From assembly GCA_028286665.1 (NCBI GenBank), contig JAQBRD010000031.1, forward strand, positions 155 to 64,154: a stretch of 64,000 nucleotides of DNA, in the 5' to 3' direction. The notes under the pieces are model-generated. The model was not told where the DNA came from, made no database searches, and was given only the letters and a program-made list of their open reading frames with translations. Numbering within the stretch: the stretch's first letter is position 1; each line of letters begins with the position of its first letter. This document shows, one piece after another, positions 1-64,000 of the stretch. The stretch is from Candidatus Tayloriibacteriota bacterium. Its GTDB lineage: Bacteria > Patescibacteriota > Minisyncoccia > Phycocordibacterales > PALSA-1337. The translations under genes and the position numbers were made by a program.

Positions 1-1
1 C

Positions 2-1057
2 CCTACTATCTCGATTCCTCTGCAAGACTACTACGTCAACAAGGATGACAATCTCAATCCTCGCTACGTATTCGACTCATTCGTCGTCGGTCCATTCAAC
101 GAACTCGCGCACGCAGCGTCTCAAGCGGTCGTGAAGACTCCTGGCCAGGCGTACAATCCGCTTTTCATCTACGGAAATACCGGCCACGGCAAGACGCATC
201 TCATCCAAGCGATCGGCAATCACATCAAGATTCTCCACCCGCAGAAGAAAGTCTTCTATCTGACCTCCGAACGTTTCGGCACCGAGTATTTTCAGGCGCT
301 TCAGGCGAATAAGGCTCAGCAATTCAAAGAAAAGTACCGCAAGTACGACGTGATCATCATGGACGACATCCAATTCTTCTCGAGCAAGGAAAAATTCCAG
401 GAAGAATTGTTCCATCTCTTCAATACCTTCCACGAATCGAACCGCCAGCTCGTCTTCTCGTCCGATAAGAATCCTAATTTCATCCCCGGCATCGAGGATC
501 GCCTCAAGTCGCGCTTCAGCATGGGCATGATCATCGACATTCCGACTCCTGACCACGAATCGAGGATGGCGCTTGTCCGAGCGAAGGCAGGTCATAATAA
601 CCTTATTCTGAGCGAAGAAATCACTAATTTCCTCGCGGCGAATATCGATGGTAACATCCGCGAGATCGAAGGCGTCATCAATGCGATCGTCTGCCAGACG
701 CAGCTGAAAGGGAAGGAGCTTTCGCTTAGCGAAATAAAGAATCTCGTGAAGAACAACGCGAAGCCGAAGAAATCCGTTGCCATCAAGGATGTCATCAAGC
801 TCATTTCGAATTTCTACAACATCGATGAAGAAAGCGTCTATAACAAAACCCGAAAGAAGGAGGTAGTGAAGCCTCGCCAAGTCATCATGTATATCCTCCG
901 AGAGGATTTCAATGTCTCCTTTCCATCGATCGGAGAGAAGATGGGCGGGCGAGATCATACGACCGTCATTCACTCATGCGAAAAAGTGAAGGAGGATGTG
1001 AAGATGAATCCGATTCTTGCGGAAGAGATCGCGCAGATTCGGGCGATGCTCGCATAG
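2..1057 (+). CDS. dnaA: Chromosomal replication initiator DnaA (5'-truncated by window edge)
   Basis: The frame is open from base 2 and the translation contains ...NPRYVFDSFVVGPFNELAHAA...AYNPLFIYGNTGHGKTHLIQAIGN (Walker A). AAA+ sensor motifs and the C-terminal DNA-binding domain (VIMYILRE...GGRDHTTVIHS) are present. Confidence 0.95.
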   Translation, partial: PTISIPLQDYYVNKDDNLNPRYVFDSFVVGPFNELAHAASQAVVKTPGQAYNPLFIYGNTGHGKTHLIQAIGNHIKILHPQKKVFYLTSERFGTEYFQALQANKAQQFKEKYRKYDVIIMDDIQFFSSKEKFQEELFHLFNTFHESNRQLVFSSDKNPNFIPGIEDRLKSRFSMGMIIDIPTPDHESRMALVRAKAGHNNLILSEEITNFLAANIDGNIREIEGVINAIVCQTQLKGKELSLSEIKNLVKNNAKPKKSVAIKDVIKLISNFYNIDEESVYNKTRKKEVVKPRQVIMYILREDFNVSFPSIGEKMGGRDHTTVIHSCEKVKEDVKMNPILAEEIAQIRAMLA

Positions 1058-1334
1058 TTCTTTTAATTATTTTTTAATGGGGATAGGCTGTGGGTAAGCC
1101 TGTGGGAAACATAAGAATAAACCTGTGGATAGCTGTCGGATGAAATGTGGGTAATTTCTGGTAGAGTGAGTTCAATGAGAAGCTGTCAGAAGTTGTAATA
1201 ATTTGTCCACACATACGGAATAGGTTTTTATGGCCATGAATATAGATATGCCAGGCTTATCACCATATCCACAGGACTAATAATAATAATAAGTATTTAT
1301 ATATAGTATTAATTAATAATAAGGAACAACTATT
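1058..1334. promoter_or_regulatory. Putative oriC: DnaA-box cluster plus AT-rich DNA-unwinding element between dnaA and dnaN
   Basis: There are at least six near-consensus DnaA boxes (TTATCCACA or its reverse complement TGTGGATAA, each with 0-2 mismatches). They lie at about 1090-1098, 1101-1109, 1134-1142, 1146-1154 (all tgtggNtaa on the + strand), 1203-1211 (ttgtccaca) and 1265-1273 (atatccaca). An AT-rich tract (aataataataataagtatttatatatagtattaattaataataa, 1278-1325) follows. Confidence 0.6.
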
Positions 1335-2438
1335 ATGAAGATAGAATGCGTTCAGGAAAAATTAGCCGGAGCAGTGTCGATCGCCGAACGAGTTGCGGGA
1401 AAGCATGTGACCCTTCCGGTCCTCTCATGCTTGCTTCTCGATGCGCAGAAAAATCAGCTGACGATCCGAGCGACCAATCTCGATCTCGGTCTTGAGATCA
1501 TTGTTCCTGCGAAAACCGATGAAGAGGGAATCGTGGCCGTTCCCGCGAATATTCTTTCCTCATTCATTTCAGGCGCATCTCAAGGCGACAAGGGCGTCAA
1601 GATTTTCACCAAGGACGCGAATATCGTCGTCGAAGCATCTCATAGCCGCGGAACCATCAAAACGATGCCTGTGGATGATTTTCCGAGCATCCCGAGGGTA
1701 TCTGATGGAACATCCTTCACGGTCAATGGCGCCGATTTCGTGAAAGGCCTCAAATCAGTCTGGTACAGCGCATCTATTTCGGGCATCAAGCCGGAACTTT
1801 CGAGCGTATATATTTATTCTGACGATGGAACAGTGGTTTTCGCGGCAACTGACTCTTTCCGCCTCGCGGAAAAGCGCATCCGTCTCAAGAAAAGCGCTGA
1901 TTTCACGCAGATCCTCATTCCATTCAAGAACATTCCTGAAATCATCCGCGTATTCGACCAGGTAAATGACGATATTTCCGTTACGCTCAGCAAGAATCAG
2001 ATCTCTTTCGACTATAAAGGCCTGTACCTCGTCTCCCGAGTGATCGACGGCGTATTTCCTGATTATAAGCAGATCATCCCGAAGCAGAGCACGACTGAAG
2101 TCGTCGTCCTCAAGCAGGATCTCATCGACGGCTTGAAGGTCTCGCATATCTTTTCGGACAAATTCAATCAGATAACCATGGTCGTCGATCCGAAGACGAA
2201 GGAATTCAGCCTGAAGACGAAGAACGCCGATGTCGGAGAGAATACGCATAATCTCGAGGCGACCATCGAAGGCGATGCGATCACGATCAATTTCAACTAC
2301 AAGTACATAACTGACTGCTTCCAATCGATCGACTCCGACAGCATCACGCTCCTCTTCAATGGCCTCAATCGCCCGATGGTGATGCATCCTGCGACAGACA
2401 AGTCGTTCACCTACCTTGTGATGCCGATGAATCGCTAA
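1335..2438 (+). CDS. dnaN: DNA polymerase III beta sliding clamp
   Basis: A 367-aa protein whose N-terminus reads MKIECVQEKLAGAVSIAERVAGKHVTLPVLSCLLLDA...LTIRATNLDLG. It sits in the canonical dnaA-dnaN position and is preceded by an aagga RBS. Confidence 0.93.
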   Translation: MKIECVQEKLAGAVSIAERVAGKHVTLPVLSCLLLDAQKNQLTIRATNLDLGLEIIVPAKTDEEGIVAVPANILSSFISGASQGDKGVKIFTKDANIVVEASHSRGTIKTMPVDDFPSIPRVSDGTSFTVNGADFVKGLKSVWYSASISGIKPELSSVYIYSDDGTVVFAATDSFRLAEKRIRLKKSADFTQILIPFKNIPEIIRVFDQVNDDISVTLSKNQISFDYKGLYLVSRVIDGVFPDYKQIIPKQSTTEVVVLKQDLIDGLKVSHIFSDKFNQITMVVDPKTKEFSLKTKNADVGENTHNLEATIEGDAITINFNYKYITDCFQSIDSDSITLLFNGLNRPMVMHPATDKSFTYLVMPMNR

Positions 2439-2452
2439 TCGCTGCAAAACAC

Positions 2453-2710
2453 ATGTTCAATATCGGCGGCTTCTTCCAAAAATTCAAAAGCCTCGAGCTC
2501 GAGGATTTCCGAAAGCGCTCGATAGTCATCGATGCGATAAAGAAGCGCACCAATATCGATCTCCGGCCGCAAGACATCAAATTCGAGCAGGGAAGAGTCC
2601 GCCTTTCGATAAGCTCGCTCGAAAAGAATGAGATTTTCATGAAAAAGGCCGCGCTTGTCGCTGATATTCAGGCGCTGCTCGATAAGCCGAAGATAAGCGA
2701 TATTGTTTAG
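2453..2710 (+). CDS. Small hypothetical protein in the post-dnaN slot
   Basis: An 85-aa ORF immediately downstream of dnaN. In many genomes this slot holds a small DUF721/DciA-like or S4-like protein, but I cannot assign the family from the sequence. Confidence 0.3.
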   Translation: MFNIGGFFQKFKSLELEDFRKRSIVIDAIKKRTNIDLRPQDIKFEQGRVRLSISSLEKNEIFMKKAALVADIQALLDKPKISDIV

Positions 2711-2713
2711 CTC

Positions 2714-3541
2714 ATGCATGTCGTGAAAAAAAGCAGGAAAGAAGTCTGCATCGCGATAGCGCTCGCGACAATCGTCGTTGTCTCTATCGCTATTTCTTCC
2801 GGTGAGATTTTTGCTATGAGGCGCGCAGTCTCATCAGTCCCACTTTCTATTTCGAGCGCCTCAGTCATCGTCCCTATCATCGCATATCACCATGTTCGCC
2901 CGTATCAGAAAGGCGAATCGATATATGAAGAGGCATACGACATAACGCCGGAACTTCTCGCGCGAGAGCTCGACTATCTCCGCGCAAATAGCTACAAGAC
3001 GATCACATTCGATGCGCTTGCAGATGCTCTGGAAAAAGGAACACCGCTTCCGCCGAAGCCGATCATCCTTTCTTTCGATGATGGGAATAAGGATCAATTC
3101 GAATACGCACTTCCTATCCTTCAGGAGCATGGAGCTGCAGCTACTTTTTTCATCTATACCGTCGTAATCGGAAAACCGAAATATCTTTCATGGGACGATA
3201 TCCATGCTCTGGAAAAATCAGGAATGGAAATCGGCGCCCATGCGAAGACTCACCCGTATATCGTGAAGATCGTCGATCCGAAAGTGATGCGCGATGAGAT
3301 CGAAGGGGGCAAGAAGATCCTCGAGGATCACCTCGGGCATCCTGTCAGGACTTTTGCATATCCTTTCGGCCATTCTTCTCCGCTTGGCATCGAGATCGTG
3401 AAGGAAGCCGGCTTCCGCACGGCTCGTACGCTCTATACAGGGAATATTCAAGAGAAAGACAATCCACTCGAGCTCCGAGCGTATCTCGCTACCGATAATT
3501 GGGACGATTTCCTCTCCGCGATCAGTATCGCGGCTATTTGA
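2714..3541 (+). CDS. Polysaccharide deacetylase family protein (NodB/CE4 domain), N-terminal TM anchor
   Basis: NodB-homology motifs are present: ILSFDDGNKDQ, ATFFIYT, GMEIGAHAKTHP and TFAYPFGHSS. The N-terminus is a hydrophobic helix. Confidence 0.8.
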   Translation: MHVVKKSRKEVCIAIALATIVVVSIAISSGEIFAMRRAVSSVPLSISSASVIVPIIAYHHVRPYQKGESIYEEAYDITPELLARELDYLRANSYKTITFDALADALEKGTPLPPKPIILSFDDGNKDQFEYALPILQEHGAAATFFIYTVVIGKPKYLSWDDIHALEKSGMEIGAHAKTHPYIVKIVDPKVMRDEIEGGKKILEDHLGHPVRTFAYPFGHSSPLGIEIVKEAGFRTARTLYTGNIQEKDNPLELRAYLATDNWDDFLSAISIAAI

Positions 3542-6146
3542 CCACTGAGAATTCCACGGAAGCCTCTCCTCGATTGAGCGCTTCATCGTAGACGACGATC
3601 TTGAGCGTGTTCTTGTCCTGGAGATTATTCAGATCTGATGGCGTGAAGCCGATGGCGAATGGCGCCTGGGAATTCGAGACGATATAGCGGCCGTTCACGT
3701 AGAGCTCGACTTTCTTCGTCTTGAATTTGCTGTCGGAGAGGAAGTTTATTTCCATGCGGGATTTCGAATCGAGGAATGCGCCGTTCTGGGGAGAAACGAT
3801 GCTCACCTTCGGCGCATTGAGCTGCGTATGGATATCGTCTGTTTCCTTCGGAACGTCATACGACGTCACTTCCTTGAAATCAGGATGCGACTTCGCCCAG
3901 TCGTCGTACCATGCGCGTACGCCATGTTCCCAGTTTTCGAATTGCGGATCATTTTCAGGATGTTCCGGTTTCGGACCAGTCGGGTCATTTTTATCGAGCC
4001 AATAAAGTATCGTATGGACATTGTTGAAGACGATCTCCTGCTTGAGTTCCGGAGGTGTGAATTCGGTCGCAAGCTTTCCGGATACGCTGTCTCTGAAATA
4101 TGAGACGCCTCCTTTCCAGATGCCATGGAGGACCGGCTTCGAATCCGTCGGCGACGGCTCAGGAGATTTGAAGCGATCGTTTTCAGGAAGGGAATCCATG
4201 ACTTCGCTCATGAAGCCCGCCCAGACTGGCGCGATGACGAGGCCTGCGACCTTCTTCTGCATCGGCGTGTTGTTGTTCTTTCCTGCCCAAGCTCCGACGA
4301 CGAGGCTTGGCGTATAGCCTTCGACCCAGACGTCTCGATAGTCATTCGTCGTACCGGTCTTGATCGCGACTTGCCGGCCCCATGGATTCACGAGGTCATT
4401 GAGGCTTTCGAGGCGGACTTTCGGATCGGAAAGGATATCGGAAATCTGCCGAGCTGATTGCGCGGTGATGACCTGATTCGGCGAAGTCTTCGCTTCCTCG
4501 AGGATCTTTCCGTTGGCATCCTCGACCTTCAATACGCTTCGGTACGGGTTGCGCATGCCATCGTCTGCGAATACTCCGTATGCGCTCGTGAGTTCGAGGA
4601 GGGATACTTCACCGCCTCCGAGGACGAGCGTCAGGCCGTATCGATTCGGATCGGTAAGGCTGGTGATGCCCATGTTCTCAGCTGTCTGGATCGAATCCTT
4701 GATGCCGGTAAGATAGAGGGCTTTCACCGCAGGAATGTTTCGAGATTGGGCGAGCGCGGTTCGGATCGTTATCGGACCCTCATAGATGCCGTCGTAGTTT
4801 TCGGGGGAGTAGCAGATGGAAGAGCTCGCGCCCGTGTTCTTGGCTTTGCCGTCAAAGGTGCATTGCGCAGCGAATTCAGTCGGAGCATCGAAGAGGATCG
4901 TGTCGGGCGTGTATCCCTTCATGAATGCTGTCGCATATACGAACGGCTTGAATGTCGATCCTGGCTGTCGGGCAGCGGTCGCGATGTTGAAGTTCCCGTC
5001 TATCTTCTTGTCATAATAATCTCTCGAACCGACCATGGTGAGGATGTCGCCTGTCTTCGGGTCGATGGCAACCATCGCGGTATTGCTTGCTCCGAAGGAA
5101 GTTTCGAGCGTCGGAGCGAAATGCGAAATGATCTTTTCGGCCTTCTGCTGCATATCGAAATTGAGCGTCGTCGTGACTTTGAGTCCGCCGCGGAGAACCG
5201 CGTCCTCTCCGTATTTGTCGATAAGGGCATCGCGGACCATGAGGACGAAATGGGGAGCGCGGATATTCGACGTGTTCTTTTCAAGGAATACGACTTTTTC
5301 TTTCAGCGCAGCAGCATGTTCTTCTTTCGTGATGACGCCGGCTTCTTCCATTTTCAAGAGGACGAGCTTCTGCCGATTATCAAGCGCAGCTTTGTTCTTT
5401 CCGTATGGGGAATAGTATGTCGGAGCCTGGGGAATGGCGGCCAGATAGGCGGCTTCCGCAAGCGTCACGTCCTTCGCTGATTTTCCGAAGAATGTCTTGC
5501 TTGCTTCCTGGATGCCGTAGATATTTCCTCCGTAGGGCGATTCGTTGAGATAGGTCGAAAGTATCTGGTCCTTGGTGAGCACACGCTCGATCTTGATCGC
5601 GAGCACCCATTCCTTGAGCTTTCGGGTGATCGTCTGATCCTGCGTGAGGACTGAGTTCTTGATGACCTGCTGGGTGATCGTCGATCCTCCCTGCTTGATT
5701 CCGCCAGGAGTGAGATCGGCGATGATGGCGCGGAGGATAGCCGTCGGCTTGATGCCGAAATGCTGATAGAATTCGGTATCTTCAATAGCGACGGATGCCT
5801 TCTTTATGAGCGGCGAGATGTCTTCGAAAGCTACCGCGGTCCTTTTGGTATCCTGATGCACGTCATAGAGGAGGATCGTTCCTGTCCGATCGTAGATCTT
5901 CGTCGATTGGTCTACTTTTCGAGCTTCGAAGGTGCTCAGGTCCGGCAGCTGAAGGGTAGAGATCCACAGTATGGCGATTCCGGAAAAAAGAAGCACGAGG
6001 GAGACTCCGAGCGTTACGATCGCGTGGGCGACCTTCTTCCTGGTCGAAAGGAATTTCGGGCGATGAAAATGAGGCCGGCGATGATGCTTCGCCCCTTCAG
6101 GGGCATGTTTTGAGTGGGTACGGTTCATGATGGCAAATTGTACCAT
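3534..6146 (-). CDS. Class A penicillin-binding protein (PBP1A-type transglycosylase/transpeptidase) with C-terminal extension
   Basis: The glycosyltransferase domain carries EDTEFYQHFGI...GGSTITQQVIKN...RKLKEW. The transpeptidase domain carries SRNIPAVKAL and KTGTTND. There is an N-terminal TM and about 200 aa after the TPase domain. Confidence 0.9.
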   Translation of the reverse strand: MVQFAIMNRTHSKHAPEGAKHHRRPHFHRPKFLSTRKKVAHAIVTLGVSLVLLFSGIAILWISTLQLPDLSTFEARKVDQSTKIYDRTGTILLYDVHQDTKRTAVAFEDISPLIKKASVAIEDTEFYQHFGIKPTAILRAIIADLTPGGIKQGGSTITQQVIKNSVLTQDQTITRKLKEWVLAIKIERVLTKDQILSTYLNESPYGGNIYGIQEASKTFFGKSAKDVTLAEAAYLAAIPQAPTYYSPYGKNKAALDNRQKLVLLKMEEAGVITKEEHAAALKEKVVFLEKNTSNIRAPHFVLMVRDALIDKYGEDAVLRGGLKVTTTLNFDMQQKAEKIISHFAPTLETSFGASNTAMVAIDPKTGDILTMVGSRDYYDKKIDGNFNIATAARQPGSTFKPFVYATAFMKGYTPDTILFDAPTEFAAQCTFDGKAKNTGASSSICYSPENYDGIYEGPITIRTALAQSRNIPAVKALYLTGIKDSIQTAENMGITSLTDPNRYGLTLVLGGGEVSLLELTSAYGVFADDGMRNPYRSVLKVEDANGKILEEAKTSPNQVITAQSARQISDILSDPKVRLESLNDLVNPWGRQVAIKTGTTNDYRDVWVEGYTPSLVVGAWAGKNNNTPMQKKVAGLVIAPVWAGFMSEVMDSLPENDRFKSPEPSPTDSKPVLHGIWKGGVSYFRDSVSGKLATEFTPPELKQEIVFNNVHTILYWLDKNDPTGPKPEHPENDPQFENWEHGVRAWYDDWAKSHPDFKEVTSYDVPKETDDIHTQLNAPKVSIVSPQNGAFLDSKSRMEINFLSDSKFKTKKVELYVNGRYIVSNSQAPFAIGFTPSDLNNLQDKNTLKIVVYDEALNRGEASVEFSVVK

Positions 6147-6158
6147 ATGTGATAGATT

Positions 6159-7412
6159 ATGTTCATGTTTTTATTTCCAAAAAAGGGCGCTTCAGCTATG
6201 AAAAATAAGGGCGTTATCACGGATGCCGCGCGGATAGATGCTTTTCTGACACGCGGAGTCGAGAATATCTTCCCGAAGGCGGATTTCGTGCGGGCAAAGA
6301 TGCTCCGCGGCGAGCAGTTGACGATGTATTACGGCATCGATCCGACTGGACCGAATATTCATCTGGGGCACCTGATTCCTATTCGCAAGCTCGCTGAATT
6401 CCAGCAGCTCGGCCATAAGATCTATTTCCTCATCGGCGATTTCACTGCGACCATCGGTGATCCGGACAAAGCGTCTACGCGCAAGGTCCTTACCCGAAAA
6501 CAAGTTCTCGACAATTGCCGCCATTATCAGGATCAAGCTTCGAAATTCATCTCGTTCTCAGGTCCGAACAGGGCGGAACTCAAATACAATTCGACTTGGC
6601 TCGGCAAATTGGGCTTTGCCGAGGTGCTCGAACTCGCTTCGAAAATGACCGTCCAGCAGATGCTCAAGCGAGACATGTTCGAACTTCGCATGAAAGAAGG
6701 CTCCCCGATTCATATCCATGAATTCATGTATCCGCTCATGCAGGGCTATGACAGCGTCGCAATGGACGTCGATGGAGAGATCGGCGGCAATGACCAGACT
6801 TGGAATATGCTCGCGGGGCGAGATCTCCTGAAATCCATGAAGAATAAGGATAAATTCGTGATCGCTATGAAACTCCTCACGGACCCTTCCGGAAAGAAGA
6901 TGGGCAAGACCGAGAATAACGCCGTCAGTCTCGATCAGACCCCTGAAGAAATGTTCGGCCGAATCATGTCCTGGTCCGATAGCCTCATTCTTCCGAGCTT
7001 CGAGATCTGCACCGATATGCCGATGGAAGAGATCGAATCGATCAGGAAATCTCTCGAGTCCGGAACGAACCCTCGCGACGCGAAAGTCCGCCTTGCAAAA
7101 GCAGTTGTGACGATGTGCCACGATGCTGCAGCCGCAGAGCAGGCATTTCAGAAATTCGAGCAGACTTTCAAGAAAGGCGAAATGCCTGCTGATGCAGCCG
7201 AAGCTTCCGTCGCAGCCGGAACAAAGCTCGCCGACATCCTCGTCTCCGAGAAGATCGTCGCCTCGAAAGGCGAATTCCGACGCCTCATCGAAGGGAAGGG
7301 CGTCAGCGAATTCGGTTCTGACGAGCCGATCTCCGATCCTGATTTCAAAGTCGACAAGGGCATCTCTCTCCGCATTGGCAAGAAGCGCTTCGTCAAGATT
7401 TCGATCAAATAA
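6159..7412 (+). CDS. tyrS: Tyrosyl-tRNA synthetase
   Basis: The protein has YYGIDPTGPNIHLGHL (HIGH motif), KMGKT (KMSKS motif) and a C-terminal S4-like domain. The true start may be the downstream Met (MKNKGV, about 6198). Confidence 0.9.
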   Translation: MFMFLFPKKGASAMKNKGVITDAARIDAFLTRGVENIFPKADFVRAKMLRGEQLTMYYGIDPTGPNIHLGHLIPIRKLAEFQQLGHKIYFLIGDFTATIGDPDKASTRKVLTRKQVLDNCRHYQDQASKFISFSGPNRAELKYNSTWLGKLGFAEVLELASKMTVQQMLKRDMFELRMKEGSPIHIHEFMYPLMQGYDSVAMDVDGEIGGNDQTWNMLAGRDLLKSMKNKDKFVIAMKLLTDPSGKKMGKTENNAVSLDQTPEEMFGRIMSWSDSLILPSFEICTDMPMEEIESIRKSLESGTNPRDAKVRLAKAVVTMCHDAAAAEQAFQKFEQTFKKGEMPADAAEASVAAGTKLADILVSEKIVASKGEFRRLIEGKGVSEFGSDEPISDPDFKVDKGISLRIGKKRFVKISIK

Positions 7413-7415
7413 TAG

Positions 7416-7442
7416 AAAAAGCCCAGATCTCGGGGCTTTTTC
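7416..7442. terminator. Bidirectional rho-independent terminator between convergent tyrS and the acidic-protein gene
   Basis: aaaaagccc-agatctcg-gggcttttt forms a perfect 9-bp stem with A- and T-runs on either side. Confidence 0.6.
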
Positions 7443-7463
7443 TATTTCATGAACTCGTACTGA

Positions 7464-7709
7464 TTATTGTTCCCATTTGTCTCCGAAAGGGTCGACCTCC
7501 TCTACATCGAGAACAGCAGCCTCCTCATCCTCCTCCTCATCTTCAAGCGATACTTCCTCTTCAGCTTCAAGAAGATCAGGATCGATAGCCTTCTCATCCG
7601 CTTCGGGAATATCGATCGGTCCATCTTTGGGCTTCAGGATCTCTATTTCGTCTTCGTCCTGCAGAGGAGCGATGACCGGCTTCTGTTTTTCATTCTTTGC
7701 TCGTGGCAT
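7464..7709 (-). CDS. Small highly acidic hypothetical protein
   Basis: An 81-aa ORF with a run of Glu/Asp residues (EEEVSLEDEEEDEE). It lies downstream of ruvC and just upstream of the bidirectional terminator at 7416-7442. The low-complexity sequence makes the call uncertain. Confidence 0.3.
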   Translation of the reverse strand: MPRAKNEKQKPVIAPLQDEDEIEILKPKDGPIDIPEADEKAIDPDLLEAEEEVSLEDEEEDEEAAVLDVEEVDPFGDKWEQ

Positions 7710-7824
7710 ATGCTGTTTCTGATTTCTTTAAAAATTTTATTTCATAGTTGTAACAAAACCCCACCCTTTTTGCAAATATCCCGATATGTGGACAACTCTG
7801 CGTCCAGCCGAAAAAGCCCCTGCG

Positions 7825-8352
7825 CTACTTTTTTCGGTTGAATTCGTGCGCGATGCAGGTGAGCGCGACCGCGATCGCGTCATACTCGTCGTCGAGTTTC
7901 GCAGTTTTTTTCCCCGGTTTCGACCCCGGTTTCACATCGGTAGCTTCGTCGAGTTTCACAAGCAGCGGAATCATCTTGATCACCTGCGATTTGTCGCTTG
8001 CGCCATGGCCGGTGACCGCGATCTTGATCTGACCCGGCGTATATTCGTAGAGGGAAAGGCCTCGTTTCACTGATTCATATGCGATGACGCCGCGCGTTTC
8101 AGCCACATGCATGGCCGTTTTCTGGTTCTTCGTGATGAAGAGTGATTCGATGCCGAGGCATTCGGGCTTATAGAGTTCGAGCACTCGCGCGATCTCATTT
8201 CCGACTGCGACGAGTCGCGCATAGAAGTCGTCTTTCGCAGAAGTCGTGAAGCATGCGGAATACAAGACGATCTCTTTCGATCGGGAATCGCTTTTTTCGA
8301 CGACCGCGATGCCGAGCCGGTCATATCCTGGATCGATGCCGAGTACTTTCAT
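7825..8352 (-). CDS. ruvC: Holliday junction resolvase RuvC
   Basis: I take the start at the internal Met (MKVLGIDPGYDRLGIAVVE...), because the longer ORF would overlap yebC. The RuvC catalytic motifs GIDPG and ...AIAVALTCIAH are present. Confidence 0.85.
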   Translation of the reverse strand: MKVLGIDPGYDRLGIAVVEKSDSRSKEIVLYSACFTTSAKDDFYARLVAVGNEIARVLELYKPECLGIESLFITKNQKTAMHVAETRGVIAYESVKRGLSLYEYTPGQIKIAVTGHGASDKSQVIKMIPLLVKLDEATDVKPGSKPGKKTAKLDDEYDAIAVALTCIAHEFNRKK

Positions 8353-8380
8353 AGTTATTCGCGCCAAGCGTGAATGAGGA

Positions 8381-8911
8381 TTATTCAGCATTAGTGAACA
8401 CTCCCTGCACCTCGTCATTCTCTTCAAGCGCTTCGACGAGCTTCTCAAGCAATTCGATGTCTGCGTCTTCGAGCGGTGTAGTCGATGTCGCGACCCATCC
8501 CTCGTGATTCTTCGTGAATGCCCACGCTGCGCTGCCTTGAGCTGCAAGCTCTGAGCCGTGCATCGAGAGGATGTGCTTCACTTCCTGAGCAGCCTTGTTG
8601 CGATTGTCAGTGAGCGCTTCGATGATGATCGCCACGCCGCCTGGTCCGTAGGTTTCATAGGTGACATCCTCCATTTCGGCGCTGTTGTCCGCGGTGGCTT
8701 TCTTGACTGCGCGATCGATGGTGTCGTTCGGCACATTTTCCTTCTTTGCTTTCTCGATGGCGTTCATGAGGCCCGGAGATCGAAGGTTTCCCTTGGCTTT
8801 CTTTGCCTCAGCTGAAATGAGCTTCACCATCTTGGTAAATATCTTGCTCTTCTGAGCGTCCGTCTTCGCTTTCTGATGCTTGATCTTCGAATATTTATTA
8901 TGTCCTGACAT
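8381..8911 (-). CDS. yebC: YebC/PmpR-family DNA-binding regulator (short form, 176 aa)
   Basis: The N-terminus MSGHNKYSKIKHQKAKTDAQKSKIFTKMVK matches the YebC MAGHSKWANIKHRK signature. It sits upstream of ruvC, which is the classic yebC-ruvC pairing. Confidence 0.8.
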   Translation of the reverse strand: MSGHNKYSKIKHQKAKTDAQKSKIFTKMVKLISAEAKKAKGNLRSPGLMNAIEKAKKENVPNDTIDRAVKKATADNSAEMEDVTYETYGPGGVAIIIEALTDNRNKAAQEVKHILSMHGSELAAQGSAAWAFTKNHEGWVATSTTPLEDADIELLEKLVEALEENDEVQGVFTNAE

Positions 8912-8974
8912 GTGGATGTTGTTATCGCGATGCGTATGTATGGCTGATATTCACATACTATCACTCTATTGGAA

Positions 8975-9006
8975 ATAAAAAAGGGCGGCCTTTTGACGGG
9001 CCGCAC
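8975..9006 (-). terminator. Rho-independent terminator after the CAP-domain protein gene
   Basis: On the - strand gcggcc-cgtcaaaa-ggccgc is followed by cttttttatttcc. Confidence 0.5.
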
Positions 9007-9030
9007 TTTGTGAAATCGTGAGGAAAATCC

Positions 9031-11049
9031 TCACTGCGTCTGGTTGATCCGATAGAATCGGTTCTTTCCAGCGATCATCAGATCATCGAATGCCACCGTG
9101 ACATTCGTGCCTGAGAGGTTGGTCGCGAGGCTTGCCCACGAGATCTGGGTCAAGTTCGTCTTATACTCCAGATTGTATTTGTGGCCGGTCTCGGCCATGA
9201 AGGAAAGACGGATCTTTCCATTGCCTGGAAGCGTCGGCGGATTCATCCGCGGCGGTCCCGGCATCGCATTGAGCGCGATCGGCTGGCCCCATTCCGCATG
9301 GAAGCTCCCGGACAGGTTGAATACCTGAGCTCGGATCTGGGCTGCCCAGGATCCTGTCGTCGGCAGATTCAGCGTCATCGAGGTGCCGTTGGTGCCGCTT
9401 GGAGCGACTCCAGTCGTCGCCTCGAACATTTCTGATGCGGCGACGACTGCGATCTTATCGATCCACCACCCGTAGTCTTGGGTCGTGAGCGGGAAGAATG
9501 AGCCGCCTTGCGCGCATTGGTAGTCGAATCTGATCATGATCGTTTTCCCAGCGAATGCCGAGAAGTCGATCGATCGATTCGCGAAGTTGAATTCGTAATC
9601 GAAATCGCCCCCGGTGCCGGTCTGACGATAGAGTTCCGACCATGTATTGCCTTCGTCCTGGGAAACCAGGATGACTGCTGACTGACTCGAGGTCGATTTT
9701 GCGAATCGGCTCAAGAATGTCAGCTGGCTTGTCGCGCTCGGAATGACGAACCTTTTCAAGGTGATCGTCTGATGCAGCTGTCCGTCCGGACAGGCCAGAT
9801 GGAACGAATTCGTGCCGTCTATCTGGTCCTGATGTCCCGAATTGTTCGTGACAACCGAGTATCCTGGAGAAGCCTGCACCGTTATGTTCGTCAGCGACGA
9901 TGATTCGCCGCTTTCGATATATGCGTACGGTCGAAGTTTGCCTGATCGCCATTCATATCCAGTAGCCAGAGGCACCGGAACGAATGACAAGGAAGCAGCG
10001 ATCCCGACTATCACATTGGTATTGCTGCCGGCAATGAAGTTCGGCAGCACCCGATCCGCTCCGGCTATTTCCGGATCGAAGATCGTGACTGCATAGGTGA
10101 AGGTCTGCGGGCTGCCATTGATCATGACATTGCTTACCGTCACCGTGATCGAATTGTCGCCTGAAGGTTTCGGCATGAGATACCTGGCCGAAGCCGAGGA
10201 GCTCGCGTCGATATTGTCAGGAACCCAGACGATGCTGTTTTCGCCAGCGCCAGTCTGAATGGTCTCGATCCGCACCGGAACATTCGTGCCGTTGCGGATC
10301 ATCTGTATCGAATTCGTGCTGAACACTGCATTCGGATAGGAGAGAGACCATCGAGGAGGAACCAACTGGTAGGGAACATATCCCGGAGGAGGCCATGCGA
10401 CAAAACCGTATCTTGTCGAAGGCCTCGGACCGAAGATGTTCTCGTCAGATCTCAAGAGGACATTAGCGCCCTTGTACGTTCCGAGCGCAGGGACATCTCC
10501 GACGCCCATGACGAGCGTCTGCGGATAGAGCATCCAGCGCCTATGGAAGACGTTGAAGTTATTCGCCAAGCCTTCCGTCATGTATGCGCTGATCGCATCC
10601 GGACCCCATATCCCGAGGGTTATGTTGCCGAGTGCTGCCGCATTCGCTCCGGACGCCGTATAGAACAGGGAGTTTGTCGGAGGGAAGTGCGTCGCGAAGT
10701 TGTTCGCTGACATCATCAGCGCTGCCTGCTGGCATGCCGCATTCGAACTTGCGTTGAATGTGATGATGTTCGAGAGTCCTGCCATCACCCGCACGACGTT
10801 CACTCTTGCGAGCGAAGCGTTCTGCGAGTTCGACGATATCGTACCGGCTGTCCCGTTCGTGTAGTTTCCCGTCCAATCCAGCGTGATGCCGGGATAGGAG
10901 CAGTAGACTGCATTGAATAGGAGTCGGGAAGCCTCCCGACCAGGCGTTGGAGCTACGACAATCGCAGCTTGATTTGTCTGGCTGAAACCCGCGAGGGTCA
11001 GGCCGAACAAGGCTGCTATGAATAGCAGATTCGAGCATTTATTTTTCAT
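9031..11049 (-). CDS. Large secreted protein with N-terminal CAP/SCP (PR-1-like) domain and beta-rich C-terminal domains
   Basis: The protein has a signal peptide (MKNKCSNLLFIAALFGLTLAGFS). The region NVVRVMAGL...CQQAALMMSANNFATHF...NVFHRRWMLYPQTLVMGVG resembles a CAP domain. The remaining approximately 450 aa are Ser/Thr/Asn/Gly-rich. Confidence 0.5.
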   Translation of the reverse strand: MKNKCSNLLFIAALFGLTLAGFSQTNQAAIVVAPTPGREASRLLFNAVYCSYPGITLDWTGNYTNGTAGTISSNSQNASLARVNVVRVMAGLSNIITFNASSNAACQQAALMMSANNFATHFPPTNSLFYTASGANAAALGNITLGIWGPDAISAYMTEGLANNFNVFHRRWMLYPQTLVMGVGDVPALGTYKGANVLLRSDENIFGPRPSTRYGFVAWPPPGYVPYQLVPPRWSLSYPNAVFSTNSIQMIRNGTNVPVRIETIQTGAGENSIVWVPDNIDASSSASARYLMPKPSGDNSITVTVSNVMINGSPQTFTYAVTIFDPEIAGADRVLPNFIAGSNTNVIVGIAASLSFVPVPLATGYEWRSGKLRPYAYIESGESSSLTNITVQASPGYSVVTNNSGHQDQIDGTNSFHLACPDGQLHQTITLKRFVIPSATSQLTFLSRFAKSTSSQSAVILVSQDEGNTWSELYRQTGTGGDFDYEFNFANRSIDFSAFAGKTIMIRFDYQCAQGGSFFPLTTQDYGWWIDKIAVVAASEMFEATTGVAPSGTNGTSMTLNLPTTGSWAAQIRAQVFNLSGSFHAEWGQPIALNAMPGPPRMNPPTLPGNGKIRLSFMAETGHKYNLEYKTNLTQISWASLATNLSGTNVTVAFDDLMIAGKNRFYRINQTQ

Positions 11050-11156
11050 AGATCAGAGAGTAGATTTCTGTATGGGTTTCGGACGTGGGGAATTTATTCA
11101 ACCATACAACAAAAGCTGATATTTGGCTATATCAGCTGTGCATAACACGCGTATCG

Positions 11157-11699
11157 CTAGAAAACAAAAAGCTCGATGACGAATGTTGCGAGGCTGAGCG
11201 CGATCCCGATAAAAAGCAGCTGTCGGGCTATATGGAAAAGCTTTCGTTTCGGGCGGTAGTAGAACTTGCATAGATTGTATGTCTCGACAGCGTAGTTGCG
11301 ATCGATCTCTTCCTCCGACTCGGTCATTTCTTGAGCTGCTTTCAGATAGTCGTCAGCCGAAGAGAACGATTCTATCTTCTTTCTGTACAGGAGGCTTTCA
11401 TCCTGTCCTCGCTTCCGCATCGAATGCGGCGGATGAATGGCGACGAGGCCGACAAGCGCTGCGACTGCCGAGAAAAGCATCATGAAAAGGATCGGCAGGC
11501 TTTCGCCCTTTTCGAAGATTGATGCGGTGAATGCGAAGATGGCGATGCTGATACCTATGACGATATTGATCTGGTGATCGAGGTGCTGAACCATGTCGGT
11601 TATTCGATCTAGGCTCTTCTCGATGAATCCGGAAGATTTTTCTCCAGCTTTCTCTGTTGGCAATTCTGCCCGGTATGTTTCTTGTTCCATATGCTGCAA
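11157..11699 (-). CDS. Hypothetical membrane protein (TM hairpin, about 75-aa soluble segment, C-terminal TM)
   Basis: Hydrophobic segments are IVIGISIAIFAFTASIF, LPILFMMLFSAVAALVGLVAI and LLFIGIALSLATFVIELFVF. I could not assign a family, and SLATT-like or other 2-3TM effector-like folds cannot be excluded. Confidence 0.4.
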   Translation of the reverse strand: MQHMEQETYRAELPTEKAGEKSSGFIEKSLDRITDMVQHLDHQINIVIGISIAIFAFTASIFEKGESLPILFMMLFSAVAALVGLVAIHPPHSMRKRGQDESLLYRKKIESFSSADDYLKAAQEMTESEEEIDRNYAVETYNLCKFYYRPKRKLFHIARQLLFIGIALSLATFVIELFVF

Positions 11700-11714
11700 G
11701 TATAGCAGTTTTTC

Positions 11715-12737
11715 CTAGAGGAGTTTTCCCAGGCCTTTCGCGTCGAGGTGCGCGTATGCTTTGTCCGTCACGGTGCGGCCGCGGGGCGTCTTCTCGAGCA
11801 AGCCGAGCTGGATAAGATACGGCTCATAAACGTCTTCGATCGTTTCCTGCTCTTCTGAAAGGGCAACCGCGATGGTGTTGAGTCCGACAGGTCCGCCTTT
11901 GAACTTATTGATGATGGTATTGAGGACTTCGCGATCAGCCGCATTGAGGCCGAGATGATCGACGCCGAGCATCGAGAGGGCCTTCTCGACGATCTCTCCG
12001 GAAAGGGATGTGTTATTGATCTGCGCATAGTCGCGGCAGCGCTTGAGGAAATAATTGGCAGTACGGGGAGTGAAACGGCTGCGCTTCGAGATCGCAGTTA
12101 CAGCGTCATCGTGAATCTCGATATTGAGGATCTTGGCGGAACGCTTCACGATCTCGCCGATCTCTTCTTCGGTATAGAATTCGAGCTTGAATACGCCGCC
12201 GGAAAATCTTGAGCGAAGCGGCGACGAAATCATGGCGATGCGCGTCGTCGCAGCGATGAGCGTGAAAGCCGGAAGCTCGAGCTGGATGGTCCGAGCCGAA
12301 GGACCCTTGCCGATGATGATGTCGAGCGTCCCTGATTCCATGGCAGGGTAGAGGACTTCCTCGATTGCCTTGTTGAGACGGTGTATTTCGTCGATGAAAA
12401 GAATGTCGCCATGCGACAGGTTCGTGAGGATCGATGCGAGATCGCCGACTTTGAGGATTGCCGGGCCCGAAGTGACCTTCATCTGCGCGCCGGTCTCCTT
12501 CGCGATGAGATGCGCGAGCGTGGTCTTGCCAAGACCTGGGGGTCCATAGAAAAGAATGTGTTCTGGCGGATGCTTCCGCTGCTCTGCGGCAGTGAGGAGC
12601 ACATGCAAGTTGTTCTTGATGTTCTTCTGACCGATGTACTCAGCCCATTTTCCTGGACGAAGGGTATTGTCGAGGTATGCCGTCTCCTTTTTCGGGTCTG
12701 CCTCAGCTGCTCGGGGGGTAGGATTGGTACTTGACAT
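11715..12737 (-). CDS. ruvB: Holliday junction branch migration helicase RuvB
   Basis: The protein has ILFYGPPGLGKTTLAHLIA (Walker A), LFIDEIHRL (Walker B) and a winged-helix C-terminus. Confidence 0.95.
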   Translation of the reverse strand: MSSTNPTPRAAEADPKKETAYLDNTLRPGKWAEYIGQKNIKNNLHVLLTAAEQRKHPPEHILFYGPPGLGKTTLAHLIAKETGAQMKVTSGPAILKVGDLASILTNLSHGDILFIDEIHRLNKAIEEVLYPAMESGTLDIIIGKGPSARTIQLELPAFTLIAATTRIAMISSPLRSRFSGGVFKLEFYTEEEIGEIVKRSAKILNIEIHDDAVTAISKRSRFTPRTANYFLKRCRDYAQINNTSLSGEIVEKALSMLGVDHLGLNAADREVLNTIINKFKGGPVGLNTIAVALSEEQETIEDVYEPYLIQLGLLEKTPRGRTVTDKAYAHLDAKGLGKLL

Positions 12738-13121
12738 ATTATTTAATATATGCTAGGATACTAGTGTAAGTGACTCAGATGATTCAGAACGGTCGCTATT
12801 CAATTTTTCAGGACGAGCTCATCGAATTCACAAATCTCTAAGCAATATACGTGGTTTGCTCCGCGTATCTGACATAGTTTTGAGGACATTTTGGTTATCA
12901 CCTCGTGTGCATGTACTGGGGTTATCCTTTGGACTATGTTTAACTTTTGGTCGGCTGATTGGAAGTATTGCTTGGAGATTTCTGCATTCGATCTATGTCG
13001 AGGAACTACATACATCGTACTCCTCTCCCATTAAAATTCAATTGACAGCGAAAGTTTTGTGGTTCGTAACTGAATCCGCATCCTCGCTCACCATCATTCC
13101 GCGCTCATTCAAGTGCGGCTT

Positions 13122-13469
13122 TTATTTTTTGGCGGCGCTATTGAGTTGGTTCTGCGCTTTCTGAATTTCCATCGATTCTTTCTGCTCCTCGCGCACATCC
13201 ACGTCGATTTCGCGCTTAAGGTTCGGAATCTCGTATTGCGTACGCGTGATCTCGTTCCTTTCGGTGTTGATTTCAGCCCGGTGCTTCTTTATCTCCATAT
13301 CGAGCTTTATGACTTCCTGCTCATGCTCGCGCATCTTAGCCTGGAATTCTGTGATCTTCGAGCCGTCTTCGACGAGCTTCTTCTTGAGTTCCTCGATGTG
13401 ATCGTGGTGCTTTCGCCGTGCTTCGTTGAGCTGATCGATCATATGCTTCACGTCCATTTGCAGTGCCAT
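13122..13469 (-). CDS. Coiled-coil hypothetical protein downstream of pilB
   Basis: The protein is about 115 aa from the internal Met (MALQMDVKHMIDQLNEARRKHHDHIEELKK...) and is rich in Lys, Glu and Arg heptads. The start is uncertain. Confidence 0.35.
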   Translation of the reverse strand: MALQMDVKHMIDQLNEARRKHHDHIEELKKKLVEDGSKITEFQAKMREHEQEVIKLDMEIKKHRAEINTERNEITRTQYEIPNLKREIDVDVREEQKESMEIQKAQNQLNSAAKK

Positions 13470-13506
13470 GGTATTTTTTAAAGTTAGGATTCCTGATTGA
13501 ATAATT

Positions 13507-15201
13507 CTAATCCTCAAGCCCGACCACTCGCTCGAGCTCGTCGAAGGTCGTCGTTCCCTGGAGGATCTTGATCATGCCGTCCTGCGTCATCGTGATGAGT
13601 CCTTGGGGGACTGCGGCTGCGGCGACCTCGGCTTCGCTCGGGCTGAATTCGATGACCTTCTCGACTTCAGGAGTGATCCTGATTCCTTCGTAGATTCCGA
13701 TGCGGCCTTTGTAGCCGGTCTTGTTGCACTTTGTGCATCCGTCACTCACCCATATTTTCGAATTGTTCGCCGGTATCTGAGATCTGTCGACGATCGAAGC
13801 CATCGAACTGTCGATGAGCCGCTTCATGCGGAGGATCTTCTTGTCCTCGGTCGGCGCATTGATGTCGAGTTCCTTCCTGCAGAATGGGCAGAGCTTTCGG
13901 AGGAGACGCTGCGCGAGGATGATGTTGACTGCGGAGCTGAGGATCTTCGGATTCACGCCGAGATCGCTCAGGCGGGGGAATGCTCCGGCTGCGCTGTTGG
14001 TGTGGAGCGTCGAGAAGACGAGGTGTCCGGTGAGCGCGGAGTTGATGGCGATGGAGGCTGTCTCGCCATCACGGATTTCACCGATCATGATCACGTCCGG
14101 ATCCTGTCGAAGCACTGAGCGGAGGCCTTCGACGAAGGTGTAGCCCTTGTCGTTCACCTGCGTCTGGGTGATGCCGGGGAGGTGGTATTCGATCGGGTCT
14201 TCGATGGTGATGATCTTCACTTCCTGTCCGTAGACTTTCTTCAGGAAGGCATAGAGCGTGGTGGTCTTTCCGGAACCTGTCGGACCTGTCGTGAGGAGCA
14301 TTCCTTTCGGCTTGTTGATCTCCCGCTCGATGACGGCCATGAGCTTCTCGGGGATGCCGAGCGCTTCGAGGGGAACGCCGATCGATTTCGGATTGAGGAT
14401 TCGCATCACGATGGATTCGTTGTATGCGCCAGGAAGGATCGAGGTTCGGATTTCGATATCGGCGTCGTTGATGTGCACGCTGAAGCGTCCGTCCTGCGCG
14501 CTGCTCTTGATATTGAGCTTGAGGCCGGAGAGGAGCTTGATTCGCGACGTGAGCAGGTTGAAAGTGTCCTTGTCGAAATTGAGCACGTTGATGAGCACGC
14601 CGTCGAGCCGGTATCGGAGTCGGATGTATTCTTCTTCAGGCTCGATATGGATGTCTGAAGCGTCGGTCGCGAGCGCTCCTGCGAGGATGGTCTCGAGGAT
14701 GTGCGAAACGCGATAGCTCTTCTTCGTCGAGAGGGTATTCTCCAGGATCGAAATGATCGTCGGAAGGCTCTTTGCCTGTCCGACGATCGCATTGATCTCC
14801 TCGCTCGAGATCTCGAGCGAACCCGCTTTGTTTTCTATGGCGAACGAGAGGTCCTTGTATCCGGTCCAGGCTTTTTCAAGGCTGGCTGTCGAAGTTATGT
14901 AGAGTTCAGGAAGCCAATTCTTCTCCTTCAGGCTTGCGACGACCTGAGCGACCTGCGGGCTTTCCGGTTCGCGGACGGCGACTTTCACGCGCTTGTCGAT
15001 GAGGGCGAATGCCGCAGCCTTCGAGGTTCGGGCTGTCTTTTCTTCGATGAGGCGGAGCGCGTCAGCATTCACTGAACTGATCGTGAGATCGATGTATTCG
15101 AGACCGTATTTGGCAGAGAGGTATTGCACTACCTCCTCTTCTTCCTTGTGGAGGAGGTCGGTTACTCGGCGATTCTGCTTGTCTTCATCAAATTCGATCA
15201 T
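13507..15201 (-). CDS. pilB: Type IV pilus assembly ATPase PilB (GspE family)
   Basis: I take the start at the internal Met (MIEFDEDKQ...). The protein has GPTGSGKTTTLYAF (Walker A), the GspE signature region and a CPFC...CTKCNKTGYKGRIGIYE tetracysteine motif. Confidence 0.9.
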   Translation of the reverse strand: MIEFDEDKQNRRVTDLLHKEEEEVVQYLSAKYGLEYIDLTISSVNADALRLIEEKTARTSKAAAFALIDKRVKVAVREPESPQVAQVVASLKEKNWLPELYITSTASLEKAWTGYKDLSFAIENKAGSLEISSEEINAIVGQAKSLPTIISILENTLSTKKSYRVSHILETILAGALATDASDIHIEPEEEYIRLRYRLDGVLINVLNFDKDTFNLLTSRIKLLSGLKLNIKSSAQDGRFSVHINDADIEIRTSILPGAYNESIVMRILNPKSIGVPLEALGIPEKLMAVIEREINKPKGMLLTTGPTGSGKTTTLYAFLKKVYGQEVKIITIEDPIEYHLPGITQTQVNDKGYTFVEGLRSVLRQDPDVIMIGEIRDGETASIAINSALTGHLVFSTLHTNSAAGAFPRLSDLGVNPKILSSAVNIILAQRLLRKLCPFCRKELDINAPTEDKKILRMKRLIDSSMASIVDRSQIPANNSKIWVSDGCTKCNKTGYKGRIGIYEGIRITPEVEKVIEFSPSEAEVAAAAVPQGLITMTQDGMIKILQGTTTFDELERVVGLED

Positions 15202-15426
15202 AGAGATATGCCAATAGTATACCAAGTATTCAGCCAAATAGGGCATGCGAAAAGGGCATATCTGAGGCCTCGGCAAGCCATTTGGACATGTATTGACATA
15301 TATGTTATAAATGGTATAATATACCACAGAGCAGTATCAGAAAAAACAATACAAACCCTACCGATGTGCCATGAATGAGGCCTTGTTTGGCACCATCTCA
15401 AGCACACAACGCAAGAAAACACGAAA

Positions 15427-16053
15427 ATGAAAACACTGAAAATTGTCAATTCAATCACTTTGGCCATCATCGCGATTGCGATGATGGCCTCGACTTCTAC
15501 AGCAAAGGCTTACGGCCCTTGGTACACACATACGAATGAAACGAGCACTGTTGACGTCAGTACCAATGTCAGCTGCAAGGTCGCCGTCCCGAGCAGCAAT
15601 GTTCAGGCCGTGGCTCCAAGCTCCAATTATAGTTATTCCGGTTCGACGACAACTGCGGAAGCTCAAGCGAGCGTCGGTACTACCGGCGAAGTCGGAGAAT
15701 CCCGTCTCATCAGGGAACCCATGGTCGCGAATCATAGCTACAGCCGAACATGGACCGACCATCGCACTGGCCTCACATACACCACGAATTATGTGGTGGA
15801 TCGCGTCGAACGGGACCAGGTCGTCAATACGTTCAAGCCGAACGGTACGTTCCTCGGGAGTACGGTCATTCGGACCACGGTCGTAACAACGAATAGTTAT
15901 GGAAGCGTTTCACAGAACGCCGACTTCCGCGAGCCGCAGACGTACATTCCGGTGAATGCGCCGCAAGCAAGCTATAGAGAAGGGCATTTTACGAAGAATG
16001 GGTTCTTCCGATCGCTGACTCTGCCGTTCAGCAACCATAAGAGGTCAAAGTGA
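15427..16053 (+). CDS. Secreted hypothetical protein
   Basis: The signal peptide is MKTLKIVNSITLAIIAIAMMASTSTAKA, and the mature region is Ser/Thr-rich. Confidence 0.45.
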   Translation: MKTLKIVNSITLAIIAIAMMASTSTAKAYGPWYTHTNETSTVDVSTNVSCKVAVPSSNVQAVAPSSNYSYSGSTTTAEAQASVGTTGEVGESRLIREPMVANHSYSRTWTDHRTGLTYTTNYVVDRVERDQVVNTFKPNGTFLGSTVIRTTVVTTNSYGSVSQNADFREPQTYIPVNAPQASYREGHFTKNGFFRSLTLPFSNHKRSK

Positions 16054-16087
16054 TTGAGTTGAACTCAGAACCGCTCTCGCGCCTCAT

Positions 16088-16603
16088 GTGCTTGAGCGGT
16101 TTCACTTTTTCATAAGAGGCTGCTATATTGGATTCATGAATACGGCACCGCATCTATCGGCACGATCGACTTCGCTCGAACAGACATCGGAAATCGCTCG
16201 GCAATGGCTCGAGGCGATCGCTGCTTCGCCTGTCTCAGCTTCAGCGATAATCATCGGCCTCGATGGAAACCTCGGTTCGGGTAAGACGACTTTCACGCAG
16301 GCTGTCGCGCGGGAGCTCGGCGTCGCCGAACAGGTGACGAGCCCTACGTACGTGATCCAGAAATCCTATGCGATATTGAATCCGAGATTTTCCGCTCGTT
16401 TCAGCCGACTCATCCATATCGACGCGTATCGTCTCGAAGAGGCAAGCGAGCTCGAGGTTATCGGTTTCAGGAAGCTCGCGGCAGATCCGCGGAATCTCAT
16501 CCTCATCGAATGGCCTGAAAGGGTAGCAGCCCTCCTGCCTGCGGACATGCGCACGGTGCATTTCGCATTCGTCGATGAGACGACTCGAAGCATCGAATAT
16601 TAG
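16088..16603 (+). CDS. tsaE: tRNA threonylcarbamoyladenosine biosynthesis protein TsaE (YjeE-type P-loop)
   Basis: The protein has IGLDGNLGSGKTTFTQAVAREL, VTSPTYVIQKSY and IHIDAYRLE. The true start is probably the internal Met at about 16136. Confidence 0.8.
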   Translation: MLERFHFFIRGCYIGFMNTAPHLSARSTSLEQTSEIARQWLEAIAASPVSASAIIIGLDGNLGSGKTTFTQAVARELGVAEQVTSPTYVIQKSYAILNPRFSARFSRLIHIDAYRLEEASELEVIGFRKLAADPRNLILIEWPERVAALLPADMRTVHFAFVDETTRSIEY

Positions 16604-17733
16604 AAGGGAATCAGTGCGCCGTTCTTATACGTATCGAGCTCTACCGGCGTGGTGCTGACCTGGTGGGTCGGGAGGAACGTGATCGGACCATTTGCGGTCG
16701 AGAATGCATGAGACTCTATATATGAGGAGACATCGGCATTGTTTCCAGTCTTCGCGATTGCTTCGGCGAGGACATAGACGGCATCGTATGATCGATTCGC
16801 GGACTTCGCAGAATCGGCATTGAATCGCGCGTGGTATCGGGCGATGAATGCAGGCGTGCTCGCTTCCCAATTGAGGACGGTTATTCCTTCGAGGAGCGAT
16901 CGGTTGTCTGCGGTGAATCCGTCGTACGAGCCTGCGTAGGTGATCATCTTCGACGTGAAGCCGAGCTCCTTCGAGCGCATGAGGAAGTTCACGGTGTCTT
17001 TGTCGACCATGTCGAGAAAGACGGTGTCGACGTGCTGCTGCTTCAATTTGGCGATAGTGGTTTTGAAGTCATTGGTATCGAAAGCCGTGTACGCTTCGTC
17101 GATGATCACGCCCTTGCCGATCTCTTTCGTTACCTGCGCGATGGTCTTCGCGATCTCTGTGCCGAAGGTTGATTTGAAATGGACGACGGCGATCTTCTGC
17201 ACGTCGTCGCGCTTCAGATAGCTCGTGACGCCGCGGATGACTTTGCTGAAATCAGTGAGCATCGAGAAGCTATTCGCATTGAATTCGAAGCCGCCTTCGA
17301 TCCTGAACTGCGTCGGCGTGATCAGGGTTGTCTTGCTATTGAGGGCAAGCGGAAGCATCGGCTGGGCAACGAAATCCCAGAGGCCGCCGATGACGGCATT
17401 TGCGTTGTCGATGCTCGTGAGCTTCGTGAAAGCCGAAACCGCGGATTTCGGGTTCGTCTGATCGTCTTCATAGATGATCCTCACTTGCCGGCCGTCGATG
17501 CCGCCTGCTGCATTGATCTCTGATGCCGCGAGATCCATGCCGTTCTTGGCGTATTCGCCGAAGCTTGCCGCCGGACCTGTGAGCGAAATGACGGCGCCGA
17601 TGACGATCGGGTTTGCTGACGCATTGCTGCCGGAATCGGCAGGGGATACGCTCGGCTTATTGAGCGCGATGACTGCTCCCGCGATGAGCGCTGCGAGCAC
17701 TATAGCTGAAATGATTGCTGATGATTTTTTCAT
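16600..17733 (-). CDS. Membrane-anchored LivK-type (PBP type I) substrate-binding protein, copy 1
   Basis: There is an N-terminal anchor, followed by IVIGAVISLTGPAASFGEYAKNGMDLAASEINAAGGIDGRQVRIIYEDDQ, which is typical of the branched-chain amino-acid binding family. No permease or ATPase gene is adjacent. Confidence 0.8.
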   Translation of the reverse strand: MKKSSAIISAIVLAALIAGAVIALNKPSVSPADSGSNASANPIVIGAVISLTGPAASFGEYAKNGMDLAASEINAAGGIDGRQVRIIYEDDQTNPKSAVSAFTKLTSIDNANAVIGGLWDFVAQPMLPLALNSKTTLITPTQFRIEGGFEFNANSFSMLTDFSKVIRGVTSYLKRDDVQKIAVVHFKSTFGTEIAKTIAQVTKEIGKGVIIDEAYTAFDTNDFKTTIAKLKQQHVDTVFLDMVDKDTVNFLMRSKELGFTSKMITYAGSYDGFTADNRSLLEGITVLNWEASTPAFIARYHARFNADSAKSANRSYDAVYVLAEAIAKTGNNADVSSYIESHAFSTANGPITFLPTHQVSTTPVELDTYKNGALIPF

Positions 17734-17851
17734 ATGTATATATTGTTGGCGGTTAACCTGCCTATGTGTCTGACTTGCTATAATCCTACATCAATGTCAC
17801 AATATGTATATAGTTCGGCGAAAAGCGAATAACTATATATAACAACATATA

Positions 17852-18631
17852 ATGACAAACGAAACCTTTCTGGATACGCTCGGATTGAAGCCGGTGCCGA
17901 AAAGAGTGCTCATGAGCATCGTCAGCCATGGGGTTTCTACCGTTGCGGATCTGGCCTCGCGCCTCAATATTCCAAAATCATCAGTGTATGATGCGCTCGA
18001 TATGCTCGTCGGGGAAAGCCTCGTGAACGAATATGGAGATGAACGAGGGAAGACATTCGGCATTTCTGACAAAGAGCAGCTCGCTCGCGTGCATAAGAAA
18101 AAGATGGACGAATTGCAGGGCGCGCATTCGGCGCTGCTGTCGTTCATTCAGAATCACGGCGCCGATGACAGCGTCGCCAAGCCGAAGATGAAATTCTATG
18201 CAGGAACGCTCGGGATGAAGCAGGCTTTCCGCGACATGCCATGGTCGAAGAAATATACTGAGACATATCTTATGTGGCCGATGAAGGACATGCTTGATTC
18301 GCTCGGCGAAGAATTCCTCCATTGGCATGGGAAGCAGCGCTTTCAATATGATGTGATCATCAATTGCATCGAGAAGCATAGCGATCGGTCGCTGCAGCAT
18401 GGAAAGGGCGACAAGTACGCATGGCTCGAGAACAACCTGAAGAAGAATCTCGCGCGGATACGTTTCATGCCGAAGGGAACTGATTGGAAAATGAGCTATT
18501 GGATCTATGGCGACAAATGCCTATTTGCGAGCGGCGGCAGCGAAAAATTCGCCTTCATAATCCATAGCAAGGAATTCAGCGACATGATGAAGCTCATGTG
18601 GCAGAGCGTATGGGAGAAGGCGAGGGACTGA
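17852..18631 (+). CDS. TrmB-like HTH transcriptional regulator, paralog A
   Basis: The N-terminus is a winged HTH (LMSIVSHGVSTVADLASRLNIPKSSVYDALDMLV). The C-terminal domain is homologous to four other ORFs in this window. The gene is divergent from SBP copy 1. Confidence 0.7.
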   Translation: MTNETFLDTLGLKPVPKRVLMSIVSHGVSTVADLASRLNIPKSSVYDALDMLVGESLVNEYGDERGKTFGISDKEQLARVHKKKMDELQGAHSALLSFIQNHGADDSVAKPKMKFYAGTLGMKQAFRDMPWSKKYTETYLMWPMKDMLDSLGEEFLHWHGKQRFQYDVIINCIEKHSDRSLQHGKGDKYAWLENNLKKNLARIRFMPKGTDWKMSYWIYGDKCLFASGGSEKFAFIIHSKEFSDMMKLMWQSVWEKARD

Positions 18632-18634
18632 TAT

Positions 18635-19219
18635 TTATTCGAAGACCGATTTCCTGATGAGGTCGGCTTCATCAGTGAAGATGTGCGATCTGATGCCGAC
18701 GCTCTCGGCTGCTTTCACATTCTTTTCCTGATCATCGAAGTAGAGGCAATCGCTCGGGCGTATGTCATGCTCAGCAAGGATGCTCGTCCATGCGCGAATG
18801 TCTGGTTTGACGAAGCCGGTCTGCCAGGAGAAATAGACCTTATCGACTGCCTCGTGGACCCATGGATAGCTGCCGTAGTACTCGGCACGCTCCTTGAAGT
18901 TGTTGGAGAGAATGAAGACTTTGATGCCCTTGCCGCGGAGTTCCTTCGCGAAAGCGACCATGGCATCTGAAACCTTTTCAGCTTTGAACCAATAGTCCCA
19001 GAATTCTTGCTCGGTCAGATTGATATTCCACGCTCTGAGCGCAGGTTCCCAGTAGTCGAATGATCGGCCGGCGTTTGGCTGGCGCGATTTGGCCATGATC
19101 TCGGAAAGCTTCGGGACGAATTCTGAAACAGGAATGCCGAAATCCTTCTCGAACCGCTCGCTGAGCTTCGGTGCTTGGAGGAATATGCCGTTAAGGTCGA
19201 AAATGATTGCTTTGTTCAT
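18635..19219 (-). CDS. HAD-superfamily hydrolase
   Basis: Motif I reads IIFDLNG, the sequence includes VFILSNN, and motif IV reads YFDDQEKN. Confidence 0.6.
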   Translation of the reverse strand: MNKAIIFDLNGIFLQAPKLSERFEKDFGIPVSEFVPKLSEIMAKSRQPNAGRSFDYWEPALRAWNINLTEQEFWDYWFKAEKVSDAMVAFAKELRGKGIKVFILSNNFKERAEYYGSYPWVHEAVDKVYFSWQTGFVKPDIRAWTSILAEHDIRPSDCLYFDDQEKNVKAAESVGIRSHIFTDEADLIRKSVFE

Positions 19220-19224
19220 TTCTT

Positions 19225-19575
19225 TTATTCTTTGCCGACGATGAGATGCAGGTGGAAATGCGCCGGGACTGACTTGTTCTTCGTCGTTGCCTCTATTATA
19301 TAGTCATATTCAGGATGGACAACGGCTGCCTTGAGTTGCTGGTATTCTTTCAGCTCTGCTTCATTGAGGCCGGTTTCCGTTACGTGTCTGATCGGAATGA
19401 GCATATGATGCGTTTTTGCGATGAGGTCGTAGGGGAATTTGTTGCCGGTTATTTTCCAGTGAGCGAATGTTCTTAATGCAGGCTTTTCGCAAAGAGGGCA
19501 CGCGCCGCTCGGAGCAGCGCTCTGCTGGTATTCCTTATGCTGCTGCTTCATTTCCGGTGTTCGCAATGAGGGCAT
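19225..19575 (-). CDS. HIT-family (histidine triad) protein
   Basis: A CPLC zinc-binding motif is followed by the C-terminal histidine triad HFHLHL. Confidence 0.7.
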   Translation of the reverse strand: MPSLRTPEMKQQHKEYQQSAAPSGACPLCEKPALRTFAHWKITGNKFPYDLIAKTHHMLIPIRHVTETGLNEAELKEYQQLKAAVVHPEYDYIIEATTKNKSVPAHFHLHLIVGKE

Positions 19576-19610
19576 GTTTTTCGTGGTTAATTATTGATGA
19601 ATGGCAGCAT

Positions 19611-20366
19611 CTATTTTGCACCGAGCAATTCCCAGGTTGATATAAAAAGATTTCGAAGCATTGTTGCGATAGCTGGGGATTCGATGATGATCGCATATAT
19701 TTCATTTTCCTTGAAGGAAAAGAACGCCGTTTTCTTTCCATAAATATCAAGCGTTCCGTTGATGGGCGAGTGGGATGGAAGCATGCGCGTTTCACGATAT
19801 GCATTCGTCACAAGTCCTGGGTCTTTCGGTCCTGATGAGCTGGCCGTAATGAGATACGAATATATCTTAAGCTTTTCTCTGCGTTTCAGCCAATTCGGGA
19901 AATATTTCGGAAGCACCTTCATCATGTCGAGATTTGAAAAAGCATGAAGCTCTCTGTTGTTCTCCTGCTCGAGCGTTTCGAGTATGTCTTCCCAGACGAA
20001 TTTCACGCCATCGATTCCCGTATAGAGCTTCGCTGCAGGAACGAGCATGCCGTGCCCGCGAATATCCATCAATTCTGGAACAATGGATCTCATCTTCGCT
20101 TCCTTTTCCTGCTGCATCTTCACGAGCCTGTTCGGACTCTCGGCAGAATAGTAGACGACATTATTTTTCTTCCACGACGAAACATATTTCTGATGCATCA
20201 GCGAGTCGAGCGTGTGGTACGCCGTCGTGCGAGCGATGCCTGTCTCTTTCGCCAAGCTGAAAGCAGTTGCTTCGGCATATTTGAGCAGGGCAGTATAGAG
20301 GGTCGCTTCATTTTCGCTGAAGCCGCATTCTTTGAGTATTTTCTGAGTATTCATAATAGCGTCCAA
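19611..20366 (-). CDS. TrmB-like HTH transcriptional regulator, paralog B
   Basis: The HTH reads LYTALLKYAEATAFSLAKETGIARTTAYHTLDSL, and the C-terminal domain is shared with the other paralogs. The gene is divergent from SBP copy 2, with the HIT and HAD genes downstream on the same strand. Confidence 0.7.
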   Translation of the reverse strand: MDAIMNTQKILKECGFSENEATLYTALLKYAEATAFSLAKETGIARTTAYHTLDSLMHQKYVSSWKKNNVVYYSAESPNRLVKMQQEKEAKMRSIVPELMDIRGHGMLVPAAKLYTGIDGVKFVWEDILETLEQENNRELHAFSNLDMMKVLPKYFPNWLKRREKLKIYSYLITASSSGPKDPGLVTNAYRETRMLPSHSPINGTLDIYGKKTAFFSFKENEIYAIIIESPAIATMLRNLFISTWELLGAK

Positions 20367-20467
20367 AAAACGGACTACTTCTAATATCTATAATAAGCTT
20401 TAAATATAATACTAAATAGGCATTTGTCAATATATTTTTAAAATACAAGGACTAATCCCACGCGATC

Positions 20468-21595
20468 ATGTATGTTGGATGGATGAAAAGAAATATATAC
20501 ATAGCCATTGCTGCGCTTGCCGTCTGCGGGCTTTTTGTCGCATTGCATATCAGTCCGAAGCGCCAGCCTGTTTCTATCGGATTCGTCGGACCTTTCACTG
20601 GAAATTCAGCATTCTTCGGAGAGTATATGCAGAGAGGCCTTGATATTGCCCGCAGCGAATATTCCGCCGATGATATTTCGCGAGTGAGGATCATTAAGGA
20701 AGACGATGCCTGTTCAGCAAAGAATGCATTAAGTGCGGTTCAGAAACTGATTTCAGTCGATCATGTGAAATACGTCATCGGCCCGCTTTGCAACGAATCT
20801 TCTGTCGCGACAGAGCAGCTGTTCGAAGATAGCCGTGTCATATCAGTGACGATCGGCCTCCCGTCGAACAAGATCGCGAATATGGGGCCATATCATTTCT
20901 CATTCTCTCCAGAAATCGAATATTTGATGAAGGCCATAAGCGGAGAAATTATTAAGAAGAAAATAACGAGAGTGGCGGTGATCCATATGATCGGAGCTTT
21001 CGAGGATGAGAATTATCGGCATTTCATAAAATATCTTTCTATGGGCGGCGTTTGGCTGGCGGCAGATGTTTCTGAAATAAAAGGCACGACCGATTTCAAA
21101 GCATCAATCCTTAAAATAAAGCAATCGAACCCGGATGGCATCATGATCGTCGCTCACACTGCCGAATTGAACAATATTCTCAAGCAGATGGACGCGCAAG
21201 GTCTTCGCGGGCTTCAGAAGTTCGGTATTCATGCTGCTGAAACCAAATTGCTGCTCGAGCAGAAAGACATCGCTGAAGGTTTCATCTACCCGTATCCTGG
21301 CGATGATGCCGAAAGCCAATCTGCAAAATCATACGCTCAGAAATATGCCGATGCGTATCATGCGGCGCCAGACCCTTCTTCGGTAAATGTCTATAACAGC
21401 TATAAGATACTTATTTCGGCAATCGGTGAGTGCGGGTATGAAAACAGCGATTGCGTTCAGCGTAAGTTATCTCAGCTCAAGGATTTTCCTGGAGCGAGCG
21501 GAAGCCTGTCTGTCGATGAGAGGGGAGTCGGCACATATAAGCAAATCATGCTGAAGACAGTGCATAATGGAAAATTCGAAAAGCTGAGCGAATAG
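20468..21595 (+). CDS. LivK-type substrate-binding protein, copy 2
   Basis: The protein has VSIGFVGPFTGNSAFFGEYMQRGLDIA...RIIKEDDACSAKNA. The N-terminal anchor carries a possible lipobox (LAVC). Confidence 0.8.
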   Translation: MYVGWMKRNIYIAIAALAVCGLFVALHISPKRQPVSIGFVGPFTGNSAFFGEYMQRGLDIARSEYSADDISRVRIIKEDDACSAKNALSAVQKLISVDHVKYVIGPLCNESSVATEQLFEDSRVISVTIGLPSNKIANMGPYHFSFSPEIEYLMKAISGEIIKKKITRVAVIHMIGAFEDENYRHFIKYLSMGGVWLAADVSEIKGTTDFKASILKIKQSNPDGIMIVAHTAELNNILKQMDAQGLRGLQKFGIHAAETKLLLEQKDIAEGFIYPYPGDDAESQSAKSYAQKYADAYHAAPDPSSVNVYNSYKILISAIGECGYENSDCVQRKLSQLKDFPGASGSLSVDERGVGTYKQIMLKTVHNGKFEKLSE

Positions 21596-21600
21596 CATTT

Positions 21601-22509
21601 TTACTCGGTATTCTTCTTGAAAAGGATTTTCGCTTTGAAATCGGGTATGGCGATCAGCGCCTGCTCGATTGATCGGACGAATTCGAGTTCTGGCCAATCG
21701 TCGGGGTGCTTCTCGATCTTCCAGCGGAGGGACGTGAGGATCCGGACGAGGACGAGCGTCTGGATGTCATGCATCATCAGATCGAGTTCCTCGGGTTCGA
21801 TCCCGTATCCTGCGATGAATTCATCGACATTCTTCTTGCCGGTATTCCAGGCGAAGATATCGGCGAGTTCGCCGTGCGGCGCCCGGCTGCCGCTCGCGGT
21901 TCCCCAATCGATGACATATATGTCGCCATCAGGGTGGACGATGGTATTCTCCGGGCCGAGATTGCCATGGCAGAGCATCGGCAGATAATGCCACCCTTTG
22001 ATCTCATCTACGCGTGCGCGCATGTCGGCGATCTGCGTCTCGGTAAGAAGCTTGTGCTTCACGAAGAATCCGTCATCGAAAAGCTGCTCGTCGATCCAAG
22101 TGAGATCGATCTTGTATTCCTCGGCTGGAATCGTATTGTACTTCTTCGCATAACTGCCGAGGGCGCGCCATATGCGCTTGGTTTCATCATGCATGACTGT
22201 GCCGCGGATCCCGGGAATGAATTCCTGAAAGGAGTACGCATACTCTTCCTCGATGCCGACCGCAAGCGGCCTCGGGGTCGGTATGTGCAGCTGGAGGGCG
22301 GCATTCATGCACCATTCTTCCATTCTGTAGGTCTTGAGCGCATCATGGGATTTCTGCATGCGGAGGATGCACATCCTCTCTTTAAGGGATATCCTGAAGA
22401 CGACATTGATGACGCCTTGGTCTATGATCTCCTCGACAGCCGCGGGAATCTCGCCGAATTCCTTTTCGGTGATCTTGTATATGAGTTCCTGCATTTCTGG
22501 CGGTGTCAT
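21601..22509 (-). CDS. Aminoglycoside/choline-kinase-like phosphotransferase (APH/protein-kinase-like fold)
   Basis: The catalytic-loop motif is CHGNLGPENTIV, and IDWGTASG is the DFG-equivalent (IDW). I take the start at the internal Met (MTPPEMQ), 78 bp from the divergent polA start. Confidence 0.65.
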   Translation of the reverse strand: MTPPEMQELIYKITEKEFGEIPAAVEEIIDQGVINVVFRISLKERMCILRMQKSHDALKTYRMEEWCMNAALQLHIPTPRPLAVGIEEEYAYSFQEFIPGIRGTVMHDETKRIWRALGSYAKKYNTIPAEEYKIDLTWIDEQLFDDGFFVKHKLLTETQIADMRARVDEIKGWHYLPMLCHGNLGPENTIVHPDGDIYVIDWGTASGSRAPHGELADIFAWNTGKKNVDEFIAGYGIEPEELDLMMHDIQTLVLVRILTSLRWKIEKHPDDWPELEFVRSIEQALIAIPDFKAKILFKKNTE

Positions 22510-22586
22510 TTTTTGATGTTGTCTGAAATGTCGTATGAGTCGGGTGATAGGATGCTTAATTTCAAGCCGTCCTGTACAATAAGCGT

Positions 22587-25121
22587 ATGGAAAAATCTCT
22601 GAAAAATAGCTCGAAAAAGGGAGCGGAAAAGGCTGAAAACCGTAAGCGCGAGAAGCTCGTGCTTCTCGACTCGCACGCGATCCTCCATCGAGCATACCAT
22701 GCATTGCCTGATTTCGTTTCTGCGAAAGGCGAGCCGACGGGCGCCATCTACGGACTCGTGAGCATGCTCATTTCGATCATTGCAGAGTTGAAGCCGGATT
22801 ATATCGTCGCATGTTACGATCTGCCCGGCCCGACATACCGTCATGAGGTGTACAAGGAGTACAAAGCGGGCCGGGCGAAGACCGACGGCGATCTCGTCAC
22901 CCAGCTCCAGAGCTCGCGCAAAGTCTTCGAAGCTTTCAATATTCCGATCTACGACAAGCCCGGCTTCGAAGCAGACGACATGCTCGGCTCGATCGTCGAG
23001 CAGATACTCGATCGCAAGGAATGCTCTGACCTCGATGTCATCATCGCATCGGGCGACATGGACACAATGCAGCTTATCTCGGATCGACGGGTGATGGTGT
23101 ATACGCTGAAGAAGGGCATCAAGGATACTGTGCTCTATGATGAAGAGGCCGTGCGAGCTCGTTTCGGTTTCGGTCCTGAGCTGCTTCCTGATTACAAAGG
23201 CCTTCGCGGCGATACGTCCGACAACATCATCGGCATCAAGGGCATCGGCGAGAAGACTGCCGGCACGCTCATCGGTACGTTCGGAACGATCGAGAATATG
23301 TACAAGGTATTGTCGACCGATGCAGGCAAGAAGAAATTCGAAGAAGCCGGCATCACGCCGCGCATCGTGAAGCTCCTCGAAGAAGGGAAGGAAGAAGCTG
23401 AGTTCAGCAAGATGCTCGCGACGATCCGCCGTGATGCGCCGATCGAGTTCGTCCGGCCAGAAAAGCATTTCTTCGACATGGTCGCTGACCCGATCGTCTT
23501 CGATGCGGTCATGAAGCTCTTCAATGAATTGAATTTCCGCACGCTCGGTCCGCGGCTCAAGAATGCGATTTTCGGAAAGGCTCCGGCTGCTGCGAAGGAG
23601 CGAGCATCTGAAAAAGATGAAGCTGAAACAGATGCGGCAGAAAGCCCGTCGAATCCAGGAAATTCGGCGCTTTTCGATATCGTCGCGCCGGAGGAGGTGA
23701 AGCGGACCGGCCTCGCGCTCTGGCTGCTTGATTCCAATCTGACGAATCCCGGCGTAGAGGAGATCACGAACTTCGCGCAGACGGAGGATTTTGCGAAGGC
23801 TTCGGCGATCATCTTCAGCGAGCTTGAGAAGCAGGGCCTGAAGAAGCTGTACGATACGATCGAGATGCCCATCCTGCCGATCATCGAACGGATGAATGCT
23901 CGCGGCGTGAAGATCGATCGCGCGCTTCTCGCGAAGCTTTCGAAGGACTATCACACGCAGCTCGACAGGCTCGAGAAGCAGATCCACAAGCATGCCGGCG
24001 TCGAATTCAACATCAATTCTCCCAAACAGCTCGGTGAGATCCTCTTCGACAAGCTCATGCTCACGGCGAAAGGCATGAAGAAGACTGCCGGCGGCGCCCG
24101 ATCGACGCGCGAATCCGAGCTCGAGAAGCTCCGCGACTCGCATCCGATCGTGTCGCTCATTTTCGAATACCGAGAATTCCAGAAGCTCCTCTCTACATAT
24201 ATAGACACGATCCCGACATTGCTCGATGAGCATGATCGGCTCCATAGCAATTTCATACAGACGGGAACGACGACCGGACGCATGGCGTCGCAGAGCCCGA
24301 ACCTGCAGAATATTCCGATCAGGACGGACCTCGGACGTGCGATCCGCGGAGCGTTCATCGCGGACAAGAAGCCTGCGGACGGGAAGGGGGCGTTCATCCT
24401 CGGCGCTTTCGACTACTCGCAGATCGAACTGCGCATCGCAGCATTCCTTTCAGGCGACGAGAAGCTCATCGGTATCTTCAAGAGCGGGCAGGATGTCCAT
24501 GCGGCAGTCGCTGCGGAAGTCTTCGGCGTTCCGATCGACAAAGTTGATCGCGAGATGCGACGTCGGGCGAAGATCATCAACTTCGGCATCCTCTACGGCA
24601 TGGGCGTGACTGCGCTCCGCGGCAATCTCGAAAGCGAAGGCGATGTGAAAGTCACCCGCGACGAGGCGCAAAAATTCTATAACGAATACTTCGCGAAATT
24701 CTCCGGACTCGCGCAGTATCTCGACAAGGTGAAAGCTGAAGCATCTCGAAAGGGCTACACTGAGACATTCTTCGGCCGACGCCGCGTATTCGAAGGCATC
24801 AATTCGAAGCTTCCATATATCAAGGCAATGGCAGAACGCATGGCTATCAATGCCCCTATTCAGGGAACGAATGCCGATGTGGTGAAGATCGCCATGAAGC
24901 GCATCGACGACTATATCGAGAAGGAAGGACTTCGCGACGATGCCTCGCTCATCCTTCAGGTCCATGACGAGCTCGTGTATGAGATCCGCGAAGCGAAGGC
25001 TGAAAAGATCGCCGCGGGCATCAAGGAGATCATGGAGACAGTCATCGATCCGAAGGATATCCACGGCATCAAGCTTATGGCGAACGGCACGCTCGGCGAT
25101 AATTGGGGCGTATTGAAATAG
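22587..25121 (+). CDS. polA: DNA polymerase I (5'-3' exonuclease + polymerase; 3'-5' exonuclease region reduced)
   Basis: The N-terminal 5' nuclease carries LVLLDSHAILHRAYHAL. Polymerase motifs are DYSQIELR (A), RRRAKIINFGILYGMG (B) and QVHDELVYE (C). There are only about 180 aa between the nuclease and polymerase domains, and no DxE Exo I motif. Confidence 0.93.
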   Translation: MEKSLKNSSKKGAEKAENRKREKLVLLDSHAILHRAYHALPDFVSAKGEPTGAIYGLVSMLISIIAELKPDYIVACYDLPGPTYRHEVYKEYKAGRAKTDGDLVTQLQSSRKVFEAFNIPIYDKPGFEADDMLGSIVEQILDRKECSDLDVIIASGDMDTMQLISDRRVMVYTLKKGIKDTVLYDEEAVRARFGFGPELLPDYKGLRGDTSDNIIGIKGIGEKTAGTLIGTFGTIENMYKVLSTDAGKKKFEEAGITPRIVKLLEEGKEEAEFSKMLATIRRDAPIEFVRPEKHFFDMVADPIVFDAVMKLFNELNFRTLGPRLKNAIFGKAPAAAKERASEKDEAETDAAESPSNPGNSALFDIVAPEEVKRTGLALWLLDSNLTNPGVEEITNFAQTEDFAKASAIIFSELEKQGLKKLYDTIEMPILPIIERMNARGVKIDRALLAKLSKDYHTQLDRLEKQIHKHAGVEFNINSPKQLGEILFDKLMLTAKGMKKTAGGARSTRESELEKLRDSHPIVSLIFEYREFQKLLSTYIDTIPTLLDEHDRLHSNFIQTGTTTGRMASQSPNLQNIPIRTDLGRAIRGAFIADKKPADGKGAFILGAFDYSQIELRIAAFLSGDEKLIGIFKSGQDVHAAVAAEVFGVPIDKVDREMRRRAKIINFGILYGMGVTALRGNLESEGDVKVTRDEAQKFYNEYFAKFSGLAQYLDKVKAEASRKGYTETFFGRRRVFEGINSKLPYIKAMAERMAINAPIQGTNADVVKIAMKRIDDYIEKEGLRDDASLILQVHDELVYEIREAKAEKIAAGIKEIMETVIDPKDIHGIKLMANGTLGDNWGVLK

Positions 25122-25124
25122 CTC

Positions 25125-25895
25125 ATGATTTATTTCCTCCACGGAACCGATACGGACAAAGCGCGGGCCAAAGCCAAGGAGCTTGTCGCTGCGATGCAAA
25201 AGAAGAAGCCGGATGCGGCGTTCTTCACCGTGAACGGGGAAGTGTGGGTTGCCGCCGGCATCGCACAAAGCGGCATGGTCATCGATGAGTACGCCGGCGG
25301 CCAAGGCCTCTTCGAGAACAAGTTCATCGTGCTCGTCGATCGCGTCGGCGAGGACAAGGAATTGCGCGAAAGCCTGGCGGAGAAGGCGGAACTCATGGCC
25401 GAGTCGGATAATATTTTTATAATCGTAGAGGGCAAGCTCGATAAGGCGACGACGACCAAGATCGAGAAGCTCGCGGAAAAGACGCAGGAATTCGAAGCTG
25501 AGAAAGCCGAGGCGGGCGCATTTTTCAAAAAAACGGACAGCTCATCCGGTTCCGGCGCAAATATCTTCGCCCTCGGGGATGCGCTCGGCCGCCGCGACAA
25601 GAAGCAGCTCTGGGTGCTCTATCGCCAATTCATCGATGAGGGGAAGGCTCCCGAAGAAATCCACGGCACGCTATTCTGGCAGGCGAAATCGATCGCGCTC
25701 GCTGCTCGCACGAAAAGCGCCGCAGAATCCGGCCTCGCGCCGTTCGTCTATTCGAAATCGAAAGCATTCGCGGAAAATTATTCAGATCTTGAATTGCGCA
25801 AGCTACTCGACGATCTCATCTCCGTCTCGCATGATTCCCGGAGAGGGAAGCATGATCTGGAGACGGCTCTTGAGATATTGCTTTTGAAAATATAG
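25125..25895 (+). CDS. DNA polymerase III delta subunit (HolA)-like
   Basis: A 256-aa protein whose N-terminus (MIYFLHGTDTDKARAKAKEL) and C-terminus (LRKLLDDLISVSHDSRRGKHDLETALEILLLKI) are HolA-like. It lies immediately downstream of polA. Confidence 0.55.
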   Translation: MIYFLHGTDTDKARAKAKELVAAMQKKKPDAAFFTVNGEVWVAAGIAQSGMVIDEYAGGQGLFENKFIVLVDRVGEDKELRESLAEKAELMAESDNIFIIVEGKLDKATTTKIEKLAEKTQEFEAEKAEAGAFFKKTDSSSGSGANIFALGDALGRRDKKQLWVLYRQFIDEGKAPEEIHGTLFWQAKSIALAARTKSAAESGLAPFVYSKSKAFAENYSDLELRKLLDDLISVSHDSRRGKHDLETALEILLLKI

Positions 25896-25907
25896 TCCGC
25901 TTTATTT

Positions 25908-27701
25908 TTATTCTGCCGCCGCATCCCTCGTCTTGATGTATTTCTGCCAAAGCATCTGAAAATCCGGCGAAGAGGCCTGCAGCTCAGCAAGCGAACCGGA
26001 GGCGATGATCCTGCCGTCCTTGAAGAAGTAGACTGTATCGAATAAGGAAAGAAGGTGGAGCCGATGTATCGATGAGATCACGGTCTTGCCTTCGAAAGCG
26101 GTGAAGATGTTCTTGTAGATCGCGAGCTCGTTGTGGAAGTCGACGCTGCTCGTCGGCTCGTCGAGGAGGATGATCTCCTTGTCGATCGATGCGAGGAGTC
26201 CGCGGGAAAGGGCGAGGCGCTGCTTCTCGCCGCCGGAGAGATTGACGCCTTTTTCGACGATGGACGAGTCGAGCTTCTTCGGAAGCCGCTTCACGATATC
26301 GGTGAATCGAGCCATGTCGGTGAAGACCTCGATGTGCTGCTCTGAATAATCGACGCCCATGGTGATGTTCTCGCGGATGGTCGTCGAGAATATCTCCGGG
26401 TCCTGCGGCACAAGCGAGATCGAGTCGCTGATGGCAGAGAAGCCGCCGCCCTCTTTCGCGCCATCGATGGCGAGATCGATCGATTTCGGATGATAGAGAT
26501 CGCGGAAGACTTTCAGGAAAGTGCTCTTGCCGCCCCCGCTTTCGCCGATGACTGCGATCTTTTCGCCTTTCGATATCCGCATGCTGATCTCATCGAGGTG
26601 CCGCATGGCTCCGTCCTCGCGATGATATGAGAATGAGAGATTGCGGATCTCGATCGACGACCATTCTTTCGGCAGCAATGCGGGCGGGACATGGACCTGC
26701 TCTGCAAACTCCTTCGAAATCTCCTCCGAATTCATGAGCGAGGTCCGCTGCCGGATGATGTCGCCGTAGAGGTAGGCGAATCGGTAGAACGTCTCGCGTA
26801 CCTGATTCACATAGCTGTAGAGGATGTATATCGTTCCGGACAGGATCATGTTTCCGGCTTTGAAATTGAAATAGACGTAGCCGCTCAATATGAGGACTAC
26901 TGAAAGCCGCCCGATGACCGATGCTGAGAACCACTTCTGCTCGTTTCGGATATTGTTCGTATTGTATTGACTGAACGGCTCTTCCATATGCGCAATTATG
27001 GAATCGAGGACGGGCGATTTGATTCGGAGCGTGATGACCGTAGTGATGTTGCTGATCGTGTCGAATATCTTCGCCGAGATCTTGTTGTCGAGGCGGTTCA
27101 CGATACGATATCCTGGAACGAGCACGCGGTCGAAGCGAATGAGGATGTAGAACGCGATGGCAGTGGCGATGATGAGGAAGGCTGTGGCGGCAGGCTCATA
27201 GAACATGATGACGACATATGCAGTTATCAGGAATATGACGGATTGGATGAGTTCGAAGGTGCGCGAAGCGAAGCTTGAAAGGGCTTCGGCGCCTTTCTCG
27301 ATCTTGTCGATCGTATCTCCTGAGTGATGATCCACATGCCATTCGATGGGGAGGTTCATGGTTCCTTCGAGCATATATGCCTTGAAGTTCTTCCGGACGA
27401 TGAATGAGGTCTTGTTCTCGAGGATGCGGCCGTATCCGTGGAAAATCCAGAAGCCGAGTTCCTGCGCGAGGAAGAGGGTGAGAAAAGCGAGGATCACATA
27501 TATATTGTCCTGCTTCACTCCTTGCTCCTGGATGATATTGAGCACCTTGCCGATGATGAGCGGCTCGACGGTGCCGATCGCGTTTGCGATGACGAAGAGG
27601 AATATGAAAAGGATGACGCTCCGGCGATTGGTCCCGGCGAATTTCCACATCTTGCGGATAAGATATATGACCGGATTGTTCTTGAAGATATGCGTAGTCA
27701 T
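25908..27701 (-). CDS. ABC exporter, fused permease-ATPase (MsbA/MdlB type)
   Basis: Six predicted TM helices are followed by GESGGGKSTFLKVF (Walker A), LSGGEKQRLALSRGL (signature motif) and ILLDEPTSSVD (Walker B). Confidence 0.9.
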   Translation of the reverse strand: MTTHIFKNNPVIYLIRKMWKFAGTNRRSVILFIFLFVIANAIGTVEPLIIGKVLNIIQEQGVKQDNIYVILAFLTLFLAQELGFWIFHGYGRILENKTSFIVRKNFKAYMLEGTMNLPIEWHVDHHSGDTIDKIEKGAEALSSFASRTFELIQSVIFLITAYVVIMFYEPAATAFLIIATAIAFYILIRFDRVLVPGYRIVNRLDNKISAKIFDTISNITTVITLRIKSPVLDSIIAHMEEPFSQYNTNNIRNEQKWFSASVIGRLSVVLILSGYVYFNFKAGNMILSGTIYILYSYVNQVRETFYRFAYLYGDIIRQRTSLMNSEEISKEFAEQVHVPPALLPKEWSSIEIRNLSFSYHREDGAMRHLDEISMRISKGEKIAVIGESGGGKSTFLKVFRDLYHPKSIDLAIDGAKEGGGFSAISDSISLVPQDPEIFSTTIRENITMGVDYSEQHIEVFTDMARFTDIVKRLPKKLDSSIVEKGVNLSGGEKQRLALSRGLLASIDKEIILLDEPTSSVDFHNELAIYKNIFTAFEGKTVISSIHRLHLLSLFDTVYFFKDGRIIASGSLAELQASSPDFQMLWQKYIKTRDAAAE

Positions 27702-27755
27702 AGACTACTTGAAGCCGAAAGGGATCGGGAAAGATAACGATATGGTGAGGATGCA

Positions 27756-27779
27756 GGTGCGCCAAATGGGAATGGAACC
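27756..27779. repeat. Imperfect direct repeat of the tRNA-Lys 3' end (att-like island boundary)
   Basis: ggtgcgccaaatgggaatggaacc matches tgtgcgcccagttggaatcgaacc (28588-28611) at about 19 of 24 positions. The low-GC segment starts immediately after it. Confidence 0.55.
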
Positions 27780-27853
27780 TTTTAACCAAGCCTTGTAAGT
27801 CTTTATTGAAACCTTATGTAAGTTAGATCTTATGTAGGGTCACACTTTAGGAA

Positions 27854-28543
27854 TCAAACTACAATCTTTACTTTATCCCAAGATTGTTCTGCTCCGTCAT
27901 ACAAACCTTTTATTGTACCCGCCAAACGAAACTGCGCCTCTTGGTTTAAATCATGTGCATTAACACCGATTCGCTCGCAGAAAGTAAAAACAAGAGGTGC
28001 TAACATTAGTTTTTGTTTCCAAGCATTTTCAGACCAAAGTCGATGATTAACTCTCACAATACGGTCGTCATTTTCAATTCCTAATTCTCTGGCGGTCTCA
28101 ATATTTTTCTTCGTCAAATCTTCACGCATATTGTAATTGAAACTCAAATTTATTTTTCCAAGATTAGTGAGCCAGTGAAGTGTTACACCATCAACCGCAT
28201 TGTTGTAAGATTCCATACTAGCCCAAATACCGTCTCTCCCTTTTTCGTGAAGGTATGATTTTGTGAAGTCACTTTGAGTAACTACAATTTTTCCGCTAAT
28301 GAATTTATGGGTCCAAGCAAGTGCAAATAGCTCAAAACGAATGACCTTTATTTCGTCATTTATTTTTTGAGAATCGATTTTTGCAAATTCCGGGTATATT
28401 TCGACGATATTTTTCTTAACAACATCAGAAAATACGCTACTAACATCAATCTCACCGACTACTGAGTTTAGAATTTGAGTATCGTAAAAATCACGACAAA
28501 AATCTTCTAACTTCTTTTTCTGTTTTATTGAGAAAAATGACAC
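27854..28543 (-). CDS. Hypothetical protein on low-GC island; possible HEPN-type abortive-infection-like protein (Rx5H motif)
   Basis: The ORF is at about 33% GC against about 52% for its neighbours. The first in-frame ATG (28621) lies inside tRNA-Lys, so I place a putative GTG start at 28543. DDRIVRVNHRLWSE near the C-terminus matches the HEPN R-x4-6-H consensus. Confidence 0.4.
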   Translation of the reverse strand: MSFFSIKQKKKLEDFCRDFYDTQILNSVVGEIDVSSVFSDVVKKNIVEIYPEFAKIDSQKINDEIKVIRFELFALAWTHKFISGKIVVTQSDFTKSYLHEKGRDGIWASMESYNNAVDGVTLHWLTNLGKINLSFNYNMREDLTKKNIETARELGIENDDRIVRVNHRLWSENAWKQKLMLAPLVFTFCERIGVNAHDLNQEAQFRLAGTIKGLYDGAEQSWDKVKIVV

Positions 28544-28589
28544 TGTATTTATTATAAACCTTATAAGGCCCTCGCATCGGTCTTGGTTG

Positions 28590-28662
28590 TGCGCCCAGTT
28601 GGAATCGAACCAACGACCCACTCCTTAAAAGGGAGATGCTCTACCGACTGAGCTATGGGCGC
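28590..28662 (-). tRNA. tRNA-Lys (anticodon TTT)
   Basis: The reverse complement is gcgcccatagctcagtcggtagagcatctcccttttaaggag...ggttcgattccaactgggcgca. This gives a cloverleaf with acceptor GCGCCCA/TGGGCGC, anticodon loop CTTTTAA and T-loop TTCGATT. Confidence 0.85.
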
Positions 28663-28725
28663 ATGTCTGAAGATACTACCATAAAATACGGCTCTGGCAA
28701 CAGCTTTCAGTGCATCATGCTTCTG

Positions 28726-29100
28726 TTAGAGCGGCAGATCGAATGCGAGGAAGCCGGCGCCGCTGAAGAGGATCGAGATCGCGATGACGAAGAGGATGAA
28801 GTAATAGTTCACGCCGTCGGTGAAGAGGGCTTTCGAAGTCGCCTTGTTCACGAGCTTCACTCCGAGGAGGATCACTGCGACGAGCGCCGCTGCTTGCGTG
28901 AAGAGGCCGATGATGAGGAGCACGCCGCTTACGAGGTCGACGATGCCGAGGACGAGCGTCTGAGTTTCAGCTTTTCCTTCAGCGGTTTTTTTCTGCACGT
29001 TCTTCAAACCCCAGAGCGCGAGCACTGCGCCGAGAACGAGTCGGAGGAGAAGGGGAGCGATGAGGCCGTATGTGAAGAATGCGGGAAAGATTGATGGCAT
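28726..29100 (-). CDS. DoxX-family membrane protein
   Basis: A 124-aa protein with four predicted TM helices and LRLVLGAVLALWGLKN, in the DoxX pattern. Confidence 0.6.
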   Translation of the reverse strand: MPSIFPAFFTYGLIAPLLLRLVLGAVLALWGLKNVQKKTAEGKAETQTLVLGIVDLVSGVLLIIGLFTQAAALVAVILLGVKLVNKATSKALFTDGVNYYFILFVIAISILFSGAGFLAFDLPL

Positions 29101-29127
29101 GGTTTTTTATGATATCTAATATATAGT

Positions 29128-29634
29128 ATGCCTATGATACCACAACTCCCGGCCGGTTCAGGCGCTTTCATCCTCATGCACGATGTCCGGAGCGTTCATA
29201 ATGTCGGATCTATATTCCGCACTGCGGACGGATTCGGCGTGGAAAAGATCTATATTTCAGGCCATACGCCGTCTCCGATCGACCGTTTCGGCAGGAAGCG
29301 CCCTGATATGGCGAAGGTCGCGCTCGGAGCTGAGGATTCGGTCGCATGGGAGATGGTCGAGGATCCGCTGGTGCTCGTTAAGAAGCTGAAGAAGTCCGGC
29401 GTGCGCATCGTCGCGCTCGAGCAGGATGAGAGATCTGTCGATCTGAAAGAGATTCCGTCGATCAGCATGGCTCGCCAGCCCACGTTGCTCATTCTTGGCA
29501 GGGAGGTGGAAGGGATCGGAAAGGAATTTCTCGATATCTCTGATGTCATCGCTGAGATCCCGATGGTCGGCAAGAAGGAATCATTCAATGTCTCGGTCTC
29601 TGCAGGAGTTGCGATGTATCAGCTTTTCGGCTGA
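29128..29634 (+). CDS. SpoU/TrmH-family RNA 2'-O-methyltransferase
   Basis: The protein has HNVGSIFRTADGFG, LILGREVEGI and IPMVGKKESFNVSVSAGVAMYQL. Confidence 0.8.
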   Translation: MPMIPQLPAGSGAFILMHDVRSVHNVGSIFRTADGFGVEKIYISGHTPSPIDRFGRKRPDMAKVALGAEDSVAWEMVEDPLVLVKKLKKSGVRIVALEQDERSVDLKEIPSISMARQPTLLILGREVEGIGKEFLDISDVIAEIPMVGKKESFNVSVSAGVAMYQLFG

Positions 29635-29656
29635 GATAATTGTTGAAAGTTTCATA

Positions 29657-30457
29657 TCATATTTTCTTTGCCCGAAAGACGACGCATGTCGGCACCATGC
29701 TGCTTGCTGTGGCAGAATAGATCGGCGAATACACGTCGAGCGGTTCCGTATCCTTGTCGGGCTTCGGCTCCCAGAATCCGTCGACGGAGAATCCTGCTTC
29801 GGTGAGCATTCTGAACCAGTCGCTTGGGCGGAGCTGGTGCGTTTCTATAAGCTGTCCGCTGCCTTTCCAATTTTCACGAAAAAGCGGCATCGGTTCGTGA
29901 TAGCTTTTGCGTACGACAAGCTTACCCTCTTCAGTTTCTATGATTCGGCTGAGGTAATGATCCCAGGAGAATATGAAATATCCTCCGGGCCGTAATTTCT
30001 TATGGATCTCACCAAACAGCTTTTCGGGATATTCCGACCATCCGATGCTGTAGACCGCGATGACGCAGTCAAAAAGGCCATATGGAAGCGCTTCGTCCAT
30101 CGCCTGCTGTATCAGCGTGAAGCGCTTAGGGTATCCGCTGCTATTTTTCGAAGCAGCAGCGATTCTCATTTCAGCGATTTTCTTCTGTGCTGAGCTGAAA
30201 TCGATTCCGGTCACATGAGCGGCACCGTGTTTCAGAAGATATGCGATAGAATCTCCAGAGCCGAAGCCTATCTCGAGAAACTTTCCCCCTTTGATCTCGG
30301 GAATGATCGCGACATCTTTCATTTCGCCATTCGTACCCCACGAAGGAAGGGAAGTTCCTCCTGCGTATTGTTTCGCGACGAAGTCCCAGGCTTGCTGATG
30401 ACTCTTCAGGGTAGCTCCTTGCGGGCAGGGGTCGCTCTGGGCGCGTAATTTATTCAT
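29657..30457 (-). CDS. Class I SAM-dependent methyltransferase
   Basis: Motif I reads FLEIGFGSGDS, the sequence includes VTGIDFS, and motif II reads FDCVIAVYS. Confidence 0.7.
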   Translation of the reverse strand: MNKLRAQSDPCPQGATLKSHQQAWDFVAKQYAGGTSLPSWGTNGEMKDVAIIPEIKGGKFLEIGFGSGDSIAYLLKHGAAHVTGIDFSSAQKKIAEMRIAAASKNSSGYPKRFTLIQQAMDEALPYGLFDCVIAVYSIGWSEYPEKLFGEIHKKLRPGGYFIFSWDHYLSRIIETEEGKLVVRKSYHEPMPLFRENWKGSGQLIETHQLRPSDWFRMLTEAGFSVDGFWEPKPDKDTEPLDVYSPIYSATASSMVPTCVVFRAKKI

Positions 30458-30563
30458 GTCGTACGTTATATCCTGAAAGTAGAAATAAGTCTCAAATATA
30501 GACTTTATTTGAGTATTAATCGAATATGGCCATAATATATAAGGTTTATTTAATAAAAATAGA

Positions 30564-30580
30564 CGTCATTATTTATGACG
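30564..30580. promoter_or_regulatory. Palindrome CGTCAT-TATTT-ATGACG upstream of TrmB-like paralog C (candidate operator)
   Basis: A perfect 6-5-6 inverted repeat lies about 14 bp before the start codon. A second palindrome, AAGTCT-CAAATAT-AGACTT, is at 30487-30505. Confidence 0.35.
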
Positions 30581-30593
30581 GTTTATTGCATAT

Positions 30594-31388
30594 GTGAGCA
30601 AAGGGTGGTATAAAAACGTCATGGAAAAAGAATTACTTGGGCATCTGATCGAGCTCGGACTTACGGAAAAAGAAGCCCGGCTCTATGTCTGGCTTGTGGA
30701 GCGCATCGAGACTACCGGCTATGAGGCGAGCATCGCGCTCAAGATCCCTCGAGGCACCGCGTACACCTTGCTCGAAGGTCTTGTTCGGAAAGAAATCGTC
30801 CGAGCAGGAACGCAGAACAAGAAACGCGTATACACTCCTGAATCGTTTTCAGTGTGGAAGAAAAGTCTTCAGGAAAAGATGAATATTGCTTCCTCGATGC
30901 TTCCGCTTCTCGAGAGCATGGTCTCAGTCAAAGGTCATAGCATCGATGTTCGTCTTTATAAGGGAATGTCTGGGGTGCAGAAGGCCTGGGATGAAGTCAT
31001 CGAGCATTTCGAAAAAAATCGCGTCGACACTTGCTTTGCAGTAAGTCATGGATCTCAGATCTACGCTGCGATGCCGAGGTATTTCAAGCGATGGATCGAG
31101 CGTCGGGTGGCGAACAAGACCGAGGCATATCTGATTTACCCGCTTGAAGACAAGAATGCGGTAGAGAACGGCTCCATTAGGGAACCGCTCGCTCAGTATA
31201 AATTCGCGCAGGGCGAGGCGCTCGCTTTCAGCGGAGACGTCACATGCGGAGGAAAGATCGCCGCTATCTTCTCATTCGACAATAAGCAGGAGCCGCACGC
31301 AGTGATCATCGAATCCGAAGACATTTCGAAGATCTTCACGCAATGGTTCAGAACCTTGTGGCACGTTCTACCGGGAAAGAATTTCTGA
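30594..31388 (+). CDS. TrmB-like HTH transcriptional regulator, paralog C
   Basis: The HTH reads LYVWLVERIETTGYEASIALKIPRGTAYTLLEGLV, and the C-terminal domain is shared (AVIIESEDISKIFTQWFRTLW). Confidence 0.7.
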   Translation: MSKGWYKNVMEKELLGHLIELGLTEKEARLYVWLVERIETTGYEASIALKIPRGTAYTLLEGLVRKEIVRAGTQNKKRVYTPESFSVWKKSLQEKMNIASSMLPLLESMVSVKGHSIDVRLYKGMSGVQKAWDEVIEHFEKNRVDTCFAVSHGSQIYAAMPRYFKRWIERRVANKTEAYLIYPLEDKNAVENGSIREPLAQYKFAQGEALAFSGDVTCGGKIAAIFSFDNKQEPHAVIIESEDISKIFTQWFRTLWHVLPGKNF

Positions 31389-31389
31389 T

Positions 31390-32394
31390 CTAGCCCCGCT
31401 TTGATTGCAGCTTCTGATGCACGTCGCAGAAATGCGCGCTTCGTCCCGCGACGACTTTCCGTCGGATCGTGCCGGTGCATTTCGGCTTCGAGCATGGCTG
31501 TCCGGTCTTCCGGTATGCCTTGTGCTGCTCCTGGAATTTGCCGCGCTCGCCATGGATATTGCGATAGTCGCTCATGGAGTCTCCGCCGAAATCGATGCCG
31601 CGAGAGAGGACGGCCCGGACTGCTTCATAGAGATTCTTCAGATCTTTGTCGCTCACATCCTTCACTCGCTCTTCAGGATTGATGCCTGCGCGCCAAAGCG
31701 CTTCATCAGAATAGATATTGCCGATGCCGGCGATGATCGACTTGTCCATGAGCGTCGTCTTGATCTTGCCGACAGGCTTCAGCCGAAGGCGTTCCGCGAA
31801 TCTGTCGAAGGTGAAGCTCGGATCAAGCGGTTCTGGGCCGATGTCCTCGAGATGCGCCGACTCATGCGCCGCTGCGGTCGAGAGCAGGGTGACCTTGGCG
31901 AATTTGCGCATATCAGAAAGCACGAGCTGCTTGCGGGGCTTATTTTCTTTGCCATCCGAGAGCGTGAATACGAGATGGATGAAACGATTGAAGGGATCTC
32001 GGAGCGCATCGCTTGCGCGAGCAGCCGGCGTCCATGGGTCGCGCGATTTCTTGGGATCGAACTCGTATTCGCCAATCATCATATGCCCGGTCATCTTCAT
32101 GTGGATGAGGATGGTCTGGGCAGGGAGCTTGCCGGAGTCATTCGAACCGTCTTTTTGTCCACTGTTGCGAGCCTCGAGATTGATGAGGATGTTCTTCGCT
32201 CGCCGCTCAGCGCCGAGGATCTTCCTGCCGACGATGCTCTCCCTGAAGCTGCTGAAAAATTCCGGATCCTTGATGGTATCCGAGCCGTGATAGTGCTTGC
32301 TGTCGTAATCAGTCCAGACATCCTCGACGATGAGGCCTTTCGCGAGCCTGTTGAGCCCGTTCACGGTCGTTTGGACTTCGGGTAATTCTGGCAT
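31390..32394 (-). CDS. fpg: Formamidopyrimidine-DNA glycosylase (Fpg/Nei family), long form
   Basis: I take the start at MPELPEVQTT (catalytic Pro2 and Glu3). The sequence includes KRSYLMDQ-like and H2TH regions and a C-terminal zinc finger (CSKPKCTGTIRRKVVAGRSAHFCDVHQ). At about 335 aa the protein is longer than the roughly 270-aa norm. Confidence 0.8.
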   Translation of the reverse strand: MPELPEVQTTVNGLNRLAKGLIVEDVWTDYDSKHYHGSDTIKDPEFFSSFRESIVGRKILGAERRAKNILINLEARNSGQKDGSNDSGKLPAQTILIHMKMTGHMMIGEYEFDPKKSRDPWTPAARASDALRDPFNRFIHLVFTLSDGKENKPRKQLVLSDMRKFAKVTLLSTAAAHESAHLEDIGPEPLDPSFTFDRFAERLRLKPVGKIKTTLMDKSIIAGIGNIYSDEALWRAGINPEERVKDVSDKDLKNLYEAVRAVLSRGIDFGGDSMSDYRNIHGERGKFQEQHKAYRKTGQPCSKPKCTGTIRRKVVAGRSAHFCDVHQKLQSKRG

Positions 32395-32429
32395 ATACTT
32401 TCTTATACCACATATTCTCATTTCCTTCA

Positions 32430-33761
32430 TTGCTCATGAAAAAAATCCTCTCAGTTCTCCTGCTCGCAATATTCTTCACGGCTTCTCTCGCTGCCCTCGG
32501 GAATATTCCGGAGATCGTGGCGCTTGCTTCGGATTTCGGCATACGGCTCGTAGAGCAGAATGGATCGGAGCAGAGTCAGAACGATCAGCAGGCCGCGATA
32601 TTCTTCATTCCCGGCATCAGCGTCGGAGATCTTCAGGCAAAATACAAGAAAGCGCCTGAAACAGCGCAGAAAATAAATGTCCTCGTCGTGCCTGGCCACG
32701 AGCCGGATTACGGCGGCGCAGAATACCGCGATCTCAAGGAGCGAGATATGACCGTTGAGCTCGCAGGCTATCTCGCCGATCTTCTGAAAGCCAATCCGCG
32801 CTTCAGCGTCACCGTACCTCGTAGCCTCCATGCATGGAATGAACCGTTCGCTTCGTATTTCATCGATGCGTCTACATCGATCAGGGATTTCGCCGCACGT
32901 CAGAAATCTGAAATGGAGCGCCTCATGAAATCCGGCGAGATCAAGACTCAGGAGGCCGAGGTCTATCACAACGACGCTCCATCAGACGTCGCGCTCCGGA
33001 TCTACGGCATGAACAAATGGGCGAATGACAATCACGTCGATGTCGCGATCCATATCCATTTCAATGATTATCCCGAGCATCGTACGAAAAGCCCTGGGGA
33101 ATATGCCGGCTATGTCATCTATGTTCCTGAGCATCAGTATTCCAATAGCAGCACGACCAAAGCCATCGCCGACAGCATCAGCAAGCGCCTCTCGCGGTAT
33201 TATCCGACCAGCAATCATCCGCAGGAAGTCGACGGGGTAGTGGAAGATCAGGATCTCATCGCGGTCGGCTCGCATAACAGTTCAGATGCGCCGAGCATGC
33301 TCATCGAGTACGGCTATATCTATGAGCCGCAATTCCAGAATCCTGCCGCGCGCAAGCTCATCCTCGAGGATCTCGCATTTCAGACATATCTCGGCTTGCA
33401 GGATTTCTTCGGAAGCGGCAACGACGTGACGCTCAAGTATGACAACCTCATCCTTCCGCACGAGTGGACGAAGAATCTTTCGAAGACTATCTTCGATGTC
33501 GCGACGAAGCTCGGCGGAACGAACCGCGACGTCATCGTCAGCGATATTATCGCGCTTCAGACTGCGCTCATGAGAGAAGGAATGTATCCTCCGAAAGGCG
33601 AAACGAAATACGCATGTCCGAGAAGCGGTGCCTTCGGCCCATGCACCATGAAAGCACTCGCCGAATTCCAGAAGAAGTGGGGCATCCGGGGCGAAGCCGG
33701 CTCTGTCGGCGAAAAGACCCGCAAGAAGCTGAATGAGTTATACGAATCGCAGATGCTATAA
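32430..33761 (+). CDS. N-acetylmuramoyl-L-alanine amidase (Amidase_3-like) with C-terminal peptidoglycan-binding domain
   Basis: After a signal peptide, VLVVPGHEPDYGG...ERDMTVELAGYLADLL...VDVAIHIHFND has the amidase_3 pattern. The C-terminus (IIALQTALMREGMYPPKGETKY...ALAEFQKKWGIRGEAGSVGEKTRKKL) is a PG_binding_1-like domain. Confidence 0.65.
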   Translation: MLMKKILSVLLLAIFFTASLAALGNIPEIVALASDFGIRLVEQNGSEQSQNDQQAAIFFIPGISVGDLQAKYKKAPETAQKINVLVVPGHEPDYGGAEYRDLKERDMTVELAGYLADLLKANPRFSVTVPRSLHAWNEPFASYFIDASTSIRDFAARQKSEMERLMKSGEIKTQEAEVYHNDAPSDVALRIYGMNKWANDNHVDVAIHIHFNDYPEHRTKSPGEYAGYVIYVPEHQYSNSSTTKAIADSISKRLSRYYPTSNHPQEVDGVVEDQDLIAVGSHNSSDAPSMLIEYGYIYEPQFQNPAARKLILEDLAFQTYLGLQDFFGSGNDVTLKYDNLILPHEWTKNLSKTIFDVATKLGGTNRDVIVSDIIALQTALMREGMYPPKGETKYACPRSGAFGPCTMKALAEFQKKWGIRGEAGSVGEKTRKKLNELYESQML

Positions 33762-33778
33762 GCGCGACACCAAGCTGC

Positions 33779-34543
33779 TTACTTTATTCCTTCCCAGATT
33801 CCCTTGAAGAGCTCGCGCATGTTGTGCGCGAGTTTTGCGTCATAGATCTGCACGAGATAGTGCGGTTTCTGATTGGTGACGATGAGCGTCAGGTAATCGC
33901 CGGTGACCCATGTGGTCGCAGTGAAATCGCCCTCGCCGTTCCAAAATTTGATGATGCGGTTGCTGTAGCCGCGCTTGCTCATGTCAGCTTCGAATTTCGA
34001 TTCGTTGCTGAGCAGACGGAGCGACAGCTTGCTCGGCGCACACTTCTTCCAATACCAATCGATCCATCCCTGGTAGCTTTTCACGAAGCTCGGATCCTGG
34101 AATCCCCACCAGATGCTGTCGTTCTTCAGGATGCTCTGACTCCATATCGGCGCCTGCTTCTCCATGAATGCCTCGATGTCCTCCTCATAGACGAATTGTA
34201 TCTTCGGAATGGAATAGCGCGTGTTTTTCGTAATGTCTTTCAATGCGTCGACAGCCTTGCCGATGAGCACCTTCTTGTTCTGAAGCTCGAGCTCTTCCTT
34301 CCGGATCATTTTCTTCAGATCCTCCGGCGGCAGGGCAGTGAGGTAGTTCTGCTTTCCGCCGACGTCTTCGACGATGATTCCTCGCGCGATGAGCTCCTTG
34401 GCGATGCTGTAGGTGGTCGAGCGGTTGATGCCGGTGAGGCGGGCGATGTGCGCCGGCGTCGCATGGCCGAGTTCAAGTACGGCGAGGTATGTTTTGACCT
34501 CCTTTTCTTTCAATCCGAGTTCTTGCAATATTTGTTCAATCAT
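33779..34543 (-). CDS. TrmB-like HTH transcriptional regulator, paralog D
   Basis: The HTH reads VKTYLAVLELGHATPAHIARLTGINRSTTYSIAKELI. The gene is divergent from the 34811 ORF and SBP copy 3. Confidence 0.7.
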   Translation of the reverse strand: MIEQILQELGLKEKEVKTYLAVLELGHATPAHIARLTGINRSTTYSIAKELIARGIIVEDVGGKQNYLTALPPEDLKKMIRKEELELQNKKVLIGKAVDALKDITKNTRYSIPKIQFVYEEDIEAFMEKQAPIWSQSILKNDSIWWGFQDPSFVKSYQGWIDWYWKKCAPSKLSLRLLSNESKFEADMSKRGYSNRIIKFWNGEGDFTATTWVTGDYLTLIVTNQKPHYLVQIYDAKLAHNMRELFKGIWEGIK

Positions 34544-34810
34544 GTCGAAATCATAGCGTGTTGTTATAAAATTGTCAACACATAAATATGCTTTAAATAA
34601 AGGTTTAAATTAAAATATATGAGTATATTGTTATATGTAATTAGTCATGATTATGAAAATTGTGCAATAATAATGCCAGAAAGTAAATAGTACTTTGAAA
34701 CATCGGTTCCGGAAACAGGCATGTCACGCAAGGCCTGTCTATTCCCGGAACCGATGCTATCGATAAGCTCCCATGCGGGATGACACGATGCCTCAGTAAG
34801 GGAATAAATT

Positions 34811-35149
34811 ATGAAAAAATACACCGGAATCGAAATCCCGACCGAAACCATAACCCCTTGCCATGAGTTTCACAGCGCGAAAGCATTCGTGGTCAAGGTC
34901 GGGGACTTGTATTATCGCATCGAACGCAAGGCGAAGTTGCTTCACGAGAAGGACGCTAAGGCAGGTTCTTGGCCGTTCGGCTGGATGTATCGCTTCGAAG
35001 CAGTACAGATCGAGTCGCCGGAACGCGAGCTAGATTTCGCTCTGCAGCAATTCATAGGGGAGAGACTCGCGCAAGGTCTAATGGCCGGGGATCTGACGGA
35101 CTTTACCTGCCAAGGTTCTGCTGGCGCGAAAAAAGGTGGGTGGAGTTGA
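34811..35149 (+). CDS. Hypothetical protein (112 aa) with structured leader
   Basis: The ORF is preceded by an aggg RBS and by a long hairpin at 34694-34750. Confidence 0.4.
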   Translation: MKKYTGIEIPTETITPCHEFHSAKAFVVKVGDLYYRIERKAKLLHEKDAKAGSWPFGWMYRFEAVQIESPERELDFALQQFIGERLAQGLMAGDLTDFTCQGSAGAKKGGWS

Positions 35150-35254
35150 GAAAACAAATGGAGGATCCTCAAAAAATCCTCCACTTTATTGAGTTCACGA
35201 CAGTGTGTCGCGGATTCATAGAGTCCTTATTTATTCAATAAAAAATTTAAAAAT

Positions 35255-36373
35255 ATGAATACCAAATCATTGCGGATTCTCTGTTCCATCCTTCTCCTAG
35301 TCATCATCGTCTTCGCTGTCTATAAGGGCAGCAAAGGAAATGAAGCATCTGGAGACATAAAGATCGGGGGTATCCTCATCATGAGCGGCGGCGGCGCAGC
35401 TTGGGGCGACGGATCGAAGAGCGGCATGCAGATGGCTGTCGAGGATATCAATAAGAATGGGGGAGTCAACGGAAGAAAGCTCAGCCTTGTTCTGGAAGAT
35501 GATGCGGGAGATCCGAAGAAGGCCATCAGCGCCTTCTCGAAGCTGACCAACTCGGACGGAGCAAAATTCATCATCGGTCCGAATTGGTCTAATTCCGGAC
35601 TCGCACTCGTTGATTTGGCGAAGAATAACAAGGCTGTCCTCATATCTCCGACACTCGGCGTGAAAGAATTCAATGAAGGAAGCGAAAACATATTTAACAC
35701 ATGGCCGCACGACTTCATCCTTTCGCGGAACATCGCTGACTATGTGTACAAGAAAGGATATCGGAATGTCGCGATATTCGGACTGCAGGATTCGTGGGTA
35801 TATGATCAGACGAAGAATTTCAAGGAAAGGTTCGAAGAGTTGGGCGGCAAGGTCGCGTTGGTCTATGAGCCACAGGCGACTGAAACAGATATGCGCGCAG
35901 GAATAACTAAGGTGAAGGCTGATAAATCGATCGATGCGATCATTATGACCGTCGCCGGCTATAGCCAATCGCATATCATGCCGCAGCAGATCCGAAGCCT
36001 TTCGGTAAACCTTCCGATCTTCTCGGTCAACATCGACAAGAAATCGATTCATGATTGCGGAGCAGCTTGTGAAGATATGATCTTCCTCAGTTATTTCACT
36101 CCGAATAAGCAGTTCGAAGCGAAATACAAGGCAAAATTCGGAGCCGAGGTGCTGATAGGCGCCGATTCATCTTATGACGCGGTGATGCTTCTTGCGAAAG
36201 CGATGACTGAAACGAAAAGCACTGATGTTGCGAGCGTCTCCAAGTATCTGAATGCGGTGAAAGAATATGATGGAATGTCGGGCAATCTGAAGTCGGATGG
36301 GAAGAGGGCTTTCATAAAGCCGTACACGGTGAATAGGGTGATGAAGGGGGAGCCTGTAGCCATAGTAGAATAA
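35255..36373 (+). CDS. LivK-type substrate-binding protein, copy 3
   Basis: After an N-terminal anchor comes IKIGGILIMSGGGAAWGDGSKSGMQMAVEDINKNGGVNGRKLSLVLEDDAGDPKKA. Confidence 0.8.
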   Translation: MNTKSLRILCSILLLVIIVFAVYKGSKGNEASGDIKIGGILIMSGGGAAWGDGSKSGMQMAVEDINKNGGVNGRKLSLVLEDDAGDPKKAISAFSKLTNSDGAKFIIGPNWSNSGLALVDLAKNNKAVLISPTLGVKEFNEGSENIFNTWPHDFILSRNIADYVYKKGYRNVAIFGLQDSWVYDQTKNFKERFEELGGKVALVYEPQATETDMRAGITKVKADKSIDAIIMTVAGYSQSHIMPQQIRSLSVNLPIFSVNIDKKSIHDCGAACEDMIFLSYFTPNKQFEAKYKAKFGAEVLIGADSSYDAVMLLAKAMTETKSTDVASVSKYLNAVKEYDGMSGNLKSDGKRAFIKPYTVNRVMKGEPVAIVE

Positions 36374-36383
36374 AGCGAAGAAC

Positions 36384-36418
36384 AAAACCGCCGCTCCTTT
36401 CGGAGCGGCGGTTTTGTT
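36384..36418 (+). terminator. Rho-independent terminator
   Basis: aaaaccgccgctcc-tttc-ggagcggcggtttt. Confidence 0.6.
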
Positions 36419-36488
36419 ATTGATTTCGCTCGGGGATTTCTCAAAGGATAAGCTTCCTATGTGAAAGCGTCAGGCTGCCATATAATGG

Positions 36489-39400
36489 ATGGATATGAAA
36501 AAAATCGCTGTATTCCTCGGCATCCTGGCGGTCGCGTTCTCGGGTTTTTTTGCGGTGAAGCATGATGCGCAGGCTAGTTCGATGGGATATATAGAGTCGA
36601 GTTGCATCTATTACGGATATCAATCGAATGGCAATACTTTCTCTGAAACCCGTTTCTGGGATATGCCGATCACTGATGCGATGCCTGCTCCTCAGAATCT
36701 GGGAACTCTCATTGCGACATATGCAGCGTCGAAGCCTGCAGGCGACAGGTCAGAGAGTCGTCAAAATAATTCTACGTCTAAATTGGCTTACCCGGTAGGC
36801 TGCCAAAAATATTCCGGTTTTTTCACCTATAAGGTTATGAGCATGGTCCTCAGCACCGATGACTCGGTTCGGTTTTCAGACGGCAATACGGTGCGAGACT
36901 ATGCGGGACCGGTGAGCGCGGTGGATGAAGTAATGACCAGCCATGCGGACAAGCTTACTTTCAACGTGATACCAAAATTCCGCGGACCCGCGACTACTCT
37001 TGCGGCAAGCGTCTCAGGAAATCAGGTGACTCTTGCTTGGAGCAATCCGTTTCCGGCGAAATCTCTTGCCATGACTAGCTATGTGGCTGCGGTTGAGCGG
37101 GCACGTGCAGGATCGAATTCATTCGTGCAGGTGAGCCCCGCTCTCGATCAAAGCTTCAGCATGCCGTATTCGAATATCGGAAACTATACGAAATTCTTCA
37201 CGCCGCAATTGACCTACACGGATACCTCGGCGCCTGAAGGAGATTTTGATTATCGAATCAGGATAGACATGTCTTTTCAGACAGCCACTGGCGAATTCTA
37301 TGTAAATGGCGGAAGCAGCCAAGATGGTTATTATGCAAAGACATATCATTATTCGACCGTCGCGAGCGCAAAGTTGCCACCGAAAGCTCCGAAGCTCGCT
37401 TCGATCAGTCCAAATAGCTTCAGTGTCGATGCGACAGAAACGCCGCCGGTCACTATCGCTGGAACTGGCTTCAAGCCGACCGGCAATTCAATCAAGTTCG
37501 TTCATGCGACCATCGCAGGCAAGGTATACCGCATCGATGACGTATCGAGCGCTGGAACCTCTCTCGCTTTCGATCTGCCCGCAGGCATGACGCAAGGAGC
37601 ATATAACGTAACGACGAAAGTCACTGATAGCCCTTGGAGCAATGAGCTCACCGTCAGGGTTCTTCCGAAGAGTCCTGCGGCACTTACAGCGAAATTCGTA
37701 TTTACTGATACTAAAAAAGGAATCGATCTCGATTGGAGCGGAGGCGCAGCGAATTCGATTGTTTCTGGGTATGAGGTGGAAAGGGCTTCTGGGTATAGGG
37801 CAGACTCTGCAGAGTATAAGAAGATATCGGAAACTACCGGAAAGACAGCCTTCGATGCAAATTTGAATTTGCTTACTACGAAGGATATTTTTTACCGGAT
37901 CAAGACTAAATTCACTGATGGAACTTCCGTTACCTCTAATGTAGCTTCGGTTCCCGCGTGTCAGAAGATTGCGGGAAATGGTCCGGTCAAAGTCGTGTTC
38001 ATGAGAGATAAGAAAATATCCGAAGATCTCAAAGTAGATGCATTTTACGGTGTAGTCTTGAATACAATAAAACTCGGCTTCAGAAGGACAGATCCCTTCA
38101 AGGCGTATGCTAACAAATTCTCCTTCTATATCGATCTTGAAGAATATGATACTTATGATGATTGGTCGATGCCTGAAGGCACGGCAAAATCTCAATCTGA
38201 GTGCGGAAAGGATGCAAAGATTTATATTTATTACAGCACAAAAGTAGGAAAAACAGCTTACTCATACTTCAATAGCGGAGAGGTGTACATGATGCCTTTT
38301 GATTTATTGCCTACAGCAGGCTTCGATAATCTTATCGATTATGAGAAAAAAATACGTCTGCTCGATAGCAGCGCATCTTCTTCACTTATTCTTGCGCAGG
38401 CTACGCTTCACGAAGTCGGGCATGCTTTCGGAAGATTGCGAGACGAATATATCAGAAGTACTGAGCCTGAACCGTCTTCATTGAGCGTTTTCGATTCCGT
38501 AAATTGCAGCACTAAACCATCGTCTGATTTCCGAAGCTCTATCAATAATCAGATATACGGTTCATTGACAAGCGTCGGCTGCAGCTATCTCAAAGCATAC
38601 ACCGGTCATGCAGGCGATACCTCCAATACATTCTACAAGCCGAGTAAGGCAAGCTTGATGGATACGATACATGCAACCAAGAATCCAGACGGTACGTACA
38701 TAACGTATTCGCGAATATCATCTCCTCGATTCAATGTTATCTCTTGCGGGTATCTCATTTCGGCAATTCTCGGAGAGCCTACGGATAAGGCACATGCGCA
38801 AACGCATTGGCAAGAATGCGCGACGGAACTCGATACTGAGACGGATACTCCGCCGCTTGCCGGCAAGCCGGGGACCTTGAAATCATCAAGCTCCATCGTA
38901 TATCCAGGCAATGCGATAAAATCATCAGCAAACTCAGTTTCAAAAATGAATTCCGTGCCAACCTCGTCAGATCGAAACAGCTTGATCATCAGCGGTTCTG
39001 GCTTCACTCCGGAGGGGAACAATATTCGCTTTGCCAATACTGCAACAAAGAAGGTTTTCGAGATAAATGAGGTTCCAAGCATCGACGGAAAAACTCTGCA
39101 GCTAGATATTCCAAACGATACCGATCCAGGAACATACAACGTAAGGGTGGGGGCATTCAACAGTCCTTGGAGTGACGCGATATCGCTTCAAGTGCTCGAT
39201 TTCCCGAAGATTGCTTCATTTAGTCCTGCATCAATCACGCTTAGCGAGCTCTCGAAGCCGATCCTCATCAAAGGATCTAATTTTATCGTCGGACATACGG
39301 TGACGGTTTCATTCGCGCCGAAGAGCGGAGGATCGGCTATCATAAGCACCGCGAAAGTTGCAACGAGTACGAAAATTTCCGTTATACCGCCGGCCTCGCT

Positions 39401-42104
39401 TGCTGTTGGAACATATCAGGTCTTTGTTTCGGATTCGACCGATGGCGCGAAAGTCGAAACCAATAAGCTCGACCTCGGCGTGTATGAAGCTCGAGTGGCG
39501 GTTCCTACGATTTCTGCAGCTTCGCCAGCGAAAGCTGGTCCGAGCGCGAGCGTCGCCCTGAACGGTACTCATTTCACCGCAGATTCGATCGTGAGGATCT
39601 GGAACGATTCTCAGGAATATTCCGTGACGCCGACGATCGCATCGAGCACGAGACTGACATTCATCGTTCCTGCGAATGCGGTTCTCGGAACATACTCGGT
39701 CAAGGTCCTTGCGGGATCAGTCGGCGAATCAACCTCGCTTCCATTCCAGATTCTTTCCATTCCGAATATCACAAGCATCACTCCGAGATCTCTCGCCAAC
39801 CCTAATGTGACAGGGAAGCCGATCGTTCTTGCAGGCGTCCGCTTCATCGTCGGCCATATGGTAGATGTCGTATTCGAGCCAAAAAGCGGAGCCGCGTCAA
39901 CTCCCGTTTCAGTCAGAGTCGCAAGTTCGACGCGTATCACGCTCAGTGCTCCGGCCTTATCCGTTGGCATCTATGACGTATCTGTCGTCGATGGTTCTAT
40001 CGAAACAAACAAAGTGGCCTTCACAGTATCGAACGGCATTCCGGCGATCACTGCAATGAACCCTCCTGCGGAAGGTCCTGGCGGAACGATAACCGTCTCA
40101 GGCGCAAGATTCGTCGATGGGATCGTCCTGCGGATACTCCCGGGAACGACGGTCATCCCGGCCGCTTCGACCACGGTTGCTGCTGACGGCAGAACACTCA
40201 CATTCATCGTGCCATCCGGACTCGCGGCAGGCAGTTATGCATTGAGAGCTGCAGTTCCTGGCGTGGGAGCAAGCAATGATTTCGTATTCACGATTCTTTC
40301 AGGTCCCGTTCTGACCTCGGCTCAAGCGTCGGGCGGCGATCAGTATTCGATCAGCGGTTCCAATTTCGTAGTTGGCAAGACCGCAACGGTCAATTTCGCT
40401 CCTCGAGCCGGAGGCAGCAGCGTGCTGGCTTCTGCAGTGATCGCATCATCGACGCAGGTAAGCGTGAACGCTGTTCTTCCGGAAGGGAATTACGATGTCT
40501 CGATGACTGTCGATTCCGTGACCACGAACAGAGTCATATTCTCGACTAACCCTCCGATACTGACATCCTTTACAACGGATGCGCCGGTACCAGATCAGCC
40601 ATATTGCGACTCGCCGAGTCCGGTGACCTTCACTGTTACGGGCAGGAATTTCCTCGCGTCATCCGTTCTCAAAATAATCGGAGCCGGCGGAAAGGTGTAT
40701 CCATTGAATAACAATCAGGTTTCTGCTGATAAGGCATCTATCTCCGCTCAGTTCAATTACCGATGCGCGACAGCTTCTGACAATGGAGCGGGAACTATTT
40801 CGCAGGGGGCTTATTCGCTCGTCGTCGATGGCCTGAGCCCGATCGTGAGCAATAGCCTTCTCTTCAACATACCTTACCCGATGCGGATCCTTCCGCTCGG
40901 CGTGACGGACGTCATCCAATCGGGTCAGATCGTCCTCGTCGGCTCCATGCAGATATTCCATGTGCAACGAGGCAGCGACTTCACTCAGACTTGGGACATT
41001 TTGGGTTCCGGCGGGTCGCTGTCCTATACTGCGATACTCAGCCGCTTCGATCCGTTCATCGATGTCGCCAACTATACGAATAACACGATCGCATACCAAT
41101 ATAGGAACAGCATCAACGCTTCCGGAGGGGTTGTCGGGTCCGCTTTCAATGTGACTATTCCTACAGCTTCCATTCCTGTAGGAACGTATACATTGAAAGC
41201 AGGATTGAATTATCCAGGAAATCCACCTCGATCGTTGCCGCTCATACCGACTGCGAGCGTGGGAGATGCTAACCTTCCATGGTACGACGCCTCGTATTCG
41301 CCGGGATATCGATATACAGTCGGATTCTTGATGGTTGAGGATGCTGCCGCAACGGCGGCTTCAGTCAAGAAAACGCAGAGCGCAGCATCGACGCCTCTTA
41401 CGCTGAGCGCCCTTATCAAAAATGCCGCATCGACATCGACATCAGCTGCGAAGATCGTCGCTCCCGTTTCAGCTCCTGTCTCTGTTCCTGTTCCGAAACC
41501 TGCTACATCAACTCCGGCAATTTCAATTGCAGCTACCACAAGCTCAACAATTTCGATCCCGTCAGCTCCGACCCCAGTTCCAGTAGCGCCGATTCCAGTT
41601 CCTGCGCCGACACCCGTACCAGCTCCGGTTCCTGCGGTCATGCCGATCACTATCCTCCCATGGTCTGCACAAGCAACCATCCAGGCAGGGAAGTCTCTCC
41701 CATACACGCTTAATTGGAGCGGCGGTCCTACGGAGAAGACTTGGAAATCATTCATCCATGTCGTGAAGGGCGATGGCACGACTGTCGCGGCAGATGCATA
41801 CTATCCTTCTACTCCGACGACCCAGTGGTCTGGAAGTCAGAATTTCAGTAGCTCAGTGGCGATACCTCCGACGCTTGCTCCAGGTACGTATCGGGTCATG
41901 GCCGGTCTCTGGATCCCTGTGGGAACTACGCCGTCAGCTGATTTGAAACTCGTCCCAGGATCCGGCGTGACGCTCGATCCGGCATATAGCGCACATTATC
42001 GATACCAAGTCGGGACGATCACGGTGACGTCGCCGTCATCAGCGCTCGGAGCGATGATCAGCGCGCTCGGCGATGACTTCATCTCGCGTTTCTTCAGCAG
42101 GTAG
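36489..42104 (+). CDS. Giant modular surface protein (1871 aa): signal peptide, Fn3-like modules, about 9 IPT/TIG-like Ig repeats, zincin metallopeptidase-like domain (HEVGH...DEY, M64-like), Pro/Thr/Ala-rich linker, C-terminal domain
   Basis: The signal peptide is MDMKKIAVFLGILAVAFSGFFAV. Repeats of about 85-90 aa of the form P.I.S..P........I.G..F..G..V.F.P..G.......V.S.T.I....P..L..G.Y.V.V recur about nine times. LAQATLHEVGHAFGRLRDEYI matches the HExxH(x7)DEY pattern of family M64. A PVPAPTPVPAPVP linker follows. Confidence 0.75.
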   Translation: MDMKKIAVFLGILAVAFSGFFAVKHDAQASSMGYIESSCIYYGYQSNGNTFSETRFWDMPITDAMPAPQNLGTLIATYAASKPAGDRSESRQNNSTSKLAYPVGCQKYSGFFTYKVMSMVLSTDDSVRFSDGNTVRDYAGPVSAVDEVMTSHADKLTFNVIPKFRGPATTLAASVSGNQVTLAWSNPFPAKSLAMTSYVAAVERARAGSNSFVQVSPALDQSFSMPYSNIGNYTKFFTPQLTYTDTSAPEGDFDYRIRIDMSFQTATGEFYVNGGSSQDGYYAKTYHYSTVASAKLPPKAPKLASISPNSFSVDATETPPVTIAGTGFKPTGNSIKFVHATIAGKVYRIDDVSSAGTSLAFDLPAGMTQGAYNVTTKVTDSPWSNELTVRVLPKSPAALTAKFVFTDTKKGIDLDWSGGAANSIVSGYEVERASGYRADSAEYKKISETTGKTAFDANLNLLTTKDIFYRIKTKFTDGTSVTSNVASVPACQKIAGNGPVKVVFMRDKKISEDLKVDAFYGVVLNTIKLGFRRTDPFKAYANKFSFYIDLEEYDTYDDWSMPEGTAKSQSECGKDAKIYIYYSTKVGKTAYSYFNSGEVYMMPFDLLPTAGFDNLIDYEKKIRLLDSSASSSLILAQATLHEVGHAFGRLRDEYIRSTEPEPSSLSVFDSVNCSTKPSSDFRSSINNQIYGSLTSVGCSYLKAYTGHAGDTSNTFYKPSKASLMDTIHATKNPDGTYITYSRISSPRFNVISCGYLISAILGEPTDKAHAQTHWQECATELDTETDTPPLAGKPGTLKSSSSIVYPGNAIKSSANSVSKMNSVPTSSDRNSLIISGSGFTPEGNNIRFANTATKKVFEINEVPSIDGKTLQLDIPNDTDPGTYNVRVGAFNSPWSDAISLQVLDFPKIASFSPASITLSELSKPILIKGSNFIVGHTVTVSFAPKSGGSAIISTAKVATSTKISVIPPASLAVGTYQVFVSDSTDGAKVETNKLDLGVYEARVAVPTISAASPAKAGPSASVALNGTHFTADSIVRIWNDSQEYSVTPTIASSTRLTFIVPANAVLGTYSVKVLAGSVGESTSLPFQILSIPNITSITPRSLANPNVTGKPIVLAGVRFIVGHMVDVVFEPKSGAASTPVSVRVASSTRITLSAPALSVGIYDVSVVDGSIETNKVAFTVSNGIPAITAMNPPAEGPGGTITVSGARFVDGIVLRILPGTTVIPAASTTVAADGRTLTFIVPSGLAAGSYALRAAVPGVGASNDFVFTILSGPVLTSAQASGGDQYSISGSNFVVGKTATVNFAPRAGGSSVLASAVIASSTQVSVNAVLPEGNYDVSMTVDSVTTNRVIFSTNPPILTSFTTDAPVPDQPYCDSPSPVTFTVTGRNFLASSVLKIIGAGGKVYPLNNNQVSADKASISAQFNYRCATASDNGAGTISQGAYSLVVDGLSPIVSNSLLFNIPYPMRILPLGVTDVIQSGQIVLVGSMQIFHVQRGSDFTQTWDILGSGGSLSYTAILSRFDPFIDVANYTNNTIAYQYRNSINASGGVVGSAFNVTIPTASIPVGTYTLKAGLNYPGNPPRSLPLIPTASVGDANLPWYDASYSPGYRYTVGFLMVEDAAATAASVKKTQSAASTPLTLSALIKNAASTSTSAAKIVAPVSAPVSVPVPKPATSTPAISIAATTSSTISIPSAPTPVPVAPIPVPAPTPVPAPVPAVMPITILPWSAQATIQAGKSLPYTLNWSGGPTEKTWKSFIHVVKGDGTTVAADAYYPSTPTTQWSGSQNFSSSVAIPPTLAPGTYRVMAGLWIPVGTTPSADLKLVPGSGVTLDPAYSAHYRYQVGTITVTSPSSALGAMISALGDDFISRFFSR

Positions 42105-42128
42105 GTGACCCGTCGCTTGATCTATAGG

Positions 42129-42158
42129 AAAACGCCAGGCTGATCAGCCTGGCGTTTT
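42129..42158. terminator. Bidirectional terminator between the giant gene and murE
   Basis: aaaacgccaggc-tgatca-gcctggcgtttt. Confidence 0.6.
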
Positions 42159-42176
42159 CCTATTCTTCAATTTCCT

Positions 42177-43496
42177 CTATTTTCTTGCGAGGAATGCGTG
42201 AAGTTCTTCGTGCGCGATCTGCGAATCTCCCCATGGAGTCTTCGTATTATTCGGACCCATGATGTACGGGTCGGTGCCTTTGCCGGTGATGAGGATTGCG
42301 ATGCCTGCGCCGCCGTCCTCACGAGGTGTTCCGTCAGGATTGGTTCCTGCGCGCCGGATCGCTTCACGGATCGCTTCGCGCCGGTCCATGATGATCGTCG
42401 GCTGGATTTCGGTAATGCCTGCAGCTACGTCAGCGACGATCTTCTTCGGATCTTCGTCATACGGATCTTCATCGGTAAGGATAATGTCGTCGCAGTATCG
42501 GTCGGCAAGTCTGCCCATTTCCTTTCGCTTCCAATTATCACGTCCGCCGCCGGTGCCGCCGAGAATGGCGATGATGCTCGAGGTTTCGAATACCTGATAG
42601 AGCTTCTCGAGGGAATCAGGCGTATGCGCGTAGTCGACGATGACGGTGAATTTCTGGCCGGCTTCGATGCGTTCGACGCGTCCTTTGATGCCGGTGAATT
42701 TCGTTATCGCACGCGCAATCGTATCATCGTTCACTCCCTGGGATCGAGCCGCATTCGCTGCTGCGAGGATGTTGTACAGATTGAAAAGGCCTGAAAGCGG
42801 GGAAGCCACTTTCCGCCCATGCTCCTTGCCGCCGAAGGTGAAGGTGATGCCTTGCTTGAGGATCTCGTACGGCTCGACGTCCTTTGCACTATAGGTCATC
42901 TTCTTGTCGGCTTCGCATGTGAGGAATCTGCCGGCCTCTTTGTCATCGCCATTCACGATGATGGTTCGCTGCGCTTTCTTCGAATGGATCATTTCGCAGG
43001 CAATCTTCGCTTTTGCCGCCGCGTAATTTTCGAATGATCCGTGCGAGTCGATATGCTCAGGCGAAAGATTCGTGAAGACGAATGCGTCGAGATGGAGGAA
43101 TTTGTGACGGTAGAGGAGCGTGCCTTGCGAAGTCATCTCGAGGATGACATAGTCGCATTTCGCTTTCACGGCTTTGCGGATGAGGCGCTGGACGAAGAAT
43201 CTGCCGGGCATCGACATCTTGTAGAGATTGTCGAAGGATTCGTCGCCGATCTTGTGGCGGATGGTATTCGAAACTGCAGTTCGATAGCCGGCTTCCTCGA
43301 GGATCGCGTTGAGTATTTCAGTCGTCGAGCTTTTGCCTTTCGTTCCGGTCACGCCGATCACCTTGATATGCCGCGAAGGGAAGCTGTACCAGAGCGCAGC
43401 GGCAAGCGCGAGCGAATAATGATATGCAGGCTGGAAGAAATGGAAGAGCTTGGTCGGAATGAATCGGCGGATTTTTGCGAGGGTGTTGTCGAGCAT
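42177..43496 (-). CDS. murE: Mur ligase family protein, MurE-like (UDP-MurNAc-L-Ala-D-Glu:diamino acid ligase)
   Basis: The protein has IKVIGVTGTKGKSSTTEIL (P-loop), the C-terminal Mur ligase domain signature DYAHTPDSLEKL, and GGTGGGRD. Confidence 0.65.
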   Translation of the reverse strand: MLDNTLAKIRRFIPTKLFHFFQPAYHYSLALAAALWYSFPSRHIKVIGVTGTKGKSSTTEILNAILEEAGYRTAVSNTIRHKIGDESFDNLYKMSMPGRFFVQRLIRKAVKAKCDYVILEMTSQGTLLYRHKFLHLDAFVFTNLSPEHIDSHGSFENYAAAKAKIACEMIHSKKAQRTIIVNGDDKEAGRFLTCEADKKMTYSAKDVEPYEILKQGITFTFGGKEHGRKVASPLSGLFNLYNILAAANAARSQGVNDDTIARAITKFTGIKGRVERIEAGQKFTVIVDYAHTPDSLEKLYQVFETSSIIAILGGTGGGRDNWKRKEMGRLADRYCDDIILTDEDPYDEDPKKIVADVAAGITEIQPTIIMDRREAIREAIRRAGTNPDGTPREDGGAGIAILITGKGTDPYIMGPNNTKTPWGDSQIAHEELHAFLARK

Positions 43497-43523
43497 GTGA
43501 TTGGTGATGTATTTCTAAATGCG

Positions 43524-44150
43524 TTAAATTCCGAGGATTTTGAGGGCTGCCTTCACTCGTGCGCCGGTGTCGGTGAGCTTCTTGTCGATCTGCTTCATCG
43601 CGTCGCGGGCTTCGTTATCGCGATAGCCGAGCGCTTGGAGTGCTGCGAGGACATCGGAGTCGCCGCGGATATTCGCCTGTCGGGTTGCCGTATATTCTGC
43701 CGAGTGCGCAATGAGGTCGAAGTCGCCGATCTTGTCCTTGAGCTCGCGGACGATCTTCTCGGCATTCTTCTTGCCGATGCCGGAGACTTTCGTCAGATGC
43801 GATGCGTCTTCTGTTTCAATTGCCATATGGAGTGTCGCTACGGATGAGACGTTGAGGATTCCGAGCGCGGTCTTCGGTCCGATGCCGGAGACAGTCGTGA
43901 GCAGCTGGAAGAAATTGAGTTCCTGCAGGGAAGAGAAGCCATAGAGGTCGAGCGCATCATCGCGCACTGCGAGGTGCGTCCAAAGGCTGGCTGGCACGCC
44001 GACGGTATAGCTCGCGATGGTGTCTCCGGTCGCGAAGACCTTATATCCGACGCCGGCAGTGATCACGCCGTTGGTGCCAATTGCGCCGGTATTCACCACG
44101 AGGAATTTGAGGTCGATATGGCTCACTGTGCCGATAATCTGGGAAATCAT
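43524..44150 (-). CDS. ruvA: Holliday junction DNA helicase subunit RuvA
   Basis: Two HhH motifs are present (LTTVSGIGPKTALGIL and LTKVSGIGKKNAEKIV), along with the C-terminal RuvB-interaction domain (LAALQALGYRDNEARDAM). The N-terminal OB domain carries an insertion of about 15 aa. Confidence 0.85.
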   Translation of the reverse strand: MISQIIGTVSHIDLKFLVVNTGAIGTNGVITAGVGYKVFATGDTIASYTVGVPASLWTHLAVRDDALDLYGFSSLQELNFFQLLTTVSGIGPKTALGILNVSSVATLHMAIETEDASHLTKVSGIGKKNAEKIVRELKDKIGDFDLIAHSAEYTATRQANIRGDSDVLAALQALGYRDNEARDAMKQIDKKLTDTGARVKAALKILGI

Positions 44151-44261
44151 GGGTACATTCTACTATATGTGGGGGAGAAGTGCTCAAAACCTCGGAAATG
44201 CTTGTATTTCCCGCAGAGCTATGGTACATTACGAGCCACATACAAAGCCCATAAAACACAT

Positions 44262-44528
44262 ATGCCAATCACATCTTCAGCAAAAAAAGCCCTCCGAGCA
44301 AGCGCAAAGAAGCGCGTGAATAACATCCGCCGAAAGACCGCTATCGACACGAACCTCAAGAAGTTCCGAAAGCTCGTCGTCGAAAAGAAAGCGAAGGAAG
44401 CTCAGGCAGTCCTCGCGAACCTCTCGCAGGCGCTCGACAAGGCGGCAAAGACGAATTACATCAAGGCGAACACTGCATCACGGCTCAAGTCCCGAGCAGC
44501 AGCATCTCTCAAGAAGATCTCAGCCTAG
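44262..44528 (+). CDS. rpsT: 30S ribosomal protein S20
   Basis: MPITSSAKKALRASAKKRVNNIRRK...KANTASRLKSRAAASLKKISA. I take the start at the internal Met of a longer ORF. Confidence 0.85.
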   Translation: MPITSSAKKALRASAKKRVNNIRRKTAIDTNLKKFRKLVVEKKAKEAQAVLANLSQALDKAAKTNYIKANTASRLKSRAAASLKKISA

Positions 44529-44547
44529 TCGTTCAGATAATCTGATA

Positions 44548-44578
44548 CAAAAAACCATCCTCGGGATGGTTTTTTATT
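44548..44578 (+). terminator. Rho-independent terminator after rpsT
   Basis: aaaaaaccatcc-tcgg-gatggtttttt. Confidence 0.6.
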
Positions 44579-44589
44579 TATGGTAGAAT

Positions 44590-44931
44590 ATGCATATGAA
44601 CCCATCCACATTCGAAGTATTTCAGCTCGTATTGGTTTTCATCTCAGTCATCGCCGGGGTAGTGGCCGCCGTCTACTTCTATCTCTCGACGGACATCTTC
44701 ATGAACCTGCTCAAGCGTCCGCTCAAGCTCATCTCGTCAGGAATGATCATCATGACGATCGGCGTGCTCATGGCCGCAGTCATCTCATTCGAAGCGCGAA
44801 CCGGCGTCGTATTCGTCGTCTATGATCTTCCGATTGAAATGTTCTTCTATTTCTCGTACATCGTCGGCTCGATCATGATCCTCGCGGGTGCGCGTCAGTT
44901 CGTGCATCGGCCGAAGGTTTCGACTGTCTAG
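44590..44931 (+). CDS. Hypothetical membrane protein (3 TM)
   Basis: A 113-aa ORF with three hydrophobic helices and no recognisable motif. Confidence 0.4.
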   Translation: MHMNPSTFEVFQLVLVFISVIAGVVAAVYFYLSTDIFMNLLKRPLKLISSGMIIMTIGVLMAAVISFEARTGVVFVVYDLPIEMFFYFSYIVGSIMILAGARQFVHRPKVSTV

Positions 44932-45017
44932 TACCGGGCGAGTGTGCGGAATGCTCAGGCAAATAACAACCCGAATTTCCCTTTCGGGCATTCGAGTTGT
45001 TTGAAGTTGAGCATCGG

Positions 45018-45695
45018 CTAGATGTTCCGAGCCTTGAGCTCCTGATTTTCAGAGCCGGCTTCCTTCGCATAATGGATGGCAAGGAACTTCGCGCCGATTG
45101 CCAGCGCGCGATATGCTCGGCCGGAAACTTTCGGATCAAGCGGCGAGCTGGCCTCGATCGATTGATGAAGATCATGGAGCGCCCTCTCGATGTCGTCGGC
45201 CTTTCCGATCGCCATGAGCGCTTTCACGATCTGGCCGAGGAGAAGCGTCTTCGATCCGGCATTTCCTTCGCTCTCAGCCTTCGACAATCCTTGTTTCAGG
45301 AGGTTGAGCGCATGCTCCGCGTCCTTCGTCGTGCTGAGAATGATGACTCCGGCGACTTCGAAGTCGCTTGATGACCATTCGCTTCTGTCCGTCTCTTCTG
45401 CAAGCGCGACTGCTTCCTTGGAAATCTCAAGCGCTTCATCAAGGAGCTTTTGCCACTCCTCGTTGATAATGCCTTCCGTTTCCTCGAGAGCAGCTGTCGC
45501 CGTTCCGATGATGTCGACGCAAGTGCTCGCAAGCTGAAGCTGCCCGCCCTTGATCTTTCCTTCGTTGATGAGCCTGTGCCGTTCCAGGAGGGAATGAGCG
45601 AGGAGTTCTCGTTTGTGTTTGACTGTCGTGCCTTTCCAGGCGAGATCGTATGGTTTCATAGATATAATGTGCTGTTTCGGCCTATGGATATTCAA
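45018..45695 (-). CDS. Hypothetical alpha-helical protein
   Basis: An ORF of 213-225 aa. The start may be the internal Met (MKPYDLAWKG, 45659). No family-specific motif was seen. Confidence 0.4.
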   Translation of the reverse strand: MNIHRPKQHIISMKPYDLAWKGTTVKHKRELLAHSLLERHRLINEGKIKGGQLQLASTCVDIIGTATAALEETEGIINEEWQKLLDEALEISKEAVALAEETDRSEWSSSDFEVAGVIILSTTKDAEHALNLLKQGLSKAESEGNAGSKTLLLGQIVKALMAIGKADDIERALHDLHQSIEASSPLDPKVSGRAYRALAIGAKFLAIHYAKEAGSENQELKARNI

Positions 45696-45750
45696 TAGGT
45701 GGTCATAGTTATGACGTCGTTAATAGGTTTGGCTTACAGCATGTGGGGCG

Positions 45751-45826
45751 AAAATGAATCGGTCACAGGTCTCGGACTGCTGTCCTCGCCTGCGACCCCG
45801 CCTCGGCCGCCTTCGCGCCCTCCGGC
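45751..45826. repeat. Structured intergenic repeat, copy R1 (about 75 nt)
   Basis: GGTCACAGG-[19-nt hairpin]-CCTGCGACC-CCGCCTCGGCCGCCTTCGCGCCCTCCGGC-TTTCGATTCC. This aligns to the copy at 51686-51760 and shares its stem architecture. Confidence 0.5.
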
Positions 45827-45841
45827 TTTCGATTCCTGCCA

Positions 45842-45872
45842 GGAGCAAAAGAAAAACCGGCACAGCCGGTTT
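45842..45872. terminator. Bidirectional terminator (3' of tRNA-Arg on - strand)
   Basis: aaaaaccggc-acag-gccggttttt, followed by cttttttt. Confidence 0.55.
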
Positions 45873-45881
45873 TTCTTTTTT

Positions 45882-45956
45882 TGGTGCTCCTGGCAGGAAT
45901 CGAACCTGCATTTCTCCCTTCGCAGGGGAGTGTCCTATCCATTGAACGACAAGAGC
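45882..45956 (-). tRNA. tRNA-Arg (anticodon GCG as read; CCA encoded)
   Basis: The reverse complement is gctcttgtcgttcaatggataggacactcccctgcgaagggagaaatgcaggttcgattcctgccaggagcacca. The acceptor is GCTCTTG/CAGGAGC, the anticodon stem CTCCC/GGGAG, the loop CTGCGAA and the T-loop TTCGATT. Confidence 0.75.
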
Positions 45957-46038
45957 GTATCTGGCGGACTGCTCCGAAACCGGACGCACTTCGCAAGTGA
46001 AAACAGCCTATCACGCCGGCACGCAATTTCCAAATTCC

Positions 46039-46503
46039 CTAGAAGCCGAGATACTCGAGGATCTTCTGAGTAAGCGGCTCGTGGTGCTGCGTTTCAGCTA
46101 TGTAATTGAGAAGCACCTCGCGCACTTCTTCAGGATCCACATCGTCGATGTGCACGGTGATGTAGGGCATGAATACTTTCTGGGATTTGATGAGGATCTT
46201 CGAAGGGTGCTGATGCGGGTCGATCCAGAAGGATTCGAGCGTGAGGAAAGGGTAGAGGATGTCGCCCATGACTACTCCGCGGTCGTTGATCTCGCAGTAC
46301 ATCAGGCGCGGATGCTTCGACGAAGCGAGGAGGAGCGCCGTAGTGCCGACGATGATCAGTATGCCGAAGATAACATTTCCGAAGATGAATGCGAGAGCTG
46401 CAGCTGTCGCCGCGATGATGCCGACGCTCCAATACCAGTCGGAAGTCTTTTCCGTATGATGATGCTCGAGTGCGTGCCACGAGATGATGGGTGCTGCTGC
46501 CAT
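46039..46503 (-). CDS. Hypothetical membrane protein (2 TM + C-terminal soluble domain)
   Basis: I take the start at the internal Met (MAAAPIISWHALEHHH) to avoid overlap with the upstream gene. The hydrophobic segments are WYWSVGIIAATAAALAFIF and NVIFGILIIVGTTALLLA. Confidence 0.4.
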   Translation of the reverse strand: MAAAPIISWHALEHHHTEKTSDWYWSVGIIAATAAALAFIFGNVIFGILIIVGTTALLLASSKHPRLMYCEINDRGVVMGDILYPFLTLESFWIDPHQHPSKILIKSQKVFMPYITVHIDDVDPEEVREVLLNYIAETQHHEPLTQKILEYLGF

Positions 46504-46511
46504 GTCAGATA

Positions 46512-47042
46512 TTATACACCCTTGTTGAGGTCGACGCCAAAGCATGCGGGTTCGCCAGTGCGGCTATTTTGGAAATATTCCGGGAATTCAGCTTTCTCCC
46601 AAGGAAATACGAACCAATTGCTGCCTTCGACGCCGAAGAAATCAGGCCTATCGACGCATTTGTCTTTATTCACTGCGATGACGACGGTCTTCAGTTCGGC
46701 GACGTTGTATTCATTGCGGAGGATGTCGGCGACTTTCCTCAGCGTCCTTCCAGTTTCAGCTATCTCGTCGACGAGAAGAATTTTCTTTCCTGCGAGATCG
46801 ATCTTCGGCAGATATTTCACGACGAGTTCGCCGCGCGTATCCTTTTCATACGAGCTGACTGAAACAGTGACGATGTTGCTGTTTTTGAATTCCTTGGCGA
46901 TGAGCGCGAGGGGAATGACGCCGCCGGTCGCGATGCCGACGAGGTAATCAGGAGCGAAGCCTGCGGCGGCGATCTGCGCAGCGAGGCTTCGGCAATGCTC
47001 CTCGACTTCGATCCAGGCGATATGGGTGATGTTCGTGTCCAT
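46512..47042 (-). CDS. Type I phosphoribosyltransferase (purine PRTase-like, Gpt/Hpt-type)
   Basis: The PRPP-binding motif is KILLVDEIAETGRTL. I take the start at MDTNITHIAW. Confidence 0.7.
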   Translation of the reverse strand: MDTNITHIAWIEVEEHCRSLAAQIAAAGFAPDYLVGIATGGVIPLALIAKEFKNSNIVTVSVSSYEKDTRGELVVKYLPKIDLAGKKILLVDEIAETGRTLRKVADILRNEYNVAELKTVVIAVNKDKCVDRPDFFGVEGSNWFVFPWEKAEFPEYFQNSRTGEPACFGVDLNKGV

Positions 47043-47141
47043 GCAGGGGATTATAGCAGATGAAGCGTGAGGCATGAGAAAAGCCGCCGGGTTTCACTCG
47101 GCGGCTTTTCTTTCTGCGTTGTTTCTCTTTCCCTACCCGTA

Positions 47142-47504
47142 TTACATGTTTGGAGTCATGCAAGCTCCGAGCCAGCAATGCGCGAGCATCTCCTGCTGAA
47201 TCGCGTTCTTGGTCAGCGGTCCGAAGTATCCGGTAGCAGGGACGTTATGGCTTGCCTGGTACTGAATGAGGGCTGCCTTCGTCTGTCCGCCGAAGTATCC
47301 GAGCGATACTGTAGGCGCGACGTTGAGATATCCCTGCTCTCCGAGGAACGCCTGGAGTTCTGTCGCTCCGTTTCCTGTTGCGCCTGACTGGAGGTCAGAG
47401 CCGTAGAGGATGGAGAGGCTTGCAGTCGCTGCGTGAGCGCTGTTCGCTGCGAAGGCTCCGAAAGCGAGCATGATCGCGAATACTCCGACTGTGATTTTTT
47501 GCAT
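47142..47504 (-). CDS. Secreted peptidoglycan-binding-domain protein
   Basis: The signal peptide is MQKITVGVFAIMLAFGAFAANSAHA. The PG_binding_1-like region reads LQAFLGEQGYLNVAPTVSLGYFGGQTKAALIQYQASHNVPATGYFGPLTKNAI. Confidence 0.6.
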   Translation of the reverse strand: MQKITVGVFAIMLAFGAFAANSAHAATASLSILYGSDLQSGATGNGATELQAFLGEQGYLNVAPTVSLGYFGGQTKAALIQYQASHNVPATGYFGPLTKNAIQQEMLAHCWLGACMTPNM

Positions 47505-47666
47505 ACGGTATTTCTTTGGGAAAGTGTTATTTGGTCTTTCTTATTGATGGTGCCGCGAAGGCCGGGGAATCATTACAAGAGCGATCGTTTCTGATCTCGA
47601 GTGATAAACAAAACACCGCTCGATGAGAGCGGCGGCACGATCCAGTGCGAGGTGTTGGTAAAGCAG

Positions 47667-48014
47667 TCAGGCTGCGAGCAGTCCTCCTGACTCTGTGCGA
47701 AACTGCTCGCTGTTGAAGCGCTCGACAAGCGAAGGCTCGTCGCTGCAGCCTGGCTTTTTCCCGAGGAAGTACACGAGGTACTCGTTTGACTGATCGTCTG
47801 CCCAGGCTCGCATTTCATGCAGGGTGTATTGCCGATCCGCTTCCATCCAGAAGATGAAGACGTTCTCTACGAAGTCGAAGTCGGTCTCATTGCAGATTTT
47901 TCGAGCGGCGGCGAGCGCGAGCTTCGGATCTTCGGTGATGAGCCGCGGCGAGAGGTGGGCGACCGTGGTATCACGGCCATTCTGGCAGGTGACTACGAGG
48001 TATGCTTTTTTCAT
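47667..48014 (-). CDS. Hypothetical protein (115 aa)
   Basis: An ORF whose terminator hairpin (ccgctc-tcat-cgagcgg) lies downstream at about 47625-47645 on the - strand. Confidence 0.4.
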   Translation of the reverse strand: MKKAYLVVTCQNGRDTTVAHLSPRLITEDPKLALAAARKICNETDFDFVENVFIFWMEADRQYTLHEMRAWADDQSNEYLVYFLGKKPGCSDEPSLVERFNSEQFRTESGGLLAA

Positions 48015-48098
48015 AGTTCAATATGGCTTTGCTGGTTTCGTTTTGAACATTAACACTAACGATTGGGTTCCGCAACAAAGAAGAAGCGCTGCTCGAAC

Positions 48099-48527
48099 CT
48101 ATTGAGATGTGGGATATTTTTCAAACTTCGGCACTGCCGGATTCAGGCGATCCCATGGCTGCGCATCGGATACCCATACTTCCATCTGCTGATTGAAGCC
48201 GCTCGGATCATCTAAGCTTGAGGTAAAGATCGCCACGATGCCCGGTGCTGAATCGGGTTTGGATAGGATAGGGGAACCGCAATCAGAGCAGAAGCCTCGA
48301 TGGTTCTTTCCACCTGCCTCGCTCTCTGTCGCGTAGAAACTGAGCTCACCTTGCGTGAGTTTGAAGGTTTCTTTCGGAACGACCGTGTAAGTAGAAAATG
48401 GTCCTCCGCTCGAGTGCTGGCAGTCTCGACAATGGCAGTTGAGCATCGTGACGGGAGCCGCTGCTGATTCGTAGCGGATCTTGCCGCAGGCGCACCCGCC
48501 GGTGAGTTGTGGGTTTATGTCGGTCAT
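48099..48527 (-). CDS. GFA-family (CENP-V/glutathione-dependent formaldehyde-activating-like) zinc protein
   Basis: GGCACGKIRYE...MLNCHCRDCQHSSGGPFS...GFCSDCGSP matches the Gfa cysteine pattern. Confidence 0.7.
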   Translation of the reverse strand: MTDINPQLTGGCACGKIRYESAAAPVTMLNCHCRDCQHSSGGPFSTYTVVPKETFKLTQGELSFYATESEAGGKNHRGFCSDCGSPILSKPDSAPGIVAIFTSSLDDPSGFNQQMEVWVSDAQPWDRLNPAVPKFEKYPTSQ

Positions 48528-48615
48528 ATCTACATTTTATCACTTTTGAGTCGCTTGAGTAAGGCACCTATCAAAGTCATGGTACAATTTTTGTATTATC
48601 AATAGTAACTCATCT

Positions 48616-48906
48616 ATGTTTAAAATAATTTTCCTGGTCGCAATTGTCATCTGTGTGGCGTTCATGCTTAAGAAAAAATCGAAGCTTTCGGAAGGGCAGA
48701 CATCATCAGAACCGCTCCTCGGGAATGAAAAGCTGATAATCTGGATAATATGCCTGCTGAATCCTATCTGGGGAGGAGCGATCTTTTACTACGGATGGAA
48801 AAATAAGCTTCCGGTAAAGGCAAAATCAGCCAATCAGATATCGCTCTGGGCTTTCTTCATTGAATTGGTCTTAGCTGTGGTGGCATTTGCGCTGCTTTCC
48901 ATTTAA
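48616..48906 (+). CDS. Small hypothetical membrane protein
   Basis: A 96-aa ORF with three hydrophobic helices in a lower-GC segment. Confidence 0.4.
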   Translation: MFKIIFLVAIVICVAFMLKKKSKLSEGQTSSEPLLGNEKLIIWIICLLNPIWGGAIFYYGWKNKLPVKAKSANQISLWAFFIELVLAVVAFALLSI

Positions 48907-48911
48907 TATCC

Positions 48912-49649
48912 ATGATGATTTCATTCAATGGCTTCCAGGCATTCTTGCTGTTTCTTGGAACAGTAATCCCTCTCAGTTGCTTATTGTATTTCATGATAGC
49001 TTTGCTATTTGAAATACCAGAATGGAACAGAAGCCGAAAGCTGTCTCTGCTCGCAAAGAAATACGATCTCACTTTCCTGAGGTCGAAAAGAGGGTGGCGA
49101 AATGGCTGGTTGAGTTTGCAGAATGGTCAGAGCAACTTTATTTCTGGAAAGATAGGTCCTTTCGTTGTGGATTTTCACGACTATCTTCTTGTGGAAGGGA
49201 ATCTCGGCCTCGGGTTCAAACCTTCGATTGCTGAAGTTTCTAATAAATGGAATCTGTCAGGCACCGGCGGAACTGCCTTTACTCGCAAGGTATCTATGCT
49301 GAATAGCAAATTCTACCGCAAGCTCCCGCTCAAGGTTCTGACAGAGGTGTTCGAGAAGATTTCTGCCCAGGCTTCAGACAAGGAGGTGCAAGAAATGCTG
49401 TCGGATCTCGATTTTACCAAACATATCATGAGAAATTGGTCCAAAGCCGCCTTCATCTCTGGCTTCGTGGCCATATTTTCCCTCTTCGTCGCGTCACTGG
49501 CCTCACCGGATTTTCCAGATTATTCCATAATAGCAATAATCGCCTTCAATGCTTTTTTGAATATCCCTCTGTTGTTATGGACATCTAAAAAATACGGGAA
49601 ACAATTTCTTCCGGCAGATATCAATCAGTACCCGCAGATGGAGGTATAA
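48912..49649 (+). CDS. Hypothetical membrane protein (245 aa)
   Basis: There are N-terminal and C-terminal TM helices with a central soluble region in between. No family was identified. Confidence 0.4.
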   Translation: MMISFNGFQAFLLFLGTVIPLSCLLYFMIALLFEIPEWNRSRKLSLLAKKYDLTFLRSKRGWRNGWLSLQNGQSNFISGKIGPFVVDFHDYLLVEGNLGLGFKPSIAEVSNKWNLSGTGGTAFTRKVSMLNSKFYRKLPLKVLTEVFEKISAQASDKEVQEMLSDLDFTKHIMRNWSKAAFISGFVAIFSLFVASLASPDFPDYSIIAIIAFNAFLNIPLLLWTSKKYGKQFLPADINQYPQMEV

Positions 49650-49650
49650 C

Positions 49651-50397
49651 TTATTCCTTCGGAAGCGTATCCCAAATATAGAGAAACATATTTTTGAACA
49701 TGTTTGCGAAAACGACTGAGTCTATCGTTGCCGCATACATTTGATGGTCTTTTATCGCGAACAGCGTCGATTTGCTTCCGCTGATATATATCGAGCTCTC
49801 AATGGGGTATGAGCCGGGCATGACTTTAGTTTCACGCAATCCATTTTTTTCATAGCCGAGTGTATTGTCGCCCTTGTTTAGAACAGGACGAATTATTCTT
49901 ATTGAAATGCCGTGCTTTTCTCTTTCCTGAATCCAGCTATCGCTAATCTTTGGAAAAATGTCAGTAAAATCAGGCCTAATGAAAGAATATATCGTGTTGG
50001 TTTTCTGCTCGATAGCATTTTCAAGTACTCCGTTCATGGCTATCTTCACACCTTCTTTGCCCGTATAGAGCTTTGCGTAGGGAAGCACCTCGTTCTGTTC
50101 TGAGTATGTCTTCAATTCAGGAATCAATTCTTCAAGAATTGTCTTCCTCTCGTTGTACTTCTTCAGAAGCAGATTGGGACTTTCTGGAAAGAAATATGTG
50201 ATCGTATTTTTCTTCCATGAAGATATGTAGCCTGATTTCTCCAGAGCCTTGAGAGTGTGATACACGCTAGTCTTCGGAAGCGAAGTATCCGCAGCTATTT
50301 TGAATGCTGTAGCGTCTTTGAGCTTGAATAGTGACAGATAGACTCGGGCCTCTTTCTTTGAAAAGCCCATTTCCTCAAGATTTTTGGTTATATTCAT
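49651..50397 (-). CDS. TrmB-like HTH transcriptional regulator, paralog E
   Basis: I take the start at MNITKNLEEMGFSKKEARVYLSLFKLKDATAFKIAADTSLPKTSVYHTLKALE, and the C-terminal domain is shared. The gene is divergent from SBP copy 4. Confidence 0.7.
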   Translation of the reverse strand: MNITKNLEEMGFSKKEARVYLSLFKLKDATAFKIAADTSLPKTSVYHTLKALEKSGYISSWKKNTITYFFPESPNLLLKKYNERKTILEELIPELKTYSEQNEVLPYAKLYTGKEGVKIAMNGVLENAIEQKTNTIYSFIRPDFTDIFPKISDSWIQEREKHGISIRIIRPVLNKGDNTLGYEKNGLRETKVMPGSYPIESSIYISGSKSTLFAIKDHQMYAATIDSVVFANMFKNMFLYIWDTLPKE

Positions 50398-50410
50398 GAC
50401 AACTATAGTA

Positions 50411-50429
50411 TAGTCCATATTTTGGACTA
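50411..50429. promoter_or_regulatory. Palindrome TAGTCCA-TATTT-TGGACTA immediately upstream of TrmB-like paralog E (candidate operator)
   Basis: A perfect 7-5-7 inverted repeat with the same TATTT spacer as the palindrome upstream of paralog C. Confidence 0.4.
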
Positions 50430-50527
50430 AATCAACTGTTTAATATATGGCTAATAATATAGACGTAAGTATATTACATATTAATAAAGTCCAAATACGA
50501 AGTATTTATTGACAAAATATAATACTA

Positions 50528-51679
50528 TTGTTCTATAAGAATAAAGAACATATGAAAAAATACATCATTTCTGGCCTAGTTATATTGGTTCTTTCGGGGA
50601 TTTTGTTTGGAATTACGAATCAGCGTGGTTCATCTTCAGCAGTTACTATTGGCTTTCTCGGATCTTTGACCGGTGTAGATCCTAATTACGGAGAGGCGAT
50701 GAAAGGCGGAGTTTCGATTGCGGTGGATGAAATCAATGCTGAAGGTGGAATTGCCGGCAAGAAATTAGAGGTAATTTATGAAGATGGCAAATGCATCGAT
50801 ACCAAGTCAGCGGTGAGCGCTGCCCAGAAACTAATCACAATTGATAAGGTCAATATTATCCTTGGCGGGGGTTGCAGCAACGAGGCTTTGTCTATCGTAC
50901 ATCTCCTCGAAGAATCAAACACACTTCTGCTTTCATCTGGGGCGAGCAGTCCCGCGCTATCAGGCTTGAGCAAGAATGTCTTCCGAAATGCCCCAAGCGA
51001 TGCGCAGACCGGAGAAAAGATCGCGGCATATATGTTTTCAAAGCATTTTCGAAAGGTCGCAATCGTGTCTGATCAAACTGATTATTCAAAAGGCTTCAGG
51101 GATTCGTTTTTGAAATCCTTCGCAAATCTTGGAGGGTTTGTTGTCGAAGATATATCCGTTTCGCCAAAAGGTTCGGATTACCGGACCGATCTGGTTAAGC
51201 TAAAAGGAAAGGAAATCGATGCCATATTCATCAATCCCAACGTACCCGTCAGTGCTGGCATTATCGCAAGACAGGTGAGGGAGCTCGGGATGAATCAGCA
51301 GCTGTTTTTCGCCTATCACGCAACTCCTGATCTGGTCAGAACCGGTGGGGATGCCGTCAACGGTGCGGTAATAATCAATGTCCCGACTCCAGAGAATGAT
51401 GCTGCAAAAAGAATCCTCAAGCGATTCGAAGAAAAATACGGCAAGAGCACAGTCTATCCATACAACACGCTTGCCGCATACGATGCTGCAATGCTCATAG
51501 CTCAAGGGATAAAGAAAGCTGGCAGCAAAACGGAAGATGTTCGGTCGTATTTGCACGAATTGAAAAATTTCACCGGAGCGCTTGGCTCATATCACTTCGA
51601 TGAGAGAGGGGATATCCAAGACCTTCAGTATCGATTTGAAAGGGTTGAGGGCGGAAAGTTTGTCGATATTGTGGAATAA
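50528..51679 (+). CDS. LivK-type substrate-binding protein, copy 4
   Basis: After an N-terminal anchor comes VTIGFLGSLTGVDPNYGEAMKGGVSIAVDEINAEGGIAGKKLEVIYEDGKCIDTKSA. Confidence 0.8.
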   Translation: MFYKNKEHMKKYIISGLVILVLSGILFGITNQRGSSSAVTIGFLGSLTGVDPNYGEAMKGGVSIAVDEINAEGGIAGKKLEVIYEDGKCIDTKSAVSAAQKLITIDKVNIILGGGCSNEALSIVHLLEESNTLLLSSGASSPALSGLSKNVFRNAPSDAQTGEKIAAYMFSKHFRKVAIVSDQTDYSKGFRDSFLKSFANLGGFVVEDISVSPKGSDYRTDLVKLKGKEIDAIFINPNVPVSAGIIARQVRELGMNQQLFFAYHATPDLVRTGGDAVNGAVIINVPTPENDAAKRILKRFEEKYGKSTVYPYNTLAAYDAAMLIAQGIKKAGSKTEDVRSYLHELKNFTGALGSYHFDERGDIQDLQYRFERVEGGKFVDIVE

Positions 51680-51685
51680 AGATTC

Positions 51686-51760
51686 GGTCGCAGGTATTTT
51701 TCTTGTGAAAAATCCTGCGACCCCGCCTCGCGCACCTTCGTGCGCTCCGGCTTTCAAATC
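51686..51760. repeat. Structured intergenic repeat, copy R2 (about 75 nt)
   Basis: GGTCGCAGG-[TATTTTTC-TTGT-GAAAAAT]-CCTGCGACC-CCGCCTCGCGCACCTTCGTGCGCTCCGGC-TTTCAAATCT. The outer 9-bp stem, inner hairpin and second hairpin (GCGCAC-CTTC-GTGCGC) are conserved with R1 through compensatory changes. Confidence 0.5.
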
Positions 51761-51786
51761 TCACGCTCCAATATGCGCAGATAAAT

Positions 51787-51815
51787 GAAAAGCCCTGCAT
51801 TGAGCAGGGCTTTTC
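51787..51815. terminator. Bidirectional terminator between SBP copy 4 and tRNA-Ser
   Basis: gaaaagccctgc-attga-gcagggcttttc. Confidence 0.6.
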
Positions 51816-51823
51816 ATTTATTG

Positions 51824-51910
51824 CGGATGGGGTGAGATTTGAACTCACGGTCCCCTTACGAGGACGACGGTTTTCAAGACCGTTGCCTTAAACCACTCAG
51901 CCACCCATCC
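51824..51910 (-). tRNA. tRNA-Ser (anticodon TGA), type II with long variable arm
   Basis: The reverse complement is ggatgggtggctgagtggtttaaggcaacggtcttgaaaaccgtcgtcctcgtaaggggaccgtgagttcaaatctcaccccatccg. The anticodon loop is CTTGAAA and the T-loop is TTCAAAT. Confidence 0.8.
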
Positions 51911-52006
51911 ATTTGGTGCTTTTCAGCGGGAAGCGCCTGATGCCGCTTCGTTTCCGATAATAACAGAAAGATTCCATTTGCGCCAGATTTGCGTTAGGAT
52001 AGGCCT

Positions 52007-52438
52007 ATGAAATACCTCGGAATAGACTATGGATCGAAGCGGGTCGGCATCGCGGTCTCGGACCTCGGCGGCCGTTTCGCCTTGCCGAAGAAAGTGATCA
52101 GGAATGGCGGCTCTGCCGCGGCGATGGCTGCGCTCGTAGTAGAGATAGTCGCGCTCGCAGCGGAAGAGAAGGTATCTGAGATCGTCATGGGCGAATCGAA
52201 GGACTTCTCAGGAAATGAGAATCCGATCATGGCCGCAGCGAAAGCTTTCGCTCTCGAGCTCCGCACGGCGACCGGCATGCCGGTCCATATGGAGCCGGAA
52301 TTCATGACGAGCCATCAGGCGGAACGGACGCAGCATGAGCTCGGAGGCAGCAGGGAAATGCTTGATGCGTCAGCAGCTGCAGTCATTCTCCAGAGCTTTC
52401 TCGACCGCGAGCGCGACGATGCCGATCTCGGCGAGTAA
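52007..52438 (+). CDS. ruvX: Putative pre-16S rRNA nuclease / Holliday junction resolvase-like YqgF (RuvX)
   Basis: MKYLGIDYGSKRVGIAVSD...IVMGESKDFSGNE matches the RuvX pattern. Confidence 0.8.
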   Translation: MKYLGIDYGSKRVGIAVSDLGGRFALPKKVIRNGGSAAAMAALVVEIVALAAEEKVSEIVMGESKDFSGNENPIMAAAKAFALELRTATGMPVHMEPEFMTSHQAERTQHELGGSREMLDASAAAVILQSFLDRERDDADLGE

Positions 52439-52453
52439 TGAATAACGCGGCGC

Positions 52454-52939
52454 ATGCTATATAATAATCACATGATCAATTACGATGATTTCGCGAAGGT
52501 TGAAATAAAAGCAGGGAAAATCCTCTCTGCTGAGAAGATTCCTGAAACCGACAAGCTGCTCAAGCTCTCGGTCGATTTCGGCGAGACGGCAATGGTCGAC
52601 GATCCTGCTTTCGCCGCAGCTCCTGGTGCGCTCGGTGCTGATGACCAGCCGGCGCCTGTTATGCCACCTGCACAAATATCAGTGCCGAAGCATCGCCAGA
52701 TCGTCTCGGGCATCTCCATGCATTTTCCTGATCCTGCGGTCCTCGTCGGACGCACGGCGATGTTCGTTACGAATCTTGAACCTCGGAAAATCAAAGGCTT
52801 CGAAAGCAATGGCATGCTTTTTGCCATCTCGACTCCCGACAAGCTCGATGAAACCGGCGCAGTGATATCGAAGGGAAGCTTCTCGCTCCTCGAGCCGTCT
52901 CCTGCGGCGAATATTCCTCCGGGCACTCGAGCTTGCTAG
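52454..52939 (+). CDS. tRNA-binding OB-fold protein (CsaA/Trbp111/MetRS-C-terminal-like) with low-complexity insert
   Basis: FAKVEIKAGKILSAEKIPETDKLLKLSVDFGE...RQIVSGISMHFPDPAVLVGRTAMFVTNLEPRKIKGFESNGMLFA. A 35-aa Ala/Pro-rich insertion is present. Confidence 0.65.
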   Translation: MLYNNHMINYDDFAKVEIKAGKILSAEKIPETDKLLKLSVDFGETAMVDDPAFAAAPGALGADDQPAPVMPPAQISVPKHRQIVSGISMHFPDPAVLVGRTAMFVTNLEPRKIKGFESNGMLFAISTPDKLDETGAVISKGSFSLLEPSPAANIPPGTRAC

Positions 52940-53571
52940 CTATGAATCTCATCCACTCCATAACTCATTTCCTCGCACCGGCGCATATCATCTTGTCGCT
53001 CGGCCTCATCGGCGTGATCGCTGTCGTCTTTGCTGAGTCGGGACTGTTCTTCGGATTCTTCCTGCCGGGGGATTCGCTTCTTTTCACTGCCGGATTCCTC
53101 GCTTCGCAAGGCTTCATATCATTGCCGCTGCTGCTCATCGGCGTATTCGTCGCGGCGGTGCTCGGAGACAGCGTCGGCTATGCATTCGGAAAAGTCGTCG
53201 GCGGAAAGCTGTACTCGCGTGCCGATTCCCGCTGGTTCCGGAAGAAGCATATCGAGCAGGCCGGATCCTTCTATGAGAAGCATGGAGCGAAAGCGATCAT
53301 CCTCGCCCGATTCATGCCGATCATCCGGACATTCGCGCCGATCGTCGCCGGCGCTGCGAACATGCCATATCGGAAATTCATCGCATATAACATCATCGGA
53401 GGCTTGCTCTGGTCCGTCGGGCTTTCGATCATCGGCTATTCGTTCGGCAATATCGTCCCGAACGCCGACCGTTACATAACGCCGATCGTGATCCTCATCC
53501 TTCTCGTTTCCATCCTGCCAGGCCTCTGGCATCTGGTGAAATCGCAGATATCGAAGCGCAGGAATATGTAG
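52933..53571 (+). CDS. DedA-family membrane protein
   Basis: VFAESGLFFGFFLPGDSLLFTAGFL is followed by multiple TM helices. The gene overlaps the upstream gene by 7 nt. Confidence 0.75.
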   Translation: MLAMNLIHSITHFLAPAHIILSLGLIGVIAVVFAESGLFFGFFLPGDSLLFTAGFLASQGFISLPLLLIGVFVAAVLGDSVGYAFGKVVGGKLYSRADSRWFRKKHIEQAGSFYEKHGAKAIILARFMPIIRTFAPIVAGAANMPYRKFIAYNIIGGLLWSVGLSIIGYSFGNIVPNADRYITPIVILILLVSILPGLWHLVKSQISKRRNM

Positions 53572-53584
53572 TACAATATGGGAA

Positions 53585-54649
53585 ATGATCGCAGAGACAT
53601 TCTTCAAACTTTTTCCTACTCCGAAATTTCTCGACATGCCGTATGCGGGATTGCATATTTCCGATGATGCGATCCGAGTCATCCAATTCAGCCATGGAAG
53701 GCACAGCCTCGAGGTCGTGAAGCACGGGTGCCGCCTCCTCTCCCCAGGCATCGTCGAAGCAGGGTATGTGAAGGACGAGAAAGCCCTGAGCAAGCTCGTC
53801 AGCGAACTCGCTTCCGAGCTCGGCATCACCTTCGTGCGCGTATCGATCCCTGAGGAAAAGATGTATCTTTTCAAGACCGACATCGCTGCGAGCGACGAGA
53901 AGCAGATCAGCCAGAATATCGAATTCAAGCTCGAAGAGAATGTGCCGCTTTCGCCCGCAGATGCGCTCTTCTATTTCGATGTCATACCATCAGCTGCCGG
54001 CGGCAAGCGCTCTGCGATGGTCTCCGTCGCTCCGCGGAAAGTCATCGACGCGTATCTCAATGTTCTCGCCGATGCGAAGCTCACCGCGCTCTCATTCGAA
54101 GTCGAGGCCAAGGCTCTCGCCCGAGCTTTCGTCCCGAAAGGCAGCGGCGAGACAGAACTCGTCATCAACATCATGAGCAAGAAGACGGGCATATATGTCA
54201 TCTGCGAAGGAATCGTCTCGTTTACGTCTACGGTCTCGTGGGGAGGCGATGCGGTCACCGAGGTGATCGAGAAAGCCTTCGACATCAAGCCGGCCGAAGC
54301 GATCGAAATGAAGAAGTCGGCCGGCTTCCATGACGGCAAGGACACGAAGAAGATCCTCGCCGCTATCCAGGACAGCGTGGCGGTCCTCCAGAAGGAAATT
54401 TACAAGGTGTACACGTATTGGATCGAGCATGGAGAAGGCTGCAAGGACATCAATCGCATCGTCCTGTGCGGCGCAGATGCGCAGCTTGTCGGACTCATCT
54501 CCCATATCTCGCCCGATCCGAAGATTCCGGTCGATATCGGCAATGTCTGGCAGAACGCATTCTCGAGCGACAAGTATATTCCTCCGATTTCGCACGAGGA
54601 GTCGCTTGATTATGCAGTCGCAGCCGGTCTTGCCTTGCCCCAACAATAA
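53585..54649 (+). CDS. pilM: Type IV pilus assembly protein PilM (actin-like ATPase fold)
   Basis: A 354-aa protein, LHISDDAIRVIQFSHGRHSLEVV...GIVEAGYVKDEKALSKLV, which is the first gene of a pilMNO cluster. Confidence 0.7.
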   Translation: MIAETFFKLFPTPKFLDMPYAGLHISDDAIRVIQFSHGRHSLEVVKHGCRLLSPGIVEAGYVKDEKALSKLVSELASELGITFVRVSIPEEKMYLFKTDIAASDEKQISQNIEFKLEENVPLSPADALFYFDVIPSAAGGKRSAMVSVAPRKVIDAYLNVLADAKLTALSFEVEAKALARAFVPKGSGETELVINIMSKKTGIYVICEGIVSFTSTVSWGGDAVTEVIEKAFDIKPAEAIEMKKSAGFHDGKDTKKILAAIQDSVAVLQKEIYKVYTYWIEHGEGCKDINRIVLCGADAQLVGLISHISPDPKIPVDIGNVWQNAFSSDKYIPPISHEESLDYAVAAGLALPQQ

Positions 54650-54654
54650 ACGCC

Positions 54655-55194
54655 ATGTACTCGCTCCTGCCTGAAAGATACATAAAGAATCTCCGCCGCG
54701 AATACCGCTTGCGCCTCGCTGCGACATGCCTGTTCTTCCTCACGGCGGCATTCGCGATTGGAATGGTATCGCTTCTTCCTTCATATATCCTTTCTCGAGG
54801 GCAGGAAAGCCAGGCAGTGACTGAGCTTGATTCTCTGAAGAAGGCCAGCGCAGCGAGCGGCGTCGACAAGGCCGGGCAGGATGTCATCGCTTTGCAGAGC
54901 ATGATCTCTTCGCTCGGAAACCACCAGGACGCGAAGCCCTTGTCAGGCGTCGTAGAGAAGATCATCAGCCACCGTCCGCAGAGCGTCATCCTCGGCACAT
55001 TTGATGTTTCGCGCGATGCGTCGTCGACCGCCACAGTCCTGATTTCCGGCATCGCTCTTGCCCGAGAATCGCTCATCTCCTTCAAGAAGGAGCTTGGGAA
55101 TGACCCGAGCTTCATCAAGGTCGAATTCCCGGTATCGGATCTCGCAAAGGGGCATGATATCCATTTCAATATGAAGGTCAAGGTAAAAATATAA
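54655..55194 (+). CDS. pilN: Type IV pilus assembly protein PilN-like (bitopic)
   Basis: The N-terminus MYSLLPERYIKNLRREYRLRLAATCLFFLTAAFAIGMVSLLP contains a single TM helix, and the protein follows pilM. Confidence 0.6.
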   Translation: MYSLLPERYIKNLRREYRLRLAATCLFFLTAAFAIGMVSLLPSYILSRGQESQAVTELDSLKKASAASGVDKAGQDVIALQSMISSLGNHQDAKPLSGVVEKIISHRPQSVILGTFDVSRDASSTATVLISGIALARESLISFKKELGNDPSFIKVEFPVSDLAKGHDIHFNMKVKVKI

Positions 55195-55198
55195 TTCA

Positions 55199-55759
55199 AT
55201 GAAACGGATTTCCCATACCACAATATATTTCTCGGTATCTCTCATCACCCTCCTCGCGCTCGTCGGCGTCTATTGGAACGTATATCAGAGCATCGACGGG
55301 CAGACTGTCCGTACTGCCAATGTCCTCAAGGAAGTGGCGAAGGAGAAGTACCGCAGGGAGCATGAGGAGGCGGTGGTAAAAATGCTGAAAGACGTCGAAG
55401 CGGATCGGGAGAAGATACTCGGCTATTTCATCCATGGCGATCAGGCGGTCGATTTCATCGAGAAGCTCGAGAGCCTCGGCAATTCGACAGGGACGACCTT
55501 GATCGTCAGTTCGATCAATGCCGACGATCTCTCAGACAGCCCTTCAGGAACCGTCGGCAAGCTCCGCGCCCATATGTCAAGCATCGGGAGCTGGCCGGCC
55601 ATGATGAAGATCCTGCTTCTCGCCGAACAATTGCCGTATAGCGTCGCGATCAGCAACCTTCGGCTCGAGGCCTCCGGCATATCTGACGCGACGGGGAAAG
55701 CGCTCCCTTCGAGCCAATGGAAGATCGATCTGGATATCGAAGTCCTTTCAATAAAGTAA
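55199..55759 (+). CDS. pilO: Type IV pilus assembly protein PilO-like (bitopic)
   Basis: A single N-terminal TM helix is followed by a coiled-coil and a periplasmic domain. The gene is third in the pilMNO cluster. Confidence 0.55.
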   Translation: MKRISHTTIYFSVSLITLLALVGVYWNVYQSIDGQTVRTANVLKEVAKEKYRREHEEAVVKMLKDVEADREKILGYFIHGDQAVDFIEKLESLGNSTGTTLIVSSINADDLSDSPSGTVGKLRAHMSSIGSWPAMMKILLLAEQLPYSVAISNLRLEASGISDATGKALPSSQWKIDLDIEVLSIK

Positions 55760-55760
55760 T

Positions 55761-56087
55761 ATGAAATTCTCACTCAAAAAACATCCGAATCATGCGGTCA
55801 GCCATAAGAAGCTGTCGATCAATTTCGGCAGCAATCCCCGGATCGACTGGATCGCGGTGGTCGTTCTCGCATTTGCTGCCGGAATCATCAGCGTCTATGG
55901 CGCAGTCTCGCTCTTCCTCAATATCCGAGACGGGGAAGCACCGTCATCTAACGCCGCAGCAATCGCCGGCACAACGGTCAACGCCGCTGAAATCTCGAAA
56001 GTCGTCACTTCGCATGAAACGCGGAATGCCGAATTCGAGACGATCCAAAGAACGCCATATGCGCGAAGCGACGATCCGGTCAGGTAG
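55761..56087 (+). CDS. Small bitopic membrane protein at the end of the pilMNO cluster
   Basis: A 108-aa protein with a single TM helix (IDWIAVVVLAFAAGIISVYGAVSLFL). A PilP-like role is possible but unsupported. Confidence 0.4.
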   Translation: MKFSLKKHPNHAVSHKKLSINFGSNPRIDWIAVVVLAFAAGIISVYGAVSLFLNIRDGEAPSSNAAAIAGTTVNAAEISKVVTSHETRNAEFETIQRTPYARSDDPVR

Positions 56088-56179
56088 CTGCTTTGCCGGA
56101 GGTTTGCTATAGTCTCCATGCGGGCCAAGCCGAGCAGCTCGAATTTGGTAATTCGGTCCATGCCCAAATTTGGTAATTT

Positions 56180-56251
56180 GCCCTTGTAGTTCAATGGATA
56201 GAACTGCGGACTTCTAAGCCGTCGATGTTGGTTCGATTCCAACCAGGGGCA
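56180..56251 (+). tRNA. tRNA-Arg (anticodon TCT)
   Basis: gcccttgtagttcaatggatagaactgcggacttctaagccgtcgatgttggttcgattccaaccaggggca. The acceptor is GCCCTTG/CAGGGGC, the anticodon loop CTTCTAA and the T-loop TTCGATT. The anticodon stem has one closing mismatch. Confidence 0.7.
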
Positions 56252-56356
56252 CATGCTAGTGAGACAGACCGAGATAGTTGAAAGCAATGAAAAAGCAGGA
56301 GAATTTTAGTTCTCCTGCTTTGAGGTGTATCGCGGGCTTACGCCGAAGGTTGTTTT

Positions 56357-56770
56357 TTAAGCCGTAATGAATTGGACTTTACCGCTGGTCGGGACCTTGC
56401 CTTTCAGCGGTTCCCATCTTTTCGCCCAATTGAATGAGCGTCCGGTGAAGCGGTGCAGCCTGTTGATCGAAGAGATCGAAATTTTGTCTCCGATCTCCGG
56501 CAACGACTGTCCTTTCCGGAAGTGGATGAATCGCGTGCATGAGGCCGAAATCATCCTTGCGCTGCCTTGCTGAAGGCGTGGGTCGATTTCCATGCCTTGT
56601 CTGAGAGAAACCTCGAGAACTCCAGGTCGGAGATTTTTAACTTCCATCACCTCGCCCTGATCAGTCTCGGTGCTTCCTTGCTCGTAACTGAGAAGCGGTA
56701 GGGGAATGAGAAGGTAGGCGGCAGCAACAACAATAAGTGCTGCAATGATGCAGATTGTTCCGATAATCAT
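56357..56770 (-). CDS. Hypothetical membrane-anchored protein (137 aa)
   Basis: An N-terminal TM helix (MIIGTICIIAALIVVAAAYLLI) precedes a C-terminal region that is probably a beta-rich domain. Confidence 0.4.
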   Translation of the reverse strand: MIIGTICIIAALIVVAAAYLLIPLPLLSYEQGSTETDQGEVMEVKNLRPGVLEVSLRQGMEIDPRLQQGSARMISASCTRFIHFRKGQSLPEIGDKISISSINRLHRFTGRSFNWAKRWEPLKGKVPTSGKVQFITA

Positions 56771-56999
56771 AAGTATTTCTTTTTTTGTGCTCGAAGAGCG
56801 GGTTCCATCTGAAATTACCGCTTAACCCACATATTGTCAATTTATTAGAGATCGATTGAGCCCAATTTCAAATTCTGAAGAGCCTGCAAAAGGTGGGAAT
56901 AAGCTGTGTATAACGGGTGGATATCCCTATGGTACCCCTATCTTTGCGGTGCTAGAATAAACAGGTCGAAATAATCGATTATCAATTCATCATTAATTT

Positions 57000-57401
57000 A
57001 TGGCTAAGAAACTCAGTATCGTTTTCGGAATCGTCTTCATCATCGTCGGCATCCTCGGATTCATCCCGAATCCGCTCGTGTCAGCAACAGGATTCTTCGG
57101 CGTTGATACGGTTCATACTATCGTGCACCTCGTCATCGGCATCATTCTCCTTGTCGTCGGCCTCAAGTGCGCGAAGACAAGCGCAGCAGTGCTCATCGTC
57201 GTCGGAGCAGTATACCTCCTCCTCGCGATCATCGGCTTCTTCGGAGTTACGAGCATCCTCGGCTTCCTCAATGTGAATACTCCTGACAACTGGCTCCATG
57301 CGGTTCTCGGAATCGTCATCATCATTGCAGGCATCATGGGAAAGAAGTGCAACTCTGAAATGGCTGCGCCTGCAGCTCCGGTTGCTCCGACACAGATGTA
57401 A
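57000..57401 (+). CDS. Small multi-TM membrane protein (DUF4383-like pattern)
   Basis: The protein has four hydrophobic helices, with motifs GFIPNP...DTVHTIVHLVIG...NWLHAVLG. Confidence 0.45.
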   Translation: MAKKLSIVFGIVFIIVGILGFIPNPLVSATGFFGVDTVHTIVHLVIGIILLVVGLKCAKTSAAVLIVVGAVYLLLAIIGFFGVTSILGFLNVNTPDNWLHAVLGIVIIIAGIMGKKCNSEMAAPAAPVAPTQM

Positions 57402-57432
57402 TAACGATCGCGGAACGACTGTTCATGCGAAG

Positions 57433-57463
57433 AAAAACCGCCCGAGTGGCGGCTTTTCTTTTG
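57433..57463 (+). terminator. Rho-independent terminator
   Basis: aaaaaccgcc-cgagtg-gcggcttttcttttg. Confidence 0.6.
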
Positions 57464-57477
57464 TGGGGCGCTTGCCT

Positions 57478-57786
57478 TCAGATGAATCTGCTAATCAAGC
57501 TCATGAAATGAAAGTAATAGAGAGCAAAGTCAATTAAGCCGACAATTATCAGCATATAACAAAGCTGCTTCAACTCATTGCCTTTGAATACATATTTGCT
57601 TGCCCATAAGGGTCGATCAGAAGCCGTAAAGCTTTTATTGAAATGTGCGTAAATGGCAACAGCGATCGATATGATGCCCATTATCATGAATATATCATCA
57701 CTGTCTGCGCCGGATTTCAAAAATGATGCGATCGCCGGAAGGATCAATAAGACTACGGCAAACCAAACCGGATGGAATCTTTTCAT
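57478..57786 (-). CDS. Small hypothetical membrane protein (102 aa)
   Basis: An ORF with three hydrophobic helices. Confidence 0.35.
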   Translation of the reverse strand: MKRFHPVWFAVVLLILPAIASFLKSGADSDDIFMIMGIISIAVAIYAHFNKSFTASDRPLWASKYVFKGNELKQLCYMLIIVGLIDFALYYFHFMSLISRFI

Positions 57787-57905
57787 TTAGAAATGATAGC
57801 ACAGAAATAAGCCTGCGATCTCCTTCGCTTAGTCCTGCTTTCGTTCCTTCCATACTCTCAGACAAATAGAATAAGCTGGCTCACGCCAGCTTATTCTATT
57901 TGTTG

Positions 57906-57987
57906 TGAGCACGGAGGGACTCGAACCCTCAAGGATCACTCCATACGCTTCTGAGACGTACGCGTATACCAGTTCCGCCACGTGCTC
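57906..57987 (-). tRNA. tRNA-Leu (anticodon CAG), type II
   Basis: The reverse complement is gagcacgtggcggaactggtatacgcgtacgtctcagaagcgtatggagtgatccttgagggttcgagtccctccgtgctca. The acceptor is GAGCACG/CGTGCTC, the anticodon loop CTCAGAA, the T-loop TTCGAGT and the discriminator A. Confidence 0.75.
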
Positions 57988-58060
57988 ATTTATATCTTCA
58001 GAAGGGGACATGGGTATTATACACAGTGGATGGATTTGGTCACGCATAAAATCTGGGCGC

Positions 58061-58096
58061 AAAAGAAAAAGACGGCCAAGCCGTCTTTTTCTTTTG
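58061..58096. terminator. Bidirectional terminator between tRNA-Val and tRNA-Leu
   Basis: aaaagaaaaagacggc-caa-gccgtctttttcttttg. Confidence 0.55.
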
Positions 58097-58099
58097 CTG

Positions 58100-58172
58100 T
58101 GCGCGATGAGGGGCTCGAACCCCCGACCTTTCCCGTGTAAAGGGACTGCTCTACCAACTGAGCTAATCGCGC
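58100..58172 (-). tRNA. tRNA-Val (anticodon TAC)
   Basis: The reverse complement is gcgcgattagctcagttggtagagcagtccctttacacgggaaaggtcgggggttcgagcccctcatcgcgca. The acceptor is GCGCGAT/ATCGCGC, the D-stem GCTC/GAGC, the anticodon loop TTTACAC and the T-loop TTCGAGC. Confidence 0.8.
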
Positions 58173-58209
58173 GCATCCTTGCGTACCATGCTAGACTAAC
58201 GTATATTTC

Positions 58210-59151
58210 ATGAATTATCAATACATCTCTATGAAACCAGCCCCAAAAACAGCCAAAACAAAGAAAATCGCAAAAGCTTCAAAAAAAGCCGTGAAAGCGA
58301 TACAAGGCCCGAAACTTCCGAAAATCGAAGTCCTCTATGAAGATGCGAATATCGTCGCCATCAACAAGCCATCCGGCTTGGTCGTGCATTCTGATGGAAA
58401 GACCGATGAGGTATTCCTCACTGATTGGATCCTCAAGCATTATCCGAAGGCGAAGAACGTCGGCGAACCGATCGTCACGAATGAAACCGTCGGCGCAGAC
58501 GGCGCGAAGCGGGAATCGCAGACGATCTATCGTCCGGGCATCGTCCATCGCCTCGACCGAGACACGTCCGGCGTCATGCTCATCGCAAAGACGAAAGCAG
58601 GGCACGCGCATCTGAAGACGCAGTTCCAGGAGCATACGATCAAGAAGAAGTACTTCGCATTCCTCTATGGAGAATTGAAAGAAGAATGGGGCATCATCGA
58701 TCGTCCGATCGGACGCAGCACTGGCGACTTCCGAAAATGGTCCGCTACCCGCGGCGCACGAGGGGAGCTTCGTCCTGCGCAGACCTGGTGGAACCTCATC
58801 AAGGCCGGTTACGACAAGGATGTTACTGGAAAGTATTCGTTCGTCCAAGCAGAACCGAAGACTGGCCGCACGCATCAGATCCGCGTCCATTTCAAGGCGA
58901 TCAATCATCCAGTCGTCGCAGACAAGCTCTATGGAGGCGAAAAGCCGCCAGGACTCGGGTTCACTCGAACTGCGCTCCATGCTTCGACTATCACATTCAT
59001 CCCAGTCGGCACGAAGGCAAAGCCGGGCAAGCCGGTCACTGTGAACGCTCCATTCCCCGCGGATTTCCTCCATGCGATGAGCGAAATGGACGTGGTCATG
59101 CCGGCGACGATCGGAAAGAATCTCTCGAAAACCCGCAGCACTATTGCGTAA
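58210..59151 (+). CDS. RluA-family pseudouridine synthase with Lys-rich N-terminal tail
   Basis: The catalytic motif is GIVHRLDRDTSGVMLIAK, together with IAINKPSGLVVH. The N-terminal 40 aa are Lys/Ala-rich. Confidence 0.8.
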   Translation: MNYQYISMKPAPKTAKTKKIAKASKKAVKAIQGPKLPKIEVLYEDANIVAINKPSGLVVHSDGKTDEVFLTDWILKHYPKAKNVGEPIVTNETVGADGAKRESQTIYRPGIVHRLDRDTSGVMLIAKTKAGHAHLKTQFQEHTIKKKYFAFLYGELKEEWGIIDRPIGRSTGDFRKWSATRGARGELRPAQTWWNLIKAGYDKDVTGKYSFVQAEPKTGRTHQIRVHFKAINHPVVADKLYGGEKPPGLGFTRTALHASTITFIPVGTKAKPGKPVTVNAPFPADFLHAMSEMDVVMPATIGKNLSKTRSTIA

Positions 59152-59196
59152 TTTAGCCCCCTATGTTACATTAGTCGGCACTGATTAGCATCATTT

Positions 59197-59655
59197 ATGG
59201 CAACAAAAACCCCAATTACGACAGTAAATATCGACGAACGAAAGAATCTCGGCCTCCGATCTGGAGACACGGTTCGTGTTTGGCAGAAGATCAAGGAAGG
59301 AGAAGGCAAGGAAGGAAAGATCCGACTTCAGGCATTCGAGGGACTCGTTCTCGCGAACAAGCACGGCACTGAAGCAGGCGCTACATTCACGGTCCGAAAG
59401 GTCATGGACGGCGTCGGCGTAGAAAGGATCTACCCGCTCTTCTCCCCGATGATCGACAAGATCGAGGTCCTCCGACGATCGAAGGTACGACGAGCGAAGC
59501 TCTACTTCGTCCGAGACAAAGCCGCGAAGGAAATCCGACACCAGATGCGACGCATGCTCAAGCTCGAGCCAGGACAGAACACTGACACGAAGCACAATAT
59601 CGCAGCGAAGCCGGAAGCGAAAGCCGAAGCAGCCTCAGAAGAGGTCGCAGCATAA
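59197..59655 (+). CDS. rplS: 50S ribosomal protein L19 with C-terminal extension
   Basis: GDTVRVWQKIKEGEGKEGKIRLQAFEGLVLANKHGTEAGATFTVRKVMDGVGVERIYPLFSPMIDKIEVLRRSKVRRAKLYFVRD matches the L19 core. Confidence 0.85.
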   Translation: MATKTPITTVNIDERKNLGLRSGDTVRVWQKIKEGEGKEGKIRLQAFEGLVLANKHGTEAGATFTVRKVMDGVGVERIYPLFSPMIDKIEVLRRSKVRRAKLYFVRDKAAKEIRHQMRRMLKLEPGQNTDTKHNIAAKPEAKAEAASEEVAA

Positions 59656-59659
59656 CTCA

Positions 59660-59694
59660 AAAAACAGAAGACCGCGAAAGCGGTTTTTTGTTTT
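59660..59694 (+). terminator. Rho-independent terminator after rplS
   Basis: aaaaaacagaagaccgc-gaaa-gcggttttttgtttt. Confidence 0.6.
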
Positions 59695-59763
59695 CAGGCA
59701 TGATTTTCGACAAAGGTTGAAAATAAGTAAGATATCGGCTATAGTGGTGAAGTTCGAAAATAT

Positions 59764-59850
59764 GCGCAGGTGGCGAAACTGGCAGACGCACTACCTTGAG
59801 GTGGTAGCGCCCTCACGGGCTTGGAGGTTCAAATCCTCTCCTGCGCACCA
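59764..59850 (+). tRNA. tRNA-Leu (anticodon GAG), type II, CCA encoded
   Basis: gcgcaggtggcgaaactggcagacgcactaccttgaggtggtagcgccctcacgggcttggaggttcaaatcctctcctgcgcacca. The anticodon stem is CTACC/GGTAG and the loop is TTGAGGT. Confidence 0.8.
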
Positions 59851-59854
59851 AATG

Positions 59855-59887
59855 AAAAGACCGAGCTATGCTCGGTCTTTTCATTTG
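59855..59887 (+). terminator. Terminator after tRNA-Leu(GAG)
   Basis: gaaaagaccgagc-tat-gctcggtcttttcattt. Confidence 0.6.
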
Positions 59888-60046
59888 CGCAGAGCGAAGC
59901 GCACGGGCGCTTCGCGTGAGAGGATTTGAAAAGTCTGAGTATGTTTTCAAGCTTGCGGAGCAAGCGATAAAACTCGAAGACTATACCGATCCCGTAGGGA
60001 TCAAATCCGTACCACTGTCCCCACAACTCTCTCATGCTATCCGCAC

Positions 60047-61456
60047 ATGTGGGGTATACTGTACCTCATGAACCCACAAAACAATCCGAACGAGATCAAT
60101 CCCAATGATCTGTTCCCGCAGCGTCCCGCATATCAGCAGACTCCGCCTTCTTCTCCTGCCGGCGGAATTGGGCAGCAGCCGACTCCTGCGATGACTACGC
60201 ACAAAAGCCACCTCCTGATCAAGGTCATTATCGTCATCATACTTCTCCTTATCGCGGGAGGCGTAGCTTCGGCATTCTATCTGAATATATTCCAGTCGCC
60301 TGAAACAACGGTGAAGAACACAGCATACTCGGCCGACAAGCTCCTCTCGGCGCATACTGAAGGGGTCATCGACGTCAGCTTCACGCAGAGCGGCAAAGCG
60401 AACTCGTTCAAGGTCACCATGTCGACCGATGCTGACAAGTCAGATGCGAAGAATCCGAATATATCGAGCAAGATCGCATTCGCGGGCATGGGCCTGACCG
60501 CTGATGCCGATGTCCGATATATCGACAATACACTGTATCTCAGGGTGAATCAGTTTCCGCTGAGCGGCATGATTCCCGGAACCACCAATATCCAGGGCGT
60601 CTGGTATTCAGTTACGAAGCAGGAGATCGAGGATTATTCGAAGCAGTATGGAAGCAAGACTCCTGCCGCTTTGCAGGATCCGAAGAACATCCCGCACGTG
60701 AGCGATCTGTATGATATCTTCAAAAGCAGCCATTTCATCGGCGACATAACATCGCAGGGAATTTCGAAGGGCAAGGATGGATCCTATGTAAGGACATACT
60801 CGATCCCCATCCAGAAAGAGCATCTCTCTGAAGCGTTGATCGCATTGGTCAGCAAATACGATCCGACCGGCAAATCGATTCCGAATGTCGAAGAAGCGAA
60901 GAAGGAATTCGATTCGATCCTGAATGATTTCACGTTCGATACGGCCACCGTCGAAGTCGGACTTTTCGATCAGCAGGTGAGAAGCGTCGCGTTCGGCATT
61001 GGATTCAACCCGACAGGGAAGGCCACAATTCCTTCATTCGGAGGCGGACATGTCGGCGTCCGAAGCGAATACTCGAAGATAAACCAGAAGCTCTCCTTCG
61101 AGAAGCCTGCAGACGCGCAGTCGCTCACGAAGCTCATCGAGGCTTCGATGGGGCAGTCGCAGCAGAAGGCGCAAGATGCGATGATCAAGTCGTATCTCAT
61201 GAGTCTCAGACCATCCAGCGCGCTTTATTTCGATAAGAATCATGGCACATATGTCGGATTCTGCGGATCGAATGATGTAAAAAATATGAATGATACGCTT
61301 GCAGCGAAGCAAGGACACAGCCCACTCAATTGCCTATCCGACGCGAGCAAATTCATTGCCTTCGTGCCGCTCTCAGATCAAACATATTTCTGCGTTGATT
61401 CTGCCGGAGCAGCCGTTACGATCCCCGGAATTCCTGTCAGCAAGAGCTGCAAGTAG
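60047..61456 (+). CDS. Hypothetical membrane-anchored extracellular protein (Pro/Gln-rich N-terminus, single TM)
   Basis: A low-complexity N-terminus (NPQNNPNEINPNDLFPQRPAYQQTPPSSPAGG) is followed by a TM helix (LLIKVIIVIILLLIAGGVASAF) and a domain of about 380 aa ending in paired Cys. The start may be at 60068. Confidence 0.45.
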   Translation: MWGILYLMNPQNNPNEINPNDLFPQRPAYQQTPPSSPAGGIGQQPTPAMTTHKSHLLIKVIIVIILLLIAGGVASAFYLNIFQSPETTVKNTAYSADKLLSAHTEGVIDVSFTQSGKANSFKVTMSTDADKSDAKNPNISSKIAFAGMGLTADADVRYIDNTLYLRVNQFPLSGMIPGTTNIQGVWYSVTKQEIEDYSKQYGSKTPAALQDPKNIPHVSDLYDIFKSSHFIGDITSQGISKGKDGSYVRTYSIPIQKEHLSEALIALVSKYDPTGKSIPNVEEAKKEFDSILNDFTFDTATVEVGLFDQQVRSVAFGIGFNPTGKATIPSFGGGHVGVRSEYSKINQKLSFEKPADAQSLTKLIEASMGQSQQKAQDAMIKSYLMSLRPSSALYFDKNHGTYVGFCGSNDVKNMNDTLAAKQGHSPLNCLSDASKFIAFVPLSDQTYFCVDSAGAAVTIPGIPVSKSCK

Positions 61457-61536
61457 TAATGGCTGTGTCTGAAAAACTGGCGAGGAATCGATAAATCTGT
61501 TATAACTGTAACGCCCCTCATGGGGCGTTCGGTCAT

Positions 61537-61609
61537 GGTGGCTATGGTGTAACGGTTAACACTGGAGCTTGTGGAGCTCTCAATTCGGGTTCGATTCCCG
61601 ATAGCCACC
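61537..61609 (+). tRNA. tRNA-His (anticodon GTG) with genomically encoded G-1
   Basis: g-gtggctatggtgtaacggttaacactggagcttgtggagctctcaattcgggttcgattcccgatagccacc. The anticodon loop is TTGTGGA, the discriminator is C, and the extra 5' G pairs opposite the discriminator. Confidence 0.8.
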
Positions 61610-61644
61610 CACGACTTATTTTTGGCATTTTCTGCCACGCCGAA

Positions 61645-61668
61645 GAACCGCTCTCTGTAGCGGTTTTT
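61645..61668 (+). terminator. Terminator after tRNA-His
   Basis: gaaccgctctc-tg-tagcggttttt. Confidence 0.55.
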
Positions 61669-61795
61669 CGATTATAGCCCTTCCGGTGTTTACTTCGGTA
61701 GGTGCCGTTTCTTGCCGGAAGCGGTAAACAAGTAAACAAAACCGCTGCCAGGACGACAACGGATTTCAGCCCGCAAAATCAAAAGCCTTGATAAC

Positions 61796-63997
61796 TTACG
61801 ATTCTTTTCGTTTCTGAACAGTTTCAATAAAACCAACAATTGCATTGAGATCTTTCTCGATTTCGTCTGGAAGAGGAAGATCCACTGGAGCTTCGTCCGA
61901 CTGTGAATGCTCGTAACGGGAATACGTCGTCATCATCTCGTCGACAAACTTGCAATCCTCGACAGTGATTTTTGCGAGGTGTTCAATTTTGCCTTTGGTC
62001 TGAACTTCGGCGCTGTGGCGGCGGACAACTCCAGCCAGAAGATCAGTCTCAACAACCTGTTCCAGTAAAATACGAATGTCTCGGCACAGCGCCTTTGCCT
62101 CTTGTTCATACTGCACATCGCCTGCTTCCAACGCCGTTCTTGCCGCACCCAATCGTTCGTTCAAAAAGCGTCTTCCTGTTTGCTTCGTTTTTGTGAGTGT
62201 GATGGGGAGGTCCGCGATATCGCCCTTCCTGCTTTTACTAAGGCAAACGATTGTTTTCTCGATCTTTTCTTTGTCCGTATATTTTTCTAAAAGTCCGATC
62301 AATGAGAGTCGGTGCGTAAAAACAATCACTTGGCGGTTTTTGCTGAGCTCGACAAGACGTTTAGCTGTAGCTTCTTCGTAAACTTGGTCCAGTGAAGAAA
62401 TTGGATCATCAAATACAAACGGCGTTTTCGCTCCTCGACCTTCGGTATCAGCGAGAAACGCAGCTAGAGAAATTATCCGACATTCGCCTTCGCTCAAGAC
62501 GTCGGAGGTTTTTGCGTTCTTGTTGCGACAGTCTTTCAGAAACAACTGGTGATAAACGTGTCCAACGTCGGTCCTTGTCTTTTTCAGATGAACAGGAATC
62601 CGATGAGCCTTAAGCGCAAGCAATTCGGTGGTGAAGCGCTGGGTATACGCTTTCGTTATCAACTCGTCGGCAAGAGTAGATTTTTTTCGGGAAAGGGCTG
62701 CCGTATTGGTTAGAGCACTCGCTGCTTCCAATTTCTTAACTTTAGAAAGGCGAAGTATCTCGGCATCAATAGCCGTCCTTTGTTCGTGCATCCATTTCCT
62801 AGCCGCCAAGTTTTTTCGGGTTTGCTCAAGCGCCGGCCTGTTTTCACTCTTCGCGTCTTTTTCATAACCCCGAGCTTCCTTCGAAAGACTTCGGGCAGCC
62901 TGTGCTATCGGCATCAGGTATGATCTTTTTGGAAGGGAAGATACCTCACTTATCTTGAATGCTGTAAGGCATGAAGATTTTCTGTTTATTATTGCTGATA
63001 CGAATTCTACGATCGAGGCTCGGTCCGCTTTCTCTAGAATCGCCACCGCGTCCATCGTTAACGCCAGTGCGTCGGTCGTCGGAATATTCGGAAACTCAGC
63101 TTCAAGGCTTTGGGTTAGTTGTTCGGCTTTGCGTGCCAGCTTCTGTAATTCTCCTTTGATGAATGTTTCAAATGACTGATGCCGATCGCAACCCTCCGGG
63201 TCGAGGTGTTGCTGACAGAGGACACATCGCGTATCGTCGGCGATATTCGGAAAATCCGCTCCAGGGTAAGCGTGTTCGGTTGAATATGCACGAGCGGCTT
63301 CCCATAAAAGTTGCCAAGATTTCGATCCGACTCCGGCCAACGGCGCTTTTTCGAAGACTTTGTTCGCGTCTTCGTTTGCAGCTTTTCGTTTGGCAATAGC
63401 ATCATTCTTAGCTTCCAGGTATTCCGTACATTTTTCTTCTGAAAAACCGTCGCTGAGCTGCTTCAGCGACTGCAACAGCTTTATCGTCGTTTCAATCTGC
63501 CTATTCACTTTGCTGGCTTTTGCGGCAGGGTCTGCTTCTGAAAGTCTTTTGTTTATGTCGGTGAGTTCTTTATTGTCTGCGGTTGTCCACTTTGCAGCAC
63601 TATCTACACCAACGGTCGTCGTAGCCGCCGTGATGCTTTTATACCATGCAGCCGCAGTTGTTGTTGAAAACTCATGGGGGAAGACGGGTAATTTTGAAAC
63701 GTTTACCCGGATTTGGGTCTGAATCAAACCGCCAACGCTTTCGCAAACGCCAGTTAGACGAGTAAAGAGCCTCAACAGCCACGGCTCGAACGCCACCTCA
63801 TTTTCGCTGTTTACATACACATATCCGCAAGCCGTATCAAAAATGTCGGTACCAAGGAGTTCGGACAACGCTTTACCGGACCATTGTGAAGATTTACCGA
63901 TGGCGTTTTCCGTGAATGTAAATGTCGCGGTCTGTGCTTGTGGACCATCCTTAAATATATCTGTTAAGAGTGCTCCCGGATGTCTCGCGCCGCACAC
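61796..63997 (-). CDS. SMC/RecF/SbcC-like ABC ATPase with CxxC motif and C-terminal extension (N-terminus beyond window); candidate RloC/AAA_13-like defence ATPase
   Basis: The frame is open at the window edge, so the Walker A motif must lie upstream. DDTRCVLCQQHLDPEGCDRH is zinc-hook-like. SEGECRIISLAAFLA is signature-like, PFVFDDPISSLD contains Walker B and the D-loop, and VIVFTHRL is the H-loop. About 170 aa follow the H-loop. Confidence 0.45.
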   Translation of the reverse strand: MCGARHPGALLTDIFKDGPQAQTATFTFTENAIGKSSQWSGKALSELLGTDIFDTACGYVYVNSENEVAFEPWLLRLFTRLTGVCESVGGLIQTQIRVNVSKLPVFPHEFSTTTAAAWYKSITAATTTVGVDSAAKWTTADNKELTDINKRLSEADPAAKASKVNRQIETTIKLLQSLKQLSDGFSEEKCTEYLEAKNDAIAKRKAANEDANKVFEKAPLAGVGSKSWQLLWEAARAYSTEHAYPGADFPNIADDTRCVLCQQHLDPEGCDRHQSFETFIKGELQKLARKAEQLTQSLEAEFPNIPTTDALALTMDAVAILEKADRASIVEFVSAIINRKSSCLTAFKISEVSSLPKRSYLMPIAQAARSLSKEARGYEKDAKSENRPALEQTRKNLAARKWMHEQRTAIDAEILRLSKVKKLEAASALTNTAALSRKKSTLADELITKAYTQRFTTELLALKAHRIPVHLKKTRTDVGHVYHQLFLKDCRNKNAKTSDVLSEGECRIISLAAFLADTEGRGAKTPFVFDDPISSLDQVYEEATAKRLVELSKNRQVIVFTHRLSLIGLLEKYTDKEKIEKTIVCLSKSRKGDIADLPITLTKTKQTGRRFLNERLGAARTALEAGDVQYEQEAKALCRDIRILLEQVVETDLLAGVVRRHSAEVQTKGKIEHLAKITVEDCKFVDEMMTTYSRYEHSQSDEAPVDLPLPDEIEKDLNAIVGFIETVQKRKES

Positions 63998-64000
63998 ATG

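Follow-up and report, generated by a model that had tools for sequence, protein, structure and literature searches.

What are the two similar structured sequences that adjoin tRNA genes in this 64,000-nt stretch of DNA (the window), and on which strand do they act? The preliminary description had reported two copies, R1 and R2, alignable over their full length, and both alignment and repeat-family detection confirmed this. The copies are two 70-nt cores, 45761-45830 and 51686-51755, which align end to end and share nested stems with compensatory changes; their variable stems are not alike. R1 had been placed some 5-10 nt off its true position. The proposed 9-bp outer stem exists, but contains an A.C mismatch in R1 when read on the plus strand; the inner hairpin is present in both copies, and the second hairpin does differ by two compensatory pairs between R1 and R2, but R1 also has a C.C mismatch there (GGCCGC/GCGCCC). 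The reported plus-strand order of copy, terminator-like hairpin (bidirectional, as it turns out) and minus-strand tRNA gene is correct. Overlooked was a plus-strand sense copy of the tRNA T-loop and 3' end following each repeat, 17/17 nt for Arg and 12 nt for Ser.

Read in the tRNA sense, the order begins with the tRNA or tmRNA gene, which is intact, and continues with a spacer, variable and in most cases hairpin-bearing, then a 5' “anti” arm complementary to the T-loop and 3' end of the partner tRNA, the core, and “b”, a second copy of tRNA sequence that begins exactly at G57. The parts found in the window are as follows.

45882-45956, minus strand: tRNA-Arg(GCG), the upstream partner of R1 (ARAGORN; Rfam tRNA, 64.2 bits)
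Within 45882-45956, minus strand: segment “a”, nt 57-73 of tRNA-Arg(GCG), GATTCCTGCCAGGAGCA
45847-45881, no strand assigned: spacer between tRNA-Arg and R1, a palindromic, bidirectional terminator-like hairpin, AAAGAAAAACCGGC-ACA-GCCGGTTTTTCTTT (from the sequence)
45831-45847, minus strand: anti arm of R1, TGCTCCTGGCAGGAATC, complementary to tRNA-Arg nt 57-73 at 17/17 positions
45761-45830, minus strand: core of R1, GAAA-GCC-GGA-(P2)-GA-GGC-GG-(P1 with G.U and tandem G.A)-GUGACC (covariance-model match 45752-45839)
45742-45760, minus strand: segment b of R1, GATTCATTTTCGCCCCACA, whose first 5 nt close P0
51823-51910, minus strand: tRNA-Ser(TGA), the upstream partner of R2 (ARAGORN; Rfam, 58.5 bits)
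51781-51821, no strand assigned: spacer between tRNA-Ser and R2, a bidirectional terminator-like hairpin, AAATGAAAAGCCCTGC-ATTGA-GCAGGGCTTTTCATTT (from sequence and fold)
51756-51769, minus strand: anti arm of R2, GGAGCGTGAGATTT, holding the 5' strand of P0
51686-51755, minus strand: core of R2, with P2 GCGCAC-GAAG-GUGCGC and an A/U-rich P1 tip (covariance-model match 51677-51764)
51669-51685, minus strand: segment b of R2, GAATCTTTATTCCACAA, whose first 5-6 nt close P0
58032-58053, minus strand: truncated third copy, reduced to the final 16 nt of the core (GATTTTATGCGTGACC) and a P0-like AAATCC (from the sequence)

In the minus-strand fold, the R1 spacer hairpin is the tip of a 33-bp hairpin. 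The R1 anti arm, whose last 6 nt form the 5' strand of helix P0, was also seen as a plus-strand sense copy with 1 mismatch in 15, and its duplex with the tRNA end is calculated at -21.4 kcal/mol, against -4.9 with the downstream copy. After its first 5 nt, segment b of R1 is laid out like a tRNA 3' end, but no match to this remainder was found in tRNA-Arg or elsewhere in the window. In R2, the last 9 nt of the anti arm (GTGAGATTT) complement tRNA-Ser nt 57-65, a perfect complement that reaches 12 nt (nt 54-65) once the first 3 nt of the core are counted; its P1 has G-C where G.U is usual, and the remainder of its segment b bears no relation to tRNA-Ser and overlaps the stop codon of a plus-strand Peripla_BP_6 ORF (50528-51679). 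Because the downstream tRNA copy is unrecognizable past nt 61, R1 and R2 look old or immobilized. Only two of the eight tRNAs in the window carry the element. The truncated third copy, which had also been overlooked, lies downstream of tRNA-Val(TAC) (58099-58172) and its terminator, and falls below covariance-model detection.

The element folds as a three-way junction (P0, P2a/P2, P1). With a covariance model trained on 60 homologues, the minus-strand scores of R2 (82.6 bits, E 2.5e-25) and R1 (69.4 bits, E 7e-21) were far above chance, and no other significant match was found on the minus strand anywhere in the window. Across 135 distinct homologues, 28 of the 29 pairs change on both sides and 93% of cells are paired (71% in shuffles); over all alignments tested, paired cells amount to 93-95%, as compared with 71-78% in shuffles, and the covariation score of 0.53 (0.15 in shuffles) was equalled in 0/500 of them. 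The joining and junction nucleotides are extremely conserved across CPR lineages, GUGACC is conserved at 99%, a G.U pair five pairs from the junction is nearly invariant (127/129 sequences), and tandem G.A variants of P0 are present. Structure is kept more than sequence, with real compensatory changes, and this points to a single-stranded fold, most likely of RNA.

An RNA-level function had indeed been proposed, in the form of a plus-strand sRNA or 3'-UTR stabilizer ending at the terminator, and that part of the proposal concerning RNA agrees with the covariation. The strand does not: the fold belongs to the minus strand, which is the sense strand of the adjoining tRNA genes. In the plus orientation A.C mismatches number 105 and G.U pairs 7, tandem U.C/U.C mismatches become G.A/G.A on the minus strand, and the R2 score drops to 26.3 bits. 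The minus-strand fold, missed previously, is also the better one for the R1 core (z = -4.4, versus -2.3 on the plus strand), and the R2 core gives z = -7.0. A terminator-like hairpin with a T-run does follow each copy on the plus strand, and R2 begins 7 nt past a stop codon; however, the upstream plus-strand neighbor is a different, unrelated one from locus to locus, and the element is tied to the tRNA gene, not to that ORF. Since A.C outnumber G.U and the model scores higher on the minus strand, a plus-strand sRNA or 3'-UTR element is unlikely.

A covariance-model search, a check that had been suggested, found at least 158 copies at E<=0.001 in about 120 loci, nearly all from Patescibacteria MAGs. 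Matches at this threshold comprised 137 in 98 sources and 23 in the remaining loci, two of these 23 being weak partial matches on non-CPR contigs; a pattern scan likewise found at least 120 genomic stretches, nearly all from Patescibacteria MAGs. R1 and R2 are members of a large Patescibacteria (CPR)-specific family of small structured elements, with a conserved core of 66-120 nt and an insert of approximately 130-200 nt. The family is apparently undescribed so far: the Rfam search for a known family returned no match, there was none in IMG/VR, INPHARED or PLSDB (phage/plasmid), and a literature search located no publication on the element. Copies within a genome are nearly as diverged at variable positions as copies between genomes (0.71 vs. 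0.65; n = 7) and cores do not group by tRNA type, which gives no indication of recent bursts. No recurrent neighboring protein was found near the copies, nor was a TnpA, TnpB or Cas12k gene; integrase, transposase and reverse transcriptase genes are absent from the window and not recurrent beside copies.

A co-oriented tRNA, representing 33 anticodon types in all, lies 10-256 nt upstream (median 62 nt) in 94/125 pattern matches; tmRNA genes also serve as partners, and the orientation is always shared. The downstream repeat starts at the T-loop in every case, with tRNA identity stopping at ...TTC|G57. The 3' strand of P0 is a repeat of tRNA nt 57-62, and P0 covaries with the T-loop sequence of the tRNA. 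In 48 of 84 copies (about 57%) nt 63-73 are identical at 10 or more of 11 positions, such that the whole of nt 57-73 is duplicated, and in 39 of these 48 identity stops 0-3 nt past nt 73; the full 3'-end copy is lost in 27/84. If b and the tRNA gene disagree, the gene's end is the one to which the anti arm pairs (pairing of -10 kcal/mol or stronger in 29%, as opposed to 14% with b and 13% with controls), and the core is intact even where the downstream tRNA copy is unrecognizable. About one-third of copies have longer arms, which form a 12-17-bp helix built from the tRNA 3' strand, and an accessory hairpin sits precisely at the boundary between acceptor and T-stem. By a strict rule, 35/118 have a terminator-like hairpin between tRNA and core. 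Most downstream copies lack CCA and have trailing bases in common with the gene; CCA is present in the downstream copy but not the gene in six cases and the reverse in one, a difference that is not significant. The presence of the element has no link to encoded CCA.

The distribution of the element is sporadic. Even in loci selected for having one, about half of the tRNAs are without it; in syntenic tRNA clusters the element-bearing tRNAs differ by species, and empty sites lack the spacer hairpin. At locus L053, the sequence past b resembles the native trailer at the empty L019 site. Tandem arrays occur in three loci (L072, L119 and L096), L019 has a second core type of the same architecture stacked at the same tRNA, and in L099 and L061 a core is fused to 5' fragments of tRNA-Glu. 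Truncated copies occur in the family, one contig breaks inside the core, and no partner gene accompanies the copies. No empty/filled site pair was found in closely related strains, and we therefore infer insertion, and movement of the element, from these patterns.

Our preferred explanation, to which we assign a probability of roughly 45%, is that this is a miniature, protein-less, tRNA-gene-targeting element with an RNA-type core. Its target would be the T-loop of tRNA and tmRNA genes, with insertion between C56 and G57 that would leave a complete tRNA upstream, because nt 57-73 are present on both sides. The element is presumably transcribed, its core being an RNA-type fold that read-through from the tRNA promoter would produce and that may be a recognition or catalytic scaffold; the anti arm would act as a guide, pairing with the T-loop and 3' half of the target. 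Against the insertion-element reading, retention of the core where b has decayed fits selection on each resident copy (i.e., host function), the intervening terminator-like hairpin would limit read-through, and it is hard to see how a single element would come by a matching 3' end and antisense arm for each of more than 33 tRNAs. The failure to find an enzyme gene or an empty/filled site pair, and the lack of recent bursts, also count against it.

The main rival, which we regard as rather unlikely, is a host ncRNA, in which the core would be a conserved 3' trailer, transcribed together with its tRNA or tmRNA. It might help to mature the 3' end, to insulate or terminate the tRNA unit, or in quality control, or else stand in for the acceptor/T-arm “top half” as mimic or decoy; a need to pair with that tRNA, or to imitate it, would explain why the arms derive from it. 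Such a role would account for the RNA-type covariation with its nearly invariant G.U and G.A variants, the constant tRNA-sense placement within about 60 nt of the gene without a promoter of its own, the core that outlasts a decayed b, and a junction extremely conserved across CPR, yet in copies that are old and diverged within genomes. The long arm helix and the hairpin at the acceptor/T-stem boundary also suit it, and the former resembles an acceptor/T minihelix. A tRNA-mimicking non-coding RNA is known in the bacterial Y RNA YrlA (PMC4201824); like it and viral tRNA-like structures, a subset of copies has a helix whose 3' strand is the T-stem and acceptor strand, sometimes with CCA. Unlike them, the element has a conserved junction in place of the T-loop, no D-loop/T-loop elbow and no Rfam match, and the long helix is confined to that one-third of copies. 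A host role fits poorly with carriage by only about half of tRNAs (a quarter, 2/8, in the window), with the same tRNA having or lacking the element depending on species, with a dispensable 3'-end copy, and with the missing association with CCA encoding; the arrays, stacked unrelated cores, truncated copies and tRNA fragments resemble insertion debris.

We consider it improbable that the core is a small ribozyme or intron-like RNA that cleaves or ligates at ...GUGACC|G57, where the anti arm would serve it as internal guide to the tRNA 3' half, and that spreads through an RNA intermediate by T-loop attack and then reverse transcription. The compact three-way junction, its invariant joining nucleotides, the position of the G.U and an arm resembling a guide and covarying with the “exon” speak for this reading, and the excess of downstream copies with CCA goes in the same direction, though not significantly. 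Self-splicing introns in tmRNA genes are known to cluster in the T-loop, and group I introns invade it in both tmRNA and tRNA genes (PMC11915505), sharing with the element the same few nucleotides and an RNA structure with an exon-pairing guide. However, the core is 5-10 times smaller than their catalytic core and has no Intron_gpI match, and the element leaves the gene uninterrupted and duplicates its 3' end. Further, no Rfam ribozyme family matched even at E<=10, hammerhead core motifs were absent on inspection, no reverse transcriptase is linked, and the scarcity of CCA and the shared trailing bases in downstream copies speak for a DNA-level origin.

Still less probable is that the copies are scars of integrase islands, the core being an attP arm of T-loop-integrating CPR phages or plasmids and the repeats attL and attR left after loss of the body. 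Islands and prophages of T-loop-class tyrosine integrases, in the sublocation classes of Williams, have as their classical signature a direct repeat from T-loop to gene end, tmRNA targets and tandem accretion. All three are seen here, as are the targeting of the 3' part of a gene that stays intact, the fixed orientation and the accretion at one tRNA. Such islands do not, however, have an insert this small that lacks an integrase and all other genes, an arm that is antisense to their target, or near-identical cores adjoining at least 33 tRNA types; a strand-specific covarying fold with a conserved G.U would be unexpected for a double-stranded protein-binding arm. Neither an integrase nor a long insert was found between or next to the repeats of any copy, the phage and plasmid databases gave no match, and more than 100 genomes have elements of the same small size. 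Least probable of all, together with the plus-strand sRNA or 3'-UTR stabilizer, is the earlier idea that R1 and R2 bound a mobile or duplicated segment of about 5.9 kb (45.75-51.76 kb): the lower GC is real at 48.5-51.5 kb but is not delimited by the copies, which belong to a multi-copy family at many tRNAs and differ in their variable stems, housekeeping and regulatory genes rather than mobility genes lie between them, and a search for displaced tRNA fragments found none.

A miniature tRNA-gene-targeting element would have partial parallels among mobile systems. In the IS200/IS605 TnpB omega-RNA and the delocalized crRNA by which type V-K CRISPR transposons home to tRNA genes, a terminal structured scaffold is directly followed by 17-20 nt of flanking target (here tRNA nt 57-73), placed 3' of a short conserved motif (here the T-loop GTTC), in fixed orientation and some tens of nt past a tRNA gene. 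The element differs in its lack of nearby TnpA, TnpB or Cas12k, its shorter scaffold without an Rfam model, its duplicated target sequence and its extra antisense arm. Integron attC sites and the CTX-phi attP hairpin are folded single-strand recombination sites, alike in structure conserved on one strand, in ORF-less units that can form arrays, and in inverted repeats (here the anti arm and nt 57-62) that flank the center and could rebuild a duplex target site; the core of the element, in contrast, is highly conserved and branched, lacks R'/R'' GTTRRRY boxes and an integron integrase, and has G.U and G.A features that favor RNA; a further difference is that in the window the folded strand is the leading-strand template. 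MITEs and REP/BIME repeats are similarly small, non-coding, multi-copy, intergenic and hairpin-bearing, and short-read assemblies break at them, whereas the element has no terminal inverted repeats of its own, makes a tRNA-specific duplication of 17-19 nt, and is strictly tied to tRNA/tmRNA 3' ends and conserved superphylum-wide.

The two copies in this Candidatus Taylorbacteria contig, R1 and R2, align over their whole length, and both contain the nested stems reported in the preliminary description. Measured by ruler, their cores lie at 45761-45830 and 51686-51755, so that R1 as first given was a few bases off; between the second hairpins of R1 and R2 we find the two compensatory pairs claimed, plus one mismatch. 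As described, a palindromic hairpin that resembles a terminator comes next after each copy on the + strand, and a minus-strand tRNA gene lies beyond it; sigma-70 promoter and terminator scans around R1 and R2 gave no sites under the scan rules. R1 and R2 make up repeat family D10, and the window has no other long two-copy family of this type; a scan with a covariance model (CM) built from 60 homologues placed an intact copy at just two of the eight window tRNAs. Downstream of tRNA-Val(TAC), and of a terminator closely resembling the one that follows tRNA-Arg (repeat D15), lies a third copy truncated at its 5' end.

Partner tRNA genes and truncated third copy in the window
45882-45956, minus strand: tRNA-Arg(GCG), partner of R1 (ARAGORN)
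51823-51910, minus strand: tRNA-Ser(TGA), partner of R2 (ARAGORN)
58032-58053, minus strand: 5'-truncated third copy, consisting of the last 16 nt of the core, GATTTTATGCGTGACC, plus AAATCC

The GCG anticodon of the tRNA-Arg at 45882-45956 recurs in the related loci L012, L024, and L047 (L numbers denote homologous loci); the usual bacterial tRNA-Arg anticodon is ACG.

The strand that folds is the minus strand, which is the sense strand of the adjacent tRNAs; the earlier idea of a + strand sRNA is thus not supported by either the mismatch or the CM data. When 69 homologues of the 66-nt size class were read in the + orientation, their stems contained 105 A.C/C.A mismatches and only 7 G.U pairs, the signature of G.U wobble on the opposite strand, and 127 of 129 sequences have G.U at one particular pair of the minus strand. 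Similarly, the alignment contains an outer-helix variant whose U.C/U.C on the + strand is tandem G.A/A.G on the other, and the U.C mismatches in the inner hairpin of R1 likewise become tandem G.A on the minus strand. The CM, which was built on the tRNA-sense strand and whose E-values are rough, scored the minus strand at 82.6 bits for R2 and 69.4 bits for R1, compared with 26.3 bits for the + strand at R2. Single-sequence folding of the minus strand (z = -4.4 for R1 and -7.0 for R2) agreed with the strand chosen by the CM.

Read 5' to 3' on the tRNA-sense strand, the core is a three-way junction of 66-120 nt: P0 (about 6 bp), GAAA, P2a (GCC/GGC), GGA, the P2 hairpin, GA, GG, and P1, a long hairpin with a conserved G.U that ends in GUGACC and is continuous with the 3' strand of P0. 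Among 60 gap-free homologues, 94.9% of cells were paired (77.7% when shuffled, and at most 45% with slid partners); these homologues held 306 double changes, and the observed score was reached by none of 500 shuffles. In 135 distinct model-aligned sequences, 28 of the 29 pairs, including P2a, had changed on both sides, and the joining nucleotides of the core were invariant in the alignment. As a sequence pattern, this looks like that of a functional single-stranded fold, most likely RNA.

The fold is linked to tRNA genes in one orientation. Of 125 pattern matches, 94 are preceded, at a distance of 10-256 nt (median, 62 nt), by a tRNA gene that shares the strand of the fold; the partners cover 33 anticodon types, and no match has a tRNA gene in the opposite orientation. 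Most other matches are at contig ends, beside tmRNA genes, or beside tRNA-like genes missed by ARAGORN. The 3' strand of P0 is itself tRNA sequence (nt 57-62) and opens a downstream copy of the tRNA 3' end, here called b. Identity between gene and b begins at the T-loop (...TTC|G57), with the boundary at C56|G57 in all exact cases, and reaches nt 73 in 48 of 84 copies (at least 10 of 11 identical bases over nt 63-73). In 39 of those 48 it ends 0-3 nt past nt 73 and so tracks the tRNA end, CCA included where encoded. Most downstream copies lack CCA, and neither an excess of CCA in b, which would hint at an origin from mature tRNA (6 vs. 1, not significant), nor an association with genomically encoded CCA was found. 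In a further 27 of 84 copies b has decayed, the sequence past nt 61-65 being unrelated to the tRNA, and there are few intermediates.

On the other side of the core, the anti arm includes the 5' strand of P0, which is the complement of tRNA nt 57-62 and covaries with the tRNA; about one-third of copies have complementarity that continues toward nt 73. When the two tRNA copies are not identical, the anti arm matches the tRNA's own 3' end in 29% of cases and b in 14%, compared with 13% for controls. The spacer between gene and arm contains a hairpin, in many cases one that resembles a terminator (a strict rule passes 35 of 118), and a scan of 118 copies for a -10 box showed no peak at a fixed distance. 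An accessory hairpin with the conserved loop GAACUGCUUC is found 5' of the core, at the very point where acceptor and T stem would join, in about 10% of copies (e.g., L004, L040, L050, L057, L074, and L120), most of which have an extended P1.

The window copies have this anatomy in different states. Over 17 nt the anti arm of R1 is perfectly complementary to tRNA-Arg nt 57-73, and in the minus-strand fold the tRNA 3' end, terminator, and arm make one 33-bp hairpin, followed by P2 and P1 (-98 kcal/mol; z = -9.7). The segment downstream of R1, GATTCATTTTCGCCCCACA, has nothing but GATTC in common with tRNA-Arg, and the window contains no second occurrence of it. The R2 arm is complementary to tRNA-Ser over 9-12 nt, and its downstream segment keeps 5-6 nt before entering the stop codon of a Peripla_BP_6 gene.

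Further copies are widespread. An exact 21-base core pattern matched at least 120 genomic stretches in the genome collection, and among the matches listed nearly all are metagenome-assembled genomes (MAGs) of Saccharibacteria, Paceibacterota/Parcubacteria lineages, WWE3, Moranbacteria, and similar groups; the sample is MAG sequence throughout, with taxon labels as given in the records. With the CM we recovered 137 copies from 98 sources, and the other loci added 23, so many loci hold several copies; 2 of the 23 are weak partial matches in non-CPR contigs. The few pattern matches in non-CPR contigs are rejected by the CM and attributed to chance. One strong copy (L003; 74 bits), with a perfect 21-nt duplication of tRNA-Arg(CCT), is in a MAG labelled Elusimicrobiales and reflects either mis-binning or a rare non-CPR occurrence.

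Database searches identified no family for the element. At the gathering threshold, Rfam 15 recognized only the eight tRNAs in the whole window; at E<=10, the regions 45600-46000 and 51600-51950 gave weak, far-below-threshold matches, mostly over the terminator and tRNA, and one of the few lying across a core, BTnc231, scored 23.7 bits against a cut-off of 80.4. None of these weak matches identifies a family. The strict pattern had no matches in IMG/VR, the seven found with a looser pattern were all rejected by the CM, and blastn against INPHARED phages and PLSDB plasmids returned nothing relevant. Full-text literature searches, conserved sequence strings included, found no description of the element.

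Occupancy is patchy. In loci chosen for at least one copy, 111 of 204 tRNA and tmRNA genes have a copy downstream. Within the conserved Saccharibacteria cluster Cys / Leu-taa / Lys-ctt / Leu-tag, the element is found at different tRNAs in different species, empty sites in tRNA clusters lack the spacer hairpin, and at L053 the bases after b (CAATA...) resemble the native trailer at the empty L019 site. Whole units also occur in tandem (three at L072, two at L119, and an array at L096). Downstream of tRNA-Cys and tRNA-Leu(taa), L019 carries a second core type (GAAAG...two hairpins...CACC|G57) with the same architecture of accessory hairpin, antisense arm, and duplicated tRNA 3' end; at one tRNA it is stacked with a standard core, giving three identical 3'-end copies. 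Fragments are present as well: at L099 (276-427) and L061 (4467-4619), which are from two genomes, a tRNA-Glu 5' fragment (approximately nt 1-50) is joined via a hairpin to a core, just upstream of an intact tRNA-Glu gene with a second element downstream. One Logan short-read contig (L130) ends inside the conserved core and its sister contig (L131) inside the tRNA; the element is a probable cause of the breaks that assemblies of CPR MAGs show beside tRNAs.

This genomic pattern looks like insertion into tRNA genes, given the sharp T-loop boundary, the 3'-end repeat running to the gene end, the tmRNA targets, the accretion of units, the fragments, and the patchy presence. The reading we prefer, at a probability of roughly 0.45, is a miniature, protein-less element that targets tRNA genes, the core being an RNA-type scaffold whose 5' arm pairs with the target. 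Such an element would move, insertion being read from genomic patterns rather than from a pair of empty and filled strains; it would be transcribed by read-through, its 5' arm may serve as a guide, and an enzymology to match is presumed. This account is weakest on three points: (i) an empty/filled strain pair, (ii) the enzyme, and (iii) where the arm and 3' end suited to each of more than 33 tRNAs would come from. No protein recurs within 3 kb of the copies, where there are only unrelated housekeeping genes, and Pfam found no integrase, transposase, reverse transcriptase, or TnpB among the 30 window ORFs scanned, which are housekeeping genes. Two observations count against recent mobility: two copies from the same genome resemble each other little more than copies from separate genomes do, and clustering of cores by tRNA identity or by genome is weak or absent. 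The comparisons made between loci yielded no empty counterpart: the nearest homologue of the binding protein flanking the window copies is 53% identical and not syntenic, relatives of L029 at 85-89% RecG identity are either filled or have a contig break at the element, the empty-site pattern had no match in the metagenome collection, and synteny between L016 and L052 is limited to the tRNA.

The nearest rival, although we consider it somewhat unlikely, is a trailer RNA of the host that acts on tRNA maturation or imitates the top half of a tRNA. In its favor, each resident core is kept intact while the neighboring tRNA copy decays. Because the loci were picked by a strict core pattern, the sample is enriched for intact cores; within it, GUGACC is 99% conserved in copies with a decayed b. 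Known tRNA-like RNAs (the Y RNA YrlA, viral tRNA-like structures, and tmRNA) have a T-arm/D-arm elbow mimic and an acceptor stem with a 3' NCCA. An acceptor/T-like helix is present in only a subset of our copies (distal complementarity <=-12 kcal/mol in 34%, compared with 17% of controls), and ARAGORN makes no tRNA or tmRNA call on the element.

More doubtful, but still a real chance, is a wholly new kind of protein-less mobile element, in which an RNA three-way junction of about 70 nt with a programmable antisense arm would recognize the T-loop and 3' half of any tRNA or tmRNA. It would either insert beside the gene, regenerating its 3' end, or exchange or cleave the 3' half at C56|G57, through host enzymes or its own catalysis. 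This would amount to an RNA-guided or ribozyme-like system aimed at tRNAs across the CPR superphylum. In its layout of a scaffold followed by a flank-derived guide, the element resembles the omega-RNA of TnpB and the tRNA-homing crRNA of type V-K transposons, although no such protein is linked to it. IS200/IS605 elements (or PATEs) come with TnpA and/or TnpB, have a right-end scaffold and then a flank-derived guide, and insert 3' of a fixed 4-5-nt motif without target duplication. Here the scaffold is followed by tRNA nt 57-73, 3' of GTTC, the target is duplicated, the core ends inside a helix rather than following a linker, and neither TnpA nor TnpB is found in the element or recurrently nearby.

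We regard a ribozyme or intron-like element as improbable. The conserved catalytic core of the hammerhead is CUGANGA, GAAA, and a UH cleavage site around three stems; inspection of the consensus finds only the GAAA, CUGANGA being absent between P1 and P0 and A15.1-U16.1 unable to pair, and Rfam gave no ribozyme match at the R1 and R2 regions. A k-turn was likewise rejected by inspection. A group I intron in the T-loop interrupts its gene, is at least 200 nt long, and has a P3-P9 core. By ARAGORN and Rfam the tRNAs are uninterrupted, the core is too short, and there is no Intron_gpI match. The T-loop group I introns have the same target nucleotides as the element (PMC11915505). They differ from it in that the element leaves the gene uninterrupted.

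Scars left at att sites by ordinary islands are less probable still. In T-loop-class tyrosine-integrase elements, a direct repeat from the T-loop to the gene end flanks an insert with an integrase and a kb-sized body; ours shares the direct repeat flanking the insert but has no integrase or body, its tRNA-to-core gap being at most 256 nt and the longer gaps being tandem arrays. The proposal that R1 and R2 bound a 5.9-kb segment is not supported: no mobility genes lie between them, no displaced 3' fragments of tRNA-Arg or tRNA-Ser occur elsewhere in the window, and the copies do not delimit the low-GC block at 48.5-51.5 kb. MITEs have their own terminal inverted repeats and a short (2-10 bp) target duplication; here the insert ends (the spacer start and ...GUGACC) are not inverted repeats, and the duplication is 17-19 nt and tRNA-derived. 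Integron attC sites have R''/R' boxes (RYYYAAC...GTTRRRY) in a single imperfect hairpin with extrahelical bases, near an integron integrase. The attC reading was rejected since the consensus lacks the boxes, the fold is a three-way junction, and there is no integrase. The element is reminiscent of attC and CTX-phi attP, which are folded single-strand sites, but it lacks their boxes and has RNA-like features. Since every family considered has at least one defining feature that the element lacks, we rate it as a new variant among tRNA-gene-targeting elements.

CPR bacteria (Patescibacteria) make up a large share of bacterial diversity and have tiny genomes; to our knowledge, very few non-coding RNAs or mobile elements are known from them. 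A genome carries many copies of the element, each of them adjoining a tRNA or tmRNA gene at its 3' end, and the junction nucleotides of the element are nearly invariant across Saccharibacteria, Paceibacterota, WWE3, and others. If mobile, it would target essential tRNA genes with an arm matching each target and no protein of its own, making it relevant to RNA-guided insertion; if a host RNA, it would fill a gap in the tRNA maturation or quality control of organisms that do without many of the standard pathways. In either case, the CM is ready for use in annotation.

With dnaN (1335-2438) at the left end of the window and a positive GC skew from 4 to 52 kb, the window probably adjoins the replication origin, with the + strand leading. 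Accordingly, the folded strand is the leading-strand template, and tRNA-Arg, tRNA-Ser, R1, and R2 are head-on to replication. The low-GC block at 48500-51500 (GC 0.38-0.47, compared with approximately 0.53 in the flanks) abuts the downstream side of R2 and may have been acquired horizontally.

Genes in the low-GC block
48912-49649: ORF without a Pfam match
49651-50418: TrmB-like regulator
50528-51679: Peripla_BP_6 binding protein

The last of these is one of four paralogous Peripla_BP_6 genes of the branched-chain amino-acid type within 35 kb, the others lying at 16600-17733, 20468-21595, and 35255-36373. An ORF of 1871 aa (36489-42104) contains only TIG/IPT and Ig-like domains and probably encodes a surface protein.

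Follow-up and report, generated by a model that had tools for sequence, protein, structure and literature searches.

The question raised by this locus is whether the ATPase gene that runs off the end of the window (the whole stretch of 64,000 nucleotides analysed, from a Candidatus Tayloriibacteriota bacterium) encodes a defence protein of the RloC type or a housekeeping DNA-repair ATPase, and what role its carboxy-terminal domain may have. The open reading frame lies on the minus strand and extends from the window edge to a TAA stop codon at 61796–61798, with 734 codons inside the window (Table 1). Its product is identical to residues 119–852 of the 852-residue protein MDB5259735.1 (NCBI), from a metagenome-assembled genome of Candidatus Taylorbacteria, a CPR group. 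Codons 1–118, for the Walker A motif and an amino-terminal helical domain (about 95 residues forming three helices, extra relative to RloC), are outside the window. The contig is 64,590 nucleotides long; about 590 of these are outside the window, of which about 236 are upstream of the start codon, and the upstream flank beyond that point is off the contig.

Table 1. Features of the RloC-like gene and its downstream flank (window positions; aa, residues of the full-length protein).
Feature	Position	Strand	Basis or remark
RloC-like / PDC-S06 ATPase gene, visible part	61796..64000	(-)	codons 119-852 and TAA stop
ABC ATPase N-lobe, remainder (aa 119-230)	63665..64000	(-)	AF2 full-length model, pLDDT 88
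All-helical insert separating the ATPase lobes, ~355 aa (aa 231-585)	62600..63664	(-)	AF2 secondary structure
CVLC (C377/C380, aa 377-380), zinc-hook-type motif	63215-63226	(-)	translation; context CxxCQQxL
ABC ATPase C-lobe (aa 586-715)	62210..62599	(-)	signature, Walker B/D-loop, H-loop motifs
Signature LSEGE	62483-62497	(-)	translation
Walker B/D-loop PFVFDDPISSLD	62387-62422	(-)	translation
H-loop VIVFTHR	62309-62329	(-)	translation
C-terminal four-helix domain, 137 aa (aa 716-852), putative effector	61799..62209	(-)	AF2 tail model, pLDDT 92
R761, E765, E769, on one helix	62048-62074	(-)	invariant columns
H816, loop after the third long helix	61907-61909	(-)	invariant column
Terminator-like hairpin followed by TTTTGTTT run	61742..61762	(-)	34 nt past the stop codon of the RloC-like gene; consensus scan only
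tRNA-His	61538-61610	(+)	185 nt past the stop of the RloC-like gene, opposite strand

The ATPase head is made up of two lobes. An earlier note, made from the DNA letters, had described the frame as open at the window edge with Walker A upstream; in the translation of the full protein this motif (GRNGAGKSG, residues 103–111) is indeed located about 8 to 16 codons past the edge. The signature, Walker B, D-loop and H-loop motifs that had been read after the insert were all located by translation, and in the alignment of homologues Walker A, signature, Walker B/D-loop and H-loop are all present and invariant. When compared by hhalign, the N-lobe matches that of RloC with an E-value of 6e-6 over 19 aligned columns (residues 99–117, around Walker A and outside the window), and the C-lobe matches the canonical RloC C-lobe with an E-value of 7e-12 and a probability of 97.5%; comparison of the full-length profiles gives 95%. 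A sequence search of the PDB with the full protein returned generic ABC motifs at most, and the full-length Foldseek matches are the heads of Rad50, SMC, RecN, JetC, LmuB and retron Ec83.

Between the lobes, the insert folds in the AF2 model as many short helices, with no clean two-arm coiled coil, and the CVLC motif is located in a loop formed by residues 363–385. Cys377 and Cys380 are the sole invariant cysteine pair among 90 homologues, with no further conserved cysteine or histidine nearby. The longer string CVLC...C.RH, likened previously to a zinc hook, is upheld in part: Cys377, Cys380 and Arg391 are invariant and the hook is homologous to that of RloC, but Cys388 and His392 are unconserved. 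The hook matches the hook region of the Shewanella RloC in BLASTP (E 3e-4) and the RloC hook in hhalign (E 1.8e-5, probability 78%). Taken together, these alignments detect homology to canonical RloC in the CxxCQQ hook and in each of the two ATPase lobes.

By its profile matches, the gene family is already catalogued, as the PADLOC candidate PDC-S06. Model PDLC04893 matches the visible part over profile positions 120–860 of 862 with an E-value of 2.1e-240, which shows that the observation is not due to chance, and three more full-length PDC-S06 models match as well. Against Pfam AAA_13 (PF13166, gathering cutoff 36 bits), the comparison proposed by the earlier note, the full-length protein scores 45.0 bits (E 8e-12), above the cutoff, and the window-truncated protein 35.9 bits, just below it. 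A weak Pfam SMC_N match is also present. A search of NCBIfam gave no RecN, RecF or SbcC match, and one of PHROGs just an unannotated family and SbcC/ABC matches.

PDC-S06 is a bioinformatic candidate and heterogeneous, with 13 models and canonical RloC orthologues among its members. The RloC orthologue of the Shewanella ANA-3 plasmid, listed in Table S1 of Davidov & Kaufmann (PMC2610378), was recovered by walking along the plasmid; PADLOC calls it PDC-S06 with an E-value of 3e-266, so PDC-S06 contains at least one RloC orthologue. For P. aeruginosa PA14, the same table has two RloC orthologues and PADLOC makes two PDC-S06 calls. A query with an OCR-derived G. kaustophilus RloC fragment from the 2008 supplement gave no matches. 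The RloC/AAA_13-type layout suggested from the DNA letters is thus borne out by the AAA_13 score, by the near end-to-end PDC-S06 match and by the RloC orthologue in the same PADLOC group. In the JGI labels, canonical RloCs are named 'wobble nucleotide-excising tRNase' and the clade of about 850 residues 'EcfA2', which places this clade outside the former annotation. In the literature searched, neither experimental validation of PDC-S06 nor a published defence or nuclease assay for any PDC-S06 member of the ~850-residue clade was found. As far as the nuclease domain is concerned, membership in RloC proper is, on sequence grounds, unproven.

The tail of about 170 residues noticed earlier does comprise 171 residues after the H-loop histidine, but about 35 of these complete the ATPase C-lobe and the last 137 form a separate domain. 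The pattern R761-x3-E765-x3-E769...H816 is invariant in 90 sequences, at identities down to 22%. Catalytic triads have been proven by mutation for PrrC (R320/E324/H356) and for GkaRloC (R692/E696/H737) (PMC2610378; PMC3025547), and the R-x3-E...H order of the tail is the order of these triads, with an ambiguous register of the tail arginine in the alignment. No sequence similarity could be detected when the tail was compared with the nuclease domain of canonical RloC, the hhalign E-value (0.37) being no better than that of the reversed control (0.07). The absence of a clean Rx4-6H motif was confirmed: no conserved arginine is located 5 to 7 residues before the invariant His816, and the near-invariant positions preceding it are Met808, Thr809, Tyr811 and Ser812.

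The top Foldseek PDB matches of the tail are HEPN domains (2hsb, probability 0.90, E 0.29), individually non-significant (E >= 0.29, TM ~0.47). HEPN domains or toxins make up about half of the top 30, with non-HEPN bundles also present. The four-helix bundle is a common fold. Searched against Pfam, single tails lacked AAA_13 matches and credible HEPN ones, one member matching HEPN_Apea at an E-value of 0.04; against PADLOC the tail matched PDC-S06 models only, with the PrrC model unmatched, and the tail profile found no assigning match among PDB sequences. A search with this profile yielded 2843 cluster representatives (>2000 clusters at 50% identity).

Genomic context was analysed in 87 related loci that were clustered, in 80 species-level loci and, for tRNA adjacency, in 60 loci. 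Same-strand type I restriction-modification (R-M) genes adjoin the homologue in 9–12 of the 80 species-level loci; these R-M-linked homologues include a prrC-like hsdM-hsdS-X-hsdR layout and 4-nt start/stop overlaps, and at one locus (L010) a PDC-S05 gene adjoins the homologue within a type I R-M operon. Some BREX operons have a homologue at their 3' end, and other homologues are found beside AIPR, TOTE, type IIG R-M or TIR genes. Matches were present in 289 plasmid records; homologues occur on plasmids of Klebsiella, Pseudomonas and Staphylococcus and also in CPR bacteria, in a patchy distribution in which plasmids and defence islands are prominent. These genomic settings agree with the earlier description of the protein as a probable defence ATPase.

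Most homologues, including the closest, are solitary and without a conserved neighbour, which for the closest ones argues for autonomy. Besides the type I R-M genes, no recurrent neighbour family emerged from the 87 clustered loci. In the window, two Hsd query sets detected no type I R-M genes elsewhere, and the idea of such a partner acting in trans from within it was rejected. The idea of a small partner or antitoxin frame conserved upstream of the gene was also rejected, the small upstream frames of three loci (L001, L030 and L031) and of Xanthomonas being mutually unrelated. In this genome, the RloC-like gene probably arrived by horizontal transfer, as a solitary insertion.

RloC (Geobacillus kaustophilus and Acinetobacter baylyi; Davidov & Kaufmann 2008, Klaiman 2012) is a wobble-nucleotide-excising anticodon nuclease, whose internal switch consists of a zinc hook and a DNA-dependent ATPase (PMC3458546). 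Published RloC sizes range from 658 to 897 residues, a range that includes the 852 residues of our protein, likewise a single polypeptide. RloC has been defined by an ABC ATPase, a CXXC and an anticodon nuclease triad (Davidov & Kaufmann 2008), of which the ATPase motifs and the CXXC insert are present here. In both proteins a helical insert splits the ABC head, the invariant CxxC occurs in a CxxCQQ context and a small carboxy-terminal domain contains an invariant R-x3-E...H in the same order; both are mostly stand-alone, at times linked to type I R-M genes, and both are in PADLOC PDC-S06. They differ at the amino-terminus, where the three-helix extra domain puts Walker A at residues 103–111, compared with 31–38 in the Shewanella RloC, and in the tail, which lacks the RloC invariants W688, N690, G692, S693 and D698/D699. 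The PDC-S06 sub-models also differ, being 04893, 04891, 04888 and 04892 here and 04890, 04886 and 04897 for RloC.

PrrC, the E. coli tRNA-Lys anticodon nuclease of the type Ic R-M system EcoprrI, also has an ABC-type NTPase followed by a carboxy-terminal R-x3-E...H domain, and some of our homologues are embedded between hsd genes as prrC is. However, PrrC has about 400 residues and no coiled-coil or CxxC insert, its gene is always R-M linked (compared with about 11–15% of the homologue loci), and its essential Arg349 and Asn352 (Rx6H motif; PMC3025547) are unmatched here. The PADLOC PrrC model covers only 53 ATPase residues of our protein (E 1e-3). Identity with PrrC is ruled out by the size of 852 residues, the 355-residue insert and the low frequency of R-M linkage. 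The ABC-ATPase–HEPN fusions APECO1_4465 and ERFG_01251 resemble our protein in their small helical RNase-type domain at the carboxy-terminus; their groups are found in R-M neighbourhoods, at times with RhuM-like or other toxin genes (Anantharaman et al. 2013). Going by their descriptions they are set apart by recognisable HEPN motifs, whereas the tail described here resembles the HEPN fold weakly and lacks Rx4-6H. The PtuA proteins of Septu and of retrons Ec78–Ec83 share the Pfam AAA_13 class, and the retron Ec83 ATPase chain is at rank 35 of the full-length fold matches; PtuA works with a separate HNH partner, PtuB, whereas here the effector-like domain is fused. Septu PtuA was rejected: the 87 clustered loci have no PtuB-like recurrent neighbour, and no PtuA model is among the PADLOC matches.

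By analogy with these systems, the gene product is most likely an ATPase-gated abortive-infection RNase. We assign a probability of roughly 55% to the reading that it is an RloC-like protein (PDC-S06, ~850-residue clade) which, alone and as a single polypeptide, counters phages through abortive infection by the following mechanism, modelled on RloC and PrrC. The CxxC would join two protomers via a shared zinc ion, and the ATPase-plus-hook module would hold the carboxy-terminal domain latent until it senses an infection cue, upon which the domain would be activated; the cue might be DNA ends, DNA damage or the lost activity of an R-M or BREX partner. The activated tail would be a metal-independent HEPN-like RNase, most plausibly acting on tRNA anticodon loops, and RNA cleavage would stop translation and abort the infection. 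More tentatively, and with the odds against it, the ~850-residue clade may be a distinct RloC sister lineage, which would have kept the ATPase and zinc-hook switch, gained the amino-terminal helical sensor domain and perhaps acquired a different effector (a non-canonical R/E/E/H four-helix nuclease without Rx4-6H), with a substrate and trigger possibly unlike those of RloC and PrrC.

Two other readings keep the protein in the same family and assign another function to the tail. It might be a non-nuclease regulatory or partner-binding module that docks on Hsd, BREX proteins or DNA, with the protein acting in trans as a sensor or guard. Such a role would fit the absence of Rx4-6H and of any homology detected with the nuclease domain of RloC and PrrC, and also the recurrent embedding in R-M and BREX operons, the non-HEPN bundles among the fold matches and the common use of four-helix bundles as interaction modules. 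Yet the mostly solitary homologues make a dedicated partner unlikely, and strict invariance of R, E, E and H down to 22% identity is more in keeping with an active site than with an interface, so that we consider this reading rather improbable. A little less probable again is a tail with a catalytic activity other than RNA cleavage, for instance that of a DNase, of an enzyme that degrades nucleotides or of some other hydrolase. Several chemistries could be served by the R/E/E/H set, the tail is assigned neither by a Pfam family nor by a PDB sequence match, and in defence proteins ABC ATPases occur with effectors of many kinds (bioRxiv 10.1101/2024.01.29.577857). Against this, HEPN RNases give the best fold matches, the tail has its R-x3-E...H in the order known from the PrrC/RloC triad, homology to RloC extends over the rest of the protein and the all-helical tail lacks the metal-binding acidic cluster typical of DNases.

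A housekeeping role in DNA repair or chromosome maintenance, as an ATPase of the SbcC/Rad50, RecN, RecF or SMC type, is effectively refuted. The Rad50, SMC and RecN heads among the fold matches and the weak SMC_N match are what such an ATPase would give, and an SbcD/SbcC-like pair adjoins the homologue in 5 of the 80 loci; these pairs, however, include their own SbcC. The window contains no SbcD/Mre11 partner, in line with the earlier note, and the homologue loci no conserved one. The patchy distribution with its plasmids and defence islands also speaks against this role, the extra carboxy-terminal domain and the short multi-helix insert are unlike Rad50/SbcC, and the PDC-S06 match (E 2e-240) stands beside the lack of NCBIfam matches to RecN, RecF or SbcC. 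The protein is thus not SbcC, RecN or RecF, and its tail is no known DNA-repair domain.

Taken by itself, this window yields an ordinary result, a defence-candidate gene that was already catalogued. If the mechanism proposed for the RloC-like protein is true, a tRNA- or RNA-targeting abortive-infection gene is added to a Candidatus Taylorbacteria genome. The analysis also connects PDC-S06, an anonymous candidate, with RloC, a family whose biochemistry has been studied, and flags a large, clinically widespread clade of about 850 residues (on Klebsiella and Pseudomonas plasmids) with a putative effector and an amino-terminal domain; should this clade be a sister lineage, it would represent a common yet unrecognised type of defence effector.

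The downstream flank had been regarded as a suggestive location, directly beside tRNA-His and a tRNA cluster. The tRNA-His gene is indeed close by, but the eight tRNA genes of the window are dispersed and not tightly clustered. A tRNA gene is located within 300 bp in only one of the 60 homologue loci; the adjacency is not conserved and so carries no evidential weight as a functional clue. The tRNA-His gene beside the RloC-like gene is a coincidence and outside the system. Between the two, the consensus scan for terminators (two sites seen, 1.0 expected) placed a hairpin followed by a TTTTGTTT run 3' of the RloC-like gene, which thus appears to be the end of its transcription unit.

The full-length product of the ATPase gene, P0001 (NCBI MDB5259735.1), was found by database search on a 64,590-nt contig; it has 852 residues and is 100% identical to the window ORF. 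It is deposited as 'MAG: restriction endonuclease [Candidatus Taylorbacteria bacterium]', a name backed by none of the domains found in it; homologues carry the names 'AAA family ATPase' (NCBI) or 'EcfA2' (JGI). Only about 236 nt of contig precede the start codon, so the upstream neighbours of this copy are not visible. The motifs named in the earlier note are all found in the ORF, and Walker A (GRNGAGKSG, residues 103–111) lies just beyond the window edge, as that note had placed it. In an alignment of 90 full-length homologues (22–62% identity), conserved residues are G109 and K110 (Walker A), C377, L379, C380 and R391 (the hook, the CxxC-bearing part of the helical insert), S621 and E624 (signature), D649, D650 and P651 (Walker B), D656 (D-loop), T680 and H681 (H-loop), and R761, E765, E769 and H816 in the carboxy-terminal tail (residues 716–852). 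The pattern CVLC...C.RH, previously likened to a zinc hook, is retained in part: C377, C380 and R391 are conserved, but C388 and H392 are not. Since each chain has a single invariant cysteine pair, a zinc hook formed between subunits is more plausible than a zinc finger with four ligands.

Against Pfam AAA_13 (cutoff 36 bits), the window-truncated protein scores 35.9 bits and full-length P0001 45.0 bits. The PADLOC model PDLC04893 of PDC-S06, a candidate single-gene phage-defence system, matches near end-to-end (E 2e-240, profile positions 120–860 of 862), as do three more full-length PDC-S06 models, while the PrrC, LmuB, AriA, PbeC and mad3 models give short ATPase-motif matches only. RecN, RecF and SbcC models had no match in the NCBIfam scan, which returned only generic ABC-transporter motifs. 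No validation of PDC-S06 was found in the literature, where genome surveys mention it solely as a PADLOC label.

RloC and PrrC are tRNA anticodon nucleases (ACNases). RloC orthologues, of 658–897 residues, were defined by the motifs of an ABC ATPase, a coiled-coil insert containing CXXC, and an ACNase triad of Arg, Glu and His, which is R692/E696/H737 in GkaRloC and R320/E324/H356 in PrrC (Davidov & Kaufmann, PMC2610378). The orthologue of 746 residues listed there for a Shewanella sp. ANA-3 plasmid, flanked by an IS200/IS605 transposase in agreement with their table, is PDC-S06 by PADLOC (PDLC04890, E 3e-266), and P. aeruginosa PA14, with two RloC orthologues in the table (868 and 717 residues), has two PADLOC calls of PDC-S06. 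From these observations, PDC-S06 appears to correspond, at least partly, to RloC as broadly defined in 2008. Several table entries of about 850–880 residues are flagged 'poor ACNase triad?' (PMC2610378); their size suggests that they may be members of the clade of ~850-residue RloC-like proteins that includes P0001. The Shewanella plasmid (L099, L093:23291–30536) also carries a second type I restriction-modification (R-M) system and CBASS, Qat, AbiEii, Abi and RES-Xre loci.

In pairwise BLASTP, only two regions of P0001 align with Shewanella RloC, the signature/Walker B region (E 5e-5) and the CxxCQQ hook region (E 3e-4). Comparison of the clade profile with a profile of 30 canonical RloCs, many of them named 'wobble nucleotide-excising tRNase' by JGI, gives a probability of 95% for the ATPase C-lobe. 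Compared by segment, the N-lobes, hooks and C-lobes align with hhalign E-values of 6e-6, 1.8e-5 and 7e-12, respectively; the ATPase and hook of P0001 are homologous to those of RloC. The tails align at 0.37, against 0.07 for the reversed control. A low-stringency tail alignment is colinear, with H816 on RloC H694 and E769 on E655, although without statistical support and with an ambiguous arginine register. Unlike canonical RloC, the clade has an additional amino-terminal region of about 95 residues and is labelled 'EcfA2' by JGI, and the PDC-S06 sub-models matched by the two groups are disjoint sets. Residues 6–40 of P0001 (off the window, ~64235–64339 by extrapolation) align to residues 633–672 of Shewanella RloC (E 7e-4, probability 27%), pairing the amino-terminal three-helix domain (...WLQDAARRL...) with the catalytic-helix region of the RloC nuclease (...IQNTMRRIIEN...); this alignment is marginal, the best of 42 reversed controls reaching 3e-3.

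We take the gene to encode an RloC-like/PDC-S06 defence ATPase, with a probability of about 0.9, and the earlier reading was essentially right. The analysis shows the family, the domain anatomy, the ATPase and hook homology, the invariant tail residues and a context of defence and mobile elements. This adds a member to a candidate family that is already in the catalogue and that overlaps with RloC as published. New relative to the catalogue are the link between PDC-S06 and RloC, the clade-specific amino-terminal domain and the tail without detectable similarity to the RloC nuclease. These features are widespread and vary only incrementally what is already known.

Coordinates of the gene, its predicted structural elements, neighbouring features and features at related loci
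Feature	Position	Strand	Remark
ATPase ORF	64000 (window edge) to TAA stop 61796–61798	minus	codons 119–852 in window
469-aa ORF	60047–61456	plus	between tRNA-Leu(gag) and tRNA-His, opposite strand to ATPase gene
Eight tRNA genes	28589–61610		Lys, Arg, Ser, Arg, Leu, Val, Leu, His
1871-aa ORF, very long	36489–42104	plus	
Three amino-terminal helices	aa 2–48		P0001 AlphaFold2 model
Helical insert	roughly aa 231–585		P0001 AlphaFold2 model; all-helical, many 10–30-residue helices
CxxC loop	aa 363–385		P0001 AlphaFold2 model; in helical insert
Shewanella ANA-3 RloC	L099:35258–37495	minus	
Type I R-M operon (M, S, R)	L099:38252–45386		adjoins Shewanella ANA-3 RloC, opposite strand
SbcD/SbcC-like pair	L014, L015, L016, L020 (about 12530–17500)		directly downstream of ATPase homologue, same strand
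SbcD/SbcC-like pair	L086		opposite strand to ATPase homologue
PDC-S05 protein	L010:9489–10577		between ATPase homologue and hsdR in type I R-M operon
HEC-08/DUF3644 HEPN protein	L090:7039–8004		between brxL and ATPase homologue, 4-nt overlap

The AlphaFold2 model of full-length P0001, built with the 90-sequence alignment (pLDDT 88), contains, besides the helical elements in the table, an ABC head, a C-lobe and a separate carboxy-terminal domain. Foldseek matches it to the ATPase heads of Rad50, SMC, RecN, JetC, LmuB and retron-Ec83 in the PDB. Modelled separately, the tail consists of four long helices packed as a bundle (pLDDT 92), in which the invariant R761, E765 and E769 line up as a stripe along helix 2 (i, i+4, i+8) and H816 sits in the loop after helix 3. 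Its top PDB match is the HEPN domain 2hsb (probability 0.90, E 0.29, TM ~0.47), and HEPN toxins make up about half of the top 30 matches (7ae6/8/9, 7bxo, 8yuf, 5yep, 1wol). No single match reaches significance, and the list also includes generic four-helix bundles. The HEPN hallmark Rx4-6H is not present in the tail, in line with the earlier remark that a clean copy was lacking. PrrC and RloC nuclease domains have been placed in HEPN as atypical members (PMC3710099). A HEPN-type domain is a reasonable but unproven assignment for the tail, and the chances that it is an RNase or ACNase are about even. If so, the ATPase/hook module would keep the tail inactive until an infection or DNA-damage cue made it free the tail, which would then cut RNA, probably tRNA, and so abort the infection.

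The tail profile retrieves 2843 cluster representatives at 50% identity; the best 150 are mostly ~850-residue proteins with the tail at the carboxy-terminus, the shorter ones probably being fragments. Genomic context was surveyed in 80 species-level genome loci, with nine metagenome look-ups. The sole recurrent neighbour families are type I R-M genes, which in every case share the strand of the homologue (9 firm and 3 weaker cases in 80 loci). The homologue, X, occurs in the order hsdR-hsdM-hsdS-X (with a 4-nt hsdS/X overlap at L003) and in the prrC-like orders hsdM-hsdS-X-hsdR (L010, L030) and hsdM-X-hsdS-hsdR (L031); it also follows brxL at the 3' end of BREX operons (L015/16, L090). Such host operons can hold further small defence candidates besides X, namely the PDC-S05 protein of L010 and the HEC-08/DUF3644 HEPN protein of L090. 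Further neighbours are type IIG R-M, AIPR, TOTE primase-helicase, GHKL/Sacsin-type ATPases and TrwC relaxase. One relative adjoins a ThsB-TIR gene and an integrase, a Xanthomonas relative lies within a mobile-element region, and 289 plasmid records contain relatives (Klebsiella 111, Pseudomonas 45, Staphylococcus 20). The closest relatives, P0002, P0003, P0006 and P0008 (57–62% identity), are solitary among housekeeping genes, and no small conserved partner ORF was seen among the surveyed loci. The gene is thus an autonomous, horizontally mobile module, often but not necessarily inside methylation-based defence operons. A pair comprising an SbcD-like metallophosphoesterase and an SbcC-like ATPase of 1080–1250 residues adjoins X in five loci; SbcCD or a metallophosphoesterase flanks two RloC orthologues (PMC2610378 table), and the association may be recurrent.

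In the window, the ATPase stop codon is followed after 34 nt by a terminator-like hairpin and its T-run, and after 185 nt by tRNA-His on the opposite strand. Beyond tRNA-His, the 469-residue ORF has no Pfam or PADLOC match and no relationship to the neighbours that recur beside the homologues; past it lie tRNA-Leu, rplS and a pseudouridine synthase gene. No Hsd homologues were found elsewhere in the window. The tRNA adjacency, earlier offered as a functional clue, is not a family trait: a tRNA gene lies within 300 bp in 1 of 60 homologue loci and within about 10 kb in 10. Nor do the eight window tRNA genes form the single cluster once described, being spread singly or in pairs across 33 kb, interspersed with housekeeping genes that include rplS, a pseudouridine synthase gene and pilM. 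The best reading of the tRNA-His proximity is coincidence, or at most an insertion hotspot. At L049:10228–10323 (minus strand), ARAGORN reports a 96-nt 'tRNA-Ser(cga)' inside the homologue coding sequence, probably a false positive.
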